Shown here: positions 1 through 32,000 of the stretch, piece after piece
How positions within the stretch are numbered: the first letter of the stretch is position 1
Layout of the letters: each line of letters opens with the position of its first letter
Origin: Gemmata obscuriglobus
GTDB lineage: Bacteria; Planctomycetota; Planctomycetia; Gemmatales; Gemmataceae
Assembly: GCF_008065095.1 (NCBI RefSeq)
Contig: NZ_CP042911.1
Span: forward strand, 8,040,001-8,072,000
DNA length: 32,000 nt
Direction of reading: 5' to 3'
The notes under the pieces: model-generated
What the model saw: the letters and a program-made list of their open reading frames with translations, nothing else
Told to the model about the DNA's origin: nothing
The model's database searches: none
Program-made: the position numbers and the translations under genes

Positions 1-329
1 GCGAGGCCGAACGCCCGCGACCCGAGCATCACGCGGTACACCACGAACGCCGACACGTCCGGCCCGGCGGTCGCCGTCGCCTCGACGCTGTGGTCCTTGC
101 GGCGCACGAGCAACTCGCCGAACTTCAGGCGGAAGGCCGCGCCGTCGAGGAACCGCACGAGGTACGGGCGGTCGTTGGACTCGGGCGCCTCGGCCACCTC
201 GCCCACCGTGCCGGCGAGCTTGGTCCGTTCCGTGCCGGGCACCCGGCGCTCGTACCGCAGCACCACCTGCGTCCCGACCGGGATGAGGAAGTTCGGCGGC
301 AGGTTGTCGGCCCGGTCGGATGCGAGCAT
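1..329 (-). CDS. Hypothetical protein, N-terminal ~109 codons only (gene runs off the window start); possibly an RlaP/pfam10127-like nucleotidyltransferase
   Basis: A reverse-strand ATG at 329-327 opens a GC3-rich frame with no in-window stop, so it is absent from the ORF track. Translation: MLASDRADNLPPNFLIPVGTQVVLRYERRVPGTERTKLAGTVGEVAEAPESNDRPYLVRFLDGAAFRLKFGELLVRRKDHSVEATATAGPDVSAFVVYRVMLGSRAFGL... The terminal 'VVYRVMLGSRAFGL' resembles the start of RlaP-type nucleotidyltransferase domains. That resemblance is from memory and unverified. Confidence 0.5.
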   Translation of the reverse strand, partial: MLASDRADNLPPNFLIPVGTQVVLRYERRVPGTERTKLAGTVGEVAEAPESNDRPYLVRFLDGAAFRLKFGELLVRRKDHSVEATATAGPDVSAFVVYRVMLGSRAFGL

Positions 330-408
330 GGGGCACCACGGCGAGTTACGGGAGCGAGGACGGACACGGCGCGCCCCGGCGAAGTTCGCCCCGCGCCCGC
401 CACACCGG

Positions 409-1251
409 CTACTGCGGCTGCTCCCTCTTGGCCTCGATTTCGAGCAGCTTCTTTTTGCGGTGCAGGCCGCCGGCGTAGCCGGTCAGCGTGCCGTTCGTGC
501 CGATCACCCGGTGGCACGGGACGATCACCGCGACCGGGTTGGTGGCGCACGCCCGCGCCACCGCCCGGCACGCGTCCGGGGCACCGATCGCTTCGGCCAC
601 CTGCTTGTAGCTCCGCGTCTCGCCGTAGGGGATCGCGAGCAGCGCGTCCCACACCCGGCGCTGGAACGCCGTAGCCCGCACGTCCAGCGGCAGGTCCAGG
701 TGCGGTTGCGCCCCCGCCAGGTGCTTTTGAAGCTCGCCGACCCACGGGGCGAGCGGCCCGTCGGCGCGCTCGAGTGCGGCCCTCGGGAACTCCGCGCGGA
801 GCGCCGCTTCGCCCGCCGCGTCGGTGTCGGCGAACCCGAGCCAGCAGATCCCTTTGTCCGTTGCCGCGAGAAATACCCGACCGAGCTCGCACTGCGCGGT
901 TGTGAAGCGAATCACCAGCGCGGCCCCCTTCTGGTACTGGCCGGGCGTCATCCCGAGCTGGCCCGCGGCGCGCTCGTACAGCCGGCTGCTGGAGCCGTAC
1001 CCGGCGGCGGTCATCGCGGTCGTCACCGTGTCACCTTCTTTGAGCTTCGATTTGAGGAGCTGGAGCCGGCACGCGTCCGCGAACCGGCGCGGGCTCAGCC
1101 CGACCACCCGCGTGAACACGCGCTGGAGGTGCGCGGGGCTCAGCCCGACCTGCTGGCCGAGCTGCGCGAGTGTGCGCGGCGAATCGAGGTTCGCCCGGAT
1201 GTAGTCGCACAGTTCGCCGATCAGCGACACCGTTTCCGCGGTCGTTGGCAT
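409..1251 (-). CDS. Ada-like bifunctional protein: AraC-type HTH regulator fused to methylated-DNA-[protein]-cysteine S-methyltransferase (O6-alkylguanine alkyltransferase)
   Basis: 280-aa ORF with ATG at 1251. The N-terminus carries an AraC-family HTH (LAQLGQQVGLSPAHLQRVFTRVVGLSPRRF...GYGSSSRLY). A middle MGMT N-domain-like segment follows (VIRFTTAQCELGRVFLAATDKGICWLGF). The C-terminus has the alkyltransferase active site PCHRV (NPVAVIVPCHRVIGTNGTLTGYAGG). There is no N-terminal Cys4 Zn methylphosphotriester domain. Confidence 0.9.
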   Translation of the reverse strand: MPTTAETVSLIGELCDYIRANLDSPRTLAQLGQQVGLSPAHLQRVFTRVVGLSPRRFADACRLQLLKSKLKEGDTVTTAMTAAGYGSSSRLYERAAGQLGMTPGQYQKGAALVIRFTTAQCELGRVFLAATDKGICWLGFADTDAAGEAALRAEFPRAALERADGPLAPWVGELQKHLAGAQPHLDLPLDVRATAFQRRVWDALLAIPYGETRSYKQVAEAIGAPDACRAVARACATNPVAVIVPCHRVIGTNGTLTGYAGGLHRKKKLLEIEAKREQPQ

Positions 1252-1320
1252 GGGGCCTCCGCGCTCACGATACGCGGAGGGGATCGGGGGCCGCTATCCG
1301 GTTCTTGCGCGGGCGGGCGA

Positions 1321-1364
1321 AAAGTATAAACGCAGCGGGGCGCACGGATGTCCGTGCGCCCCGC
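1321..1364 (-). terminator. Rho-independent terminator downstream of the beta-propeller gene
   Basis: A perfect GC-rich hairpin lies at 1335-1364 (GCGGGGCGCACGGA / TCCGTGCGCCCCGC), 17 nt after the stop at 1382-1384. On the minus strand it is followed by TGCGTTTATACTTTT. Confidence 0.7.
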
Positions 1365-1381
1365 TCGCGTTGACCGCCCGA

Positions 1382-3130
1382 TCAGTTCTTCTCGGGCTCT
1401 TTCTTCTCGGGCTCCTTCTTCGGCTCCGGCTCGCTCTTTGGCTCGCCGTCCTTGTTCAAGCCTTCCACCCCGCGGACCCGCTGGCGGCTCACTTCCGGCG
1501 CCGGCCACAGGTTGCGCATCGGTTTCGCGTACTTCGCGTTGGCGTCCCGGAGGCACACGATCAGCCCGTTGTTGGCCGCCAGGTAGACCCGGTCCGACGC
1601 GGTGTTCACCACGGGCACGTTGAACTCGCCGAAGTCGGCCGATCCAAGGGGCGCGGACCGATTGCTCGCAGCGTTCGTCGGGCGCTTGGCGTCGTATACC
1701 AGGAACCGGCCCTGGCGGTCGCGGACGTACACGAACTCCTCGTTCGCGCCGATCACGCGGTCGGCGCCGGCGTCGGACCGCCAGATGGTGTCGCCGGTGT
1801 CGCGGTTGAAGCACACCACCCCGCTGTTGTCGCCGGCGGCGTACACGCGGTCCTTCGAGACGAACGGGGCGTGGTTGTTCAGACCGCCGGTGGCGGCCCG
1901 CCACTTGACGTTGATGCCGCCCGCCAGGTTCCCGGTGGTGCCCGAGATGGCGACCAGGATGCCGTTGTCCAGGGGCACGTAGAGGGTGGTTCCCGCAGCG
2001 ACCGGGGCGGCCGGGATCGCGCTGCTGAACCGCTCCTTCACCTCGGTCACCACCTTTTCCTTGCTCAGCTCCTTACCGAACGCCATCACCGTGTTGTCGT
2101 CGGCGACGGCCCACGCGCGGGTCGGGGTGAGGAGGAGCGGGTACAGGATCCGGCTGGTGAGCCCGAACTCCCAGCGGAGCGGCGGCGGCGGCGCCTTGGG
2201 CCGCAGGTCGGCCAGCGCGAGCGACGCGGCCACCGATGGGGGGATCACGCCGATCGACGGGGTCTGCTGCACGTACTGCCCCGATTCGAGCCGCAGGGTG
2301 TACGGCGGGCGCAGGGACGGGATTACGTTGATCGCCGGGGTCGGCGAGCGGTTGTCGAGGTTGTACGGCGGGACGACGCTCGGTAGCACGCCGATCGCCG
2401 GGGTCCGGGAGCCGGTGACCCCGCCGACCGGGGCCGCCGCAGCGGCCGGACGGGCGGTGATCTCGGGGTACCGGCTGGTCGCGTGTGCGGTTCCGGACGT
2501 GGGGTACCGCTTCACCAGCTCGCCGAGCGGGCTGGGGGTGTCCTTTTTGGCCCCCTGCGCGAGCGCGTCGGCCGGCGCCTTGGTGGGATCGTTCACCGGG
2601 ATCGGGCGGAGCATGTCGTACACCGCGATCCGGTGCGCCCCGGCCGCGCCCGGGCGCATCCCGAGGACGCAGTACACCGACTCGTCGTCGGCCGCCAGGC
2701 CCGTCGTGGTCGGGGTGCCGAGTTCGTGAACGAACTCGGTGACCCCGGTGTACCGGTAGAACGCGTACAGCCGGGTGAGGTGCGCGCAGAACACGTACTG
2801 CGAGTTCACCGCCACCGGGTACGCGTTCCCGTACACCCCGTTCCCCAGCTTGGCGGCCCACTGGATGCGGCCCGTCAGCGTGTCCACCGCGACCAGCATC
2901 CCGCTCCGGGTCTGGACGAACATTTGGTCGTCGAAGGTCTGCACCTGAGCGACGGCGTCTTTCGTGCCCTCGACCGGGAGCACGAGGGACCATTCGGTGC
3001 GTAAGTTGAGCCGCTCGAGTGCCGCGGTGTCCGGGGGCACGGCCTTCGATGCCGTGCCGATCGGTTGGGCCGGGGCGAGGGCGGCGAGCGCCAGAACGAG
3101 GCCGGCGACCGCGCCGGAACGATGCCACAT
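1382..3130 (-). CDS. Secreted PQQ-like (BamB-type) beta-propeller repeat protein with a Pro-rich repeat insertion and a K/E/P-rich C-terminal tail
   Basis: The ORF track gives 1382..3175. I prefer the ATG at 3130 because it yields a signal peptide (MWHRSGAVAGLVLALAALAPAQP) and is preceded by GGAG 8 nt upstream. Repeated blade motifs are typical of PQQ-like propellers (VYAAGDNSGVVCFNRDTGDTIWR; VYLAANNGLIVCLRD; YVFCAHLTRLYAF; MLVAVDTLTGRIQW). The C-terminal tail is KDGEPKSEPEPKKEPEKKEPEKN. Confidence 0.85.
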   Translation of the reverse strand: MWHRSGAVAGLVLALAALAPAQPIGTASKAVPPDTAALERLNLRTEWSLVLPVEGTKDAVAQVQTFDDQMFVQTRSGMLVAVDTLTGRIQWAAKLGNGVYGNAYPVAVNSQYVFCAHLTRLYAFYRYTGVTEFVHELGTPTTTGLAADDESVYCVLGMRPGAAGAHRIAVYDMLRPIPVNDPTKAPADALAQGAKKDTPSPLGELVKRYPTSGTAHATSRYPEITARPAAAAAPVGGVTGSRTPAIGVLPSVVPPYNLDNRSPTPAINVIPSLRPPYTLRLESGQYVQQTPSIGVIPPSVAASLALADLRPKAPPPPLRWEFGLTSRILYPLLLTPTRAWAVADDNTVMAFGKELSKEKVVTEVKERFSSAIPAAPVAAGTTLYVPLDNGILVAISGTTGNLAGGINVKWRAATGGLNNHAPFVSKDRVYAAGDNSGVVCFNRDTGDTIWRSDAGADRVIGANEEFVYVRDRQGRFLVYDAKRPTNAASNRSAPLGSADFGEFNVPVVNTASDRVYLAANNGLIVCLRDANAKYAKPMRNLWPAPEVSRQRVRGVEGLNKDGEPKSEPEPKKEPEKKEPEKN

Positions 3131-3276
3131 AGGTGCGACTCCAGAGCGAAGCCGGGCGCGAAACGTTCCGTTCACTTTACCACGGCCGCGCCGGCTGTGC
3201 GAGGTGCGAACCGCGTAGCGAACGTGCGAAGACGGCGGCGGCCGTGTCGGTGGCGCCGGTTGTGCGGCCGGCGCGA

Positions 3277-3780
3277 CTACTTCTTACCCATCTCCCGCTT
3301 GCGGCGGAAAAAATCAGTGAGTGCCGCGGCGCACCGGTCCGCGAGCACGCCCCCGACGACCTGCGCGCGGTGGTTGAGGCGCGGGTCGCTCGCGATCTGG
3401 AACAGCGTGTGGCATGCCCCGGCCTTCGGATCGGTACAACCGTAAACGACCATCGGCACGCGCGCCTGGACGATCCCCCCGGCGCACATCGGGCACGGCT
3501 CGAGGGTGACGTACAGGATGCACTTCTCCAGCCGCCAGGACTTGAGGGCGGTCGCGGCCTGGGTGATGGCGATCATCTCGGCGTGAGCGGTCGGGTCGTT
3601 GAGCCGCTCGCGCATGTTGTGCGCCTGGCCGATCACGCCCAGTTCCGGGTGGACGATCAGCGCCCCGACCGGCACCTCGTCCTCGCTCGCCGCGACCGCC
3701 GCCTCGTCGAGCGCCATCTCCATGTGATGAACGTGGAACGGGTGCGCCGGGTCGGTGAACGCGAGGTCGAACGGGTTCAT
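3277..3780 (-). CDS. tadA: tRNA-specific adenosine deaminase
   Basis: The CDA-fold zinc motifs HAE ([13 protein letters not shown]) and PCxxC ([12 protein letters not shown]) are present, and length and context are typical of TadA. The start is set at ATG 3780 ([11 protein letters not shown]...). The track ORF start at 3963 runs through an AT-rich palindromic repeat and is rejected. Confidence 0.9.
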
Positions 3781-3808
3781 GCCGTTAGTGTAGCTGCAAA
3801 CGCGGCAT

Positions 3809-3973
3809 GAGGATTGGCCACAAAAAGAAGCAGAAGAGGATTGGCCACAAAAAAGCACAAAGGGCACAAAAGCAAACCGAAGACAAAGAGAAGCACTTTT
3901 AAACTCACTTCTCTGTCTTCGTCTGTGGTTCCTTTTGTGCCCTTTGTGCTTTTTTGTGGCCAATCCTCTTCTG
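3809..3973. repeat. AT-rich long palindromic intergenic element (REP/MITE-like), likely also a terminator or mRNA-stabilising hairpin for the upstream gene
   Basis: Positions 3831-3973 form a near-perfect ~143-nt palindrome. The arms are CAGAAGAGGATTGGCCACAAAAAAGCACAAAGGGCACAAAAG...CGAAGACAAAGAGAAG and CTTCTCTGTCTTCG...CTTTTGTGCCCTTTGTGCTTTTTTGTGGCCAATCCTCTTCTG, with a ~14-nt loop around 3894-3907. The outer part of the left arm is directly duplicated (GAGGATTGGCCACAAAAAG at 3809-3827 and 3836-3855). The element starts 14 nt after the stop of the 3988..6150 gene. On the minus strand it is followed by CTTCTTTTTG. Confidence 0.85.
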
Positions 3974-3987
3974 CCTTGGCAACCCGC

Positions 3988-6150
3988 CTACTTCGCCAGT
4001 TCGTTGAGCGTGTAGTACGCCTCGGCGTGGAGCAGCGGGCGGCCGTCGCGGCTCTTGATGTCGTCGGCCCGGATCGCGAACACGCGGCCCTTCTTCAGCC
4101 CCGACACCGGCACCGTCAGTGTCTTCCCATCCTTTGAAAGCGTCGCCGCGCCGACCGTTTCGGCGCGGAGGTCGACCTCGGGGCCGCCGTAGTTGCTCAG
4201 GTACTGGTACGTGTACGAACTCACCGTGACGGACTTCTCAAGCGTCGCCGGGTCAACGGGCGTCGTGAAGGTCAGCGCGAAGCCGTCACGGGTCAGGCCG
4301 ATGTGGTGGATCTCGAACGGCTCGGTCCCGGTGTACACCACACGTTGCAGCCCGTAAGGCTTGCCGCCGAGCGACCCCCACCCGCGGTTCGTCTGGCCCG
4401 CGAACAGGCTGCCCCCGTCCGGGCTGAAGGCGATCCGGTTCACCCCGCACTGCAACCCGGCGCGGAACGGGAAGCACGCGCCCTGGTACACGCCGTTCAC
4501 CCGCTCCAGCGCCACTCGCATCACGACCGCGTTGGTCTGGTCGCCGACGAAGCACTGCCCCGCGAACGGGCCGAATTTGCCGCCGGTGGTGTCCCACACC
4601 GGTTCCGTCACCGACTTCCCCATCCGGCCGTAGGGGAACCAGATGCACGGCGGGTCGAGGTCCGGGTACACCGGGACCGGCCGCACCCAGGGGAGCGTGC
4701 GCCCCAGGTCGTTCCACTTCTTGAGCGCGGGCTGCGTGCCGTCGTACCACATCCCGCTCGCCACCGTCTCGGGCACCTTCCCGGCGAACGGCGAGTCCTT
4801 CACCCACCGCAGCCCCGCCTGGTGGCCGTAGAACTTGCCCTGCTTCAGGTGGTGCATCTTGTTCGTGACCACCCACTCGCCCTGGTTGTCGCAGTAGAAA
4901 AGCTCGCCGTCCGGTGCGAAGTTGATGCCGTTCGGCGAGCGCAGCCCGTAGGCGAACGGTTCCATCTTGCCGTCCGGCGACACCTTGACGCACCACCCGC
5001 GCCACGGGGCCTTCGCCTGGTGCCCGCCGCCGAACCCGACGTTCAGGGTGATGAAGAAGTTGCCCTGCTTGTCCCGCGCCGGGCCGAACGCGTACTCGTG
5101 GTAGTCGCCGCTCACGCCCCACTTGTCGCACACGGTCTGGAACTGGTCGGCCTTATCGTCGCCGTCTGTGTCGGTGAGTTTGGTGAGCTCCGGGCGCTGG
5201 ATCACGTACACCGCGCTGTTCGCCTCGACGTACAGCCCGAGCGCCTCGTGCATTCCGGAGGCGTATTTGGTCATCTTGACGTCGGCGGGGTTGTCGGCGG
5301 TCGGGTTGTGGATCAGCCAGATTTCGCCGCGGCGCGTGCAGGCGAGCAGCTTGCCGTCCGGCCGGAACGCCAGCCCGCCGACTTCAAGAACGCAGTCGGC
5401 CGGGAGGGGGATCGTAACGACCCTGTAGTGCAACTCCTCGCCCTTTGCGGCGGCGACCGCGGCTTCGCCCTTCGGCGGGAAGTCCCGGTCCAGCCGTTTG
5501 CGGACGGTCGCGGGAACGATCTCGGGCAGTTCCGGGTTCGCGTACACGGCCCACTCGCCGGCTTCCTGGCACACCTTGATGAGGATCTCGTTGGCCCCCT
5601 CCTTGATGTCGGCGACCGCACTGTCCTGGTCCGCGGCGGCCGCGCGGGTGTGCTGCTCGTGCAGGATTCGTTTTCCGTTCACGAACACGCTGATGTAGTC
5701 GTCGCTGCCGAAAGAGAGTGGGAGCTTGAAGGCCCGGGGCGACTCGAACGTGTGATGGAGGTACACGACCGCGTTGGCGCGCACGTCCGGGAAGAGCTTT
5801 TGCAGGTTCACGACCCGCCCGAGCTGGAAACCGGTGTACTCCTTCCAGGTCACCTTCGCCCCGCTCTTACCGGCGTAGGCGGCCTTCAGATCGACCTTTT
5901 TCTCGGGCGGGTAGGCGAAGTCGAACCCGGCCTTATCGGTGTTGTCGAACGGCCCCGCGTAATACCACTTACCTTCGAGATTGGGGAGCCCGTACGATTT
6001 GAGCGTGGCCCGCGCACTGTCGGCGCGGTTGCCCTTGTTGACGTACTCCCCGTCCAGGGGCTTTTCCTTCGGCGGTTGTGCGCCCGTGAGCGGTACGAAG
6101 GCAAGACCGGCGGCCAGCGCCACCGTGAGGAGCGCGGACAGGGAGTTCAT
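3988..6150 (-). CDS. Secreted protein: N-terminal jelly-roll (galactose-binding-like) domain, an SGL / soluble-quinoprotein-dehydrogenase-like beta-propeller ('membrane-bound dehydrogenase domain' type), and a C-terminal beta-sandwich
   Basis: 720-aa ORF with ATG at 6150 and signal peptide MNSLSALLTVALAAGLAFVPLTGAQP. The propeller segment carries the characteristic LTDTDGDDKADQF motif and LRSPNGINFAPDGELFYCDNQGEW-type blades. No CxxCH heme motif was seen. The family assignment is from memory of planctomycete 'putative dehydrogenase domain' proteins. Confidence 0.8.
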   Translation of the reverse strand: MNSLSALLTVALAAGLAFVPLTGAQPPKEKPLDGEYVNKGNRADSARATLKSYGLPNLEGKWYYAGPFDNTDKAGFDFAYPPEKKVDLKAAYAGKSGAKVTWKEYTGFQLGRVVNLQKLFPDVRANAVVYLHHTFESPRAFKLPLSFGSDDYISVFVNGKRILHEQHTRAAAADQDSAVADIKEGANEILIKVCQEAGEWAVYANPELPEIVPATVRKRLDRDFPPKGEAAVAAAKGEELHYRVVTIPLPADCVLEVGGLAFRPDGKLLACTRRGEIWLIHNPTADNPADVKMTKYASGMHEALGLYVEANSAVYVIQRPELTKLTDTDGDDKADQFQTVCDKWGVSGDYHEYAFGPARDKQGNFFITLNVGFGGGHQAKAPWRGWCVKVSPDGKMEPFAYGLRSPNGINFAPDGELFYCDNQGEWVVTNKMHHLKQGKFYGHQAGLRWVKDSPFAGKVPETVASGMWYDGTQPALKKWNDLGRTLPWVRPVPVYPDLDPPCIWFPYGRMGKSVTEPVWDTTGGKFGPFAGQCFVGDQTNAVVMRVALERVNGVYQGACFPFRAGLQCGVNRIAFSPDGGSLFAGQTNRGWGSLGGKPYGLQRVVYTGTEPFEIHHIGLTRDGFALTFTTPVDPATLEKSVTVSSYTYQYLSNYGGPEVDLRAETVGAATLSKDGKTLTVPVSGLKKGRVFAIRADDIKSRDGRPLLHAEAYYTLNELAK

Positions 6151-6208
6151 CGGCGACTCCGAAAGACTGAGTGGAAGCGGTTGGCAGGATGAAGACGAGT
6201 GTACCCGC

Positions 6209-6931
6209 TCAGAACCGGGCCCACAACCGCGCGAACTCGGCCGCGAACGCGGCGACCAGCGCGGCGTCGGCCGTGTCCACGATGTTCTCGTAGTTGAGGT
6301 CCGCGGCGCCGCGGGTCCAGTTGTAGCTGCCGTTGATGAGCCGCACGCCGTCGAAGACGGCGAACTTGTGGTGCATGTGTCCGTTGAGCCCGGCGTCCGC
6401 GGGGCCGTGCATGTCGTCGGTTTTCACTGGGATGCCGGCCTCACGGAACTTCTGGACGTCCGACCCGGCGTCGTGCTGCTTCTCGTTGTCGGTGATGATC
6501 CGCACGGCCACCTTGCGCCGGTGCGCGTCGAGGATCGCGCGGGAGATGCGGTCGTCGGTGACGGTGAACACGCACACGTCGGCGGTGCGGCGGCACTGGT
6601 TGAACCGCGCAACGATTTGCTGAAGGCACCGCTCGCCGGGCGCGAAGTACGCTTCGTCGCCGGCGGCTGCGGCGGGCGAGGCGCCTCCCGGCGGTTGCAC
6701 CGGGGCGATCACCTTCATGATGTCTTCGAGCCACTCGATGAGTTCGCTCGCCGCCGGGTCCGCGACGGCCGCGCGGGCCACCTCGAACGCGGTGTGCCGG
6801 ACCAGCCCGCGGTGCTGGTCGGACTTCACGTTTTTGGCGAGCCAGTCGGCGAGCGCGGACTTCTCGCCGCCGGAGAGCTTGCGGTCCGCGAGTGACTGCG
6901 TGAGGAAGCGGGTGAGGTCGTCGGGGTTCAT
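6209..6931 (-). CDS. Phospholipase D / Nuc-like single-HKD domain protein with an unassigned ~95-aa N-terminal domain
   Basis: An HKD motif is present (GHMHHKFAVFDGVRLINGSYNWTRGAADLNYEN), preceded by Nuc-like core strands (VCVFTVTDDRISRAILDAHRRKVAVRIITD...FREAGIPVK). The start is set at ATG 6931 (MNPDDLTRF...). Codons 6932-7024 of the track ORF are rich in A/T-ending codons, which is atypical for this genome, so I treat them as non-coding. Confidence 0.8.
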   Translation of the reverse strand: MNPDDLTRFLTQSLADRKLSGGEKSALADWLAKNVKSDQHRGLVRHTAFEVARAAVADPAASELIEWLEDIMKVIAPVQPPGGASPAAAAGDEAYFAPGERCLQQIVARFNQCRRTADVCVFTVTDDRISRAILDAHRRKVAVRIITDNEKQHDAGSDVQKFREAGIPVKTDDMHGPADAGLNGHMHHKFAVFDGVRLINGSYNWTRGAADLNYENIVDTADAALVAAFAAEFARLWARF

Positions 6932-7157
6932 GTGAGGTGTTGTAGCTACTCGGCCTGCGAAGCCCCACGCGCGATAGAAGCGGCTACCACATCCGCTTGG
7001 GAGAGGAGCGTGTGGTCCGTTCATGGCTTCGCCTTAAACGTCGGTGCCATTGGGCCAAAGGGACGCGATTCGCTGAGAAAAACACGTACTTCTCCCGGAG
7101 TATGCTCACTCGGTAACGGCTTCCAAGATGCTAAAGGGGGACGGTCGCCAGAGGGCC

Positions 7158-7196
7158 GAAGAGGGGTGGCCGCAAAAAAGCACATAAGGGGTGTGG
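7158..7196. repeat. Solo half-copy related to the 3831-3973 palindromic element
   Basis: GAAGAGGGGTGGCCGCAAAAAAGCACATAAGGGGTGTGG compared with GAAGAGGATTGGCCACAAAAAAGCACAAAGGGCACAAAAG at 3833-3872 is roughly 80% identical by eye. It has no partner arm nearby. Confidence 0.55.
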
Positions 7197-7265
7197 TCCC
7201 GTTACTGCGCTGTTTACACGGCCAATTGCATGGGGGGGTGGGGTTTCGGGTCGGGAGTCTAGATC

Positions 7266-7292
7266 TGGAGTTCCCCACGGAAAGTGGACAGC
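7266..7292. repeat. IS3-family terminal inverted repeat (orfB-proximal end)
   Basis: See the mobile element entry. It pairs with 8483-8509, and weaker similarity (AGCGGTG) extends about 10 nt further inward. Confidence 0.85.
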
Positions 7293-7294
7293 TT

Positions 7295-8186
7295 TTAGCG
7301 GTGGGTTGGGTTATGCGTTCGTTCGTACTCGTCTGGGGCAACGTAGTCCAGAGCGGAGTGCCGTCGGACCCGGTTGTAGAACGTCTCGATGTACTCGAAG
7401 ATGCTCGCCTTGGCCTGCTCGCGGGTGGCGTAGTCCTCGTGGTGAACGAACTCCTTCTTCAGGCTGGCGAAGAACGATTCCATCGGCGCGTTGTCCCAGC
7501 ACTGCCCGACCCCGCTCACGCTGCACACGATCCGCTCCTCTCGGAGCCGCCGCGGGTCATGTTCGCTCGCGTACGGGCTCCCGCGATCCGAATGCGCCAC
7601 CAGAGCTGAACGCGAAGACCCCTTGAGACGAGCGCCCAGAGCCATCTCCAGGGCATCCACCACCAACCGGCTGGTCGTCGTCCCGTCCATCGACCAACCG
7701 ATCACGCGGCGGCTGAACAGGTCTCCCACGGCCGCCAGGTACAGCCACCCCTCGCGGGTTGGGATGTACGTGATGCCCGCACACCCGCGGGCGTTCGGCT
7801 GGTCTGGGTCGAACGCCCGAGCCAACACGTTCGGGGCCACCGGGTGTGCGTGATTCGAGTCCGTGGTCTGGCGGAATTTCCGCTTGGTTCTTGCGGCGAT
7901 TCCGGCCTCACGCATGACTCGGGCCACGACGTTCACGCGGCACGCGTGCCCGCTCGCCACCAGTTCGGCGTGGATGCGTGGGCTGCCGTACCGGGCCTTC
8001 ACCTCTTCGGTCAACTCCTCGTGTCGAACCTCGGCGGCACGGGGCTCCCGCGACCGCCACGCGTACAATCCGGACCGCGACACCCCCAGCACCCGGCACA
8101 TCCGCACGATCGGCCACTCGGCCTTGCGTACCTCGATCCAGGCGAACGTCAGTTCGTCTGGATCGAGGGACGCCGACGCATTTTGA
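7295..8186 (-). CDS. IS3-family transposase OrfB (rve integrase core), expressed by -1 frameshift from orfA; possibly catalytically inactive
   Basis: The -1 frame reads ...NASASLDPDELTFAWIEVRKAEWPIVRMCRVLGVSRSGLYAW...ITYIPTREGWLYLAAVGDLFSRRVIGWSM...VAHSDRGSPYAS...CWDNAPMESFFASLKKE...FYNRVRRHSALDY. The second D (HSDRG) and the E (MESFF) of the DDE triad are present. The conserved W-x-x-D-ITY is replaced by G-C-A-G-ITY (see findings). The track ORF 7295..8314 includes a non-functional 5' overlap. Confidence 0.8.
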
Positions 8187-8442
8187 GGATGTCGCGCTCC
8201 ATCTCCAGCCGCTTCACCTCGGCCCGCAGCCGCCGGTTTTCGTCCTCGAGCGGTGTGAGATGGCCGGATCCGGGGAACGCACTCGGCCCGTCCTTGGCGA
8301 GCGCCTTCTTCCACGTGTGAAGCCGGTTCTCCGAGACGCCCAGCCGACGCGCGGCCTCCGCAACCGAGAGCTTCTGCTCCGTAACCACCTTCACCGCCGA
8401 GAGCTTGTACTCGGGCGCGTACGTCTTCCGCTTGCCAGCCAT
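8149..8442 (-). CDS. IS3-family transposase OrfA (HTH, leucine-zipper region)
   Basis: 97 aa, ATG at 8442, preceded by the strong SD AAGGGAGA. The sequence MAGKRKTYAPEYKLSAVKVV...LSVAEAARRLGVSENRLHTWKK...ENRRLRAEVKRLEMERDILK is typical of IS3/IS911 OrfA. Confidence 0.9.
   Translation of the reverse strand: MAGKRKTYAPEYKLSAVKVVTEQKLSVAEAARRLGVSENRLHTWKKALAKDGPSAFPGSGHLTPLEDENRRLRAEVKRLEMERDILKMRRRPSIQTN
8179..8187 (-). other. Putative programmed -1 ribosomal frameshift site of the IS3 element
   Basis: On the minus strand, CTC AAA ATG (..ERDILK|M) overlaps the orfB frame C AAA AT -> N-A-S. It lies where IS3 elements carry A AAA AAG, but only an A4 run remains here. Confidence 0.45.
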
Positions 8443-8482
8443 CGGTGTCTCCCTTAATGCTTGGAGTTTACACCGCTTTCCC

Positions 8483-8509
8483 GCTGTCCACCATTCGTGG
8501 GGAACTTCA
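8483..8509. repeat. IS3-family terminal inverted repeat (orfA-proximal end)
   Basis: It is the reverse complement of 7266-7292 with 4 mismatches. Confidence 0.85.
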
Positions 8510-8589
8510 GATCCCCCAGCATGAATAACGGAACGGCCCCGCCCGGTATACGGTTGACGAGATAGCCCAACTCACCCCCTCGTCCGTCG

Positions 8590-11500
8590 CTACCGCCCCG
8601 GCGGGAGTGGTACCAGTTGCACCCGCAGCCCCGGCGCCGGCGGGCCAGCGGCGTGGTACCGGAGTTCGTCGGCCCGTGCCGGCGACCACCCGCGGCCGGT
8701 AGCGGGGCGCGCGGTCCACCCCGGGGCCGGTCGCACGCGCACGTCGACCGACGTGAGCCGGCCGTTCGGGACCGCCGGAACGGCCGGTTCGAACGGCCAT
8801 TCGGCTCCGGGCCTGCCGCCGGGATCGAGCGTCCCGGTCCATTCGAACGCCCCCTCGCGGGCGCCGGCTCGGAGCCACACTTGCACCCGCTCGCCGGACC
8901 GGCCCCACCCGGACACGTCCGGGCCGCGCACCTCCAGCACCTGCACCGCGGGAACCGAAAACTCGAACAGCGCGACCGGTGCCTCGCTGCTCCACGAAAG
9001 ATGCCCGTTCGCGTCGGCGCGGGTCGGCCCGACAGCCCAGGCGGTGGACGAGAGCACCCGGGGGGCCTCACCCGTGCGCAACACGGGCCGCAGTTCGGCG
9101 GCCGCGCCGGGCGCCGGGCGGAACGCCCGCGGCAGTTGGTTCGGGTCGAGCTTCAGGTCCGTTACCGGAACGAAGTCGCGCAGCGCGTCGGCCGAAAAAT
9201 CGATCACCCCGGTGCGGCCGACCTCCTCCACCGCAACCCGCGTCGGGCGGAGCGCGTAGACGGGGTCCGTTTCGCCCTTCACGGACCCGAACACCACCCG
9301 CGGGAACCGCAGCACCGGTTGACGGGTCAGCGGCTTACGCGGCGCGCACTCCAGCACTACCAGGAACCGACCCGCGGACGCCCCCTGGAAGTCGATCTGC
9401 AGTGGACGAACGCCGCCCTTCTCCGGTTCCAGTTGCCAGTCCCGCAGCGCGGGCGCCGTGCCGAGCGCGTCGGGCGCCCGGACCGCGACCCGCAGCACCT
9501 CCAGTTCCGCCGGGACGTCGACCCGCAGCCCCGGAACGGTGCCCTGTTCGACCCGCACGAGGTACGCGGCCGTCAGCTCGGCCCCGCCGTCGGTCACGTC
9601 CCACACGCACGCCTCGCGCACCTTGATCGCGGCGGCCCCGTCCACGCCCTCGCGCCATCGGAGGTGAACGTGCTTCACCGCGCCGAGGTCCGCCTCGATC
9701 GTGGTCCGCTCGCCCGCGGTGGCCGTCGTCTGACGGCCGAGTCGCCCCACCGATTGCGGTTGACGCGCCGCGCCGGGCAGCACCGCTGTCAGCTTCGTGT
9801 CGGGCACGTCTGGCGTCCCGAACCGCAGCTCGCGCTCGGCCCCGGACGCAGTAACGGTCGCGGCGAACCGGATGTCGATCTCGTACCGACCCGCCGCACC
9901 CAGCGGAACCGCGTACGTGTCGGGCTTGGGAGCGGTTGCGAACGCCGGCGCCCCGTTCACCGTCACCCGCTCCAGCCGCGCGTCCCCCAGCGGAAGCGTG
10001 AGCACGTTGTCCCCGGGGCGGAACGCATGCACAACGAACCGTGCCGCGACCCACGCCCCGGTGTCGTCGGCCCGCACGTCGTAAGTCACCGCCGTGACCA
10101 CTGGAGGTAACGGGGCGGGGTGGGCGAGCGCGTCGAGCCGCTCCAGCAGCGCATTCGCAGCGGTCACCTCCTCGGCGCCGCCGGCCCCGGTGCCGATGAA
10201 GACGGTGACCGGAACCGGCGGTTGGGCGATCAACCCGAACGACCCGAGCGCCAGCGTGCCGACCAGGATCCCGGCGGCGACCGCACGGCGGGCGGCAGCC
10301 CACACAAGTGCGCGGGCGAACCCAACGGGCGCGGCGCACAGCACCGGCCACGCGATCCGCGCCCACCACGGCGACCCGAACTCCGCGGCGCCAAGCGCGG
10401 CCGCCGCAACGGCCCCGAACACGAGAGCCCCGCGCGCCCGGCCGGCGCCCACAACCCCGAGCGCAACCACGACCGCGGCCGCCACCGCCGCGACGGCGTC
10501 GGCGGTGCGCACGGCCCCGACCCGTACCCACCCGTCGTCGGACCGGATAACGAGCGCCGGCGGGCCGCTGGTGATCGGCCCGCCGAGCAGCGGCGGGCCG
10601 TCCGCAACGGCCCCGTCCGGGCGCGCCGGCCACCCGGGCAACACCCCATCCGCGAAGCTCCACCACCGGCGCACCGGCGGGTCGCCCGGGACCAGCGGTA
10701 CCGGACTGGTGACCGTCCGGGTCGGCCACCCCGGCTCAGCGGGTAGGCGGTATCGTACCTCGAACCGCACCGCATCGCCGACGGGGATCGGGACCGACAG
10801 CGCTCCGCCACGCACGGCGCACGCGGCCGGGCTAAGCCAGCGCCCGTTGACGCACACCCCGCGCACTTCTGCACGGTGGGGCAGTTCCACTGGCAGCGTA
10901 CCGCCCCCGGAGTCGCGCACGGTCGCCCCGAACGCCGCAACTATCTCATCGGGGCCGCGCACTGCGGTGAGCAAATACGCGCCCGTCGCCTGTAGCCCGG
11001 CCGCCACGGGCGCCGGCCGCACGCGCAGCTCGGCGCCTTTCAGCTCGGCCGTCGCGCGCCCGCGAAGTGCGGCGGCCAGTTCGACCCGGGTGTTCTGGTC
11101 GGCACCGACCAGTCGCGGCACTCCGAGGACAAAATCGTCCGTCCCGAGTGGCGGGCCGGGTGCAACCGTCTCGAGCACGGCGGCGCCGGCCACCGGCCGC
11201 GCGAACCGCACGAGCCAGAACGTGCCCGCGCCACCCGCGCCGACCCGCGCGGGGGCACCGACGAGGTTCGCGAGCCCGTCGATCGTTCCCAGGAAAGGGG
11301 GCTCGATCAGCGCGGGCGGAATCGGGATCGCGCTCGCGGCGTTCTCGGCCGGGCCGGTGAGGCCCCACGTCCGGCCGTCGTCGGGCGGGCCGGGCACGAA
11401 CACCAGCGCCTCGGTGAGCGCGCCGCCGGCCGCGGAAAGAGAAACGCGCGTGGTCGCGAGCCACCGCCCGTCGGCCGTTCCCAGCGACACGACGGCGTCG

Positions 11501-13380
11501 GCTCTCAGCACCGGCGCCGCGGGCGCCAGTACGAGCGTGCCGGCGGGCTCCTTCGCGCGGTAGGTGTAAACGGCCCGGGCGTCGGCGGGAGCATCGGTCG
11601 CGAGCCAACCCCACAGCCCCGCCGGCGTCGCTCCGGCATCGGGTCGAAGCTGTGGCACCCAGGCGGGTGCGACCGAAACGCTGAGCCACCCGTCGCGCTC
11701 GGTCGCGCCGGCCACGGCGAACGTCGGGAACGGCACCGGCGTGCCGGGCCGCGCTCCCGGACCGCGGAACTCGAACCGTAGCTCGGCTTGTTGGCCGGCG
11801 AGCAGCGGGCGCGCCAGTTCGATGACCTGGCCGTCCGCCCACGGGGGGCCGATGTGTGCGACGAGTTCGTCCGTCCCGGCTGCGCCGCGGTCGAGGGCGA
11901 ACCCCGGCGGCGGGCGCACGGTGAGTTGGAAAAGCGCCCCGCGGGTCGCCCGCACGCCCACCCGGGCGACGAGGAGCGATGCCGCCGGTCCCGGGAACCA
12001 CTCCAACCGCTCAAAGGTGTTGAACGCGCTCTCGGGGTTGGTCAGGCGGATCGACGGCATCCGGCGGAACGGGGCGTTGCTCCCGGGGGCCATCAGCGCG
12101 CCGCTGAGCGAAAGTACCCGCGACAGATCGGTCGCCGTAACCGCGTCCGTGAGGTGGTAGTCCCCCGGCGCCCACGACCCGATGTTCAGCCCGGGGGCCA
12201 CTCGCAGTTCAACGGACTCGCTCTCGGTGACGGCGCCGAGCGGGCGGACCGCGGGCAGCGGCGCGTCTGCGTGGCGGGCGGCGTCCGGGAGCGGCGCGAC
12301 CGCGGTGACGAGCACTTTCCCACCGGGGCCGGGCTGCCGCAGAGAGACCGTAACGCGGCGCGGGCCGCCGGGCGCCGCAGGCGGCCCGACGGACCACCCG
12401 GCGCCGTTGTTCGCGATCACCTCGGTGACGCGCAGACCCGGGTCCGCGAGGAGCGTCCACTCTCCCACCGACCCGCGCACCGGGCGCAGCTCGTACTCGA
12501 ACGCCGCGGTGAGTTGGTGCGGGCTCAGCTCGTACTTCGCGACCAGCGCCGCCGTGGCCCCCGCGGACGCCGCAGCCGTGGCGCGGACCGCGAACTCGAG
12601 CCGGGGCCGGCCGCCGAACTGAAACCGCCACCGCTTCCGGCCGGGCTTGCCCTCGGCGGCGAAAGGGCCGGTGAGGAGGGCGTCGGTGAGCGGCGCGGGC
12701 ACCTGGTCGTCCAGCAGTTCCAGATCCAGCGCCGCCGACGCGCACGTCGGCACCTTCAGGTCGAACCGTCGTTCACCGGGTTCCGCGGTGCCCGCGAGGG
12801 ACCACCGAAACTGGAGCGCCTGGCGCCCTTCACGGGTGACCCACACCGCCGGTGCCGCAGCCCCGGCCGGGACGGCGAGCACCGCGGCCCCGTCGGCGCC
12901 CCACCGCGGAGAGCGGACCGCCACGCGCAACGGGTCGAGCGACAGGAACGCGGCGCCGCCGGTCGCGTTCAGCACCCCGAGCGTCGCGGTGCCGACGAGA
13001 TCGCCGCCGTCGATTGCGGCCGTGTAGTTCGCTTCGACGATTCGCGGCGCGTGCTTCGCTCGCGCGACGGCCCGACCCGCGGCCCGCACCCGGGCTTCAA
13101 ATTCGCTGCGCGGCAGGCGGAGAACCGGCCCCGGTTCGAACTCTTTCAGCAACTCGGGAAGTTTGGCGGCCGGGGCGCGGACCCGGCGGATCGGGAACGG
13201 GTCGTCGGCCGGGGTCGCGTCGAGGGCGCCGCGCACGGCGGCACCGACGGGCGGGCGCGGCGCCGCCCCGAGGGCGGCACCGGCCGCGCACGCGAGCGCC
13301 AGAATCAGCCAGCCCGACCTGGACATCATACGCGCCACCGATCCGCTTACTCCCCGTCGGCGCCGCGCCGGCGGGCTCAT
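8590..13380 (-). CDS. Giant (1596 aa) membrane-anchored envelope protein of unknown family; two large ectodomains separated by a central cluster of ~4 TM helices
   Basis: An uninterrupted 4.8-kb GC3-rich frame. It has a signal-like N-terminus (MMSRSGWLILALACAAGAALGA; the alternative ATG at 13329 may be the true start). A central hydrophobic cluster lies at about nt 10215-10510 (AVAAVAAAVVVALGVVGAG / LVFGAVAAAALGAAEF / IAWPVLCAAPVGFARALVWAA / AAGILVGTLALGSFGLIA). The protein is Ala/Gly/Pro/Arg-rich and looks beta-rich. I could not assign any motif to a known family. It starts 21 nt downstream of the preceding gene's stop, giving operon geometry. Confidence 0.85.
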   Translation of the reverse strand: MSPPARRRRGVSGSVARMMSRSGWLILALACAAGAALGAAPRPPVGAAVRGALDATPADDPFPIRRVRAPAAKLPELLKEFEPGPVLRLPRSEFEARVRAAGRAVARAKHAPRIVEANYTAAIDGGDLVGTATLGVLNATGGAAFLSLDPLRVAVRSPRWGADGAAVLAVPAGAAAPAVWVTREGRQALQFRWSLAGTAEPGERRFDLKVPTCASAALDLELLDDQVPAPLTDALLTGPFAAEGKPGRKRWRFQFGGRPRLEFAVRATAAASAGATAALVAKYELSPHQLTAAFEYELRPVRGSVGEWTLLADPGLRVTEVIANNGAGWSVGPPAAPGGPRRVTVSLRQPGPGGKVLVTAVAPLPDAARHADAPLPAVRPLGAVTESESVELRVAPGLNIGSWAPGDYHLTDAVTATDLSRVLSLSGALMAPGSNAPFRRMPSIRLTNPESAFNTFERLEWFPGPAASLLVARVGVRATRGALFQLTVRPPPGFALDRGAAGTDELVAHIGPPWADGQVIELARPLLAGQQAELRFEFRGPGARPGTPVPFPTFAVAGATERDGWLSVSVAPAWVPQLRPDAGATPAGLWGWLATDAPADARAVYTYRAKEPAGTLVLAPAAPVLRADAVVSLGTADGRWLATTRVSLSAAGGALTEALVFVPGPPDDGRTWGLTGPAENAASAIPIPPALIEPPFLGTIDGLANLVGAPARVGAGGAGTFWLVRFARPVAGAAVLETVAPGPPLGTDDFVLGVPRLVGADQNTRVELAAALRGRATAELKGAELRVRPAPVAAGLQATGAYLLTAVRGPDEIVAAFGATVRDSGGGTLPVELPHRAEVRGVCVNGRWLSPAACAVRGGALSVPIPVGDAVRFEVRYRLPAEPGWPTRTVTSPVPLVPGDPPVRRWWSFADGVLPGWPARPDGAVADGPPLLGGPITSGPPALVIRSDDGWVRVGAVRTADAVAAVAAAVVVALGVVGAGRARGALVFGAVAAAALGAAEFGSPWWARIAWPVLCAAPVGFARALVWAAARRAVAAGILVGTLALGSFGLIAQPPVPVTVFIGTGAGGAEEVTAANALLERLDALAHPAPLPPVVTAVTYDVRADDTGAWVAARFVVHAFRPGDNVLTLPLGDARLERVTVNGAPAFATAPKPDTYAVPLGAAGRYEIDIRFAATVTASGAERELRFGTPDVPDTKLTAVLPGAARQPQSVGRLGRQTTATAGERTTIEADLGAVKHVHLRWREGVDGAAAIKVREACVWDVTDGGAELTAAYLVRVEQGTVPGLRVDVPAELEVLRVAVRAPDALGTAPALRDWQLEPEKGGVRPLQIDFQGASAGRFLVVLECAPRKPLTRQPVLRFPRVVFGSVKGETDPVYALRPTRVAVEEVGRTGVIDFSADALRDFVPVTDLKLDPNQLPRAFRPAPGAAAELRPVLRTGEAPRVLSSTAWAVGPTRADANGHLSWSSEAPVALFEFSVPAVQVLEVRGPDVSGWGRSGERVQVWLRAGAREGAFEWTGTLDPGGRPGAEWPFEPAVPAVPNGRLTSVDVRVRPAPGWTARPATGRGWSPARADELRYHAAGPPAPGLRVQLVPLPPGR

Positions 13381-13401
13381 GGCGTTTGGTAACCGAAGCT
13401 G

Positions 13402-16400
13402 CTATGCGCCGCTGCCTGTGGGGGCGGGTGTGCCGGCGCCCCCCGGGCGGCTCGGCGCCGACGGCGACGGCGGGATCGTCGCGCTGGCGGTCGGCGCCGG
13501 GAGCGTGCGCGTGAACCCGGGCAGGTACCGGACCCGGCGCCGCACCTCCCACCGCACCGCCGCTTGCACCGCGACCGCGGCCAACCCGAACACGAGCCCC
13601 GGTTGCGCCGCCGCAACCGCTTGGGCCGCCGGCTGCGGGTACAGCACCACCGCCACCGCGAACCCGCCTCCCAGCGCCGCAATCGTCAGCGCCGCGGCCA
13701 CCGGGTTGAGCCACGCCAGCAGCACCACGAGCAGGAACACCACCAGCGAGCACACGACCAGGACCGCGGTCCACGGGGCGCGGGCCACCCGCACCGGCTC
13801 GGGGCCGAGCTGTCGCGCCGCCAGCGGCTCGCCCTCTTGGAGCGGTGCCGGGGCGCCCGACAGGGGCTCGTCCCCGGACGTGAACCAGCGCTCCAGCTCG
13901 GCCCGCGGGGCGGCCGACGGCGCGAACACCGGCCCGCGCCACCGCCACCGTAGCTCCGGGCGGGTCCGCCCCCCGAGCAGCAGCGGGGCCGAACCCGACG
14001 GCTCGGTGATCAGCCAGCGGACCGGACCGGAGTACGCCGCGGCCGTCACCCGCGGCGGGACGTAGAGCGTTTCCCCGACCGCCTGGCGCGTTCCGGGTAG
14101 CGCGTACTGCACCTCCAGAACCGCGGCGCGCCCGGCCGGCAGTTCGGGCCGGGATACGCGGAACAGCCGCCCGCCGTTCGCCTCACCGGCCGGCTGTAAC
14201 GGGGCGGTCAACCCGTCCAGACGGGCCGTCGGGTTGGGACCGGTTTCGTTCGGCAGCCACACCTCGACCGCCGGGGCGAGCCACCGGACGAGCCGGAACC
14301 GCGCGCGGTAGCTGACGCTCCCGTCCTCGGTGGCCCCCGCTTCGACCAACGCGCGATCGATCCACACGGCGGCGGCCGATTCCGGCGGCGCGGGGTGCAA
14401 CTCCACCGCGAACGGGTGCTCCGCGGACGCGCCGAGTGTGAGGGCAGGGAGCGTGTCGCGCTCGGGAATCACTTCAGGGGGCAGTTCGCGCCACCTCGGG
14501 GCGGCGGCGCTCACCGTTCGCCCCGTCATCGAGTTGACCCACACGCGAACCGTCGCCTCGGTGCGCGCCGCCTCGGCCGGCCAAAACAGCCCCACCGGCA
14601 CCGCCACCGGCCCGTCGGTACGTTCGGGCAGCGGGAGCGCGAAACTGATCCGTACGGTGTGATCGGCCGTGTCGGCGATCGGAACGAACGACCACACGCC
14701 GGGTGAAAGGGCGTCGAGGGCGGGAACGGTCTTCAGCCCCAGCGCGTCGGCGGGGCCGCGGAGCCGCACCGGGCGCGAGAACCCGTCAACCGCGCGCAAC
14801 CGGAGGGTTTGAGACACCACCAACTGGCGCTCGCCCACGGTCACGTCGGCGCGCACCTCTGCGGTCACATCTGGGCGGGGCTGGCGCCAGCTCAGCGCGA
14901 CCCCGGCGGCCCCGAGTTCCGCCCGACCGGTTACGGAAACGGGCACCTTTGGCGGCGTGCCGTCTGTCCCGGGCACGGCCCCCAGCGCCGCGCCGGCCGC
15001 CGCGATGTGATCACCTTCGCGGTCGCGCCAGGAGCCACGCAGCTCCAACCCGTCGGGTACGACTGCGGTGACGGTCGTGTCCCGCTCCAGGGCCTTTGGG
15101 AACCGCGGCAGCGGGACGGTCGTTGCGCTGCTACCCGCCGGCACCTCCACGGCGCCGACCAGCACCACGCTGAACGGCTGTTTGGTGGGGCGGGCGAGGC
15201 GCACCGTGACCGGGAGCCACGCGCCATCCCCCTTCCCCTGCCCGACGCCCTGCACGGCCTCGGGATCGAACTCGGACTCCAGCCCCCGCCACTCGGCCGG
15301 CACCTCGACGGTGAGGGCGTCGAGTTCCGTGCGGATCGGCCTGACGTTGATTTCGGCCCGCACGCGCCAGCTCGCACCGCTCTCGGCGAGATCGAGGCGG
15401 TACACCGGCCGCACCCGCACCGCGCCCTCGACGGGAAGCGCTTCGACGGTCAGCAGCGGAACGTCCACCGGAGCCGAACCCGTCGGGCCGGTGGTGAGCT
15501 TGAACTGTGCGACGCTGAGCTCCTCGTCCGCGCCCCCCCCGGCCGGGTCCGCACGCCGGAGGTCCGGCCCGTGTCGGAATATGAACCGGTGGTGCGGTCC
15601 GGTCTTCACGGTCACCGTCCCGGTCTGCCGCAGCACGTCGAGTGCCCCGAACGGGCCGACCGGGACCGGCTCCGACATCGTTCCGGCCTTCGGCCGCGAC
15701 TGGCGCACCACGGCGGTGACCAGCCAGTCGGCACCGGTCGAGTCGGCGGGCAGTGCGATCCTCCAAACGGGCTTGCCCGGCTCGCCCGGTCGGATGACGA
15801 CGGGCAGTTGAGCGGGACCGGTCTCCCCGGCCGCCGCGACCCGCTCCACGCTCACATCGGCGGCCGGCGGCGCGACGAGCTTTAGCTCGCGCCCGGGGCC
15901 GCGCACCTTGAACTTCGCCGTCGATTCGGCGAACCCGTCGGTTAACACGACGCCCACGTCGAGGTCGGCGCTCGACACCTGATCCGCGGGCTGCGCGGCC
16001 GCCGCGGGCGGGTCCCAGACCACCTCCAGCGATTCCACCGGGCCGAGCGGGAAGCCGCCCCCGGCGTCGTTCGGGGCCAGTTGCTTCGCGTCCACGGGGA
16101 AGCGCCGCGGTTCGGTCAGCTTGGGCGGGTCCGGCGTTTTGGTGATGAGGGCGAGGCGCTTGACGTCACCCGGCATTTCGACGGCGAGCTTCGTGACCGG
16201 CGCACGCGGGAGCCCGAACTCGAACCCGATCTCCGCCTTCGTGCCGCGCGCCGTGACCGGGGCCTCGAGGTCGAGAACGAGGGCGTGGGCTCCGGCGGAC
16301 TCGACTAGCACCGCGAGCCCGTCGTCGGCGGTTTCGAGTACCGGCTGCTTGGCCCCGTCGAGCGCCGCGCCGGTGGCGAACGCGCGGCGCCCGCCCAGCG

Positions 16401-16911
16401 CGACCGCCGCGTTGGGCTGGGCGGTGCGGAACGTGTACGTGAGCTTCAGTGCGGCGACGAGCTGGTCGCCGCGCTTCTCGAGGCGGCCGCCGATGACGCA
16501 CTCGTGCGGCGCAACCGGTTTGCGAGCAGCGAGTTCCTTTCTCAGGGCCTCGGCCCGCTCGGACAACTTTTGAAAGTCCTGCGGGCTGAGCGTCACACCG
16601 TCCGCCACCCCGAGCAGGAGGAACGTCCCGTCCGGGAGTTTCACCGCGAGCGACTTGGCGTCGGCCTTATCGCCCTTGGCTTCGGGCAACTTCTTGGACG
16701 GTTCCCCGACGGGCGGTTGAGCAGATAGGGCGGCCGAAGCGATTATCAGGGTGGCGAGAGCGACAAAGCCTGTTCTGCGGCTGGACGCGGGAGGGGAGAA
16801 CGCCACTCTCCCGCGCGCATTCGAGTCGCAGGCGGGTTCCGCAACGCGGCTCACACCCCGTTTAAGAAACGGGGGGCCGTGAGGGATAAGGTTCTCCGCG
16901 TGTGCGGGCAT
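13402..16911 (-). CDS. Giant (~1169 aa) membrane-anchored envelope protein of unknown family, paralogous to the N-terminal two-thirds of the 8590..13380 product
   Basis: The track ORF starts at a TTG (16962). I prefer the first ATG at 16911 (MPAHAENL...). It has a signal/anchor segment (TGFVALATLIIASAALSAQPP), a ~980-aa ectodomain, then a ~3-TM cluster at about nt 13550-13785 (WTAVLVVCSLVVFLLVVLLAWL / VAAALTIAALGGGFAVAVVLY / GLVFGLAAVAVQAAV). The tail is Pro/Ser/Thr-rich (LPAPTASATIPPSPSAPSRPGGAGTPAPTGSGA). Confidence 0.85.
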   Translation of the reverse strand: MPAHAENLIPHGPPFLKRGVSRVAEPACDSNARGRVAFSPPASSRRTGFVALATLIIASAALSAQPPVGEPSKKLPEAKGDKADAKSLAVKLPDGTFLLLGVADGVTLSPQDFQKLSERAEALRKELAARKPVAPHECVIGGRLEKRGDQLVAALKLTYTFRTAQPNAAVALGGRRAFATGAALDGAKQPVLETADDGLAVLVESAGAHALVLDLEAPVTARGTKAEIGFEFGLPRAPVTKLAVEMPGDVKRLALITKTPDPPKLTEPRRFPVDAKQLAPNDAGGGFPLGPVESLEVVWDPPAAAAQPADQVSSADLDVGVVLTDGFAESTAKFKVRGPGRELKLVAPPAADVSVERVAAAGETGPAQLPVVIRPGEPGKPVWRIALPADSTGADWLVTAVVRQSRPKAGTMSEPVPVGPFGALDVLRQTGTVTVKTGPHHRFIFRHGPDLRRADPAGGGADEELSVAQFKLTTGPTGSAPVDVPLLTVEALPVEGAVRVRPVYRLDLAESGASWRVRAEINVRPIRTELDALTVEVPAEWRGLESEFDPEAVQGVGQGKGDGAWLPVTVRLARPTKQPFSVVLVGAVEVPAGSSATTVPLPRFPKALERDTTVTAVVPDGLELRGSWRDREGDHIAAAGAALGAVPGTDGTPPKVPVSVTGRAELGAAGVALSWRQPRPDVTAEVRADVTVGERQLVVSQTLRLRAVDGFSRPVRLRGPADALGLKTVPALDALSPGVWSFVPIADTADHTVRISFALPLPERTDGPVAVPVGLFWPAEAARTEATVRVWVNSMTGRTVSAAAPRWRELPPEVIPERDTLPALTLGASAEHPFAVELHPAPPESAAAVWIDRALVEAGATEDGSVSYRARFRLVRWLAPAVEVWLPNETGPNPTARLDGLTAPLQPAGEANGGRLFRVSRPELPAGRAAVLEVQYALPGTRQAVGETLYVPPRVTAAAYSGPVRWLITEPSGSAPLLLGGRTRPELRWRWRGPVFAPSAAPRAELERWFTSGDEPLSGAPAPLQEGEPLAARQLGPEPVRVARAPWTAVLVVCSLVVFLLVVLLAWLNPVAAALTIAALGGGFAVAVVLYPQPAAQAVAAAQPGLVFGLAAVAVQAAVRWEVRRRVRYLPGFTRTLPAPTASATIPPSPSAPSRPGGAGTPAPTGSGA

Positions 16912-16984
16912 GGGTCGTTCCCGTTGGCGACGGCTCCGCCATCTCCAACTCAGTATACCCAAACCCCGCAGTCGATTTGCCCCA

Positions 16985-18463
16985 TCAAACGGGAATCGGT
17001 TCCCCGAATCCCCCGGTCGACCTGCGCAGGTCGTGCGCGCGGCCTTCTCGGCACCCCAGGACGGCGCACAGGGCGGCGGCGAGCAGCACGAACGCGCCAG
17101 TGTGGGTGCCGTACACCAGCGCGAGGTCCGCGCCCCGACCGCCGAGCAGCCCAGGCCCGGCCATCAGTACGAACGAAGCGCCCAGTGCCCCGATTACGAA
17201 GATGCGCACGCGGCGGGAGATGTTCGCCACCGCAACCGCCCAGGCGAGGGCCGCCAGCGGGAGCAGCAGTACGACCGCGTGGTGCTTCCAGGTCCGCTCG
17301 CTGAAGAGGAGCATCCCGACGCAGATGAGCCCGCACTCGGCGGCGACGCGCCAGCCGTGGCGCGGGTCGGTCGGGCCGCGCACCGGCGCCCGGCACAGCA
17401 CCACCACCGCGAGCGCGAACAGGGCCGTGAGCGCCTTCACCACGACCCACGCGGCGGGCCGCCCGATGTCCGTAAGGTTGTGGTACTCGGCGGGCGTGGG
17501 GATGTCGCCTTCCGGCGTCTTCAGGTACGTAATGTAGGACGGGCTGTTGGTGAACAGCCGGTACACGAACCCTGTGACCGCCTGGTTCGGGTGCTCGGTC
17601 GTGATCTCTCCCTTGAGCAGCGGGCGCTCGACCATGAGCGCGTACCAGTCCCCCATCAGCTCGCGGTTGCGGTCGAAGCCGAACACCGCGCCCGGCACCA
17701 CCACGAGCCACAGCACCAGACCGGCGAGCGAGGCGGCGAGCGCCCGCCAGCACCGCTTCCACGCGAAGTACGCGACGAACAGCGCGGGGGTCACCTTGCA
17801 GGCGATCGCGAGCGCGAGGGTGAGCCCGGCGAGCGTGTCGAGGCGGCGGCGGAACGCTTCCAGCGTGGCCGCGACCAGGAACAGGATGAAGATGTTGACG
17901 TTGTTGTGCGACAGGTCGCCGAGCAGGGCCGGTAGGCACACGACGATCGCCGCGGCTTTCGCCAAATCGAGGCGGGCGGAGCGCGTGAGCCCACCCGCAT
18001 CACGTTCGCGGCCCGCCTGCGGCGGCGCGGGCTCGCCGGGCTGTTCCCCGCTCGCCCGGCACAGCCGGAACGCCCACACCACGGCCAGCGCCGCGAGCAG
18101 CGCTTTCGCGTAGAACCAGCCCAGCGCCCCGGCCGCCGGCGGCAGTGCCGCGAACGGCCGCAGCAGCACCGCCATGATCGGCGGGTTCGGGTACTCGTTG
18201 CGGCCGACGTAGATGTTCTCCCCGGCGAATACCCCGTTCACCATCTCGCGCCACCGCAGGAACGCCGACCGGGTCTGCTGTCCGGTGTCACCCGGCTTGG
18301 CGATCTTGGCCGCGTACTTCACGCTCATCAGCACGACCACGACAGCCAGCAGCCCGACGAACCCGGCCCGCACCCGGGCGGGATTCGTTGCGTGAGCGGT
18401 GCGGAGCCATCCGGCGAACCGCGAGAACGACAACAGACGCACGCTCCACCCCCTCCCGGCCAC
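16985..18463 (-). CDS. Polytopic membrane glycosyltransferase, GT87 / DUF2029-like (polyprenol-phosphate-sugar dependent GT-C type)
   Basis: 492 aa with a GTG start at 18463. There are more than 10 hydrophobic segments. Motifs I associate with DUF2029/GT87 (PimE-like) proteins are present: early-loop YPNPPIMAVLLRPF, DLSHNNVNIFILFLV, and LAIACKVTPALFVAYF. The family call is from memory and needs an HMM search. It is the first gene of the minus-strand operon. Confidence 0.7.
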   Translation of the reverse strand: MAGRGWSVRLLSFSRFAGWLRTAHATNPARVRAGFVGLLAVVVVLMSVKYAAKIAKPGDTGQQTRSAFLRWREMVNGVFAGENIYVGRNEYPNPPIMAVLLRPFAALPPAAGALGWFYAKALLAALAVVWAFRLCRASGEQPGEPAPPQAGRERDAGGLTRSARLDLAKAAAIVVCLPALLGDLSHNNVNIFILFLVAATLEAFRRRLDTLAGLTLALAIACKVTPALFVAYFAWKRCWRALAASLAGLVLWLVVVPGAVFGFDRNRELMGDWYALMVERPLLKGEITTEHPNQAVTGFVYRLFTNSPSYITYLKTPEGDIPTPAEYHNLTDIGRPAAWVVVKALTALFALAVVVLCRAPVRGPTDPRHGWRVAAECGLICVGMLLFSERTWKHHAVVLLLPLAALAWAVAVANISRRVRIFVIGALGASFVLMAGPGLLGGRGADLALVYGTHTGAFVLLAAALCAVLGCREGRAHDLRRSTGGFGEPIPV

Positions 18464-18610
18464 AAGGAAGCGGGATCATCGCGCAGACCGACCGTCGTGG
18501 TCAACCCGAAGCTCGTGCCACCCGTGGCGCGGCGGCGCGGTCTTGACCTTGCTCGGTTCGTCGGGTTGCTGCTAGGCTCCCGCCCGGAACTGCGGCAAGG
18601 ACCTGAACTC
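18464..18610. promoter_or_regulatory. Divergent promoter region between the GT87-like operon (-) and the 18611 membrane-protein gene (+)
   Basis: A 147-bp gap lies between two divergently oriented start codons. There is a weak sigma70-like candidate, TTGCTC-N18-TAGGCT, on the plus strand around 18550-18580. The call is inferred from gene geometry only. Confidence 0.4.
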
Positions 18611-20539
18611 ATGAACGATACGCCGACCGGCGGATTCCGCGAGCAGCCCGCGTGGCTGGTGGCCGCGGCGGTGGTTGTGGTGGCACAAACCGGGCTGGCG
18701 CTGGGGCTGTTCGGCCCCGGCCGCCCGTGGGCCGCGGTGACCGACGACCGCCCGATTGTGTCGGGGCGGCACCCGCTGCACCTGTACCACGGGACGCTCG
18801 GCGCCGCGGCGTTCCGCGACCACCGGAACGCCACCTGTTACGACCCGGCGTTTCAGGCCGGGTACCCCAAAACCCCGGTCTTCGACGGCGGCAGCCGGCC
18901 GGCGGAGCTGTTCGCACTGGTGGGCGGCCCCGGGTACCGCCCGGCGGCGTACAAGGTGGGCGTGCTCGTCTTCCTGATGCTAATCCCCGGGGCCTTCATC
19001 GCGGCGGCCCGCGGGGCGGGGCTGCCCGCCGGCCCCGCGGTGCTGACCGGGTGCTTCGGGGTGCTGCTCGCGTGGTGCCCGGCGGTCCGGGCGATGCTCG
19101 AGGAGGGGCAACTCGACCTGCTCGGCGCCGGGCTGGCGGCGGCGGTGTTCGTGCCGTGGCTCGGCCGGTACGCGCGATACCCGGGGCCGGAGCCGTGCCT
19201 GGTGCTCGCGGGGCTGGCGCTGGCGGGCTGGTACGCGCACCCGCTGGTGTGGGTCGGGCTGCTCCCGGTGATGTTCGTGTTCTACCTCGTGTTCGCGCCG
19301 CAGCACGGCCCGGGGTGGCACCTCGGGCTCGCCGGGATCGTTTCGTTCGGCGTCGTGCCCAACACGTGGTGGCTTGTCGACTGGGGCAAATACTGGTGGC
19401 TCCGGCAGCCGTCGTCGAGCGACCACATCCCGTTGCCGTCGTGGGAGGCGGTGCTGGGCGCCCCGGCCGACTATGCGGCCCTGTGCGGGGGCCTGCCCGG
19501 CGGCGCGGTGGTGCCGCTGGTCGCGTTCGGCGGGCTGGTGCTGCTGTGGGCCGGCGGGCACCGGGCCGCGGCGTGGTTGTCCCTGCTGACCGCGGTGCTG
19601 GCGGTGTGCGCCGCGCGGCTGGCGGCGACGTGGCCGCGGGTCCCCCCGGAGGTGCCTGCGCGGGTGGCCCCGTTCGCGCTGGCGCTGCTCGCCCCGGCGG
19701 CGGCGTTCGGCGTGTGGGAGGTGATGCGGCGGGCGCGGGCGGCTGGTGCGGGCGTGGCGCTCTGCGCGGCGGCGCTGTTCCTGGTGGGCTGGGCCGACGG
19801 GCCGGGCGCGCCGTTAGCGAACCTGATGGGCGTGCGCACGCAACCGTTCCTGTTGGGACTCACGCCCGAGCAGCAGCGGCTCGTGGGCGCGCTCCGCGAG
19901 CACACCACGCCCGCGGCCCGCGTCTTGTGGGAGGAGGCGGGCGAGCGGCCGGGCGGGAACTGGTCCGTGCTGCTGCCGCTGTACACCGGCCGGGCGTTCC
20001 TAGGGGGGCTGGACACCGACTCGGAGATCGACCACGGGTACTGCGGGCTCCGGAACCAGTGCCTGAGCGGGCGCCCGCTCGCCGAGTGGACCGACAAGGA
20101 GCTGTCCGAGTTCTGCCGCTGGTACAACGTGGGCTGGGTGGTGTGCCGCACCGCGGGCACCGCGGAGCGGTGGGAGCGGTGCGCCGAGGTGAACGAGCGG
20201 GGCGAGAAGAAGCCGCTCGCGAGGGCCGTCACGCGGTTCACCGAGAACGGCCAGCCCGTGGTGCTGTTCGCGCTCGACCGCCCGCTCACGTTCGTGCTCG
20301 ACGGGCGCGCCGTACTGGAATCGGCGGACGCGAAGCGAATTGTGCTGACCAACGTCGAGCCGAACGCACTCGGCTACGTCGACCTGAGCTTCCACGATTT
20401 CGGTGGGCTGCACGCGTACCCGAGCTACGTGAAGCCCCTCAAGTGTTCCAACCCGGTGACGCGGGACCCGGTGGACCACATCCGGCTCTCCGTGCCCGGC
20501 CCGGTGCCCCGCATCGTGCTCGTGTGGGAGCACCCGTAA
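18611..20539 (+). CDS. Polytopic membrane protein (~11 TM) with a ~200-aa C-terminal soluble domain; possible GT-C-fold glycosyltransferase (speculative)
   Basis: The start is set at ATG 18611 (MNDTPTGGFREQPAWLVAAAVVVVAQ...). The track start at 18392 would overlap the divergent gene. It has many hydrophobic helices and a first loop carrying acidic and His residues (AVTDDRPIVSGRHPLHLYHG...YDPAFQAGYPKTPVFDGG). The C-terminal domain is globular (…DKELSEFCRWYNVGWVVCRT…RIVLTNVEPNALGYVDLSFH…). I recognised no defined family. Confidence 0.8.
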   Translation: MNDTPTGGFREQPAWLVAAAVVVVAQTGLALGLFGPGRPWAAVTDDRPIVSGRHPLHLYHGTLGAAAFRDHRNATCYDPAFQAGYPKTPVFDGGSRPAELFALVGGPGYRPAAYKVGVLVFLMLIPGAFIAAARGAGLPAGPAVLTGCFGVLLAWCPAVRAMLEEGQLDLLGAGLAAAVFVPWLGRYARYPGPEPCLVLAGLALAGWYAHPLVWVGLLPVMFVFYLVFAPQHGPGWHLGLAGIVSFGVVPNTWWLVDWGKYWWLRQPSSSDHIPLPSWEAVLGAPADYAALCGGLPGGAVVPLVAFGGLVLLWAGGHRAAAWLSLLTAVLAVCAARLAATWPRVPPEVPARVAPFALALLAPAAAFGVWEVMRRARAAGAGVALCAAALFLVGWADGPGAPLANLMGVRTQPFLLGLTPEQQRLVGALREHTTPAARVLWEEAGERPGGNWSVLLPLYTGRAFLGGLDTDSEIDHGYCGLRNQCLSGRPLAEWTDKELSEFCRWYNVGWVVCRTAGTAERWERCAEVNERGEKKPLARAVTRFTENGQPVVLFALDRPLTFVLDGRAVLESADAKRIVLTNVEPNALGYVDLSFHDFGGLHAYPSYVKPLKCSNPVTRDPVDHIRLSVPGPVPRIVLVWEHP

Positions 20540-20751
20540 GCACCGGGACTTGGGGCCACGTCCTTTGGCGGGCCGGGGGGATCTCGGCAACCCTCCGCCC
20601 GCACACTTTCCGGCCAGTTTGTCTCAAGCGCTATTGACCGGCTGCGGCGCGCGGGTATGCCCACGTCCCAAGCAGAAACACTGTTCGCGAGGGCCGGTCC
20701 GGTTCCGGGGGGAATCGGGCCGTTCGGCGCGCCACTGTCTAGGACGGACGC

Positions 20752-22758
20752 ATGAACCGGGCGTGGGAACTCGCAGCGGGGATCAGCCGGCGCCACTTCC
20801 TCGCGTGGTCCGCCGCGGTCGGGGCGGCCGGGCTGGCCGGGTGCAAGAGCACCGAAGCCGCCAAGCTCCAGACCCCGCGGTCGCAGATCGGGGAGGACCC
20901 GGCGGACCCGGAGACGGTCCCGACCGTCGGTTCCAAGACCTCGGTGGGCAACACCGAGGCGCTGACGGTGAGCGGGGTCGGGCTGGTGTACAACCTGCCC
21001 GGCACCGGCAGCAGCCCGGCCGCGGGCAGCTGGCGCACGATGCTCGAGGACAGCCTGAAGAAGCTCAAGCGGGACCAGACGCTCAACCTGCGCGAGCTGC
21101 TCGACGGGCCGGGCCGCACCACCTCGCTGGTTATCGTGTCGGCGCAGATCCCGCCGGGGGCGCGGGAGGGCGACCCGATCGACGTGCAGGTCACCCTGCC
21201 CGACGACAGCAAGACCACCAGCCTGCGGGGCGGCGAGCTGTTCGCCACCGAGCTGATCACGTTCGACACCACCGGCAACATCCGGGCGCAGGTGCGCGGC
21301 CCCGCGGCGCGGGGCGGCAACCAGCTCGTCGCCGGGAGCGTGTGGGCGCGGGCGCAGGGCCCGCTCGTGGCCGGCAACATCGTCCTGGACGGGGCGGACG
21401 GTAAGGAGGCCAAGCCCGACACCGACGCCGAGGGCCGCGCGCTGTACCGGGCCGGGTTCATCGCCGGCGGGGCCAAGGTCGCGCACACCCGCCCGTACTA
21501 CCTGTTGCTGAACTCGGGCGACCAGAACCCGCGCGTCGGGGCCGCCATCGCCGAGCGGATCAACACCACCTTCCACACCACTTCGGACCCGCGGTTCAAG
21601 GTCGCCGACGCGAAGGACCGCGAGCTGATCCTGCTGAGCGTGCCGGCCGCGTACCGGCACAACCACTACCGGTTCCTGCTGGTCGCCCGGCAGGTGCCGT
21701 ACAACCCGGTCGGCGCGAACAGCGTGTACCGCCAGAAGCTCGAAGAGGAGCTGATGGACCCGGCCACCGCGCTCACCGCGGCGGTGAAGCTCGAGGCGCT
21801 CGGCGGGGACTGCCGCCGGAGCCTCAAGATCGGCCTGGAGAGCGCGTCGCCGTGGGTCCGGTTCGCGGCCGCCGAGGCGCTCGCGTACCTGGGGCAGACG
21901 GACGGCGCCGCCGAACTCGCCCGGCTCGCCGAGGACCACCCGGCCCTCCGCGCCCAGAGCCTCAAGGCGCTCGCGTCGCTGGACGACGCCGCCGGCACCG
22001 ACAAGCTGGTGGAGATGCTGACCAGCGGCGACGCCGAACTCCGCCACGGGGCGTTCATCGCCCTGCGGCTCGCCGACGAGCGGCACCCGGCGCTGGGCGG
22101 GGCGCTCATGAACCGCTCGTACTACCTGCACCGGGTCGGCGGCCGCGGGGCGTCGGCGGTCCACCTCACCGCCGCGGGGCGCAGCGAGATCCTGGTGTTC
22201 GGCGACAACGTGAAGCTCCGCGGGCCGATGCCACCGGTGCCGCTGGGCAGCGAGTTCACGGTGTCGGTGCCGGCCGGCGACGAGGGCGCGAAGGTCACCC
22301 GGGTGGTGCGCCTCAAGGACCGCGACCCCGAGGTGAAGGAGGCGCGCTGCGGCGCCGACCTGAGCGCGGTGCTCGGCGCGCTGGCGAACCTGGGCGGCGG
22401 GTACTCGGAGGCCGTCGAACTGGTCCGCCGGTCCGCCCGGGCGGAGGCGCTCTCGGCCCCCGTGGTGATGGACGCGGTGCCGCGCGAGATGAGCATCCAG
22501 CAGCTCGCCGGTTTCGCCAAGGTGGACACGACCCTGGCGAAAGCGAACGTGGAGGTCGCGAAGGTGGGTACGGTGCAGCCCGCCGTGGACGCCAACGGGT
22601 TCGAGGTGCCGGTGGACCAGGGGCCGCTGGTCGCCCCGGCCGGGGCGGCGCTGCCGAAACAGGCGCTGAACCGCAACCCGGGGCGCCTGTTCGGGCCGAG
22701 CCGGGCGTCCGACGCCCCCATCCTCGACCCGGCCGTGGTCCCGGCCGGGGGGCGGTAG
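20752..22758 (+). CDS. FlgI (flagellar P-ring)-like protein with Tat signal, lipobox, an inserted HEAT-repeat module and a C-terminal extension
   Basis: ATG at 20752 with AGGA 9 nt upstream. The Tat motif is SRRHFLA and the lipobox is LAGC. FlgI-like blocks compared with E. coli FlgI from memory: [16 protein letters not shown] ~ [61 protein letters not shown] ~ [56 protein letters not shown] ~ [46 protein letters not shown] ~ [33 protein letters not shown]. HEAT/PBS-lyase-like repeats lie at about nt 21720-22100 ([30 protein letters not shown]). Confidence 0.8.
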   Translation: [668 protein letters not shown]

Positions 22759-22796
22759 AAGTTAACCGTGTAAAGGCAGAAGGCAAACGTTGAAAA

Positions 22797-22835
22797 CGGC
22801 CCGGCGGACATTCCGTCCGCCGCGGCCGGCTTTTA
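22797..22835 (+). terminator. Putative rho-independent terminator after the FlgI-like gene
   Basis: The GC stem GGCCCGGCGGAC / GTCCGCCGCGGCC has one bulge and a short loop, and is followed by GGCTTTTAA (T-run at 22831-22834). It lies 40 nt after the stop. Confidence 0.5.
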
Positions 22836-22912
22836 ACCTGCACTCACGCTCGAGCCTTCAGAAGTTAGCGGGCTCCGACTTCGCGCTTCCGATTTTCGAC
22901 TGTTGACTTCCC

Positions 22913-25900
22913 ATGTTGAAGCGCCTCGAACTCGTCGGGTTCAAGTCCTTTGCCGACAAAACGCGGTTCGACTTCGCGCCCGGGGTGACCGGGGTGGTCG
23001 GGCCGAACGGGTCCGGCAAAAGCAACGTCGTCGACGCGGTGCGGTGGATCCTGGGCGAGCAGTCCCCGAAGAGCCTGCGCGGCGGCGAAATGGCCGACGT
23101 GATCTTCAACGGCTCCAGCTCGCGCAAGAGCCTGGGCATGGCGGAGGTGACGGTCGCGTTCGACAACGCCCGGCGGCTGCTGGCGGTCGACGCCGACGAG
23201 GTGCAGCTCACCCGCCGGGTGTACCGCGACGGCACCGGCGAGTACCTCATCAACGGCCAGATGTCCCGGCTGAAGGACCTCAAGAACATCTTCCTGGGTA
23301 GCGGCGCCGGGGCCGGCGGGTACACGATCATCGCCCAGGGGCGCGTCGACGAGATGCTCCAGGCGTCGACGAAGGACCGGCGCGCGATCTTCGACGAGGC
23401 CGCCGGGATCAGCCGGTTCAAAGCCGACAAAAACGAAACGCTCCGCAAGCTCGCGTCCGTCGAGCTGAACCTGACGCGCTCGAAGGACAAGCTCGACGCG
23501 CTCGACGGCCAGCTCCGCACGCTGCGCCTCCAGGCCACGAAGGCCCAGAAGTACAAGGAGCACTCGGACCGGTTGCGGGAGCTGCGCGTCGGGCTGGGGG
23601 CGCGCGAGTACCGCGAGCTCACCGCGGCGCTGGCGACCGAGCAGGGCGCCCTCGCCGCGCTGAAGGCGGAGGTGAGCGGCGCCACGTCGGAGGCCGAGCA
23701 GCTCGAACACCAGGCCGCGCAGCTCGACTGGCAGGTGACCCGGGGCGAGGAGGCGCTGCGGCACCACGAGGCCCGGCTGGCCGAGGCGCGGCAGCAGCTC
23801 GCGGGGTTCGAGGCGTCGCTCAAGCACGACCGCGCCGCGGCGCAGAACTTGGGCGCCGAGCTGCTGAAGGTCGGGCGCCAGCGGGCCGATCTGGGCTACC
23901 GCCTGAAGGGGCTGGAGGCGGATTCGGTCCGCGCCGCCGCGGAGAGCGCCGCGGCCGAAGGGCGGCTCACCGACGAGCGGGGCCGCGCGGACGAGGTGAG
24001 CGACGCGCTGGCGGCGGTCGTGGCGCGCCTCGCGGACCTGGAGCGGGCGCAGGCCGAGGACCTTCAGCAGCACATGGAGCTGGTGCGCCAGGCGGCGTCC
24101 GGCCGGTCCACCGCCGACGCCACGCTCGCGCAAGTGAACCGGCTCCAGAGCGAGTACACGCGGCGGCTGGCGGCCCGCGAGCACCGCGCCGCGCACCGGG
24201 CCACGCTCACCCACGCGCTCGACGGCCTGTCGCAAGAGGACGCCGACGTGCAGGCCCGGCTCGCCGCGGCCCGCGAGCAGCTCGACGACCTGACCGCGGC
24301 ACGCGACACCCTCACCGAGCAACTCGGTGAGGGGCAGGCGCGGCTCGAGGGGCTGCGCGTCGAGCAGGGCGCGCTCCGCGCCCGCATGGAGGTGCTCGAA
24401 GACCTCGAGCGGTCGCTCGAGGGGTTCGGCACGGGGGTCGCGGCGGTGTGGCGCCGGCTCGAAGCGGAGGCCGCGGACGATTACACCCCGACCGAGTTGA
24501 GCGCCGCGGTGGTCGGGCTGGTTGCGGACCTGCTCACGGTGCCGCGCGAGGTGGCCCCGCTGGTCGAGTTGGCCCTGGGAGATGCCGCCCAGCGGTTCGT
24601 CGTTCGGTCGCCGGAGGCGGTGGACGCGGTGGCCGCCGCGGTGGGCGAACTGACCGGGCGGGTCGGGTTCGTGCCGCTGAGCTTTTCCGCCACGCACGCC
24701 GGCTCGGCCGACGCGAGCGGCGAACACGGCGGCGCAGGCGGGGGGCCTTCCCTTGCGGCGCTTGTGACCTGCGACCGACCGCACTGCGCCGGGCTGCCCG
24801 CGCAGCTCCTCGGCCGCGTCCTGATGGCGGACACGCTCGCGGACGCGCGGTGGCTGGTCGCGCTGCACCCCGGCCACCGGGTGGTCACCCGCAGCGGCGA
24901 GCTGCTCGAGCCGGACGGCACCCTCACGGTCGGCCCGCTGCGGGGCGAGGCCGGGCTGGTGTCGCGCAAGAGCGAGCTGCGCGAGCTGCGCGAGCAGTTC
25001 CGTGCCACGTCGGAACTCGTCGCGGGGGCGGAAGTCGAACTCGCGGACCTCCGGCGCCGGGCCGAAGCCGCCGAGGGCACCATTGAGGCCGTCGAGGCCG
25101 AGATCGCGCTCCTCTCGGACGAGGCCGGCGGCCTGCTCCAGCGGATCGCGCGGCAGCGCCAGCAGGTCGAGCACCTGGACGCGGACATCGAGCTGATCGA
25201 GGCCGACTGCCGGACCCTCGAACAGCAGGTGCAAGAGGGCGAGGCGGCGTGGAGCGCCGCCCGGCTCGCGGCGGAGGACGCCGAGCGCGCCGCGGCGGAG
25301 CTGGAGTCCCGGCTCGCGGAGGTGAAGCGCGCGCTCGCGGCCGGCGCCGCCGACCGCACCGCCCGCGAGCAGGCCCACACCGCCGCACAGGTGGCCCTGT
25401 CCCGCGCCGCCGCGGACCGGGACCGCGCCCGGGAGCGCGCCGCCCAGCTCGAAGCCGACATCCGCAAGCGCAAGATCGAGGCCCTGGATCTGGCCGCCGC
25501 GGACCGCAACGCCCGCGGGCGGCTCGCGGACTGCACGCTCGCGGCCCTCCGCGCGAGTGCGGGCCAGGCCGACGCGTACGGCGAGAAGGAGTCGCGCGAG
25601 CGGCTCGCGGCGGAGCTGTCGGCGAAAGGCGCCGCGGACCGGGCGGACCGCGACCGGGTACGCGCCCGGCTCCAGCAGCTCCGCCACGGGTGGCAGGAAA
25701 AGCAGGCCGCCGCGCACGCCCGCGAACTCGCCGCCCACGACCTCGGCGCCCGGCTCGCCGCGCTCGGCCAGCGGATCCGCGAGGACTACGGGATCGAACT
25801 GGCCGAACTGGCGGGCGGCGCGCTCCGGCCCGCCGAGGGCTCCAGCGCGGACATTTCGGGCACCGAAGACGCTCGTGCCGACACGACCAGTTCGGAACGC

Positions 25901-26608
25901 ATCGAGCCGCCGCTCGTGGGCGTCAACGTGCTCGAAGCCCAGGCCGAAATCGAAGACCTGAAGCGCAAGCTGGCCCGGCTCGGCAGCGTCAACATGGAGG
26001 CGCTCGAGGAGCTTACCCGGGTCGAGGGCGAGTTCAACGCGCTCCAGGCGCAGCACAGCGATTTGAACGCCGCCCGGCAGTCGCTCCAGCAGATCATCGA
26101 CGCCATCAACGGCGACAGCCGCAAGCTGTTCCTGGACACCCTCAACGCGGTCCGCGGGTACTTCCAGGAGCTGTTCCGCAAACTGTTCGGCGGCGGGCAG
26201 GCGGACATCGTGCTGGAGGACGAGGCCGACGTGCTGGAGTCGGGGATCGAGATCACCGCCCGCCCGCCCGGTAAAGAGCTGCGATCACTGTCGCTGCTCT
26301 CGGGCGGCGAGAAGACGCTGACCGCGGTCGCCCTCCTGCTCGCGATCTTTCGCAACAAACCGTCGCCGTTCTGCATCCTCGACGAGGTGGACGCGGCGCT
26401 GGACGAGGCGAACACGGCGCGGCTCGCGGGGGTGCTGCGCGAGTTCCTGGACCGCAGCCAGTTCATTGTCATCACCCACAAGAAGCGGACGATGGCCGCC
26501 GCCGACCGGCTGTGGGGGGTTACCATGCAGGAGAGCGGCATCAGCCGGCTGCTGCCCATGCGGTTCGAGGACTGGAACGACGAGGGCGGTGAGGCGCAAG
26601 CCGCCTGA
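22913..26608 (+). CDS. smc: Chromosome segregation protein SMC
   Basis: 1231 aa. The N-terminus is MLKRLELVGFKSFADKT with Walker A GPNGSGKSN. Long coiled-coil arms and a hinge region are present. The ABC signature is LSGGEKTLTAVALLLAIF and Walker B is FCILDEVDAALDEAN. Confidence 0.97.
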   Translation: MLKRLELVGFKSFADKTRFDFAPGVTGVVGPNGSGKSNVVDAVRWILGEQSPKSLRGGEMADVIFNGSSSRKSLGMAEVTVAFDNARRLLAVDADEVQLTRRVYRDGTGEYLINGQMSRLKDLKNIFLGSGAGAGGYTIIAQGRVDEMLQASTKDRRAIFDEAAGISRFKADKNETLRKLASVELNLTRSKDKLDALDGQLRTLRLQATKAQKYKEHSDRLRELRVGLGAREYRELTAALATEQGALAALKAEVSGATSEAEQLEHQAAQLDWQVTRGEEALRHHEARLAEARQQLAGFEASLKHDRAAAQNLGAELLKVGRQRADLGYRLKGLEADSVRAAAESAAAEGRLTDERGRADEVSDALAAVVARLADLERAQAEDLQQHMELVRQAASGRSTADATLAQVNRLQSEYTRRLAAREHRAAHRATLTHALDGLSQEDADVQARLAAAREQLDDLTAARDTLTEQLGEGQARLEGLRVEQGALRARMEVLEDLERSLEGFGTGVAAVWRRLEAEAADDYTPTELSAAVVGLVADLLTVPREVAPLVELALGDAAQRFVVRSPEAVDAVAAAVGELTGRVGFVPLSFSATHAGSADASGEHGGAGGGPSLAALVTCDRPHCAGLPAQLLGRVLMADTLADARWLVALHPGHRVVTRSGELLEPDGTLTVGPLRGEAGLVSRKSELRELREQFRATSELVAGAEVELADLRRRAEAAEGTIEAVEAEIALLSDEAGGLLQRIARQRQQVEHLDADIELIEADCRTLEQQVQEGEAAWSAARLAAEDAERAAAELESRLAEVKRALAAGAADRTAREQAHTAAQVALSRAAADRDRARERAAQLEADIRKRKIEALDLAAADRNARGRLADCTLAALRASAGQADAYGEKESRERLAAELSAKGAADRADRDRVRARLQQLRHGWQEKQAAAHARELAAHDLGARLAALGQRIREDYGIELAELAGGALRPAEGSSADISGTEDARADTTSSERIEPPLVGVNVLEAQAEIEDLKRKLARLGSVNMEALEELTRVEGEFNALQAQHSDLNAARQSLQQIIDAINGDSRKLFLDTLNAVRGYFQELFRKLFGGGQADIVLEDEADVLESGIEITARPPGKELRSLSLLSGGEKTLTAVALLLAIFRNKPSPFCILDEVDAALDEANTARLAGVLREFLDRSQFIVITHKKRTMAAADRLWGVTMQESGISRLLPMRFEDWNDEGGEAQAA

Positions 26609-26888
26609 TGCCGAAGGTGGCCCGTGGGAGCGATCAGAGCCCCCACGGTTGAGCCCGGCGGCCGGCATACCCAAAACGTCACACCTGATTTCGAGCGACA
26701 GATATTCTGGTCGCGTCAGCCGGCGGTTCCGCTGCGACATGATCTTTGTCAATTAATTTAGTTCATTGTTGAATTCCGATAGCGGGGTGGTAACTACTAC
26801 CTGCAACTTTGTGTCTCCGTACTGGGTTTGGGCTACACTGTCTGCCCGGCGGCACGTTGCCCCGTCCCCCTGTCCCCCGCATTTGCGT

Positions 26889-28040
26889 ATGAATTATCTG
26901 CAGCAACGTCGGAACGCTCTGGGTCAGACGCTGAAGTCGCGCGACCTCGACGGGTTCCTGGTCACCGCGGCGGTCAACGTCACTTACCTGACCGGGTTCA
27001 CCGGGGACTCCAGCTACTACGCGGTGTTGCCCAAGAACACGCTGCTCGTCAGCGACACCCGGTTCGAGGAGCAGGTGCGGGAGGAGTGCCCGGACCAGGA
27101 CGCGGTCATCCGGGGGCACAACAAGACCACCCTCGAAGCCGCGGCCGAGGCCCTCAACAAGTCCGGGGCCAAAGCGGTCGGCGTCGAGGGCAGCCGGATC
27201 ACCCTGGGCGAACTCGAGGCGCTGCGGCAACTGGCCCCGAAGATCACGTTCGTGTCCGTGGACGGGGCCATTGAGGCGCAACGGGCGGTAAAGGACCCGG
27301 GCGAAGTGGAGAAGATCCGCGACGCCGTCAAGGTGGCCGAGCGCGGGTTCAAAATGTTCCTCGCGACCGTGCGCGAGGCCGACACCGAAAAGGACATGGT
27401 GGACGCGCTGGAGGGGTACGTGCGGCGCGCCGGGGCCAAATGCACCGCGTTCCCGCCGATCATCGCGGTCGGCGAGCGCGGCGCGCTGCCGCACGCCACG
27501 CCCACGAACAAGCCGCTGGGCGACGGGGCAAAACTGCTGGTCGATTTCGGCGCGGACCTGGTGGGGTACAAGTCGGACATCACCCGCACGCTCCGCAGCC
27601 CGTTCGGCACCTCGCCGAGCCGCCGCAACAAGTTAGAGCGGATCGGGTACGACTTCGAGAAGCTGTACGCGGTGGTCCTGGCGGCGCAGAACGCCGCGCT
27701 GGCGGCGATCCGCCCGGGTGTGAAGGCGAAGGACGTGGACGCCGCGGCCCGCAAGGTGTTCGCGAACGCCCGGTTCGACAAGTACCCGGACCTGAAGCTC
27801 GCCGACCACTTCACGCACGGCCTCGGGCACGGGATCGGGCTCGAGATCCACGAGGCCCCGAAGATCCGGGCGAACTCCGAGGACGTGCTCGAGTCCGGCA
27901 TGGTGGTCACCATCGAGCCGGGCATCTACATTCCGGGCTGGGGCGGCATCCGCATTGAGGACGACGTGCTCATCACCCACGACGGGTGCAAGCTCCTCAC
28001 CACCCTGTCCCGCGAGCCCGCGACCCTCGCGGCGGGCTGA
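26889..28040 (+). CDS. Xaa-Pro aminopeptidase/dipeptidase, peptidase family M24B
   Basis: The start is set at ATG 26889 (MNYLQQRRNALGQTLKSRDLDGFLV, Creatinase_N-like). The M24 metal-ligand blocks are LLVDFGADLVGYKSDITRT, HGLGHGIGLEIHEAP and VVTIEPGIY...GGIRIEDDVLIT. The 5' extension of the track ORF from 26766 crosses an AT-rich non-coding island. Confidence 0.9.
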   Translation: MNYLQQRRNALGQTLKSRDLDGFLVTAAVNVTYLTGFTGDSSYYAVLPKNTLLVSDTRFEEQVREECPDQDAVIRGHNKTTLEAAAEALNKSGAKAVGVEGSRITLGELEALRQLAPKITFVSVDGAIEAQRAVKDPGEVEKIRDAVKVAERGFKMFLATVREADTEKDMVDALEGYVRRAGAKCTAFPPIIAVGERGALPHATPTNKPLGDGAKLLVDFGADLVGYKSDITRTLRSPFGTSPSRRNKLERIGYDFEKLYAVVLAAQNAALAAIRPGVKAKDVDAAARKVFANARFDKYPDLKLADHFTHGLGHGIGLEIHEAPKIRANSEDVLESGMVVTIEPGIYIPGWGGIRIEDDVLITHDGCKLLTTLSREPATLAAG

Positions 28041-28140
28041 CCGGTCGAGGCGCCGGCTGCCGCGCGGCCGCCCCGCTCATACACTGTTCCATCATTCACT
28101 CCCCGGCCCCGACCGGGGTTTCGCCATATTTGAGGGTTAC

Positions 28141-28665
28141 GTGGTGGCCGACGATCAACGGGACGCCCCCCGGCCGTTCGATGTGCGCACGGTCGAGTAC
28201 CTCCTGAAACTGATGACCGAGCACGACCTGGCTGAGGTCGATCTGAAAGAAGGCGAGCACCGCATCCGGCTCCGCAAGGGCGGCGCCGTGATCGGGTACG
28301 CGCCCGCCCCGGCACCAGCACCGGCACGGCTGCCGGCCCCGGCGGCGCCCGTTGCGGCGCCCCCCGGAGCAGCGCTGCCTGCGCCCGCCGCGGCGCCGAC
28401 TTCAACCCCGGCGCCCGCCAAGAACCTGATCGAAATCAAGTCGCAGATGGTCGGCACGTTCTACTCCAAGCCCGACCCCAAGAAGCCCGATTTCGTCGCG
28501 CTGGGCGCGAAGGTCACGCCGAAAACGGTCGTCTGCACGATCGAGGCGATGAAGCTGTACAACGAGGTTACCGCGGACTGCGCCGGCACCATCGCCGAGG
28601 TGTGCAAACAGAGCGGCGATTTCGTCGAGTTCGGCACCGTCCTGTTCCGGGTGGACCCCTCCTAA
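28141..28665 (+). CDS. accB: Acetyl-CoA carboxylase biotin carboxyl carrier protein
   Basis: The C-terminal biotinyl domain has the EAMK motif (VVCTIEAMKLYNEVTADCAGTIAEV) and follows an Ala/Pro-rich linker. The start is uncertain. I chose the in-frame GTG at 28141, preceded by GAGGG (TGAGGGTTACGTG). The track start at 27955 overlaps the peptidase gene. Confidence 0.88.
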   Translation: MVADDQRDAPRPFDVRTVEYLLKLMTEHDLAEVDLKEGEHRIRLRKGGAVIGYAPAPAPAPARLPAPAAPVAAPPGAALPAPAAAPTSTPAPAKNLIEIKSQMVGTFYSKPDPKKPDFVALGAKVTPKTVVCTIEAMKLYNEVTADCAGTIAEVCKQSGDFVEFGTVLFRVDPS

Positions 28666-28670
28666 AAATC

Positions 28671-28772
28671 CACATGCGGAGTGCGGAATTCGGAATGCGA
28701 AATTGAAGGCGAGAAGACCCGTTCTTCCCTTCATTTTTCATTCCGCGTTCCGCACTCCGCATTCCGCATTGG
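28671..28772. repeat. AT-rich imperfect palindrome built from tandem 7-nt units, lying in the accB-accC spacer
   Basis: Arms at 28674-28709 and 28728-28762 pair. The outer 29 nt, ATGCGGAGTGCGGAATTCGGAATGCGAAA, match the reverse complement ATGCGGAGTGCGGAACGCGGAATGAAAAA at 25/29. The inner stems are TGAAGG/CCTTCA and GAAGA/TCTTC. Each arm is 4 copies of a heptamer: TCCGC at 28742, 28749, 28756 and 28763, and GCGGA-like at 28676, 28683, 28690 and 28697. Confidence 0.85.
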
Positions 28773-28778
28773 TGAAGC

Positions 28779-30134
28779 ATGTTTAATAGGATTCTTGTCG
28801 CGAACCGGGGCGAAATCGCGCTGCGGGTGATCCGGGCGTGCCACGACCTGGGCATCGAAGCGGTGGCGGTGTACTCGGAAGCGGACCGCGGCGCGCCGTG
28901 GCTCGACTTCGCCGACCAGGCGGTGTGCATCGGCCCGGCGGTGTCGGCGCAGAGCTACCTCAACATCCCGCGCATCATCGCCACCGCCGAGAAGACCGGG
29001 GCGCAGGCGATCCACCCCGGGTACGGGTTCCTGTCCGAGAACAGCAAGTTCGCCGAGCAGTGCCGGGACTCCGGCATCGAGTTCATCGGGCCGCCGGTCG
29101 GGGCGATGGACCGGCTGGGCAACAAGGACAAGTCGAAGACGGTCGCGCGGGCCGCGAAGGTGCCCACGGTGCCCGGCAGCGACGGGTTGGTAGAGACCGA
29201 GGAGCAGGCGAAGAAGTTCGCCAACATGGTCGGTTACCCGGTGCTGGTGAAGGCGTCGGCGGGGGGCGGCGGGCGCGGGATGCGCGTGGCCCGCGATGAC
29301 GCCTCGCTGGCGACCGGGCTCTCGGCGGCGCGGGCCGAGGCCGAGGCCGCGTTCAAGGACGGGAGCGTGTTCCTGGAGAAGTACCTGGACCGCCCGCGGC
29401 ACGTCGAGGTGCAGCTCATCGGCGACCAGCACGGGAACGTGATCCACCTGTTCGAGCGGGACTGCTCGCTCCAGCGGCGGCACCAGAAGCTGGTAGAGGA
29501 GTCGCCGTCGCCGAACCTGCCGGACAGCGTCCGGCAGGAGATGTGCGCCGCGGCGGTGCGGCTGGCGAAGGAGGCGGGGTACTACAACGCGGGGACGTGC
29601 GAGTTCCTCGTGGACCAGCAGAACAACTACTACTTCATCGAGGTGAACGCCCGCGTGCAGGTGGAGCACCCGGTCACGGAACTGGTGACGGGCGTGGACG
29701 TGATCCGCGAGCAGATTCGGGTCGCGGCGGGCGAAAAACTGCGGTACGAGCAGAAGGACGTTCAGCAGCGCGGGCACGCGATCGAGGTGCGTATCAACGC
29801 CGAGGACCCGGCCCACGACTTCCGCCCCAGCGCGGGGACCGTGAAGACGTGGCGACCACCGGGCGGCCCGGGAGTGCGGATCGATTCGCACGTGTGCGCC
29901 GGCTACCGGGTGCCGCCGAACTACGACAGCATGGTGGCGAAGCTGCTCGTCCACCAGCCGACGCGGGCGGAGGCGTTCGCGGTCATGCGGCGGTGCCTGC
30001 GGGAGTTCGTGGTGGAGGGCATCCACACGACGATCCCGATCCTGAAAACCATCTTCGACAACGAAGACTTCATCGCGGGCAACGTGGACACGACGTACAT
30101 CGAGCGCGTGATGATGCCCCCCAAGGTCAGTTAA
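28779..30134 (+). CDS. accC: Acetyl-CoA carboxylase biotin carboxylase subunit
   Basis: 451 aa. The N-terminus is [24 protein letters not shown]-grasp motifs are present ([45 protein letters not shown]). It has the typical length and accB adjacency. Confidence 0.97.
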
Positions 30135-30589
30135 ACGATAGCGGCGCGTACGCGGTGGCCGGCCCCAATCGGCCGCCGCGCACGTGCCGTCGTCCGGCTC
30201 CTCTCCCACTCAGCCGAAGTACCGTTTCTCATTGCGTAACGCGCGGCACTGCTTCACAATCAGTCAGCGATGGTCCCCGACCGTGTGACGAGGTGAAGTC
30301 CCGCCGTGGCGGTTTGCCCCATGCTCCTCTTGGTGTTTCTCCCCACGCTGGCTCTGCCGTTCTGCCGTCCCGTGGTGCCCACTCCCCCGATGGCATCGGT
30401 CCCCCCGGCCGCCGGGCTGAATTGCGTTCCTGGAACCAGTAGGTGGCAGTTTGAGGCACAAGAGTAACCGGGCCACCGGATCGTTCCAAACCGTGAAGGG
30501 CGGTCGGTCGATCGATAAAGAACAGACGCAAAGGTAGCGGCGTTTGTCAGTACCGCGGCGCTGGTGCCGTAGTTCGTCCGGAGTTGCCC

Positions 30590-30970
30590 ATGCCCATTAC
30601 GATTAACTGTAAGTGCGGAAAAATCTTACGCGTGCCCGATGCGTCCGCGGGCAAGCGGGCTAAGTGCCCCGTTTGCAACTCCGTTTTCACCGTACCCGAG
30701 CCCGAGCCAGTGCTGGAAATCGTTGAGGTTCTGGATGTCGCGGAGGTCGTGCCGCCCCCGCTGCCGCCCGAACCGGAACAGCCGCCGGCGGTTCCCAGAC
30801 CGTCCGGGTATCGCAAGCCACAACTCGAAGACGACGAAGAGGACAAAAGCACCTACGGCTTGGCCGAGTCGGAACCGACCAGTTCCGCCCTCGACCGCGA
30901 CGGTAACGCGCGCCAGAAGGGCACGAAGGGGCTTCCGAATTTTAACAAAGGTCGCAAGAACTACGGCTGA
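30590..30970 (+). CDS. Small Cys4 zinc-ribbon protein with an acidic/Pro-rich tail (planctomycete MPIxxxCxCG...CPxC family)
   Basis: ATG at 30590 with GGAG 7 nt upstream; the track's TTG at 30584 is less likely. The sequence is MPITINCKCGKILRVPDASAGKRAKCPVCNSVFTVPEPEP. It is a paralogue of the next gene. Confidence 0.75.
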   Translation: MPITINCKCGKILRVPDASAGKRAKCPVCNSVFTVPEPEPVLEIVEVLDVAEVVPPPLPPEPEQPPAVPRPSGYRKPQLEDDEEDKSTYGLAESEPTSSALDRDGNARQKGTKGLPNFNKGRKNYG

Positions 30971-30996
30971 CGTTATTCCCTCACTCACCGATTCGA

Positions 30997-31509
30997 ATGC
31001 CCATTACTTTTGACTGCGCGTGCGGTCGGCACTTCAGCGTGTCCGACGAGTACGCGGGGAAACGCACCAAATGCCCGTCGTGCGCCGCGCCGCTCACGGT
31101 GCCGGCGCCGGAAGTGGCGGCCCTCGCACCGGCGTCCGAGGAGGAGGCCGCGTACCGGGCGCTGATGGACAGCCCCGAACCGGAGCCGGCAAACGCGCCG
31201 GCCTGGAGCGCTCCGCGTCCGGAACCGGACGAGCCGGCTCCGAAGCCCAAACCCAAAATCCCGGCTCTTGAGAAGCGCCGGTCCGTTCCGTCGGCCCCGC
31301 GGGCGGACGACTACGACCCGCCCCCGTCGCGCGGCGGCGGGATTCACATCTCCTCCGGCGTGCTCGGCGGGTGTGGGATGATGCTGGGCGCGGTGGTGTG
31401 GTTCGGGCTGGGCTGGGCCGCCGGGGTCATCTACTTCTACCCGCCGGTCCTGTTCGTGTTCGGACTGGTGGCCGTGGTCCGCGGGCTGCTCGGTCACTCC
31501 GAGGACTGA
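30997..31509 (+). CDS. Cys4 zinc-ribbon protein with a Pro-rich linker and C-terminal double-TM anchor
   Basis: The N-terminus is MPITFDCACGRHFSVSDEYAGKRTKCPSCAAPLTVPAPE. The C-terminal hydrophobic region is GVLGGCGMMLGAVVWFGLGWAAGVIYFYPPVLFVFGLVAVVRGLLG. Confidence 0.8.
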   Translation: MPITFDCACGRHFSVSDEYAGKRTKCPSCAAPLTVPAPEVAALAPASEEEAAYRALMDSPEPEPANAPAWSAPRPEPDEPAPKPKPKIPALEKRRSVPSAPRADDYDPPPSRGGGIHISSGVLGGCGMMLGAVVWFGLGWAAGVIYFYPPVLFVFGLVAVVRGLLGHSED

Positions 31510-31555
31510 CCGCACCGGCGCCGGGCGCCGCCCATACAATTCCGGTAAGGCGAGC

Positions 31556-31585
31556 GGGGGGCGTATGCCCCCTGTTTGCGTTTTC
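31556..31585 (+). terminator. Rho-independent terminator after the zinc-ribbon gene pair
   Basis: The hairpin is GGGGGC-GTAT-GCCCCC (31557-31572), followed by TGTTTGCGTTTT. Confidence 0.6.
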
Positions 31586-31599
31586 ACGGAGAACCGAAC

Positions 31600-32000
31600 A
31601 TGTCCGACGTTCGTGAAACGGCGCTCCTCGTTATCGGCGGCGGCCCCGGCGGGTACCCCGCCGCCCTGCACGCGGCCGATAGCGGCATCAAGGTCACGCT
31701 GGTGGACGAAGGCGCGAAGCTCGGCGGCGTGTGCCTGAACCGCGGGTGCATCCCCAGCAAAGCGCTGCTGCACACGGCCAAGATCATTCGCGAAGCGCAC
31801 GAAATGGCCGCTTACGGAGTCACGTTCGGCGAACCGAAACTCGACCTCGCCAAGCTACGCGACTTCGTGCAGGCGAAGGTGGTCGGCAAGCTCACCGGCG
31901 GCATCGGGCAGCTCACGAAAGGCCGCGGGGTCGACGTGGTGAAGGGCCGCGCGGTCTTCACCTCCCCCAACACGGTGGAGGTGACCGGCGACCAGCCCCA
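31600..32000 (+). CDS. lpdA: Dihydrolipoyl dehydrogenase (E3), 5' portion; continues past the window end
   Basis: The N-terminus [37 protein letters not shown] is an FAD Rossmann motif. The redox-active disulfide motif is [16 protein letters not shown]. Confidence 0.9.

Follow-up and report, generated by a model that had tools for sequence, protein, structure and literature searches.

A paired family of giant membrane proteins in Gemmatales and its genomic neighbours in Gemmata obscuriglobus

The GT87 enzymes of the PimE and Rv2181 type in Actinobacteria are polyprenyl-phosphate-mannose-dependent mannosyltransferases, and they build lipoglycans (PIM, LM and LAM). Ost1/ribophorin I is a non-catalytic subunit of the eukaryotic oligosaccharyltransferase and a partner of the GT-C enzyme STT3. 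Canonical FlgI is a soluble, Sec-exported protein of about 365 residues. Proteins resembling each of these are encoded in a divergent 14-kb region of G. obscuriglobus, which we analyzed within a stretch of 32,000 nucleotides (the window). A preliminary reading of the DNA, made from the letters alone (the sequence-only reading), had described five genes here and proposed that they form a single envelope module. We consider it rather probable that the region is instead a lineage-specific juxtaposition of three independent units, one of which has as its core a pair of giant proteins, A-type and B-type.

All five ORFs and the features ascribed to them were found at the positions given in Table 1, and domains and hydropathy again predicted every product to lie in or beyond the cytoplasmic membrane. 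The minus-strand genes are separated by 21 nt (13381-13401) and 73 nt (16912-16984), as reported. The divergent spacer measures 147 bp with the GTG start of GT87 at 18463, or 168 bp with the public start at 18442, which yields a 485-aa protein. Upstream of GT87, a minus-strand sigma-70-like site (18504-18475; one found versus 0.1 expected) was identified by consensus match only. The hairpin beyond the B-type gene is weak evidence for a terminator, since terminator-like sites were not enriched over shuffled sequences. The left flank holds PLD and an IS3-type element with rve, rve_2, rve_3 and HTH_21 transposase domains; its 31-nt terminal inverted repeats (7262-7292 and 8483-8513) are 87% complementary, and it stops 76 nt past the 3' end of the minus-strand genes. 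The right flank encodes SMC, an M24 peptidase and AccB/AccC. The large ORFs scanned in the window included no other flagellar, secretion or polysaccharide-export gene.

Table 1. Positions of the features discussed, with the basis or location of each
Feature	Position	Strand	Basis or location
IS3-family insertion sequence, intact	7262-8513	-	transposase domains and terminal inverted repeats
Terminator-like hairpin, weak	8531-8544	-	46 nt past B-type stop codon
B-type giant	8590-13380	-	ORF and hydropathy
A-type giant	13402-16911	-	1169 aa; AlphaFold2 model, family search
GT87 polytopic glycosyltransferase	16985-18463	-	Pfam PF09594
Divergent spacer	18464-18610		between GT87 and 642-aa gene
642-aa polytopic protein	18611-20539	+	homolog and Pfam search
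FlgI-fold lipoprotein with HEAT repeats (FlgI-HEAT), 668 aa	20752-22758	+	Pfam, AlphaFold2, Foldseek
smc, chromosome segregation ATPase	22913-26608	+	NCBIfam TIGR02168

The giant pair and its adjoining glycosyltransferase

Searches of both giants against Pfam, NCBIfam and PDB sequences returned no match, in agreement with the earlier impression that neither could be placed in a characterised family. Their proposed paralogy was weak by BLASTP (186 aa, 26% identity, E 6e-6) but decisive by profile-profile comparison, with homology between the A ectodomain and the N-terminal ectodomain of B (probability 99.6%, E 6.5e-25, 690 columns). Every named protein among 89 B-type homologs comes from Gemmatales, and the named members of the A-type family (653 representatives at 50% clustering) come from Gemmataceae. 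By these comparisons, the giants are distant but true paralogs, restricted to Gemmatales and without characterised relatives.

Hydropathy gives both giants an N-terminal signal/anchor and a C-terminal or central transmembrane cluster. The B-type giant (1596 aa from the first ATG; 1578-1579 aa in public calls) has its signal/anchor at about residues 22-41 by hydropathy. Its N-terminal ectodomain spans about 42-950 (nt 10531-13257) and its C-terminal ectodomain 1055-1596 (nt 8593-10218), with about four clustered transmembrane segments between them at 954-1053 (nt 10222-10521). The C-terminal ectodomain duplicates the first ~540 residues of the N-terminal one (hhalign probability 97.2%, E 4e-11), and the shared module is present one and a half times in the B-type giant. 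In the AlphaFold2 model of the A-type giant (mean pLDDT 79.7, pTM 0.44), a signal/anchor helix (49-62), a disordered linker and a long helix (110-128) precede an all-beta multidomain array (137-1046; nt 13774-16503), followed by three C-terminal helices (1047-1129; nt 13525-13773) and a disordered arginine-rich tail. The modelled protein would thus carry its beta domains in series in the periplasm, on an anchor of three helices.

The two giants travel together. With family membership assigned by HMM, an A-type gene (~1150 aa) was followed by a B-type gene (~1600 aa) in 32 of the 33 loci having at least 2.5 kb upstream of B; no A-type gene was detectable in two short loci with ~2 kb upstream of B each (L109 and L131). 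The pair is found in Gemmata sp. SH-PL17, Limnoglobus, Tuwongella, Telmatocola and two further long MAG-type contigs, with A-B gaps ranging from a 4-nt overlap to ~120 nt; Tuwongella and Telmatocola are non-flagellated. We regard this Gemmatales-wide pair as the part of the locus worth following.

The first gene of the minus-strand unit matches PF09594 well (95.7 bits versus a cut-off of 25, E 4.6e-27), which upholds its assignment as GT87/DUF2029-like, and its product has about 9-10 hydrophobic segments by hydropathy. It shares this match and a polytopic GT-C-like topology with the PimE/Rv2181 type; unlike those lipoglycan-building enzymes, it is planctomycete and genomically coupled to two giant membrane proteins. 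We found no literature on GT87 in Planctomycetes. In 13 of 28 informative foreign loci, the gene immediately upstream of the A/B pair is a GT87 gene, as it is in the window and in G. algarum (locus L010), and such loci are concentrated where the B protein is at least ~41% identical to that of the window. The minus-strand genes, read earlier as a tight operon, are a conserved unit across relatives, with GT87 present in about half of the loci. The pair stands without an adjacent GT87 gene in about 12 loci besides those of Limnoglobus, Tuwongella and Telmatocola; glycosylation is therefore not intrinsic to the core function of the pair, unless an unlinked enzyme provides it.

The best Foldseek matches of the A-type model were Ost1/ribophorin I structures (8b6l_O, 6s7t_E, 6c26_1 and 6ezn_A; E 1e-6 to 4e-9, probability 1.0, ~440 aligned columns), a resemblance at the level of fold only given TM-scores of 0.23-0.32 and rmsd above 20 Å, and one for which sequence and profile searches gave no support. 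Both proteins display membrane-anchored beta-sandwich domains on the non-cytoplasmic side, and the A-type giant is encoded beside a GT-C glycosyltransferase in about half of its loci. The A-type giant, however, is two to three times the size of Ost1, has many more beta domains and is anchored by three helices rather than by one transmembrane helix; the neighbouring enzyme is a GT87 and not an STT3/PglB/AglB-type oligosaccharyltransferase, and the giants form an A/B paralog pair. Other Foldseek matches included integrin legs, complement MG arrays and RTX repeats, and the Ost1 likeness may be one common to beta-sandwich arrays in general. Integrin alpha legs, PIG-T of the GPI transamidase and the MG arrays of complement/alpha-2-macroglobulin likewise carry tandem beta domains on an anchor, but they matched the A-type giant with low probability or TM-score and without sequence similarity. 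The A-type giant showed no thioester, propeller or other signature domain.

These features are consistent with a unit at 8590-18463 that would be expressed as an operon, its conserved core being a translationally coupled giant pair. A small helical bundle would fix each giant in the cytoplasmic membrane, from which a long beta-domain array would extend into the periplasm, where A and B may assemble into a hetero-oligomeric scaffold. In the clade nearest to Gemmata, the gene ahead of the pair encodes a GT87 (GT-C) enzyme that presumably uses a lipid-linked sugar. By analogy with Ost1/ribophorin I and STT3, our best guess for that clade is that the giants are substrates or non-catalytic partners of GT87.

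A purely structural role is somewhat unlikely, though worth weighing. The pair could be a periplasmic spacer, tether or surface-anchoring scaffold, for example in the enlarged periplasm or the crateriform pits of Gemmatales, with GT87 adjacent by accident. Its presence in all Gemmatales examined, motile or not, the absence of GT87 from about half of the loci, and ~900 residues of tandem beta domains on an anchor, as in integrin legs and adhesin stalks, would all fit such a role. Against it, 13 independent foreign loci share the GT87-A-B order, again with short gaps and down to ~41% B identity, which exceeds chance expectation for these highly rearranged genomes. The sequence-only reading had raised an undescribed envelope complex, perhaps tied to periplasmic glycosylation; this idea stays alive for the minus-strand arm but not for the five-gene set.

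Synteny of the two arms

The 642-aa protein, read earlier as an ~11-TM protein with a soluble C-domain, has about 9-11 hydrophobic segments by hydropathy and a conserved C-terminal domain. It has more than 800 homologs; close ones pass Pfam PF10131 (32.7 bits versus 26.4), which the window protein itself does not match, and one is labelled 'RgtA/B/C/D-like' in UniRef. The first loop has invariant acidic and aromatic residues. The protein is probably a polytopic member of the GT-C superfamily with a soluble C-terminal domain.

We surveyed synteny from the FlgI-like side in 72 anchored loci, the number of loci scored differing for each neighbour. A GT87 or giant gene was within reach of the FlgI-like gene in 2 of 32 loci, and the 642-aa gene was near it in 6 of 45: five close Gemmata-type relatives and, on the opposite strand, one Fimbriiglobus MAG. 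Conversely, none of 53 giant-anchored loci contained the 642-aa gene, the FlgI-like gene or smc. The two arms lie ~100 kb apart in SH-PL17, and the FlgI-like gene has no giant and no 642-aa gene near it in Frigoriglobus, Limnoglobus and dozens of MAGs. The whole arrangement is confined to G. obscuriglobus and G. algarum. With no co-conservation of the five genes, the single-module idea fails the test that the sequence-only reading had set for it.

In its full form, that idea held that two polytopic transferases glycosylate the giants and assemble them around a FlgI-type ring. The envelope location predicted for all five products, the short divergent promoter region and the arrangement kept in G. 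algarum would suit it; the agreement of G. algarum weighs little, however, because the two are nearly identical (97% for the FlgI-like protein). The arms are apart in all other genomes, and even within Gemmata the 642-aa gene shifts in strand and distance relative to the FlgI-like gene (L014 and L018). Lost synteny alone is no proof that the two arms do not interact in G. obscuriglobus, but a single five-gene module is highly improbable. The 642-aa protein would rather be an independent GT-C-like unit, whose gene adjoins the FlgI-like gene in the genus Gemmata alone.

The FlgI-HEAT lipoprotein and smc

A Tat-exported lipoprotein with a FlgI-like core had been predicted, and a Tat signal (25.4 bits by profile search) with lipobox at residues 1-31 (nt 20752-20844) and a Pfam FlgI domain (67.5 bits, profile positions 11-220 of 343) were all found, along with HEAT_2 repeats (39.4 bits) that had escaped the earlier reading. 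HEAT helices (325-441; nt 21724-22074) separate an FlgI-like beta region (68-312; nt 20953-21687) from a second beta region (459-575; nt 22126-22476), and the tail (592-668) is disordered but contains a conserved motif. Lipobox residues G30 and C31 are invariant in 26 orthologs; the cysteine is in all orthologs, and the RR motif only in the closer clade. A PDB profile search matched FlgI over residues 64-174 (E 5e-8), and in Foldseek the AlphaFold2 model (pLDDT 68) matched Salmonella FlgI (7bgl_a; E 2.4e-13, 528 columns). The two NCBIfam FlgI models scored far below their cut-offs (57 versus 300 and 31 versus 557), and profile positions 11-223 of 343 were all that could be recognised by sequence, even with the HEAT segment deleted in silico.

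Like canonical FlgI, the protein is predicted to be periplasmic. It differs in being lipid-anchored, through a signal of the Tat type in Gemmata and of the Sec lipoprotein type in distant orthologs, in its greater length, and in a fold interrupted by a HEAT domain and followed by the conserved tail. It also differs in its genomic link to smc instead of flagellar genes: smc (927 bits versus a TIGR02168 cut-off of 567) is directly 3' and co-directional in 47 of 58 loci, the gap measuring 17-330 nt (median 118). No flagellar genes were found in seven contexts, six annotated with Pfam (L001/L002, L008, L009, L135 and L136) and one, L048, by its ten largest ORFs only.

Could it nevertheless be a genuine P-ring protein, a scattered flagellar gene with lineage-specific additions, as the PGAP label 'FlgI' implies? 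The lack of flagellar neighbours is weak evidence against this, because flagellar genes are dispersed in planctomycete genomes. The above-threshold Pfam domain and the Salmonella P-ring protein as best structural match favour it, and the gene occurs in Gemmata, Frigoriglobus and Limnoglobus, which are flagellated (PMC7397252, PMC7534041). By contrast, the NCBIfam scores, the partial profile match, the lipoprotein signal in every ortholog, the HEAT insertion of ~120 residues and the fixed place beside smc all speak against it, as do more than 20 MAGs carrying the gene that are assigned to Fimbriiglobus, whose type species lacks flagella (PMC7397252). A flagellar role is somewhat less likely than not.

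A functional tie to SMC, through cell-cycle- or bud-specific co-expression or a link between envelope and chromosome segregation, is quite unlikely. The adjacency persists down to 44% identity while the upstream neighbour varies, and no plus-strand terminator-like site was found between the two genes; yet with its invariant lipobox cysteine FlgI-HEAT would be extracytoplasmic and apart from SMC, Limnoglobus and some other lineages have lost the adjacency, and the block runs on into unrelated housekeeping genes (M24 peptidase and accBC) and may be no more than conserved gene order. We favour a third unit: a periplasmic FlgI-fold lipoprotein with HEAT repeats, whose gene shares a conserved block with smc, the M24 peptidase gene and accBC and is probably transcribed together with smc.

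Two arms of the divergent locus

The sequence-only reading had taken five genes, encoding a GT87 protein, two giant membrane-anchored proteins (A-type and B-type), a 642-aa polytopic protein and a FlgI-like lipoprotein (here FlgI-HEAT), to be one envelope module. All five agree with public gene calls (CP025958.1, GCA_003149495.1). The tight minus-strand gaps it described (21 and 73 nt) were found again, as was the divergent spacer of 147 bp, or 168 bp if a shorter GT87 start is used. Long spurious ORFs are abundant in the window because its G+C content is about 70%. The flanks are unrelated to the five genes, with an intact IS3-type element and PLD on the left and smc, an M24 peptidase gene, accB and accC on the right.

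Coordinates of features in the window and in homologous loci of other genomes or MAGs (L numbers)
Sequence	Positions	Strand	Feature	Details
Window	7262-8513		Intact IS3-family element	31-nt terminal inverted repeats; transposase with rve and HTH_21 domains
Window	8590-13380	minus	B-type giant	1596 aa
Window	13402-16911	minus	A-type giant	1169 aa
Window	16985-18463	minus	GT87	
Window	18611-20539	plus	Polytopic protein	642 aa
Window	20752-22758	plus	FlgI-HEAT lipoprotein	668 aa
Window	20752-20844	plus	Export signal of FlgI-HEAT	
Window	22663-22704	plus	Conserved tail motif of FlgI-HEAT	residues 638-651; consensus ...PLNRDPGRIFGPKR....
Window	22913-26608	plus	smc	
Window	20752-26608	plus	Adjacent FlgI-HEAT and smc	
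L009	12145-15899		smc, Frigoriglobus tundricola CP053452.2	called as three ORFs of 451, 186 and 206 aa
L082	5526-6350		thyX, Limnoglobus	divergently upstream of giant pair
L083	5114-5941		thyX, Tuwongella	divergently upstream of giant pair
L083	10001-17359		B-type giant, Tuwongella	2452 aa
L084	15233-17341		S9/Tricorn-type peptidase	directly downstream of giant pair
L085	14890-17019		S9/Tricorn-type peptidase	directly downstream of giant pair
L086	13198-16707		B-type giant, Telmatocola	1169 aa

Species-representative genomes were scanned with the FlgI-HEAT alignment, which gave 72 loci, all of Gemmatales type. We searched these by tblastn with all window proteins and counted only loci with enough flank. 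A GT87 or giant gene lay upstream of the FlgI-like gene in 2 of 32 such loci, and the 642-aa polytopic gene neighbored it in 6 of 45. One of the two former loci belongs to G. algarum (FlgI-like protein 97% identical); in the other, the FlgI-like gene has a GT87 relative with 43% identity ~8 kb upstream. Close Gemmata-type relatives (67–93% identity) account for five of the six loci with the 642-aa gene, and two of these carry it on the opposite strand and several kb away. The sixth, in a Fimbriiglobus MAG (L059), has a homolog of 51% identity, also on the opposite strand. Gemmata sp. SH-PL17 has GT87 and the two giants at ~0.42 Mb, and a 632-aa gene, FlgI-HEAT and smc at ~0.54 Mb. A metagenome scan anchored on the B-type alignment yielded 53 giant loci, none of which contained the 642-aa gene, the FlgI-like gene or smc. 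Since the synteny survey shows the arms apart nearly everywhere, the five-gene module is not real; the arms came together in the G. obscuriglobus/G. algarum lineage. We therefore discarded the FlgI-ring envelope machine as a tempting false lead, and two sharper questions replace it.

The IS3-family element lies 76 nt past the stop codon of the B-type gene, and could be tied to the rearrangement that joined the two arms.

The 642-aa protein is independent of the other units. Its family comprises more than 800 full-length homologs with highly conserved first-loop residues. The window protein gave no match to GT-C clan HMMs at E up to 1, and the family profile none in the PDB. Homologs 66–68% identical to it scored 32.7, 26.9 and 26.3 bits against Pfam PF10131 (cut-off 26.4), a polytopic membrane family which we take to belong to the GT-C clan. 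A GT-C-like transferase is plausible.

The paired giant proteins and GT87

By BLASTP, the two giants share just a 186-residue stretch of 26% identity. Family alignments were made for the 1596-aa (A2) and 1169-aa (A3) proteins, and profile-profile comparison of the A-type and B-type families gave a match over 690 columns (probability 99.6%, E 6.5e-25), which bears out the claimed paralogy. The A-type ectodomain (~146–952) matches the N-terminal ectodomain of the B-type protein (~152–930), and the C-terminal ectodomain of the latter (1055–1596) repeats the module over its first ~540 residues (probability 97.2%, E 4e-11). The pair thus derives from one ancestral periplasmic module, present in 2.5 copies across the two proteins. 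A-type proteins are steady in size (~1070–1260 aa); B-type proteins range from the short Telmatocola form through ~1600 aa in Gemmata to the Tuwongella form of more than twice the Telmatocola length, and B-type ectodomains therefore appear to gain or lose modules.

Neither giant had a motif that could be placed in a characterized family when read from the sequence, and Pfam and NCBIfam scans likewise returned nothing meaningful for either giant, their distant Tuwongella and Limnoglobus orthologs, or any of the 34 proteins in the A-type alignment. The PDB was searched by sequence with the profiles of families A2, A3 and A4 and with GT87 as a single protein, and gave no match beyond one result at chance level (0.2). 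Identities of the BatD, DUF4139 and alpha-2-macroglobulin type were considered and rejected after no Pfam support appeared.

The A-type gene is followed by a co-directional B-type gene in SH-PL17, Limnoglobus roseus, Tuwongella immobilis, Telmatocola sphagniphila and two long MAG-type contigs, with a spacing from a 4-nt overlap to ~120 nt. The same order was seen in 32 of the 33 loci having at least 2.5 kb upstream of B; two short loci (L109 and L131) are possible exceptions. Named members of both families come from Gemmatales in every case, and the A-type family has 653 representatives at 50% clustering. Tuwongella and Telmatocola are non-flagellated (PMC5845749, PMC7397252), and because both keep the A/B pair, the pair is not flagellar. 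These proteins are Gemmatales-wide, tightly coupled, paralogous and predicted to be periplasmic scaffolds, without characterized relatives. Beside them, an S9/Tricorn-type peptidase gene was found on two long contigs (L084 and L085), and thyX in Limnoglobus and Tuwongella (L082 and L083), both without GT87.

The GT87 protein matched Pfam PF09594 with 95.7 bits (cut-off 25) over profile positions 2–236 of 237, and a Kyte-Doolittle scan gave ~9–10 hydrophobic segments, a polytopic topology of GT-C type. The GT87 mannosyltransferases of Actinobacteria depend on polyprenyl-phosphate-mannose. Of 28 informative foreign loci, 13 have the GT87 gene directly upstream of the A/B pair, and most of these 13 encode a B protein at least ~41% identical to that of the window. 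It is absent beside the pair in Limnoglobus, Tuwongella, Telmatocola and the more divergent metagenomic loci. GT87, which is expected to use lipid-linked sugar, is linked to the pair in one clade, and this patchy presence indicates that the pair is the core, with GT87 as an addition of that clade. Ahead of GT87 is a promoter-like site, and past the B-type gene a weak hairpin; both are compatible with a single transcript and prove nothing.

In the mechanism that we prefer, the pair would assemble as a hetero-oligomer into an inner-membrane-anchored scaffold, which GT87 would glycosylate or work with. A glycosylation link of GT87 to the giants is conceivable and, on balance, rather doubtful. A literature search found nothing on GT87 in planctomycetes. 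Gemmatales have enlarged periplasms, crateriform pits and elaborate membrane invaginations. The giant pair is a genetically testable candidate for a part in lineage-specific envelope architecture or in periplasmic protein glycosylation.

Possible likeness of the A-type giant to ribophorin I

The A-type protein was modeled with AlphaFold2 from 34 sequences (mean pLDDT 79.7, pTM 0.44); its domains are predicted with confidence, their mutual arrangement is not. In the model, an N-terminal helix acting as signal or anchor leads through a disordered linker to a single long helix; ~900 residues of successive beta domains follow, and the protein ends in three helices and an arginine-rich disordered tail, which the positive-inside rule suggests to be cytoplasmic.

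In a Foldseek search of the PDB, Ost1/ribophorin I from at least five oligosaccharyltransferase structures came out on top (E 3.6e-9 to 1.7e-6, probability 1.0, ~440 columns), with TM-scores of 0.23–0.32 and rmsd above 20 Å, that is, at the domain level only. Integrin alpha legs, M1 aminopeptidase N-domains, PIG-T and complement MG arrays were the next matches. None of the 34 A-type family members matched the Pfam family of Ost1/ribophorin I (PF04597) at E up to 10, and the A-type family profile found no PDB match at E up to 10. The model-based resemblance is thus no more than a lead and does not make the protein a family member. Its main point of note is that the enzyme adjoining the A-type protein, GT87, is a GT-C glycosyltransferase, as is STT3, the partner of Ost1; no STT3/PglB-type gene was found in the window.

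GT87 and the A/B pair might, in one reading, be a periplasmic protein-glycosylation machine on the principle of the eukaryotic oligosaccharyltransferase, in which a GT-C catalytic subunit would be joined by large, membrane-anchored, ribophorin-I-like beta-sandwich partner subunits. We consider this highly improbable. If true, the complex would be specific to Gemmatales and without a described bacterial precedent. A literature search on ribophorin-like proteins in planctomycetes found nothing.

The FlgI-HEAT lipoprotein and smc

The Tat signal and FlgI-like core assigned to the lipoprotein by the sequence-only reading both stand, the core as a partial domain only; HEAT repeats had been missed. 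FlgI-HEAT covers only positions 11–220 of the 343 in the Pfam FlgI profile, and with the HEAT region deleted in silico the match was still only 11–223, leaving the C-terminal third unreached. NCBIfam FlgI models scored 57.1 (PRK05303, cut-off 300) and 31.3 (PRK12789, cut-off 557), and the family profile matched solved FlgI proteins over query residues 64–174 only. Its similarity to curated FlgI models is thus less than full-length.

The predicted structure comprises a beta region, 6–7 HEAT helices (325–441), a second beta region and a disordered tail. With this model (pLDDT 68) as the query, the best Foldseek match was Salmonella FlgI (7bgl_a; E 2.4e-13, probability 1.0), in an alignment of 528 columns that crosses the HEAT region with a target-normalized TM-score of 0.38. 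From the Foldseek alignment, HEAT may be an insertion within a FlgI fold.

Canonical FlgI is exported by Sec and stays soluble in the periplasm, with no lipid anchor (in part from PMC7183148). By contrast, FlgI-HEAT of the window carries a lipobox cysteine and a Tat motif, and departs from this soluble, Sec-exported type. Every ortholog with an available N-terminus has the lipobox cysteine. A twin-arginine (RRxFL) signal together with the lipobox occurs only in the Gemmata/Frigoriglobus-like clade (~55% identity or more), and distant orthologs (Limnoglobus, Fimbriiglobus-like) have short Sec-type lipoprotein signals. The type of export signal therefore switches within the family (L043–L079 against the window), with the cysteine kept. 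A short, strongly conserved motif lies in the C-terminal tail, which is predicted to be disordered. L639, R641, G644 and F647 of this motif do not vary across 26 orthologs, and it resembles a docking peptide for some partner.

No flagellar genes were found within ~10 kb of FlgI-HEAT in seven contexts, one of which (L048) was scanned in its ten largest ORFs only. FlgI-HEAT occurs in more than 20 Fimbriiglobus-labeled MAGs, and the Fimbriiglobus type species is non-flagellated (PMC7397252); FlgI-HEAT is apparently kept in a genus with a flagella-less type species. Literature searches on FlgI or the P-ring in planctomycetes, and on flagellar genes in Fimbriiglobus, returned nothing specific. FlgI-HEAT may be either the planctomycete P-ring protein or a FlgI derivative in other use. 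Should it turn out not to be flagellar, it would offer a rare example of a flagellar ring protein in a new use.

The downstream gene encodes a bacterial SMC (TIGR02168, 927.2 bits; cut-off 567.35). In 47 of the 58 Gemmatales loci with enough flank (window; L010–L081, L135 and L136), it comes directly after FlgI-HEAT and is co-directional with it, with a gap of 17–330 nt (median 118). The upstream neighbor varies among loci; downstream of smc, an M24 peptidase gene and accBC are often next. The adjacency of FlgI-HEAT and smc suggests that the two are a conserved transcription unit. A cytoplasmic, condensin-like role of the HEAT protein beside SMC was rejected on account of the invariant lipobox cysteine. 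FlgI-HEAT is a HEAT lipoprotein, probably of FlgI fold, fixed upstream of smc. On present evidence, it and the giants are uncharacterized lineage-specific families; such families are common in planctomycetes.

FlgI-HEAT-smc synteny of Gemmataceae type was also observed in MAGs labeled Singulisphaera, Isosphaera, Alcaligenaceae and Bacteroidales (L014, L030, L043, L044 and L045); these records are probably mis-binned or mislabeled. In Frigoriglobus tundricola (L009), ~1.4 kb ahead of the three smc ORFs is uncalled, and tblastn aligns SMC over the whole span with 83% identity, indicating either frameshifts in the assembly or a pseudogene.

Follow-up and report, generated by a model that had tools for sequence, protein, structure and literature searches.

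Two neighboring genes of Gemmata obscuriglobus, here called B and C, encode large paralogous proteins assembled from repeated modules, and both the paralogy and the repeat structure were confirmed under controls. C appears to consist of two B-like units fused together, of which the second is truncated in the Gemmata clade. Both genes lie within the 32,000-nucleotide stretch of DNA that was analyzed (the window), and all of the peptide stretches quoted in the original prediction were located in their two minus-strand open reading frames:

Gene B: 13402..16911, minus strand, 1169 aa from the annotated ATG at 16911
Gene C: 8590..13326, minus strand, 1578 aa from the likely start, ATG 13326; identical to GobsT_67950

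The B reading frame extends upstream to a TTG at 16962 (13402-16962, 1186 aa), from which B residues are numbered, while translation from an alternative GTG at 16806 would leave B with a signal peptide of 29 aa, as in the homologues. The C frame extends to an ATG at 13380 (8590-13380, 1596 aa), from which C residues are numbered.

As far as the tools used here show, B and C are members of a large uncharacterized family known by its named sources only from Gemmatales, a planctomycete order noted for extremely invaginated membranes and for division by budding. All named sources of the 119 B homologues fall in this order, as does every named source among the 2198 cluster representatives of the B/C family at E <= 1e-3. 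Neither protein matched a Pfam family at E <= 0.1, and no NCBIfam model covers them. Scans of four distant C homologues against both collections likewise returned no relevant family at E <= 1, their sole Pfam matches being to two unrelated families at a chance level of E about 0.2. Sequence and profile searches against the PDB gave only chance-level matches (e.g. CD4, E 0.087), and we found no account of these proteins in the literature. The analysis gives the B/C family a domain map, a predicted topology, an evolutionary origin and a named fold, and makes these hypothetical proteins testable.

Repeat modules shared by B and C

The original prediction held that B and C are paralogues carrying three copies of a "head" module and two of a membrane-proximal module, and called for a formal alignment. 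We compared the following segments by profile-profile alignment (hhalign), using profiles built from 108 B and 78 C homologues, and similarity was significant for all module pairs:

B head module: aa 104-329, 15976..16653, minus strand (HMM envelope, AlphaFold, hhalign against both C heads)
B membrane-proximal module: aa 880-998, 13969..14325, minus strand (hhalign against the C module, HMM envelope)
C N-terminal head module: aa 60-300, 12481..13203, minus strand (HMM envelope, hhalign against the other heads)
C membrane-proximal module: aa 811-920, 10621..10950, minus strand (hhalign, shuffles, HMM envelope)
C second (C-terminal) head: aa 1060-1300, 9481..10203, minus strand (BLASTP E 6e-6 to B, hhalign, secondary structure)

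B 198-1142 aligned collinearly with C 157-1033 over 824 columns that include the transmembrane (TM) cluster (E 2.6e-16). Within C, residues 96-623 aligned collinearly with 1080-1594 over 493 columns (E 2.1e-9). The B head matched the N-terminal and C-terminal heads of C at E 6.6e-6 and 1.8e-8, respectively, the two C heads matched each other at E 2.8e-7, and the two membrane-proximal modules matched at E 2e-9 (shuffle z 17.8). Reversed-profile controls for the module pairs reached only E 0.025-0.17, and 60 column shuffles per pair gave a null score of about 15 +/- 2.5 compared to observed scores of 44-61 (z 11.5-18.5).

Other methods detected part of the same signal. BLASTP of B against C returned a single match, between B 169-354 and C 1111-1276 (26% identity, E 6e-6), and no match for the other two head pairs, while an HMM of the C C-terminal head found B 145-275 at E 2.6e-7. 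In the AlphaFold model, the B head consists of two to three short strands, a helix (127-146) and then a beta-sandwich (pLDDT about 80-94). The C head represented in the structure models is the C-terminal copy; its order of strands and helices (model residues 120-291) is nearly the same as that of B (105-291), with secondary structure agreeing at 74% of aligned positions compared to 40-54% out of register. The possibility that the modules are unrelated and resemble each other because a gene pair of 75% G+C encodes proteins rich in Ala, Gly, Pro and Arg is negligible: alanine does make up 15-18% of both proteins, identity is low and BLASTP detects only one of three head pairs, but this artifact is ruled out by the reversed-profile and column-shuffle controls, and the long collinear alignments, the secondary-structure agreement and the top structural neighbors shared by both models also speak against it.

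Several details of the predicted modules required revision. The head is indeed repeated, but as part of a longer unit. Of the helices that precede the heads, only that of the N-terminal copy in C is Arg-rich. The membrane-proximal modules do precede the TM clusters, but end 35-65 aa ahead of them rather than immediately before. The membrane-proximal module is also a distant copy of the core of the head, which it matched in hhalign at E about 1e-3 to 2e-4 and through HMMER cross-matches in several homologues.

Predicted topology and the two units of C

B and C each have a predicted N-terminal signal peptide, and the hydrophobic clusters that had been read as membrane-spanning are conserved, along with the positive-inside pattern, across both families and form helices in the AlphaFold models (three in B, four in C). 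Topology was assigned from hydropathy, the positive-inside rule and these modeled helices:

B signal peptide: aa 53-81 (TTG numbering), 16720..16806, minus strand; hydropathy; ends LSA|QPP
B TM cluster: aa 1064-1084, 1087-1107 and 1109-1145, 13528..13773, minus strand; hydropathy, conservation, AlphaFold
B cytoplasmic tail: 13405..13527, minus strand; disordered Pro/Ser/Thr-rich stretch, pLDDT below 50
C TM1-TM3: aa 957-978, 982-1001 and 1004-1029, 10294..10512, minus strand; homologous to B TM1-3
C TM4: aa 1035-1048 plus AQ 1052-1053, 10222..10278, minus strand; AQPP motif, hhalign
Rest of the C second ectodomain: aa 1301-1596, 8593..9480, minus strand; copy of C aa ~330-623

The suggested B architecture of about three TM helices and a Pro/Ser/Thr-rich cytoplasmic tail agrees with the model, in which the third helix leads through a basic motif into that tail. 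This juxtamembrane motif, RRRVxYLPGFTR, crosses the junction between the third helix and the tail and is conserved in B, with R1141, R1143, P1148, G1149, F1150 and R1152 nearly invariant. B TM1-3 align with C TM1-3 in hhalign, and a GPPWW loop between C TM2 and TM3 is conserved. Since the basic residues of C sit in the TM1-TM2 and TM3-TM4 loops, both C ectodomains are predicted to lie on the periplasmic side, in keeping with the earlier proposal that four TM helices place them on the same side of the membrane.

The proposed layout of C, namely a B-like unit, four TM helices and a second ectodomain of ~540 aa, was borne out by the controlled profile-profile tests. Its C-terminal half duplicates the first ~530 aa of the unit, beyond the head alone, and residues 1301-1596 are modeled at a pLDDT of about 90. 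Family columns at the end of TM4 are highly conserved (A1052 0.92, Q1053 0.95) and are followed by PP, the same motif that ends the B signal peptide (A81 0.67, Q82 0.83, P83 0.69, P84 0.83). A Viterbi hhalign alignment pairs B 66-389 with C 1037-1312. TM4 therefore appears to derive from a B-type signal peptide and to return the chain to the periplasm. The extent of this copy together with the AQPP motif after TM4 leads us to view C as a fusion, with a proposed family history of tandem duplication followed by gene fusion in which a signal peptide was recycled as a TM helix. As a side possibility, the conserved A-Q|PP might serve as a cleavage site after TM4, which would free an ectodomain of C as a soluble periplasmic protein.

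In the Gemmata clade the second ectodomain lacks a terminal TM cluster, which is present in most non-Gemmata C homologues. Tuwongella-type homologues (2150-2452 aa) have a much longer second unit with its own TM cluster at the end, and two of them gave a weak match to a second membrane-proximal module. Truncation of C by the downstream IS3 element was considered and rejected, as C proteins of the Gemmata clade normally have this form, with 1546-1632 aa and no terminal TM cluster.

Gene neighborhood, fold and proposed function

The gene order B-C forms a conserved two-gene module of Gemmatales. B is followed by C in about 30 loci, there being two exceptions, and no neighbors other than these two are conserved throughout. 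Upstream of B in the window lies a third gene:

GT87 (GT-C fold) glycosyltransferase: 16985..18442, minus strand; Pfam PF09594 E 4.6e-27 and the annotation of locus L001

This gene is co-oriented with B, with its stop codon 73 nt upstream of the B start, and in the Gemmata clade it probably opens the operon. GT87 lies directly upstream of B in the same orientation in 17 of 41 loci compared, including that of a distant lineage (L047) whose B is only 36% identical, and is not adjacent in the other 24, which include Tuwongella, Limnoglobus and Fimbriiglobus. The only other recurrent neighbor was ThyX, divergent upstream in 11 loci and judged unrelated. Downstream of C, a search for terminators returned a single weak match that was no better than chance.

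The structural modeling and fold search proposed alongside the original prediction yielded all-beta ectodomains (pLDDT 83.4 for B and 87.8 for C) with a fold that we name, from these models, M1-peptidase N-domain-like or Ost1-like beta-sandwich. Ost1, or ribophorin I (RPN1; Pfam PF04597), is a non-catalytic subunit of the eukaryotic oligosaccharyltransferase (OST), in which it flanks STT3. In Foldseek searches of the PDB, Ost1/RPN1 chains, whose identities we verified, took ranks 1-8 for B (E 5e-8 to 2e-6) and ranks 1-6, 8 and 9 for C (E 1.3e-11 to 1.4e-7). Each alignment covered about 430 columns at probability 1.0, which is the entire modeled target for the yeast Ost1 and OST-B RPN1 chains. 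Target-normalized TM-scores of 0.19-0.31 and rmsd values of 15-22 Å nevertheless indicate that the similarity is local or domain-wise only. Integrin legs, MG-domain proteins and mu-homology domains also scored, indicating that chains of multiple beta-sandwiches match each other easily.

The joint explanation we favor, tentatively and at somewhat less than even confidence, is that B and C form a tandem-paralogue module, with C a fusion, that serves as a periplasmic scaffold beside GT87. Each protein would be exported through its signal peptide, display a long all-beta sandwich chain in the periplasm and be anchored in the cytoplasmic membrane by the homologous three-helix cluster; in C, the signal peptide of the second unit would persist as TM4 and return the truncated second ectodomain to the periplasm. 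The head, with which each repeat would open, has a beta-sandwich fold shared with the N-domain of M1 aminopeptidases and with the lumenal domains of Ost1/ribophorin I. Together, B and C may act as a non-catalytic scaffold that most likely holds or presents an acceptor, whether polypeptide or envelope glycan, beside the periplasm-facing GT87, an arrangement that by analogy would mirror Ost1 flanking STT3. This inference draws on the top Foldseek ranks of Ost1/RPN1, the GT87 adjacency, the Ost1-like topology and the report that the nearest relatives in prokaryotes of the lumenal GT-C enzymes of eukaryotes include DUF2029/GT87 proteins (PMC4973528). Counted against it are the lack of a sequence link to Ost1, the low TM-scores, the loci in which GT87 is not adjacent, and differences in size and TM number.

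A somewhat less probable reading is that B and C are purely structural periplasmic struts or spacers, with no glycosylation role and an incidental association with GT87; such legs could define or hold the width of a periplasm that in Gemmatales is enlarged and invaginated, or could connect the membrane with peptidoglycan or with the outer membrane. The ectodomains are chains of beta-sandwiches spanning 500-950 aa with structural matches to integrin alpha-legs and MG domains, the family is limited to Gemmatales as far as the tools show, and GT87 is missing from the neighborhood in more than half of the loci. In addition, most non-Gemmata C second ectodomains are anchored at both ends, which would suit a membrane-to-membrane arch, and the conserved cytoplasmic motif of B could bind a partner. 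However, the Pfam and NCBIfam scans detected no peptidoglycan- or outer-membrane-binding domain, Ost1/RPN1 ranked above the leg-type proteins for both models, and the GT87 linkage is retained across lineages with strongly diverged B.

Extending the scaffold reading to a multi-subunit, periplasm-facing GT-C glycosylation machine of Gemmatales, in which the Ost1/ribophorin-I-like B and C flank GT87 as a bacterial counterpart of eukaryotic OST architecture, through convergence or very deep homology, is speculative and improbable on present evidence. OST-type architecture is not known from bacteria. If the Ost1-like scaffold is correct, GT87 would be the first GT-C enzyme found in bacteria to have large accessory subunits of the beta-sandwich type and would bear on how multi-subunit OST-type complexes arise; if it is false, the B/C pair would still be a candidate lineage-specific factor in envelope architecture.

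Comparison with known systems

Integrin alpha legs and MG proteins (complement C3/C5, alpha-2-macroglobulin, CD109) resemble B and C as long beta-sandwich chains leading to a membrane anchor. Their Foldseek matches (E 1e-4 to 5e-8, TM-scores about 0.1) ranked below Ost1, and in contrast with these families, which are eukaryotic or from other bacterial groups, B and C have no modeled beta-propeller head and share no sequence similarity with them.

The single-domain fold is shared with the N-domain of M1 aminopeptidases (PepN, ERAP1, LTA4H, tricorn F3) and with the TAF2 and ITIH VIT domains. M1 N-domain-type matches covered about 200-250 columns (rmsd 5.8-13 Å, probability 1.0) and, judged by this size, most probably correspond to the head module. 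M1 aminopeptidases are defined by a thermolysin-like catalytic domain with HExxH and GxMEN motifs. In B and C there is no catalytic domain, and the shared domain is instead membrane-tethered and repeated; neither motif and no Peptidase_M1 Pfam match was found in either protein, and the absence of the motifs led us to reject membership in this family. The VIT region of ITIH1, the inter-alpha-inhibitor heavy chain, matched at the fold level (252 columns), and the VIT Pfam model (PF08487), whose domain is usually followed by a vWA domain, found no match in B or C.

B and C differ from Ost1 in having three to four TM helices rather than one, in their length of 1100-1600 aa, two to four times that of Ost1, in a far larger number of domains, and in lacking the ribosome-binding helical bundle; the GT-C enzyme encoded beside them, in a subset of loci only, is GT87, while the partner of Ost1 is STT3 (GT66). 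Common ancestry, with B and C as true but extremely diverged Ost1/ribophorin I homologues rather than fold-mates, is quite unlikely. The Ribophorin_I HMM matched neither protein, all B and C modules aligned to an RPN1 profile at a probability of at most 1.2% (a shallow profile, with only vertebrate homologues among the best 120 matches listed), and hmmsearch with B and C profiles found no OST chain among PDB sequences at E <= 10. In published sequence searches, OST1 was reported from eukaryotes and from archaea of the TACK and Asgard groups only (PMC11417166), the adjoining enzyme is not of the STT3/PglB type, and M1 peptidases, TAF2 and VIT domains share the fold. In favor of ancestry, two independent models share Ost1/RPN1 as best match over whole modeled targets, the membrane orientation is the same and a GT-C enzyme is encoded adjacent. 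The resemblance to Ost1/RPN1 lies in the best structural match of both models and in tandem beta-sandwiches that follow a signal peptide and lie, lumenal or periplasmic, N-terminal to the membrane anchor, with the predicted topology of B matching the type I order of Ost1: signal peptide, lumen-equivalent domain, TM segment and cytoplasmic tail.

Gene order and distribution of B and C

GT87, B and C are three co-oriented genes on the minus strand, with 73 nt separating GT87 from B and 21-75 nt separating B from C. The C protein is 100% identical to GobsT_67950 of Gemmata obscuriglobus. Neither giant protein matched a Pfam or NCBIfam model, and our literature search found no published description of either. 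These genes and their neighbors are as follows:

16985-18442, minus strand: GT87 (GT-C fold) glycosyltransferase (Pfam PF09594, E 4.6e-27)
13402-16911, minus strand: B (ORF open to 16962)
8590-13326, minus strand: C (ORF open to 13380)
7295-8457, minus strand: IS3-family insertion sequence directly downstream of C; its HTH_Tnp_1 ORF begins near 8441 and its rve integrase ORF occupies 7295-8314
18652-20637, plus strand: 642-aa protein, no Pfam match
20752-22758, plus strand: 668-aa protein with TAT-signal, FlgI and HEAT_2 matches
22913-26608, plus strand: 1231-aa SMC protein

The integrase ORF matches the NCBIfam model transpos_IS3 (E 4e-92). Truncation of C by this element was rejected because the short form is the norm of the Gemmata clade, the same C length being usual in related Gemmata genomes. 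The three plus-strand genes diverge from the GT87-B-C operon and are not conserved beside B and C in other genomes. The window has a G+C content of 66-76%, reaching 75-76% inside B and C (9000-15000) compared with 66-70% in the flanks (1-8 kb and 26-32 kb), and Ala, Gly, Pro, Arg and Val are the predominant residues of both proteins. Long plus-strand ORFs antisense to B and C (e.g. 8617-10110, 10094-11563 and 11788-13392) are probably high-GC artefacts.

When 1.84 billion representatives were searched by profile, 2198 family proteins were recovered at E <= 1e-3. The named sources are all Gemmatales (Gemmata, Frigoriglobus, Fimbriiglobus, Limnoglobus and Tuwongella), and a few MAG labels are probably mis-assigned. 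When the neighborhoods of 50 loci were surveyed, B was followed by C wherever downstream sequence was present (~30 loci), except in two Fimbriiglobus MAG contigs (L038, 790-3984; L045, 6447-9635), where no C homologue was detected in the ~9 kb past B. These exceptions could result from assembly or binning problems or from a real rearrangement; that B and C are an obligate gene pair is strongly supported. GT87 lies directly upstream of B in 17 of 41 loci, including one distant lineage, while 11 loci without GT87 at this position carry a divergent ThyX (Thy1) gene upstream of B (L002, 5114-5941; L003, 5526-6350; and nine more), which probably reflects a local gene order that has been conserved without any functional connection. 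No other conserved neighbors of B or C were found among the 50 loci.

Tandem paralogy of B and C

The original prediction described B and C as paralogues that share three copies of a head module and two of a membrane-proximal module, and every peptide it quoted was found in B and C where it had been placed. The analysis put the heads at B aa 104-329, C aa 60-300 and C aa 1060-1300 and the membrane-proximal modules at B aa 880-998 and C aa 811-920. The sole relationship detected by BLASTP was between B 169-354 and C 1111-1276 (26% identity, E 6e-6). Since this evidence was thin, we gathered 119 B and 89 C homologues, aligned the full-length ones and compared the family profiles using hhalign; all three head pairs, taken with the predicted boundaries, were significant.

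Profile-profile matches between and within B and C (hhalign)
B 198-1142 with C 157-1033: E 2.6e-16, probability 98.7%, 824 columns, running through the TM cluster
B 66-389 with C 1037-1312: E 2.5e-7
C 96-623 with C 1080-1594: E 2.1e-9, 493 columns
B head with C N-terminal head: E 6.6e-6
B head with C C-terminal head: E 1.8e-8
C N-terminal head with C C-terminal head: E 2.8e-7
B with C membrane-proximal module: E 2e-9

Reversed profiles, which retain composition, gave E values of 0.025-0.17 for the module pairs, and 60 column shuffles per pair produced a null score of ~15 +/- 2.5 compared with observed scores of 44-61 (z = 11.5, 18.5, 15.4 and 17.8 for the four module pairs). Because these composition-keeping controls score far below the real pairs, we excluded a compositional artefact as the source of the similarity. 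Plain HMMER also matched the C C-terminal-head HMM to B 145-275 (2.6e-7), with cross-matches in many homologues. Tandem paralogy of B and C, with three heads and two membrane-proximal copies, is thus strongly supported; paralogy itself is ordinary biology, and both the original observation and its interpretation hold.

The second copy in the C-terminal half of C extends further than the head proposed for it, spanning ~530 aa that match C 96-623. Judged from its profile, the membrane-proximal module is itself a distantly related copy of the core of the head (hhalign E ~1e-3 to 2e-4), and in several homologues its HMM also finds a match within the second head (1e-6).

Predicted topology and the fusion origin of C

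AlphaFold2 models built with the family alignments had a mean pLDDT of 83.4 for B (699 residues > 90) and 87.8 for C 941-1596, and both modelled ectodomains are all-beta. In both modelled heads, short strands and a helix (B 127-146; C 1076-1086) come first and the order of the strands after them is the same, and the secondary structure of the B and C C-terminal heads agrees at 74% of hhalign-aligned positions versus 40-54% when the register is shifted. The modelled TM helices, whose hydrophobicity is conserved across the family, are:

B: aa 1064-1084, 1087-1107 and 1109-1145
C: aa 957-978, 982-1001, 1004-1029 and 1035-1048

Basic residues follow B TM3 (RRRVRY) and occupy the TM1-2 and TM3-4 loops of C. 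Their positions, together with the N-terminal signal peptides, strongly support a predicted topology in which all three ectodomains are periplasmic and the Pro/Ser/Thr tail of B is cytoplasmic, in agreement with the proposal of about three TM helices in B and four in C that leave both C ectodomains on the same side. Homologous three-helix anchors carrying periplasmic all-beta ectodomains are likewise a well-supported prediction. Outside the ectodomains, two motifs are almost invariant: GPPWW in the periplasmic loop that joins C TM2 to TM3 (aa 1002-1006, window ~10363-10377) and RRRVxYLPGFTR on the cytoplasmic side directly past B TM3 (aa 1141-1152, window ~13507-13542). This suggests that the TM clusters do more than anchor the proteins passively.

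The B signal peptide ends in ...L-S-A-Q-P-P (Q82 in 83% of family sequences), and C TM4 ends in ...A-Q-P-P (A in 92%, Q in 95%), while C's own signal peptide lacks the Q of this motif. TM4 is therefore best read, from these sequence motifs, as a signal peptide kept from a second B-like gene that became joined to the first by fusion. C homologues of Tuwongella-like lineages (P0201, P0199, P0202-P0206 and P0208; locus L002, 10001-17359) reach 2150-2452 aa. Their second ectodomain is far longer and is followed by a further TM cluster at the C-terminus, which supports this fusion model, and two of them contain a weak second membrane-proximal-module match. The terminal cluster is kept in most C homologues outside the Gemmata clade, whose C (1546-1632 aa) has lost it. 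A fusion origin of C is strongly supported. Two shorter C-family matches, P0207 (1205 aa; limited to the N-terminal head, the membrane-proximal module and a hydrophobic segment at its end) and P0195 (1035 aa), may be either C-type units in unfused form or fragments.

Fold and possible function

Foldseek searches of the PDB ranked Ost1/ribophorin I chains, whose identities as RPN1 and Ost1 were checked, first for both models: ranks 1-8 for B (E 5e-8 to 2e-6) and ranks 1-6, 8 and 9 for the C C-terminal unit (E 1.3e-11 to 1.4e-7). The alignments cover ~430 columns each, which for the yeast Ost1 and OST-B RPN1 chains is the full extent of the modelled target, although multi-sandwich chains readily match one another in such searches and global TM-scores to Ost1 were 0.19-0.31. 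Integrin alpha legs followed. After them came single-domain matches of 200-250 columns, to M1 aminopeptidases (N-terminal domain), to TAF2 and to the VIT region of ITIH1; judging from the size of these matches, their counterpart is most probably the head module. An M1 peptidase identity was rejected because HExxH and GxMEN are missing from B and C.

We infer that B and C assemble into a heteromeric complex in the inner membrane. By analogy, we tentatively favor a non-catalytic scaffold that would hold out an acceptor to the periplasm-facing GT-C enzyme GT87. The main alternative, somewhat less likely, is that they serve only a structural role, as a periplasmic strut or spacer peculiar to the envelope of Gemmatales. 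True deep homology to Ost1 is improbable and unsupported by sequence: Pfam and PDB sequence searches gave no Ost1 match, and hhalign against a vertebrate-only RPN1 profile gave a probability <= 1.2%. [quoted passage not shown]

A fusion model of C and an Ost1-like fold beside a GT-C gene are thus added for a Gemmatales family undescribed so far, a moderately interesting and testable finding. Given the high structural ranking, low TM-scores and missing sequence signal, B and C have an Ost1-like fold and orientation but are not demonstrable Ribophorin_I family members. DUF2029/GT87 proteins have been found among the prokaryotic proteins most closely related to the eukaryotic lumenal GT-C enzymes (PMC4973528). 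The acceptor-presenting scaffold would place B and C beside GT87 much as Ost1 stands beside STT3 in the eukaryotic OST.

Follow-up and report, generated by a model that had tools for sequence, protein, structure and literature searches.

A HEAT-repeat-containing FlgI-fold lipoprotein encoded next to smc in Planctomycetia, a probable non-flagellar relative of the P-ring protein

The gene at nucleotides 20752 to 22758 of the analysed window, a 32,000-nucleotide stretch of the Gemmata obscuriglobus genome, codes for a predicted lipoprotein (here termed FlgI-HEAT) in which a very divergent FlgI fold is interrupted by a module of HEAT repeats. Members of this protein family are named FlgI in the databases. 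We consider it likely that they are mis-annotated, and that the gene is a non-flagellar FlgI paralog whose product serves as a FlgI-fold ring or scaffold in an essential envelope process. To our knowledge, FlgI has been described in no other capacity than that of a flagellar motor bushing, and no non-flagellar paralog is on record; the literature searched on planctomycete P and L rings and on the FlgI-HEAT architecture contained none.

Sequence features of the precursor and its modules

The open reading frame is preceded by an in-frame stop codon 9 nt 5' of the ATG and has a GC3 of 0.97; its product shares 97% identity with its nearest homolog, from Gemmata sp. JC717. The features of the gene and its surroundings are as follows.

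20752..22758, + strand: coding sequence of the FlgI-HEAT lipoprotein, 668 aa, stop codon included (ORF list)
20785..20805, + strand: twin-arginine motif S12-R-R-H-F-L-A18 (Pfam TAT_signal)
20833..20844, + strand: lipobox L28-A-G-C31 (no variation at G30 and C31 in alignments A1 and A3 of the family)
20929..21711, + strand: FlgI-like N part, aa 60-320 (Pfam FlgI, phmmer, hhalign, Foldseek)
21712..22086, + strand: HEAT-repeat module inside the FlgI fold, aa 321-445, 125 aa (Pfam HEAT_2, structure matches)
22087..22491, + strand: FlgI-like C part, aa 446-580, a beta sandwich and helix pair (hhalign, AF2, Foldseek)
22492..22755, + strand: C-terminal tail, aa 581-668, largely disordered, specific to Gemmatales-type members (beyond the FlgI match)
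22666-22704, + strand: near-invariant 13-residue tail motif, L639 to 651 (conserved in A1)
22797..22834, + strand: GC-rich 13-bp hairpin followed by UUUU (RNA fold of 22759-22912)
22913..26608, + strand: smc, the conserved downstream partner (Pfam SMC_N, SMC_hinge)

The sequence-only reading of this stretch had described a Tat-exported lipoprotein, and of the two properties it is the second that extends to the whole family. The twin-arginine motif is recognized by the Pfam TAT_signal model (25.4 bits, cutoff 22.7), whereas its TIGR01409 score of 14.3 falls below the cutoff of 16.7. The consensus used for comparison was S/T-R-R-x-F-L-K in the n-region. An RRxFL-type motif was found in 161 of the 376 full-length family members, and it is therefore not a family-defining trait. 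The lipobox agrees with the consensus [LVI][ASTVI][GAS]C, which closes a hydrophobic signal sequence, and follows an 11-residue hydrophobic stretch. A strict lipobox is present in at least 320 of the 376 members, most of the listed misses retaining G-C, and in no case is the Cys followed by Asp. As judged from these signals, the protein is made as a lipoprotein precursor, with a Tat-type signal in the Gemmata clade, and its mature form is predicted to begin with a lipidated Cys31. The lipobox, with its near-universal Cys, is a family-wide feature, and the Tat signal the property of only part of the family.

The FlgI-like region falls into two parts. The Pfam FlgI model (PF02119) matches aa 68-312 with significance (E=1.3e-18, 67.5 bits, cutoff 25.3), though the match spans positions 11-220 of the 343 in the HMM only. 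The N part is aligned by phmmer with Salmonella FlgI (7bgl_a), and the alignment includes the FlgI signature blocks GxGLVxGLxGTG and IDVxV...SLRGGxLxxTxL. Profile-profile comparison by hhalign places it on columns 30-261 of canonical FlgI (E=3e-24), and the C part, when compared alone, continues colinearly over the rest of the profile (columns 257-377, E=8.6e-5), with the C-terminal L..V..L..LG....L helix pair inside the match; the original proposal that FlgI-like blocks run along the whole protein is thereby borne out. No FlgI was found by single-sequence phmmer of the C part against the PDB, so that the kinship of this part is seen by profile-profile and structural comparison only. In this regard, an AF2 model of the C domain alone (pLDDT 89.7) has the FlgI chain 8z5n_4 as its best PDB match in Foldseek (prob 0.99, E=0.016), and the best four PDB matches of the whole model all come from FlgI in LP-ring structures that have been solved (E=3.6e-11). 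The full-length protein aligns with FlgI over columns 13-377 (hhalign, Prob 99.5, E=3.4e-23). Taken at the level of sequence and model, FlgI-HEAT keeps the whole, if very divergent, FlgI fold.

These matches bear on the reading that the gene is simply the planctomycete FlgI ortholog, i.e., the P ring itself in a highly derived form, with a lipid anchor that replaces or supplements FlgH. The PF02119 score above the gathering threshold is what such an ortholog would give, and the database names as well as the PGAP and IMG annotations assume FlgI. On the other hand, the NCBIfam FlgI models NF003676 and NF009430 score 57.1 bits (cutoff 300) and 31.3 bits (cutoff 557), thus missing their cutoffs by a factor of at least 5, and a lipobox is found where a signal of the signal peptidase I type would be expected.

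The HEAT module separates the two FlgI-like parts, at the place where it had been noticed (about nt 21720-22100). Pfam HEAT_2 matches aa 361-439 (E=7e-10, 39.4 bits, cutoff 27.7), and in the structure model a helical block occupies aa 325-441 (about nt 21720-22080) with a pLDDT of ~90 and matches alphaRep, PBS-HEAT and CpcE/CpcF structures. The module itself does not match the canonical FlgI profile (hhalign E=0.31), and the alignment of the protein to FlgI improves to E=1.6e-26 when it is cut out, both of which agree with an insertion into the FlgI fold. The insert is also better conserved than any other part of the protein, with a median identity of 41% to distant members and 25 of its 125 columns conserved at 90% or more.

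This conservation would suit a non-flagellar periplasmic lipoprotein which forms no ring, in which the FlgI domains are a scaffold for the HEAT repeats and the protein works as a monomer, as an adaptor or chaperone that might take part in envelope biogenesis. The FlgI parts are less conserved than the insert, and clear FlgI sequence similarity is confined to approximately the first 110 residues. Moreover, R122 and K154 of FlgI-HEAT, which align with K63 and K95 of Salmonella FlgI (presumably the Lys residues that face the rod), are not conserved in distant members. The retention of both FlgI halves throughout the family speaks against it, as ring assembly is the sole activity of the FlgI fold known to us, and we regard a ringless protein as improbable.

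Family distribution and genomic neighbourhood

The family comprises at least 514 representatives (50%-identity clusters at E<=1e-30), mostly of ~600 aa and covering profile positions 20-575. Since the architecture recurs in these clusters, we rejected the idea that the gene arose from a fusion by chance or from faulty assembly, and the preservation of both FlgI halves across them speaks for a fold under constraint. The family is carried by at least 597 species genomes according to a scan of genome contigs based on alignment A3. The scan relied on the peptide pattern ..RYGAF.., which the Gemmata-type RQGAF or RHGAF escape. That no Isosphaeraceae are among the 80 retained loci is therefore uninformative. 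The architecture is common to Gemmatales, Pirellulales (whose members were confirmed) and Planctomycetales, and in the searches made here the family was seen only in the class Planctomycetia.

As had been read from the sequence, the neighbours of the gene in the window are an uncharacterized membrane protein on one side and smc on the other. Only the latter is a conserved partner: the upstream protein (715 aa) has no Pfam match and was rejected in this role, since tblastn found no match to it in other loci. By contrast, 64 of 74 family loci have a same-strand smc that begins no more than 1.5 kb downstream of the gene, and another four contain C-terminal smc matches only (64-68 of 74 in total). 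The median gap from the stop codon to the smc start is 145 bp (71 loci), and in the G. obscuriglobus window the spacer measures 154 nt. This spacer (22759-22912) folds with -60.1 kcal/mol (z=-3.15) and includes the hairpin listed above; when 20400-23000 was scanned for consensus promoters and terminators, nothing was called, the hairpin included. With such a terminator-like element between the two genes, their co-transcription is not assured. Upstream, dnaJ-rnpA-yidD are found in ~14 loci, in Gemmatales and Pirellulales alike.

In most of the sampled genomes, across three orders, smc thus comes directly after the gene, whose surroundings are of a housekeeping rather than a flagellar type. Homologs of E. 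coli FlgA-N were searched for in 89 loci (1.06 Mb), and none was found besides the FlgI-HEAT gene itself; the nine annotated loci (L001-L004, L095-L099) likewise contain no flagellar Pfam domains. Flagellar operons are scattered in planctomycetes, which makes missing synteny a weak criterion, although the canonical flgI of Planctopirus limnophila is found next to rod genes and flgK.

The genes of Planctopirus limnophila and Fimbriiglobus ruber

The TraDIS data of P. limnophila list two "P-ring" genes, Plim_2706 and Plim_1168 (PMC10632474 supplements). Plim_2706 is of canonical length and is paired with E. coli flgI as its reciprocal-best hit (coverage of at least 70%). It belongs to a flagellar cluster, beside the rod genes Plim_2702/2703 and flgK (Plim_2709), and is non-essential, as are flhA, flhB, fliG, fliM, fliN and fliP (PMC10632474). 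Plim_1168, annotated as 'flagellar P-ring protein', adjoins the SMC gene Plim_1167, has an insertion index of 0.0102 and is called essential; it has matches in 31 of 45 Planctomycetes and in 0 of 4655 other prokaryotes, and appears in the supplementary tables only, without discussion in the paper (PMC10632474). Its annotation, its SMC adjacency and its restriction to planctomycetes, which are the known points of likeness rather than the sequence, make Plim_1168 the probable ortholog of the FlgI-HEAT gene.

This candidate ortholog is probably needed for growth, while the listed flagellar genes, Plim_2706 among them, are dispensable; what it builds is therefore probably not a flagellum. The essential smc is probably downstream of Plim_1168, however, such that insertions could be lethal through polarity.

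Fimbriiglobus ruber, described as non-motile and without flagella (PMC7397252; phenotype description), has an intact 662-aa copy of FlgI-HEAT, followed by smc, and a large clade of intact relatives surrounds this copy. The first of two options put forward in the sequence-only reading, a derived P-ring protein that doubles as anchor and ring, is not supported in view of the separate Plim_2706, the essential Plim_1168 and the intact gene of F. ruber; nor is FlgI-HEAT the sole motor FlgI of flagellated planctomycetes, since P. limnophila has Plim_2706. The same findings, together with the lack of flagellar synteny, weigh against orthology to FlgI in general. A passing remark by Cavalier-Smith (2006) on 'P-ring genes' in the first planctomycete genome, the one mention that the literature searches yielded, could be cited in favour of orthology, which we nevertheless judge to be very improbable.

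Another flagellar role can be envisaged, in which the protein forms an accessory periplasmic ring around the canonical P ring of the planctomycete motor or extends it, in the manner of FlgP, FlgT or PflA in the motors of Vibrio and Campylobacter, and in which the essentiality reflects a polar effect on smc. The homology to FlgI is beyond doubt, and complex flagellar motors often gain lipoprotein and repeat-protein rings. The position upstream of an essential gene would allow for polarity: the mini-Tn5 carries only a Km cassette, and the paper is silent on polarity over smc (PMC10632474). In addition, most Planctomycetia are flagellated at some stage. FlhA occurs in 38 of 45 planctomycete genomes, compared to 31 of 45 for Plim_1168 (PMC10632474). 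An accessory ring would not account for the intact gene in the non-flagellated F. ruber and the large related clade, and it fits poorly with the dnaJ-rnpA-yidD-smc housekeeping block, with the 89 loci in which no flagellar genes are nearby, and with the variable residues at the positions of the rod-facing lysines. It is in our view an unlikely explanation.

Proposed role and comparison with known ring proteins

The second option, a FlgI fold recruited to a non-flagellar role in the envelope, fits all the evidence; ring formation, localization and the nature of the structure are what we infer beyond it. According to the preferred reading, the exported and lipidated FlgI-HEAT protein would be anchored through Cys31 in a periplasm-facing membrane. 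If the sorting rules of E. coli apply, this is suggested to be the outer membrane, since position +2 is not Asp. The FlgI domains may then oligomerize side by side, as in the P ring, and the HEAT modules may form a crown that binds a partner, the whole constituting a ring or scaffold in the periplasm that serves an essential process of the envelope outside the flagellum, possibly expressed together with, or next to, SMC.

The envelope biology of planctomycetes includes several unexplained features, such as FtsZ-less division, budding and crateriform structures. A more specific and rather doubtful version of the above proposal is that a membrane-tethered periplasmic ring is a core part of an essential machine of the envelope that is peculiar to Planctomycetia. 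The candidates would be an apparatus at the bud neck for budding or division without FtsZ, or else the ring of the crateriform structures. If this were the case, the ancient pairing with smc could serve the co-expression of chromosome segregation and envelope remodelling, and the protein would represent the first flagellar bushing protein exapted into a housekeeping organelle of the cell envelope. Under the broader proposal, the P-ring fold, equipped with a lipid anchor and a crown of conserved HEAT repeats, would have been put to a new use that is required for growth and probably essential, and the gene offers a named and tractable candidate among the planctomycete-specific essential genes. 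There is also a practical consequence: hundreds of entries labelled "flagellar basal body P-ring protein FlgI" would be systematically mis-annotated, a label that skews both the number of flagellar genes counted in planctomycete genomes and MAGs and the motility predicted from them.

Comparison with canonical FlgI (PF02119; Salmonella LP-ring structures 7BGL and 7CBL) reveals a fold in common from end to end, and both proteins are exported to the periplasm, in the case of FlgI-HEAT by prediction. Canonical FlgI assembles a ring of roughly 26 copies around the distal rod, whereas the models of FlgI-HEAT made here are of the monomer. The two differ as follows. Canonical FlgI has a Sec signal, is processed by signal peptidase I and is unlipidated, whereas FlgI-HEAT has a lipobox and, in the Gemmata clade, a Tat-type motif; FlgI-HEAT carries the 125-aa HEAT insertion after roughly residue 250 of E. 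coli FlgI; and its gene is linked to smc and not to flgA, flgH, flgG or flgJ. FlgH of the L ring and FlgP of the basal disk or H ring are N-terminally lipidated proteins that form rings under the outer membrane and thus provide a functional analogy, although they share no sequence or fold kinship with FlgI-HEAT, are flagellar and are dispensable for growth. The insert, in turn, is matched by and superposed on HEAT repeats of the PBS-lyase and alphaRep type (HEAT_2, HEAT_PBS; CpcE/CpcF). It shows no sign of lyase activity and differs from these in being a short module, of about five repeats, placed inside another fold, in a protein predicted to be periplasmic.

Beyond the FlgI match, the protein continues into the C-terminal tail (aa 581-668), which corresponds to the extension of ~90 aa recognized at the outset. 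Residues 606-668 have a pLDDT of <50 in the structure model, and most of the distant representatives match the family profile to about position 575 only. The 13-residue tail motif occurs twice in the proteins P0096 and P0111 and in that of F. ruber (P0122).

Domain anatomy of the FlgI-HEAT protein

The FlgI-HEAT gene (window 20752-22758, + strand), which codes for a 668-aa FlgI-like lipoprotein with a HEAT insertion, is a genuine ORF: its start is the first ATG past an in-frame stop, and its GC3 is 0.97 in a window of about 70% GC. The N-terminal sequence, [32 protein letters not shown], scores above the threshold of the Pfam TAT_signal model (25.4 vs 22.7 bits) and below the cutoff of TIGR01409, a stricter Tat model (14.3 vs 16.7 bits). 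The FlgI model (PF02119) matches significantly at aa 68-312 (E=1.3e-18), the match being limited to HMM positions 11-220 of 343, and HEAT_2 matches at aa 361-439 (E=7e-10). The AlphaFold2 monomer model, built with 42 homologs as input (pLDDT 73), is composed of the following zones:

aa 1-47: disordered
aa 63-300: beta-rich zone
aa 325-441: confident helical solenoid
aa 450-533: second beta zone, followed by two helices
aa 606-668: disordered

The top four PDB matches of this model in Foldseek are FlgI chains from solved LP rings (E ~4e-11), followed by alphaRep HEAT proteins.

Family sub-alignments were compared by hhalign with a canonical FlgI alignment, in which E. coli FlgI was joined by nine FlgI sequences from diverse proteobacteria:

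N part, aa 48-320: canonical FlgI columns 30-261, E=3e-24
C part alone, aa 446-600: canonical FlgI columns 257-377, E=8.6e-5
N and C parts with HEAT deleted: 326 columns, E=1.6e-26

The HEAT part showed no match to canonical FlgI (E=0.31). The C part corresponds to exactly the colinear rest of FlgI, and the terminal FlgI block, "sL..lV.aLNalG..p.dli.IL", aligns with [23 protein letters not shown] in the window protein. When modelled separately, the C domain (pLDDT 89.7) has FlgI as its best PDB match (8z5n_4; probability 0.99, but a weak E-value of 0.016) and matches Salmonella FlgI with a probability of 0.80. In view of this colinear remainder and this best match, the anatomy proposed in the sequence-only reading is correct: FlgI-like blocks, including a C-terminal block, run along the whole protein, and the HEAT module (the solenoid of the model) lies inside them, inserted after approximately residue 250 in E. 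coli FlgI numbering.

The family and its conserved features

The nearest homolog, from Gemmata sp. JC717, is 97% identical, and proteins of ~665 aa that likewise combine FlgI and HEAT_2 Pfam matches occur in Gemmata, Frigoriglobus and many MAGs. A family profile search of 1.84 billion representatives (clusters at 50% identity, threshold E<=1e-30) yielded at least 514 family clusters, some Pirellulales members among them; almost all are ~580-680 aa long and cover profile positions 20-575, i.e., FlgI-N, HEAT and FlgI-C. A scan in which each species was represented by a single genome revealed relatives in at least 597 genomes, belonging to Gemmatales, Pirellulales (Thermoguttaceae, Lacipirellulaceae, Pirellulaceae, Botrimarina), Planctomycetales-labelled MAGs and Kolteria.

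In family alignments reaching down to 29% identity, every sequence retains the lipobox G-C. At least 320 of the 376 full-length members fit the strict lipobox pattern, most of the listed misses retain G-C, and in the 320 members Asp never follows the lipobox Cys. Just 161 of the 376 have a Tat-like RRxFL motif. The near-universal lipid anchor is therefore a family trait, whereas Tat export varies among clades. The earlier proposal of a Tat-exported lipoprotein thus holds family-wide for the anchor; its Tat component is supported for the window protein by Pfam, but neither by TIGR01409 nor as a property of the family.

HEAT is the most conserved region, with a median identity to distant members of 41%, vs 33% for FlgI-N and 25% for FlgI-C. 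The last ~90 aa are restricted to Gemmatales-type members, in which the motif LNRxPGRLFG(P)KR (window 22666-22704, aa 639-651), situated in the disordered tail, is near-invariant; it is duplicated in some members, and examples of such tails are those of the family proteins P0096, P0111 and P0122 (Fimbriiglobus ruber).

In the databases the family gene goes by the name FlgI and, in some cases such as Limnoglobus roseus, by "HEAT repeat domain-containing protein", such that orthologs of one family bear inconsistent names (P0399 from Limnoglobus roseus and P0321 from a Fimbriiglobus sp. MAG vs P0001, P0008, P0025 and P0122). The precomputed Pfam annotation of some members, e.g., P0356 and P0358, lacks the FlgI match. 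Two MAGs labelled 'uncultured Alcaligenaceae bacterium' (L012, CAZESP010000007.1; L025, CAZFDX010000206.1) carry the planctomycete FlgI-HEAT-smc pair and are probably mislabelled or contaminated bins; their copies are 35-39% identical to the window protein.

Gene neighbourhood

The window contains no flagellar genes, and the downstream neighbour of the FlgI-HEAT gene is smc. The same gene order occurs in Frigoriglobus, a distant Gemmataceae-like MAG, a Pirellulales MAG and an 855-aa outlier, all other neighbours being different. Among the 74 family loci with enough sequence, 64 have a same-strand smc whose start lies no more than 1.5 kb downstream; four further loci show C-terminal smc matches alone, at a spacing compatible with adjacency. 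Over 71 loci, the stop codon and the smc start are separated by a median of 145 bp. In three orders, the majority of the genomes sampled show this linkage. When 89 loci (1.06 Mb) were searched by tblastn with the complete set of 14 E. coli flg-operon proteins, the family gene itself was the sole match.

The synteny also includes housekeeping genes. In ~14 loci, from both Pirellulales and some Gemmatales, dnaJ, a small ORF, rnpA and yidD precede the family gene on the same strand. The block dnaJ-x-rnpA-yidD-[FlgI-HEAT]-smc is found at:

L003, 7286-9297
L099, 7968-9836
also, e.g., L006, L013, L026, L032, L043 and L046

In a closed 5.2-Mb genome it is tightly packed on one strand, with a gap of 44 bp ahead of smc. 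In many bacteria yidC comes after rnpA-yidD, and in these loci the FlgI-HEAT gene occupies its usual place. Presence across three orders, together with the conserved place beside smc, points to an origin of the family before the orders diverged.

The FlgI-HEAT gene and smc are separated by a 154-nt spacer, which contains the following element:

window 22797-22834: 13-bp GC-rich hairpin, then UUUU

Folding of the entire spacer gives z=-3.15, and the hairpin might act as a weak terminator or attenuator, which renders co-transcription with smc uncertain in the window. At the F. ruber locus (L098), a 297-aa ORF without a Pfam match is predicted between the two genes (12023-12916).

The 715-aa polytopic membrane protein upstream (18392-20539, +), which has no Pfam match, is not conserved beside the family gene in other genomes. 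It is divergent from a GT87-family glycosyltransferase (16985-18463, -), and one of the two starts is probably mis-set, since the ORF calls overlap by ~70 nt at their 5' ends. Two adjacent giant ORFs of 1596 and 1186 aa (8590-13380 and 13402-16962, both -) have no Pfam match; they are Ala/Gly/Pro/Val-rich with signal-like N-termini, in the highest-GC part of the window (75-77%). An IS-type transposase (7295-8314, -; HTH_21 and rve integrase core) in a lower-GC stretch (63.5%) probably marks an insertion sequence. Three further genes are unrelated to FlgI-HEAT:

409-1251, -: Ada-like AraC-HTH/O6-methylguanine methyltransferase fusion
3277-3963, -: MafB19-like/CMP-type deaminase
6209-7024, -: PLD-like protein

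Flagellar or non-flagellar role

The best-supported reading is that the FlgI-HEAT protein is a non-flagellar, probably essential FlgI paralog. A non-flagellar role is argued from three observations, the first being that it scores far below the cutoffs of both curated NCBIfam FlgI ortholog models (57 bits vs 300 and 31 vs 557). In addition, two Lys residues with a part in assembling Salmonella FlgI around the rod, K63 and K95, correspond to R122 and K154 of the window protein; both positions are variable in distant members, which is weak evidence against rod binding.

Secondly, F. ruber, described by phenotype as lacking flagellation and having non-motile swarm cells (PMC7397252, Table 1), retains an intact copy of 662 aa (WP_161967997.1) that is followed by smc and belongs to a large clade of intact relatives.

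The third observation comes from Planctopirus limnophila, for which two genes carry the annotation "flagellar P-ring protein" in the TraDIS supplementary tables (PMC10632474). Plim_2706, which pairs with E. coli flgI as a reciprocal-best BLAST match (coverage >=70% both ways), adjoins rod genes (Plim_2702/2703) and flgK (Plim_2709) and is non-essential, as are flhA, flhB, fliG, fliM, fliN and fliP (PMC10632474). Plim_1168 adjoins SMC (Plim_1167) and is called essential, with an insertion index of 0.0102 (DnaA, 0.0086; genes neighbouring Plim_1168, 0.12-0.15); its BLAST matches are confined to 31 of 45 Planctomycetes, with none in other PVC genomes or in 4655 prokaryotes (PMC10632474). By annotation, SMC adjacency and phyletic pattern, Plim_1168 is a probable family ortholog, so that for its species the literature documents both essentiality and a separate canonical flgI. 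It is thus highly improbable that the FlgI-HEAT protein is the P ring itself. Should Plim_1168 precede smc, which is the family arrangement, polar effects of mini-Tn5 insertions could account for the lethality; an accessory flagellar ring whose apparent essentiality is such a polar artefact is nevertheless unlikely, given the intact copy of F. ruber.

As a non-flagellar paralog, the protein would be tethered to a periplasm-facing membrane and would oligomerise like FlgI into a ring, its HEAT modules forming a crown that binds a partner, and would act in an essential envelope process. A lipoprotein adaptor, which would share the anchor and the HEAT module with this scheme and dispense with the ring that the FlgI fold suggests, is rather improbable. 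In the boldest reading, the protein may be part of the budding/division apparatus or of the crateriform structures.

The essentiality of Plim_1168 was already published, unremarked, in a supplementary table, the main text mentioning neither flagella nor Plim_1168 (PMC10632474). What is new is the combination of a distinct paralog, a conserved HEAT insert, a near-universal lipid anchor, linkage to smc and a probably non-flagellar role.
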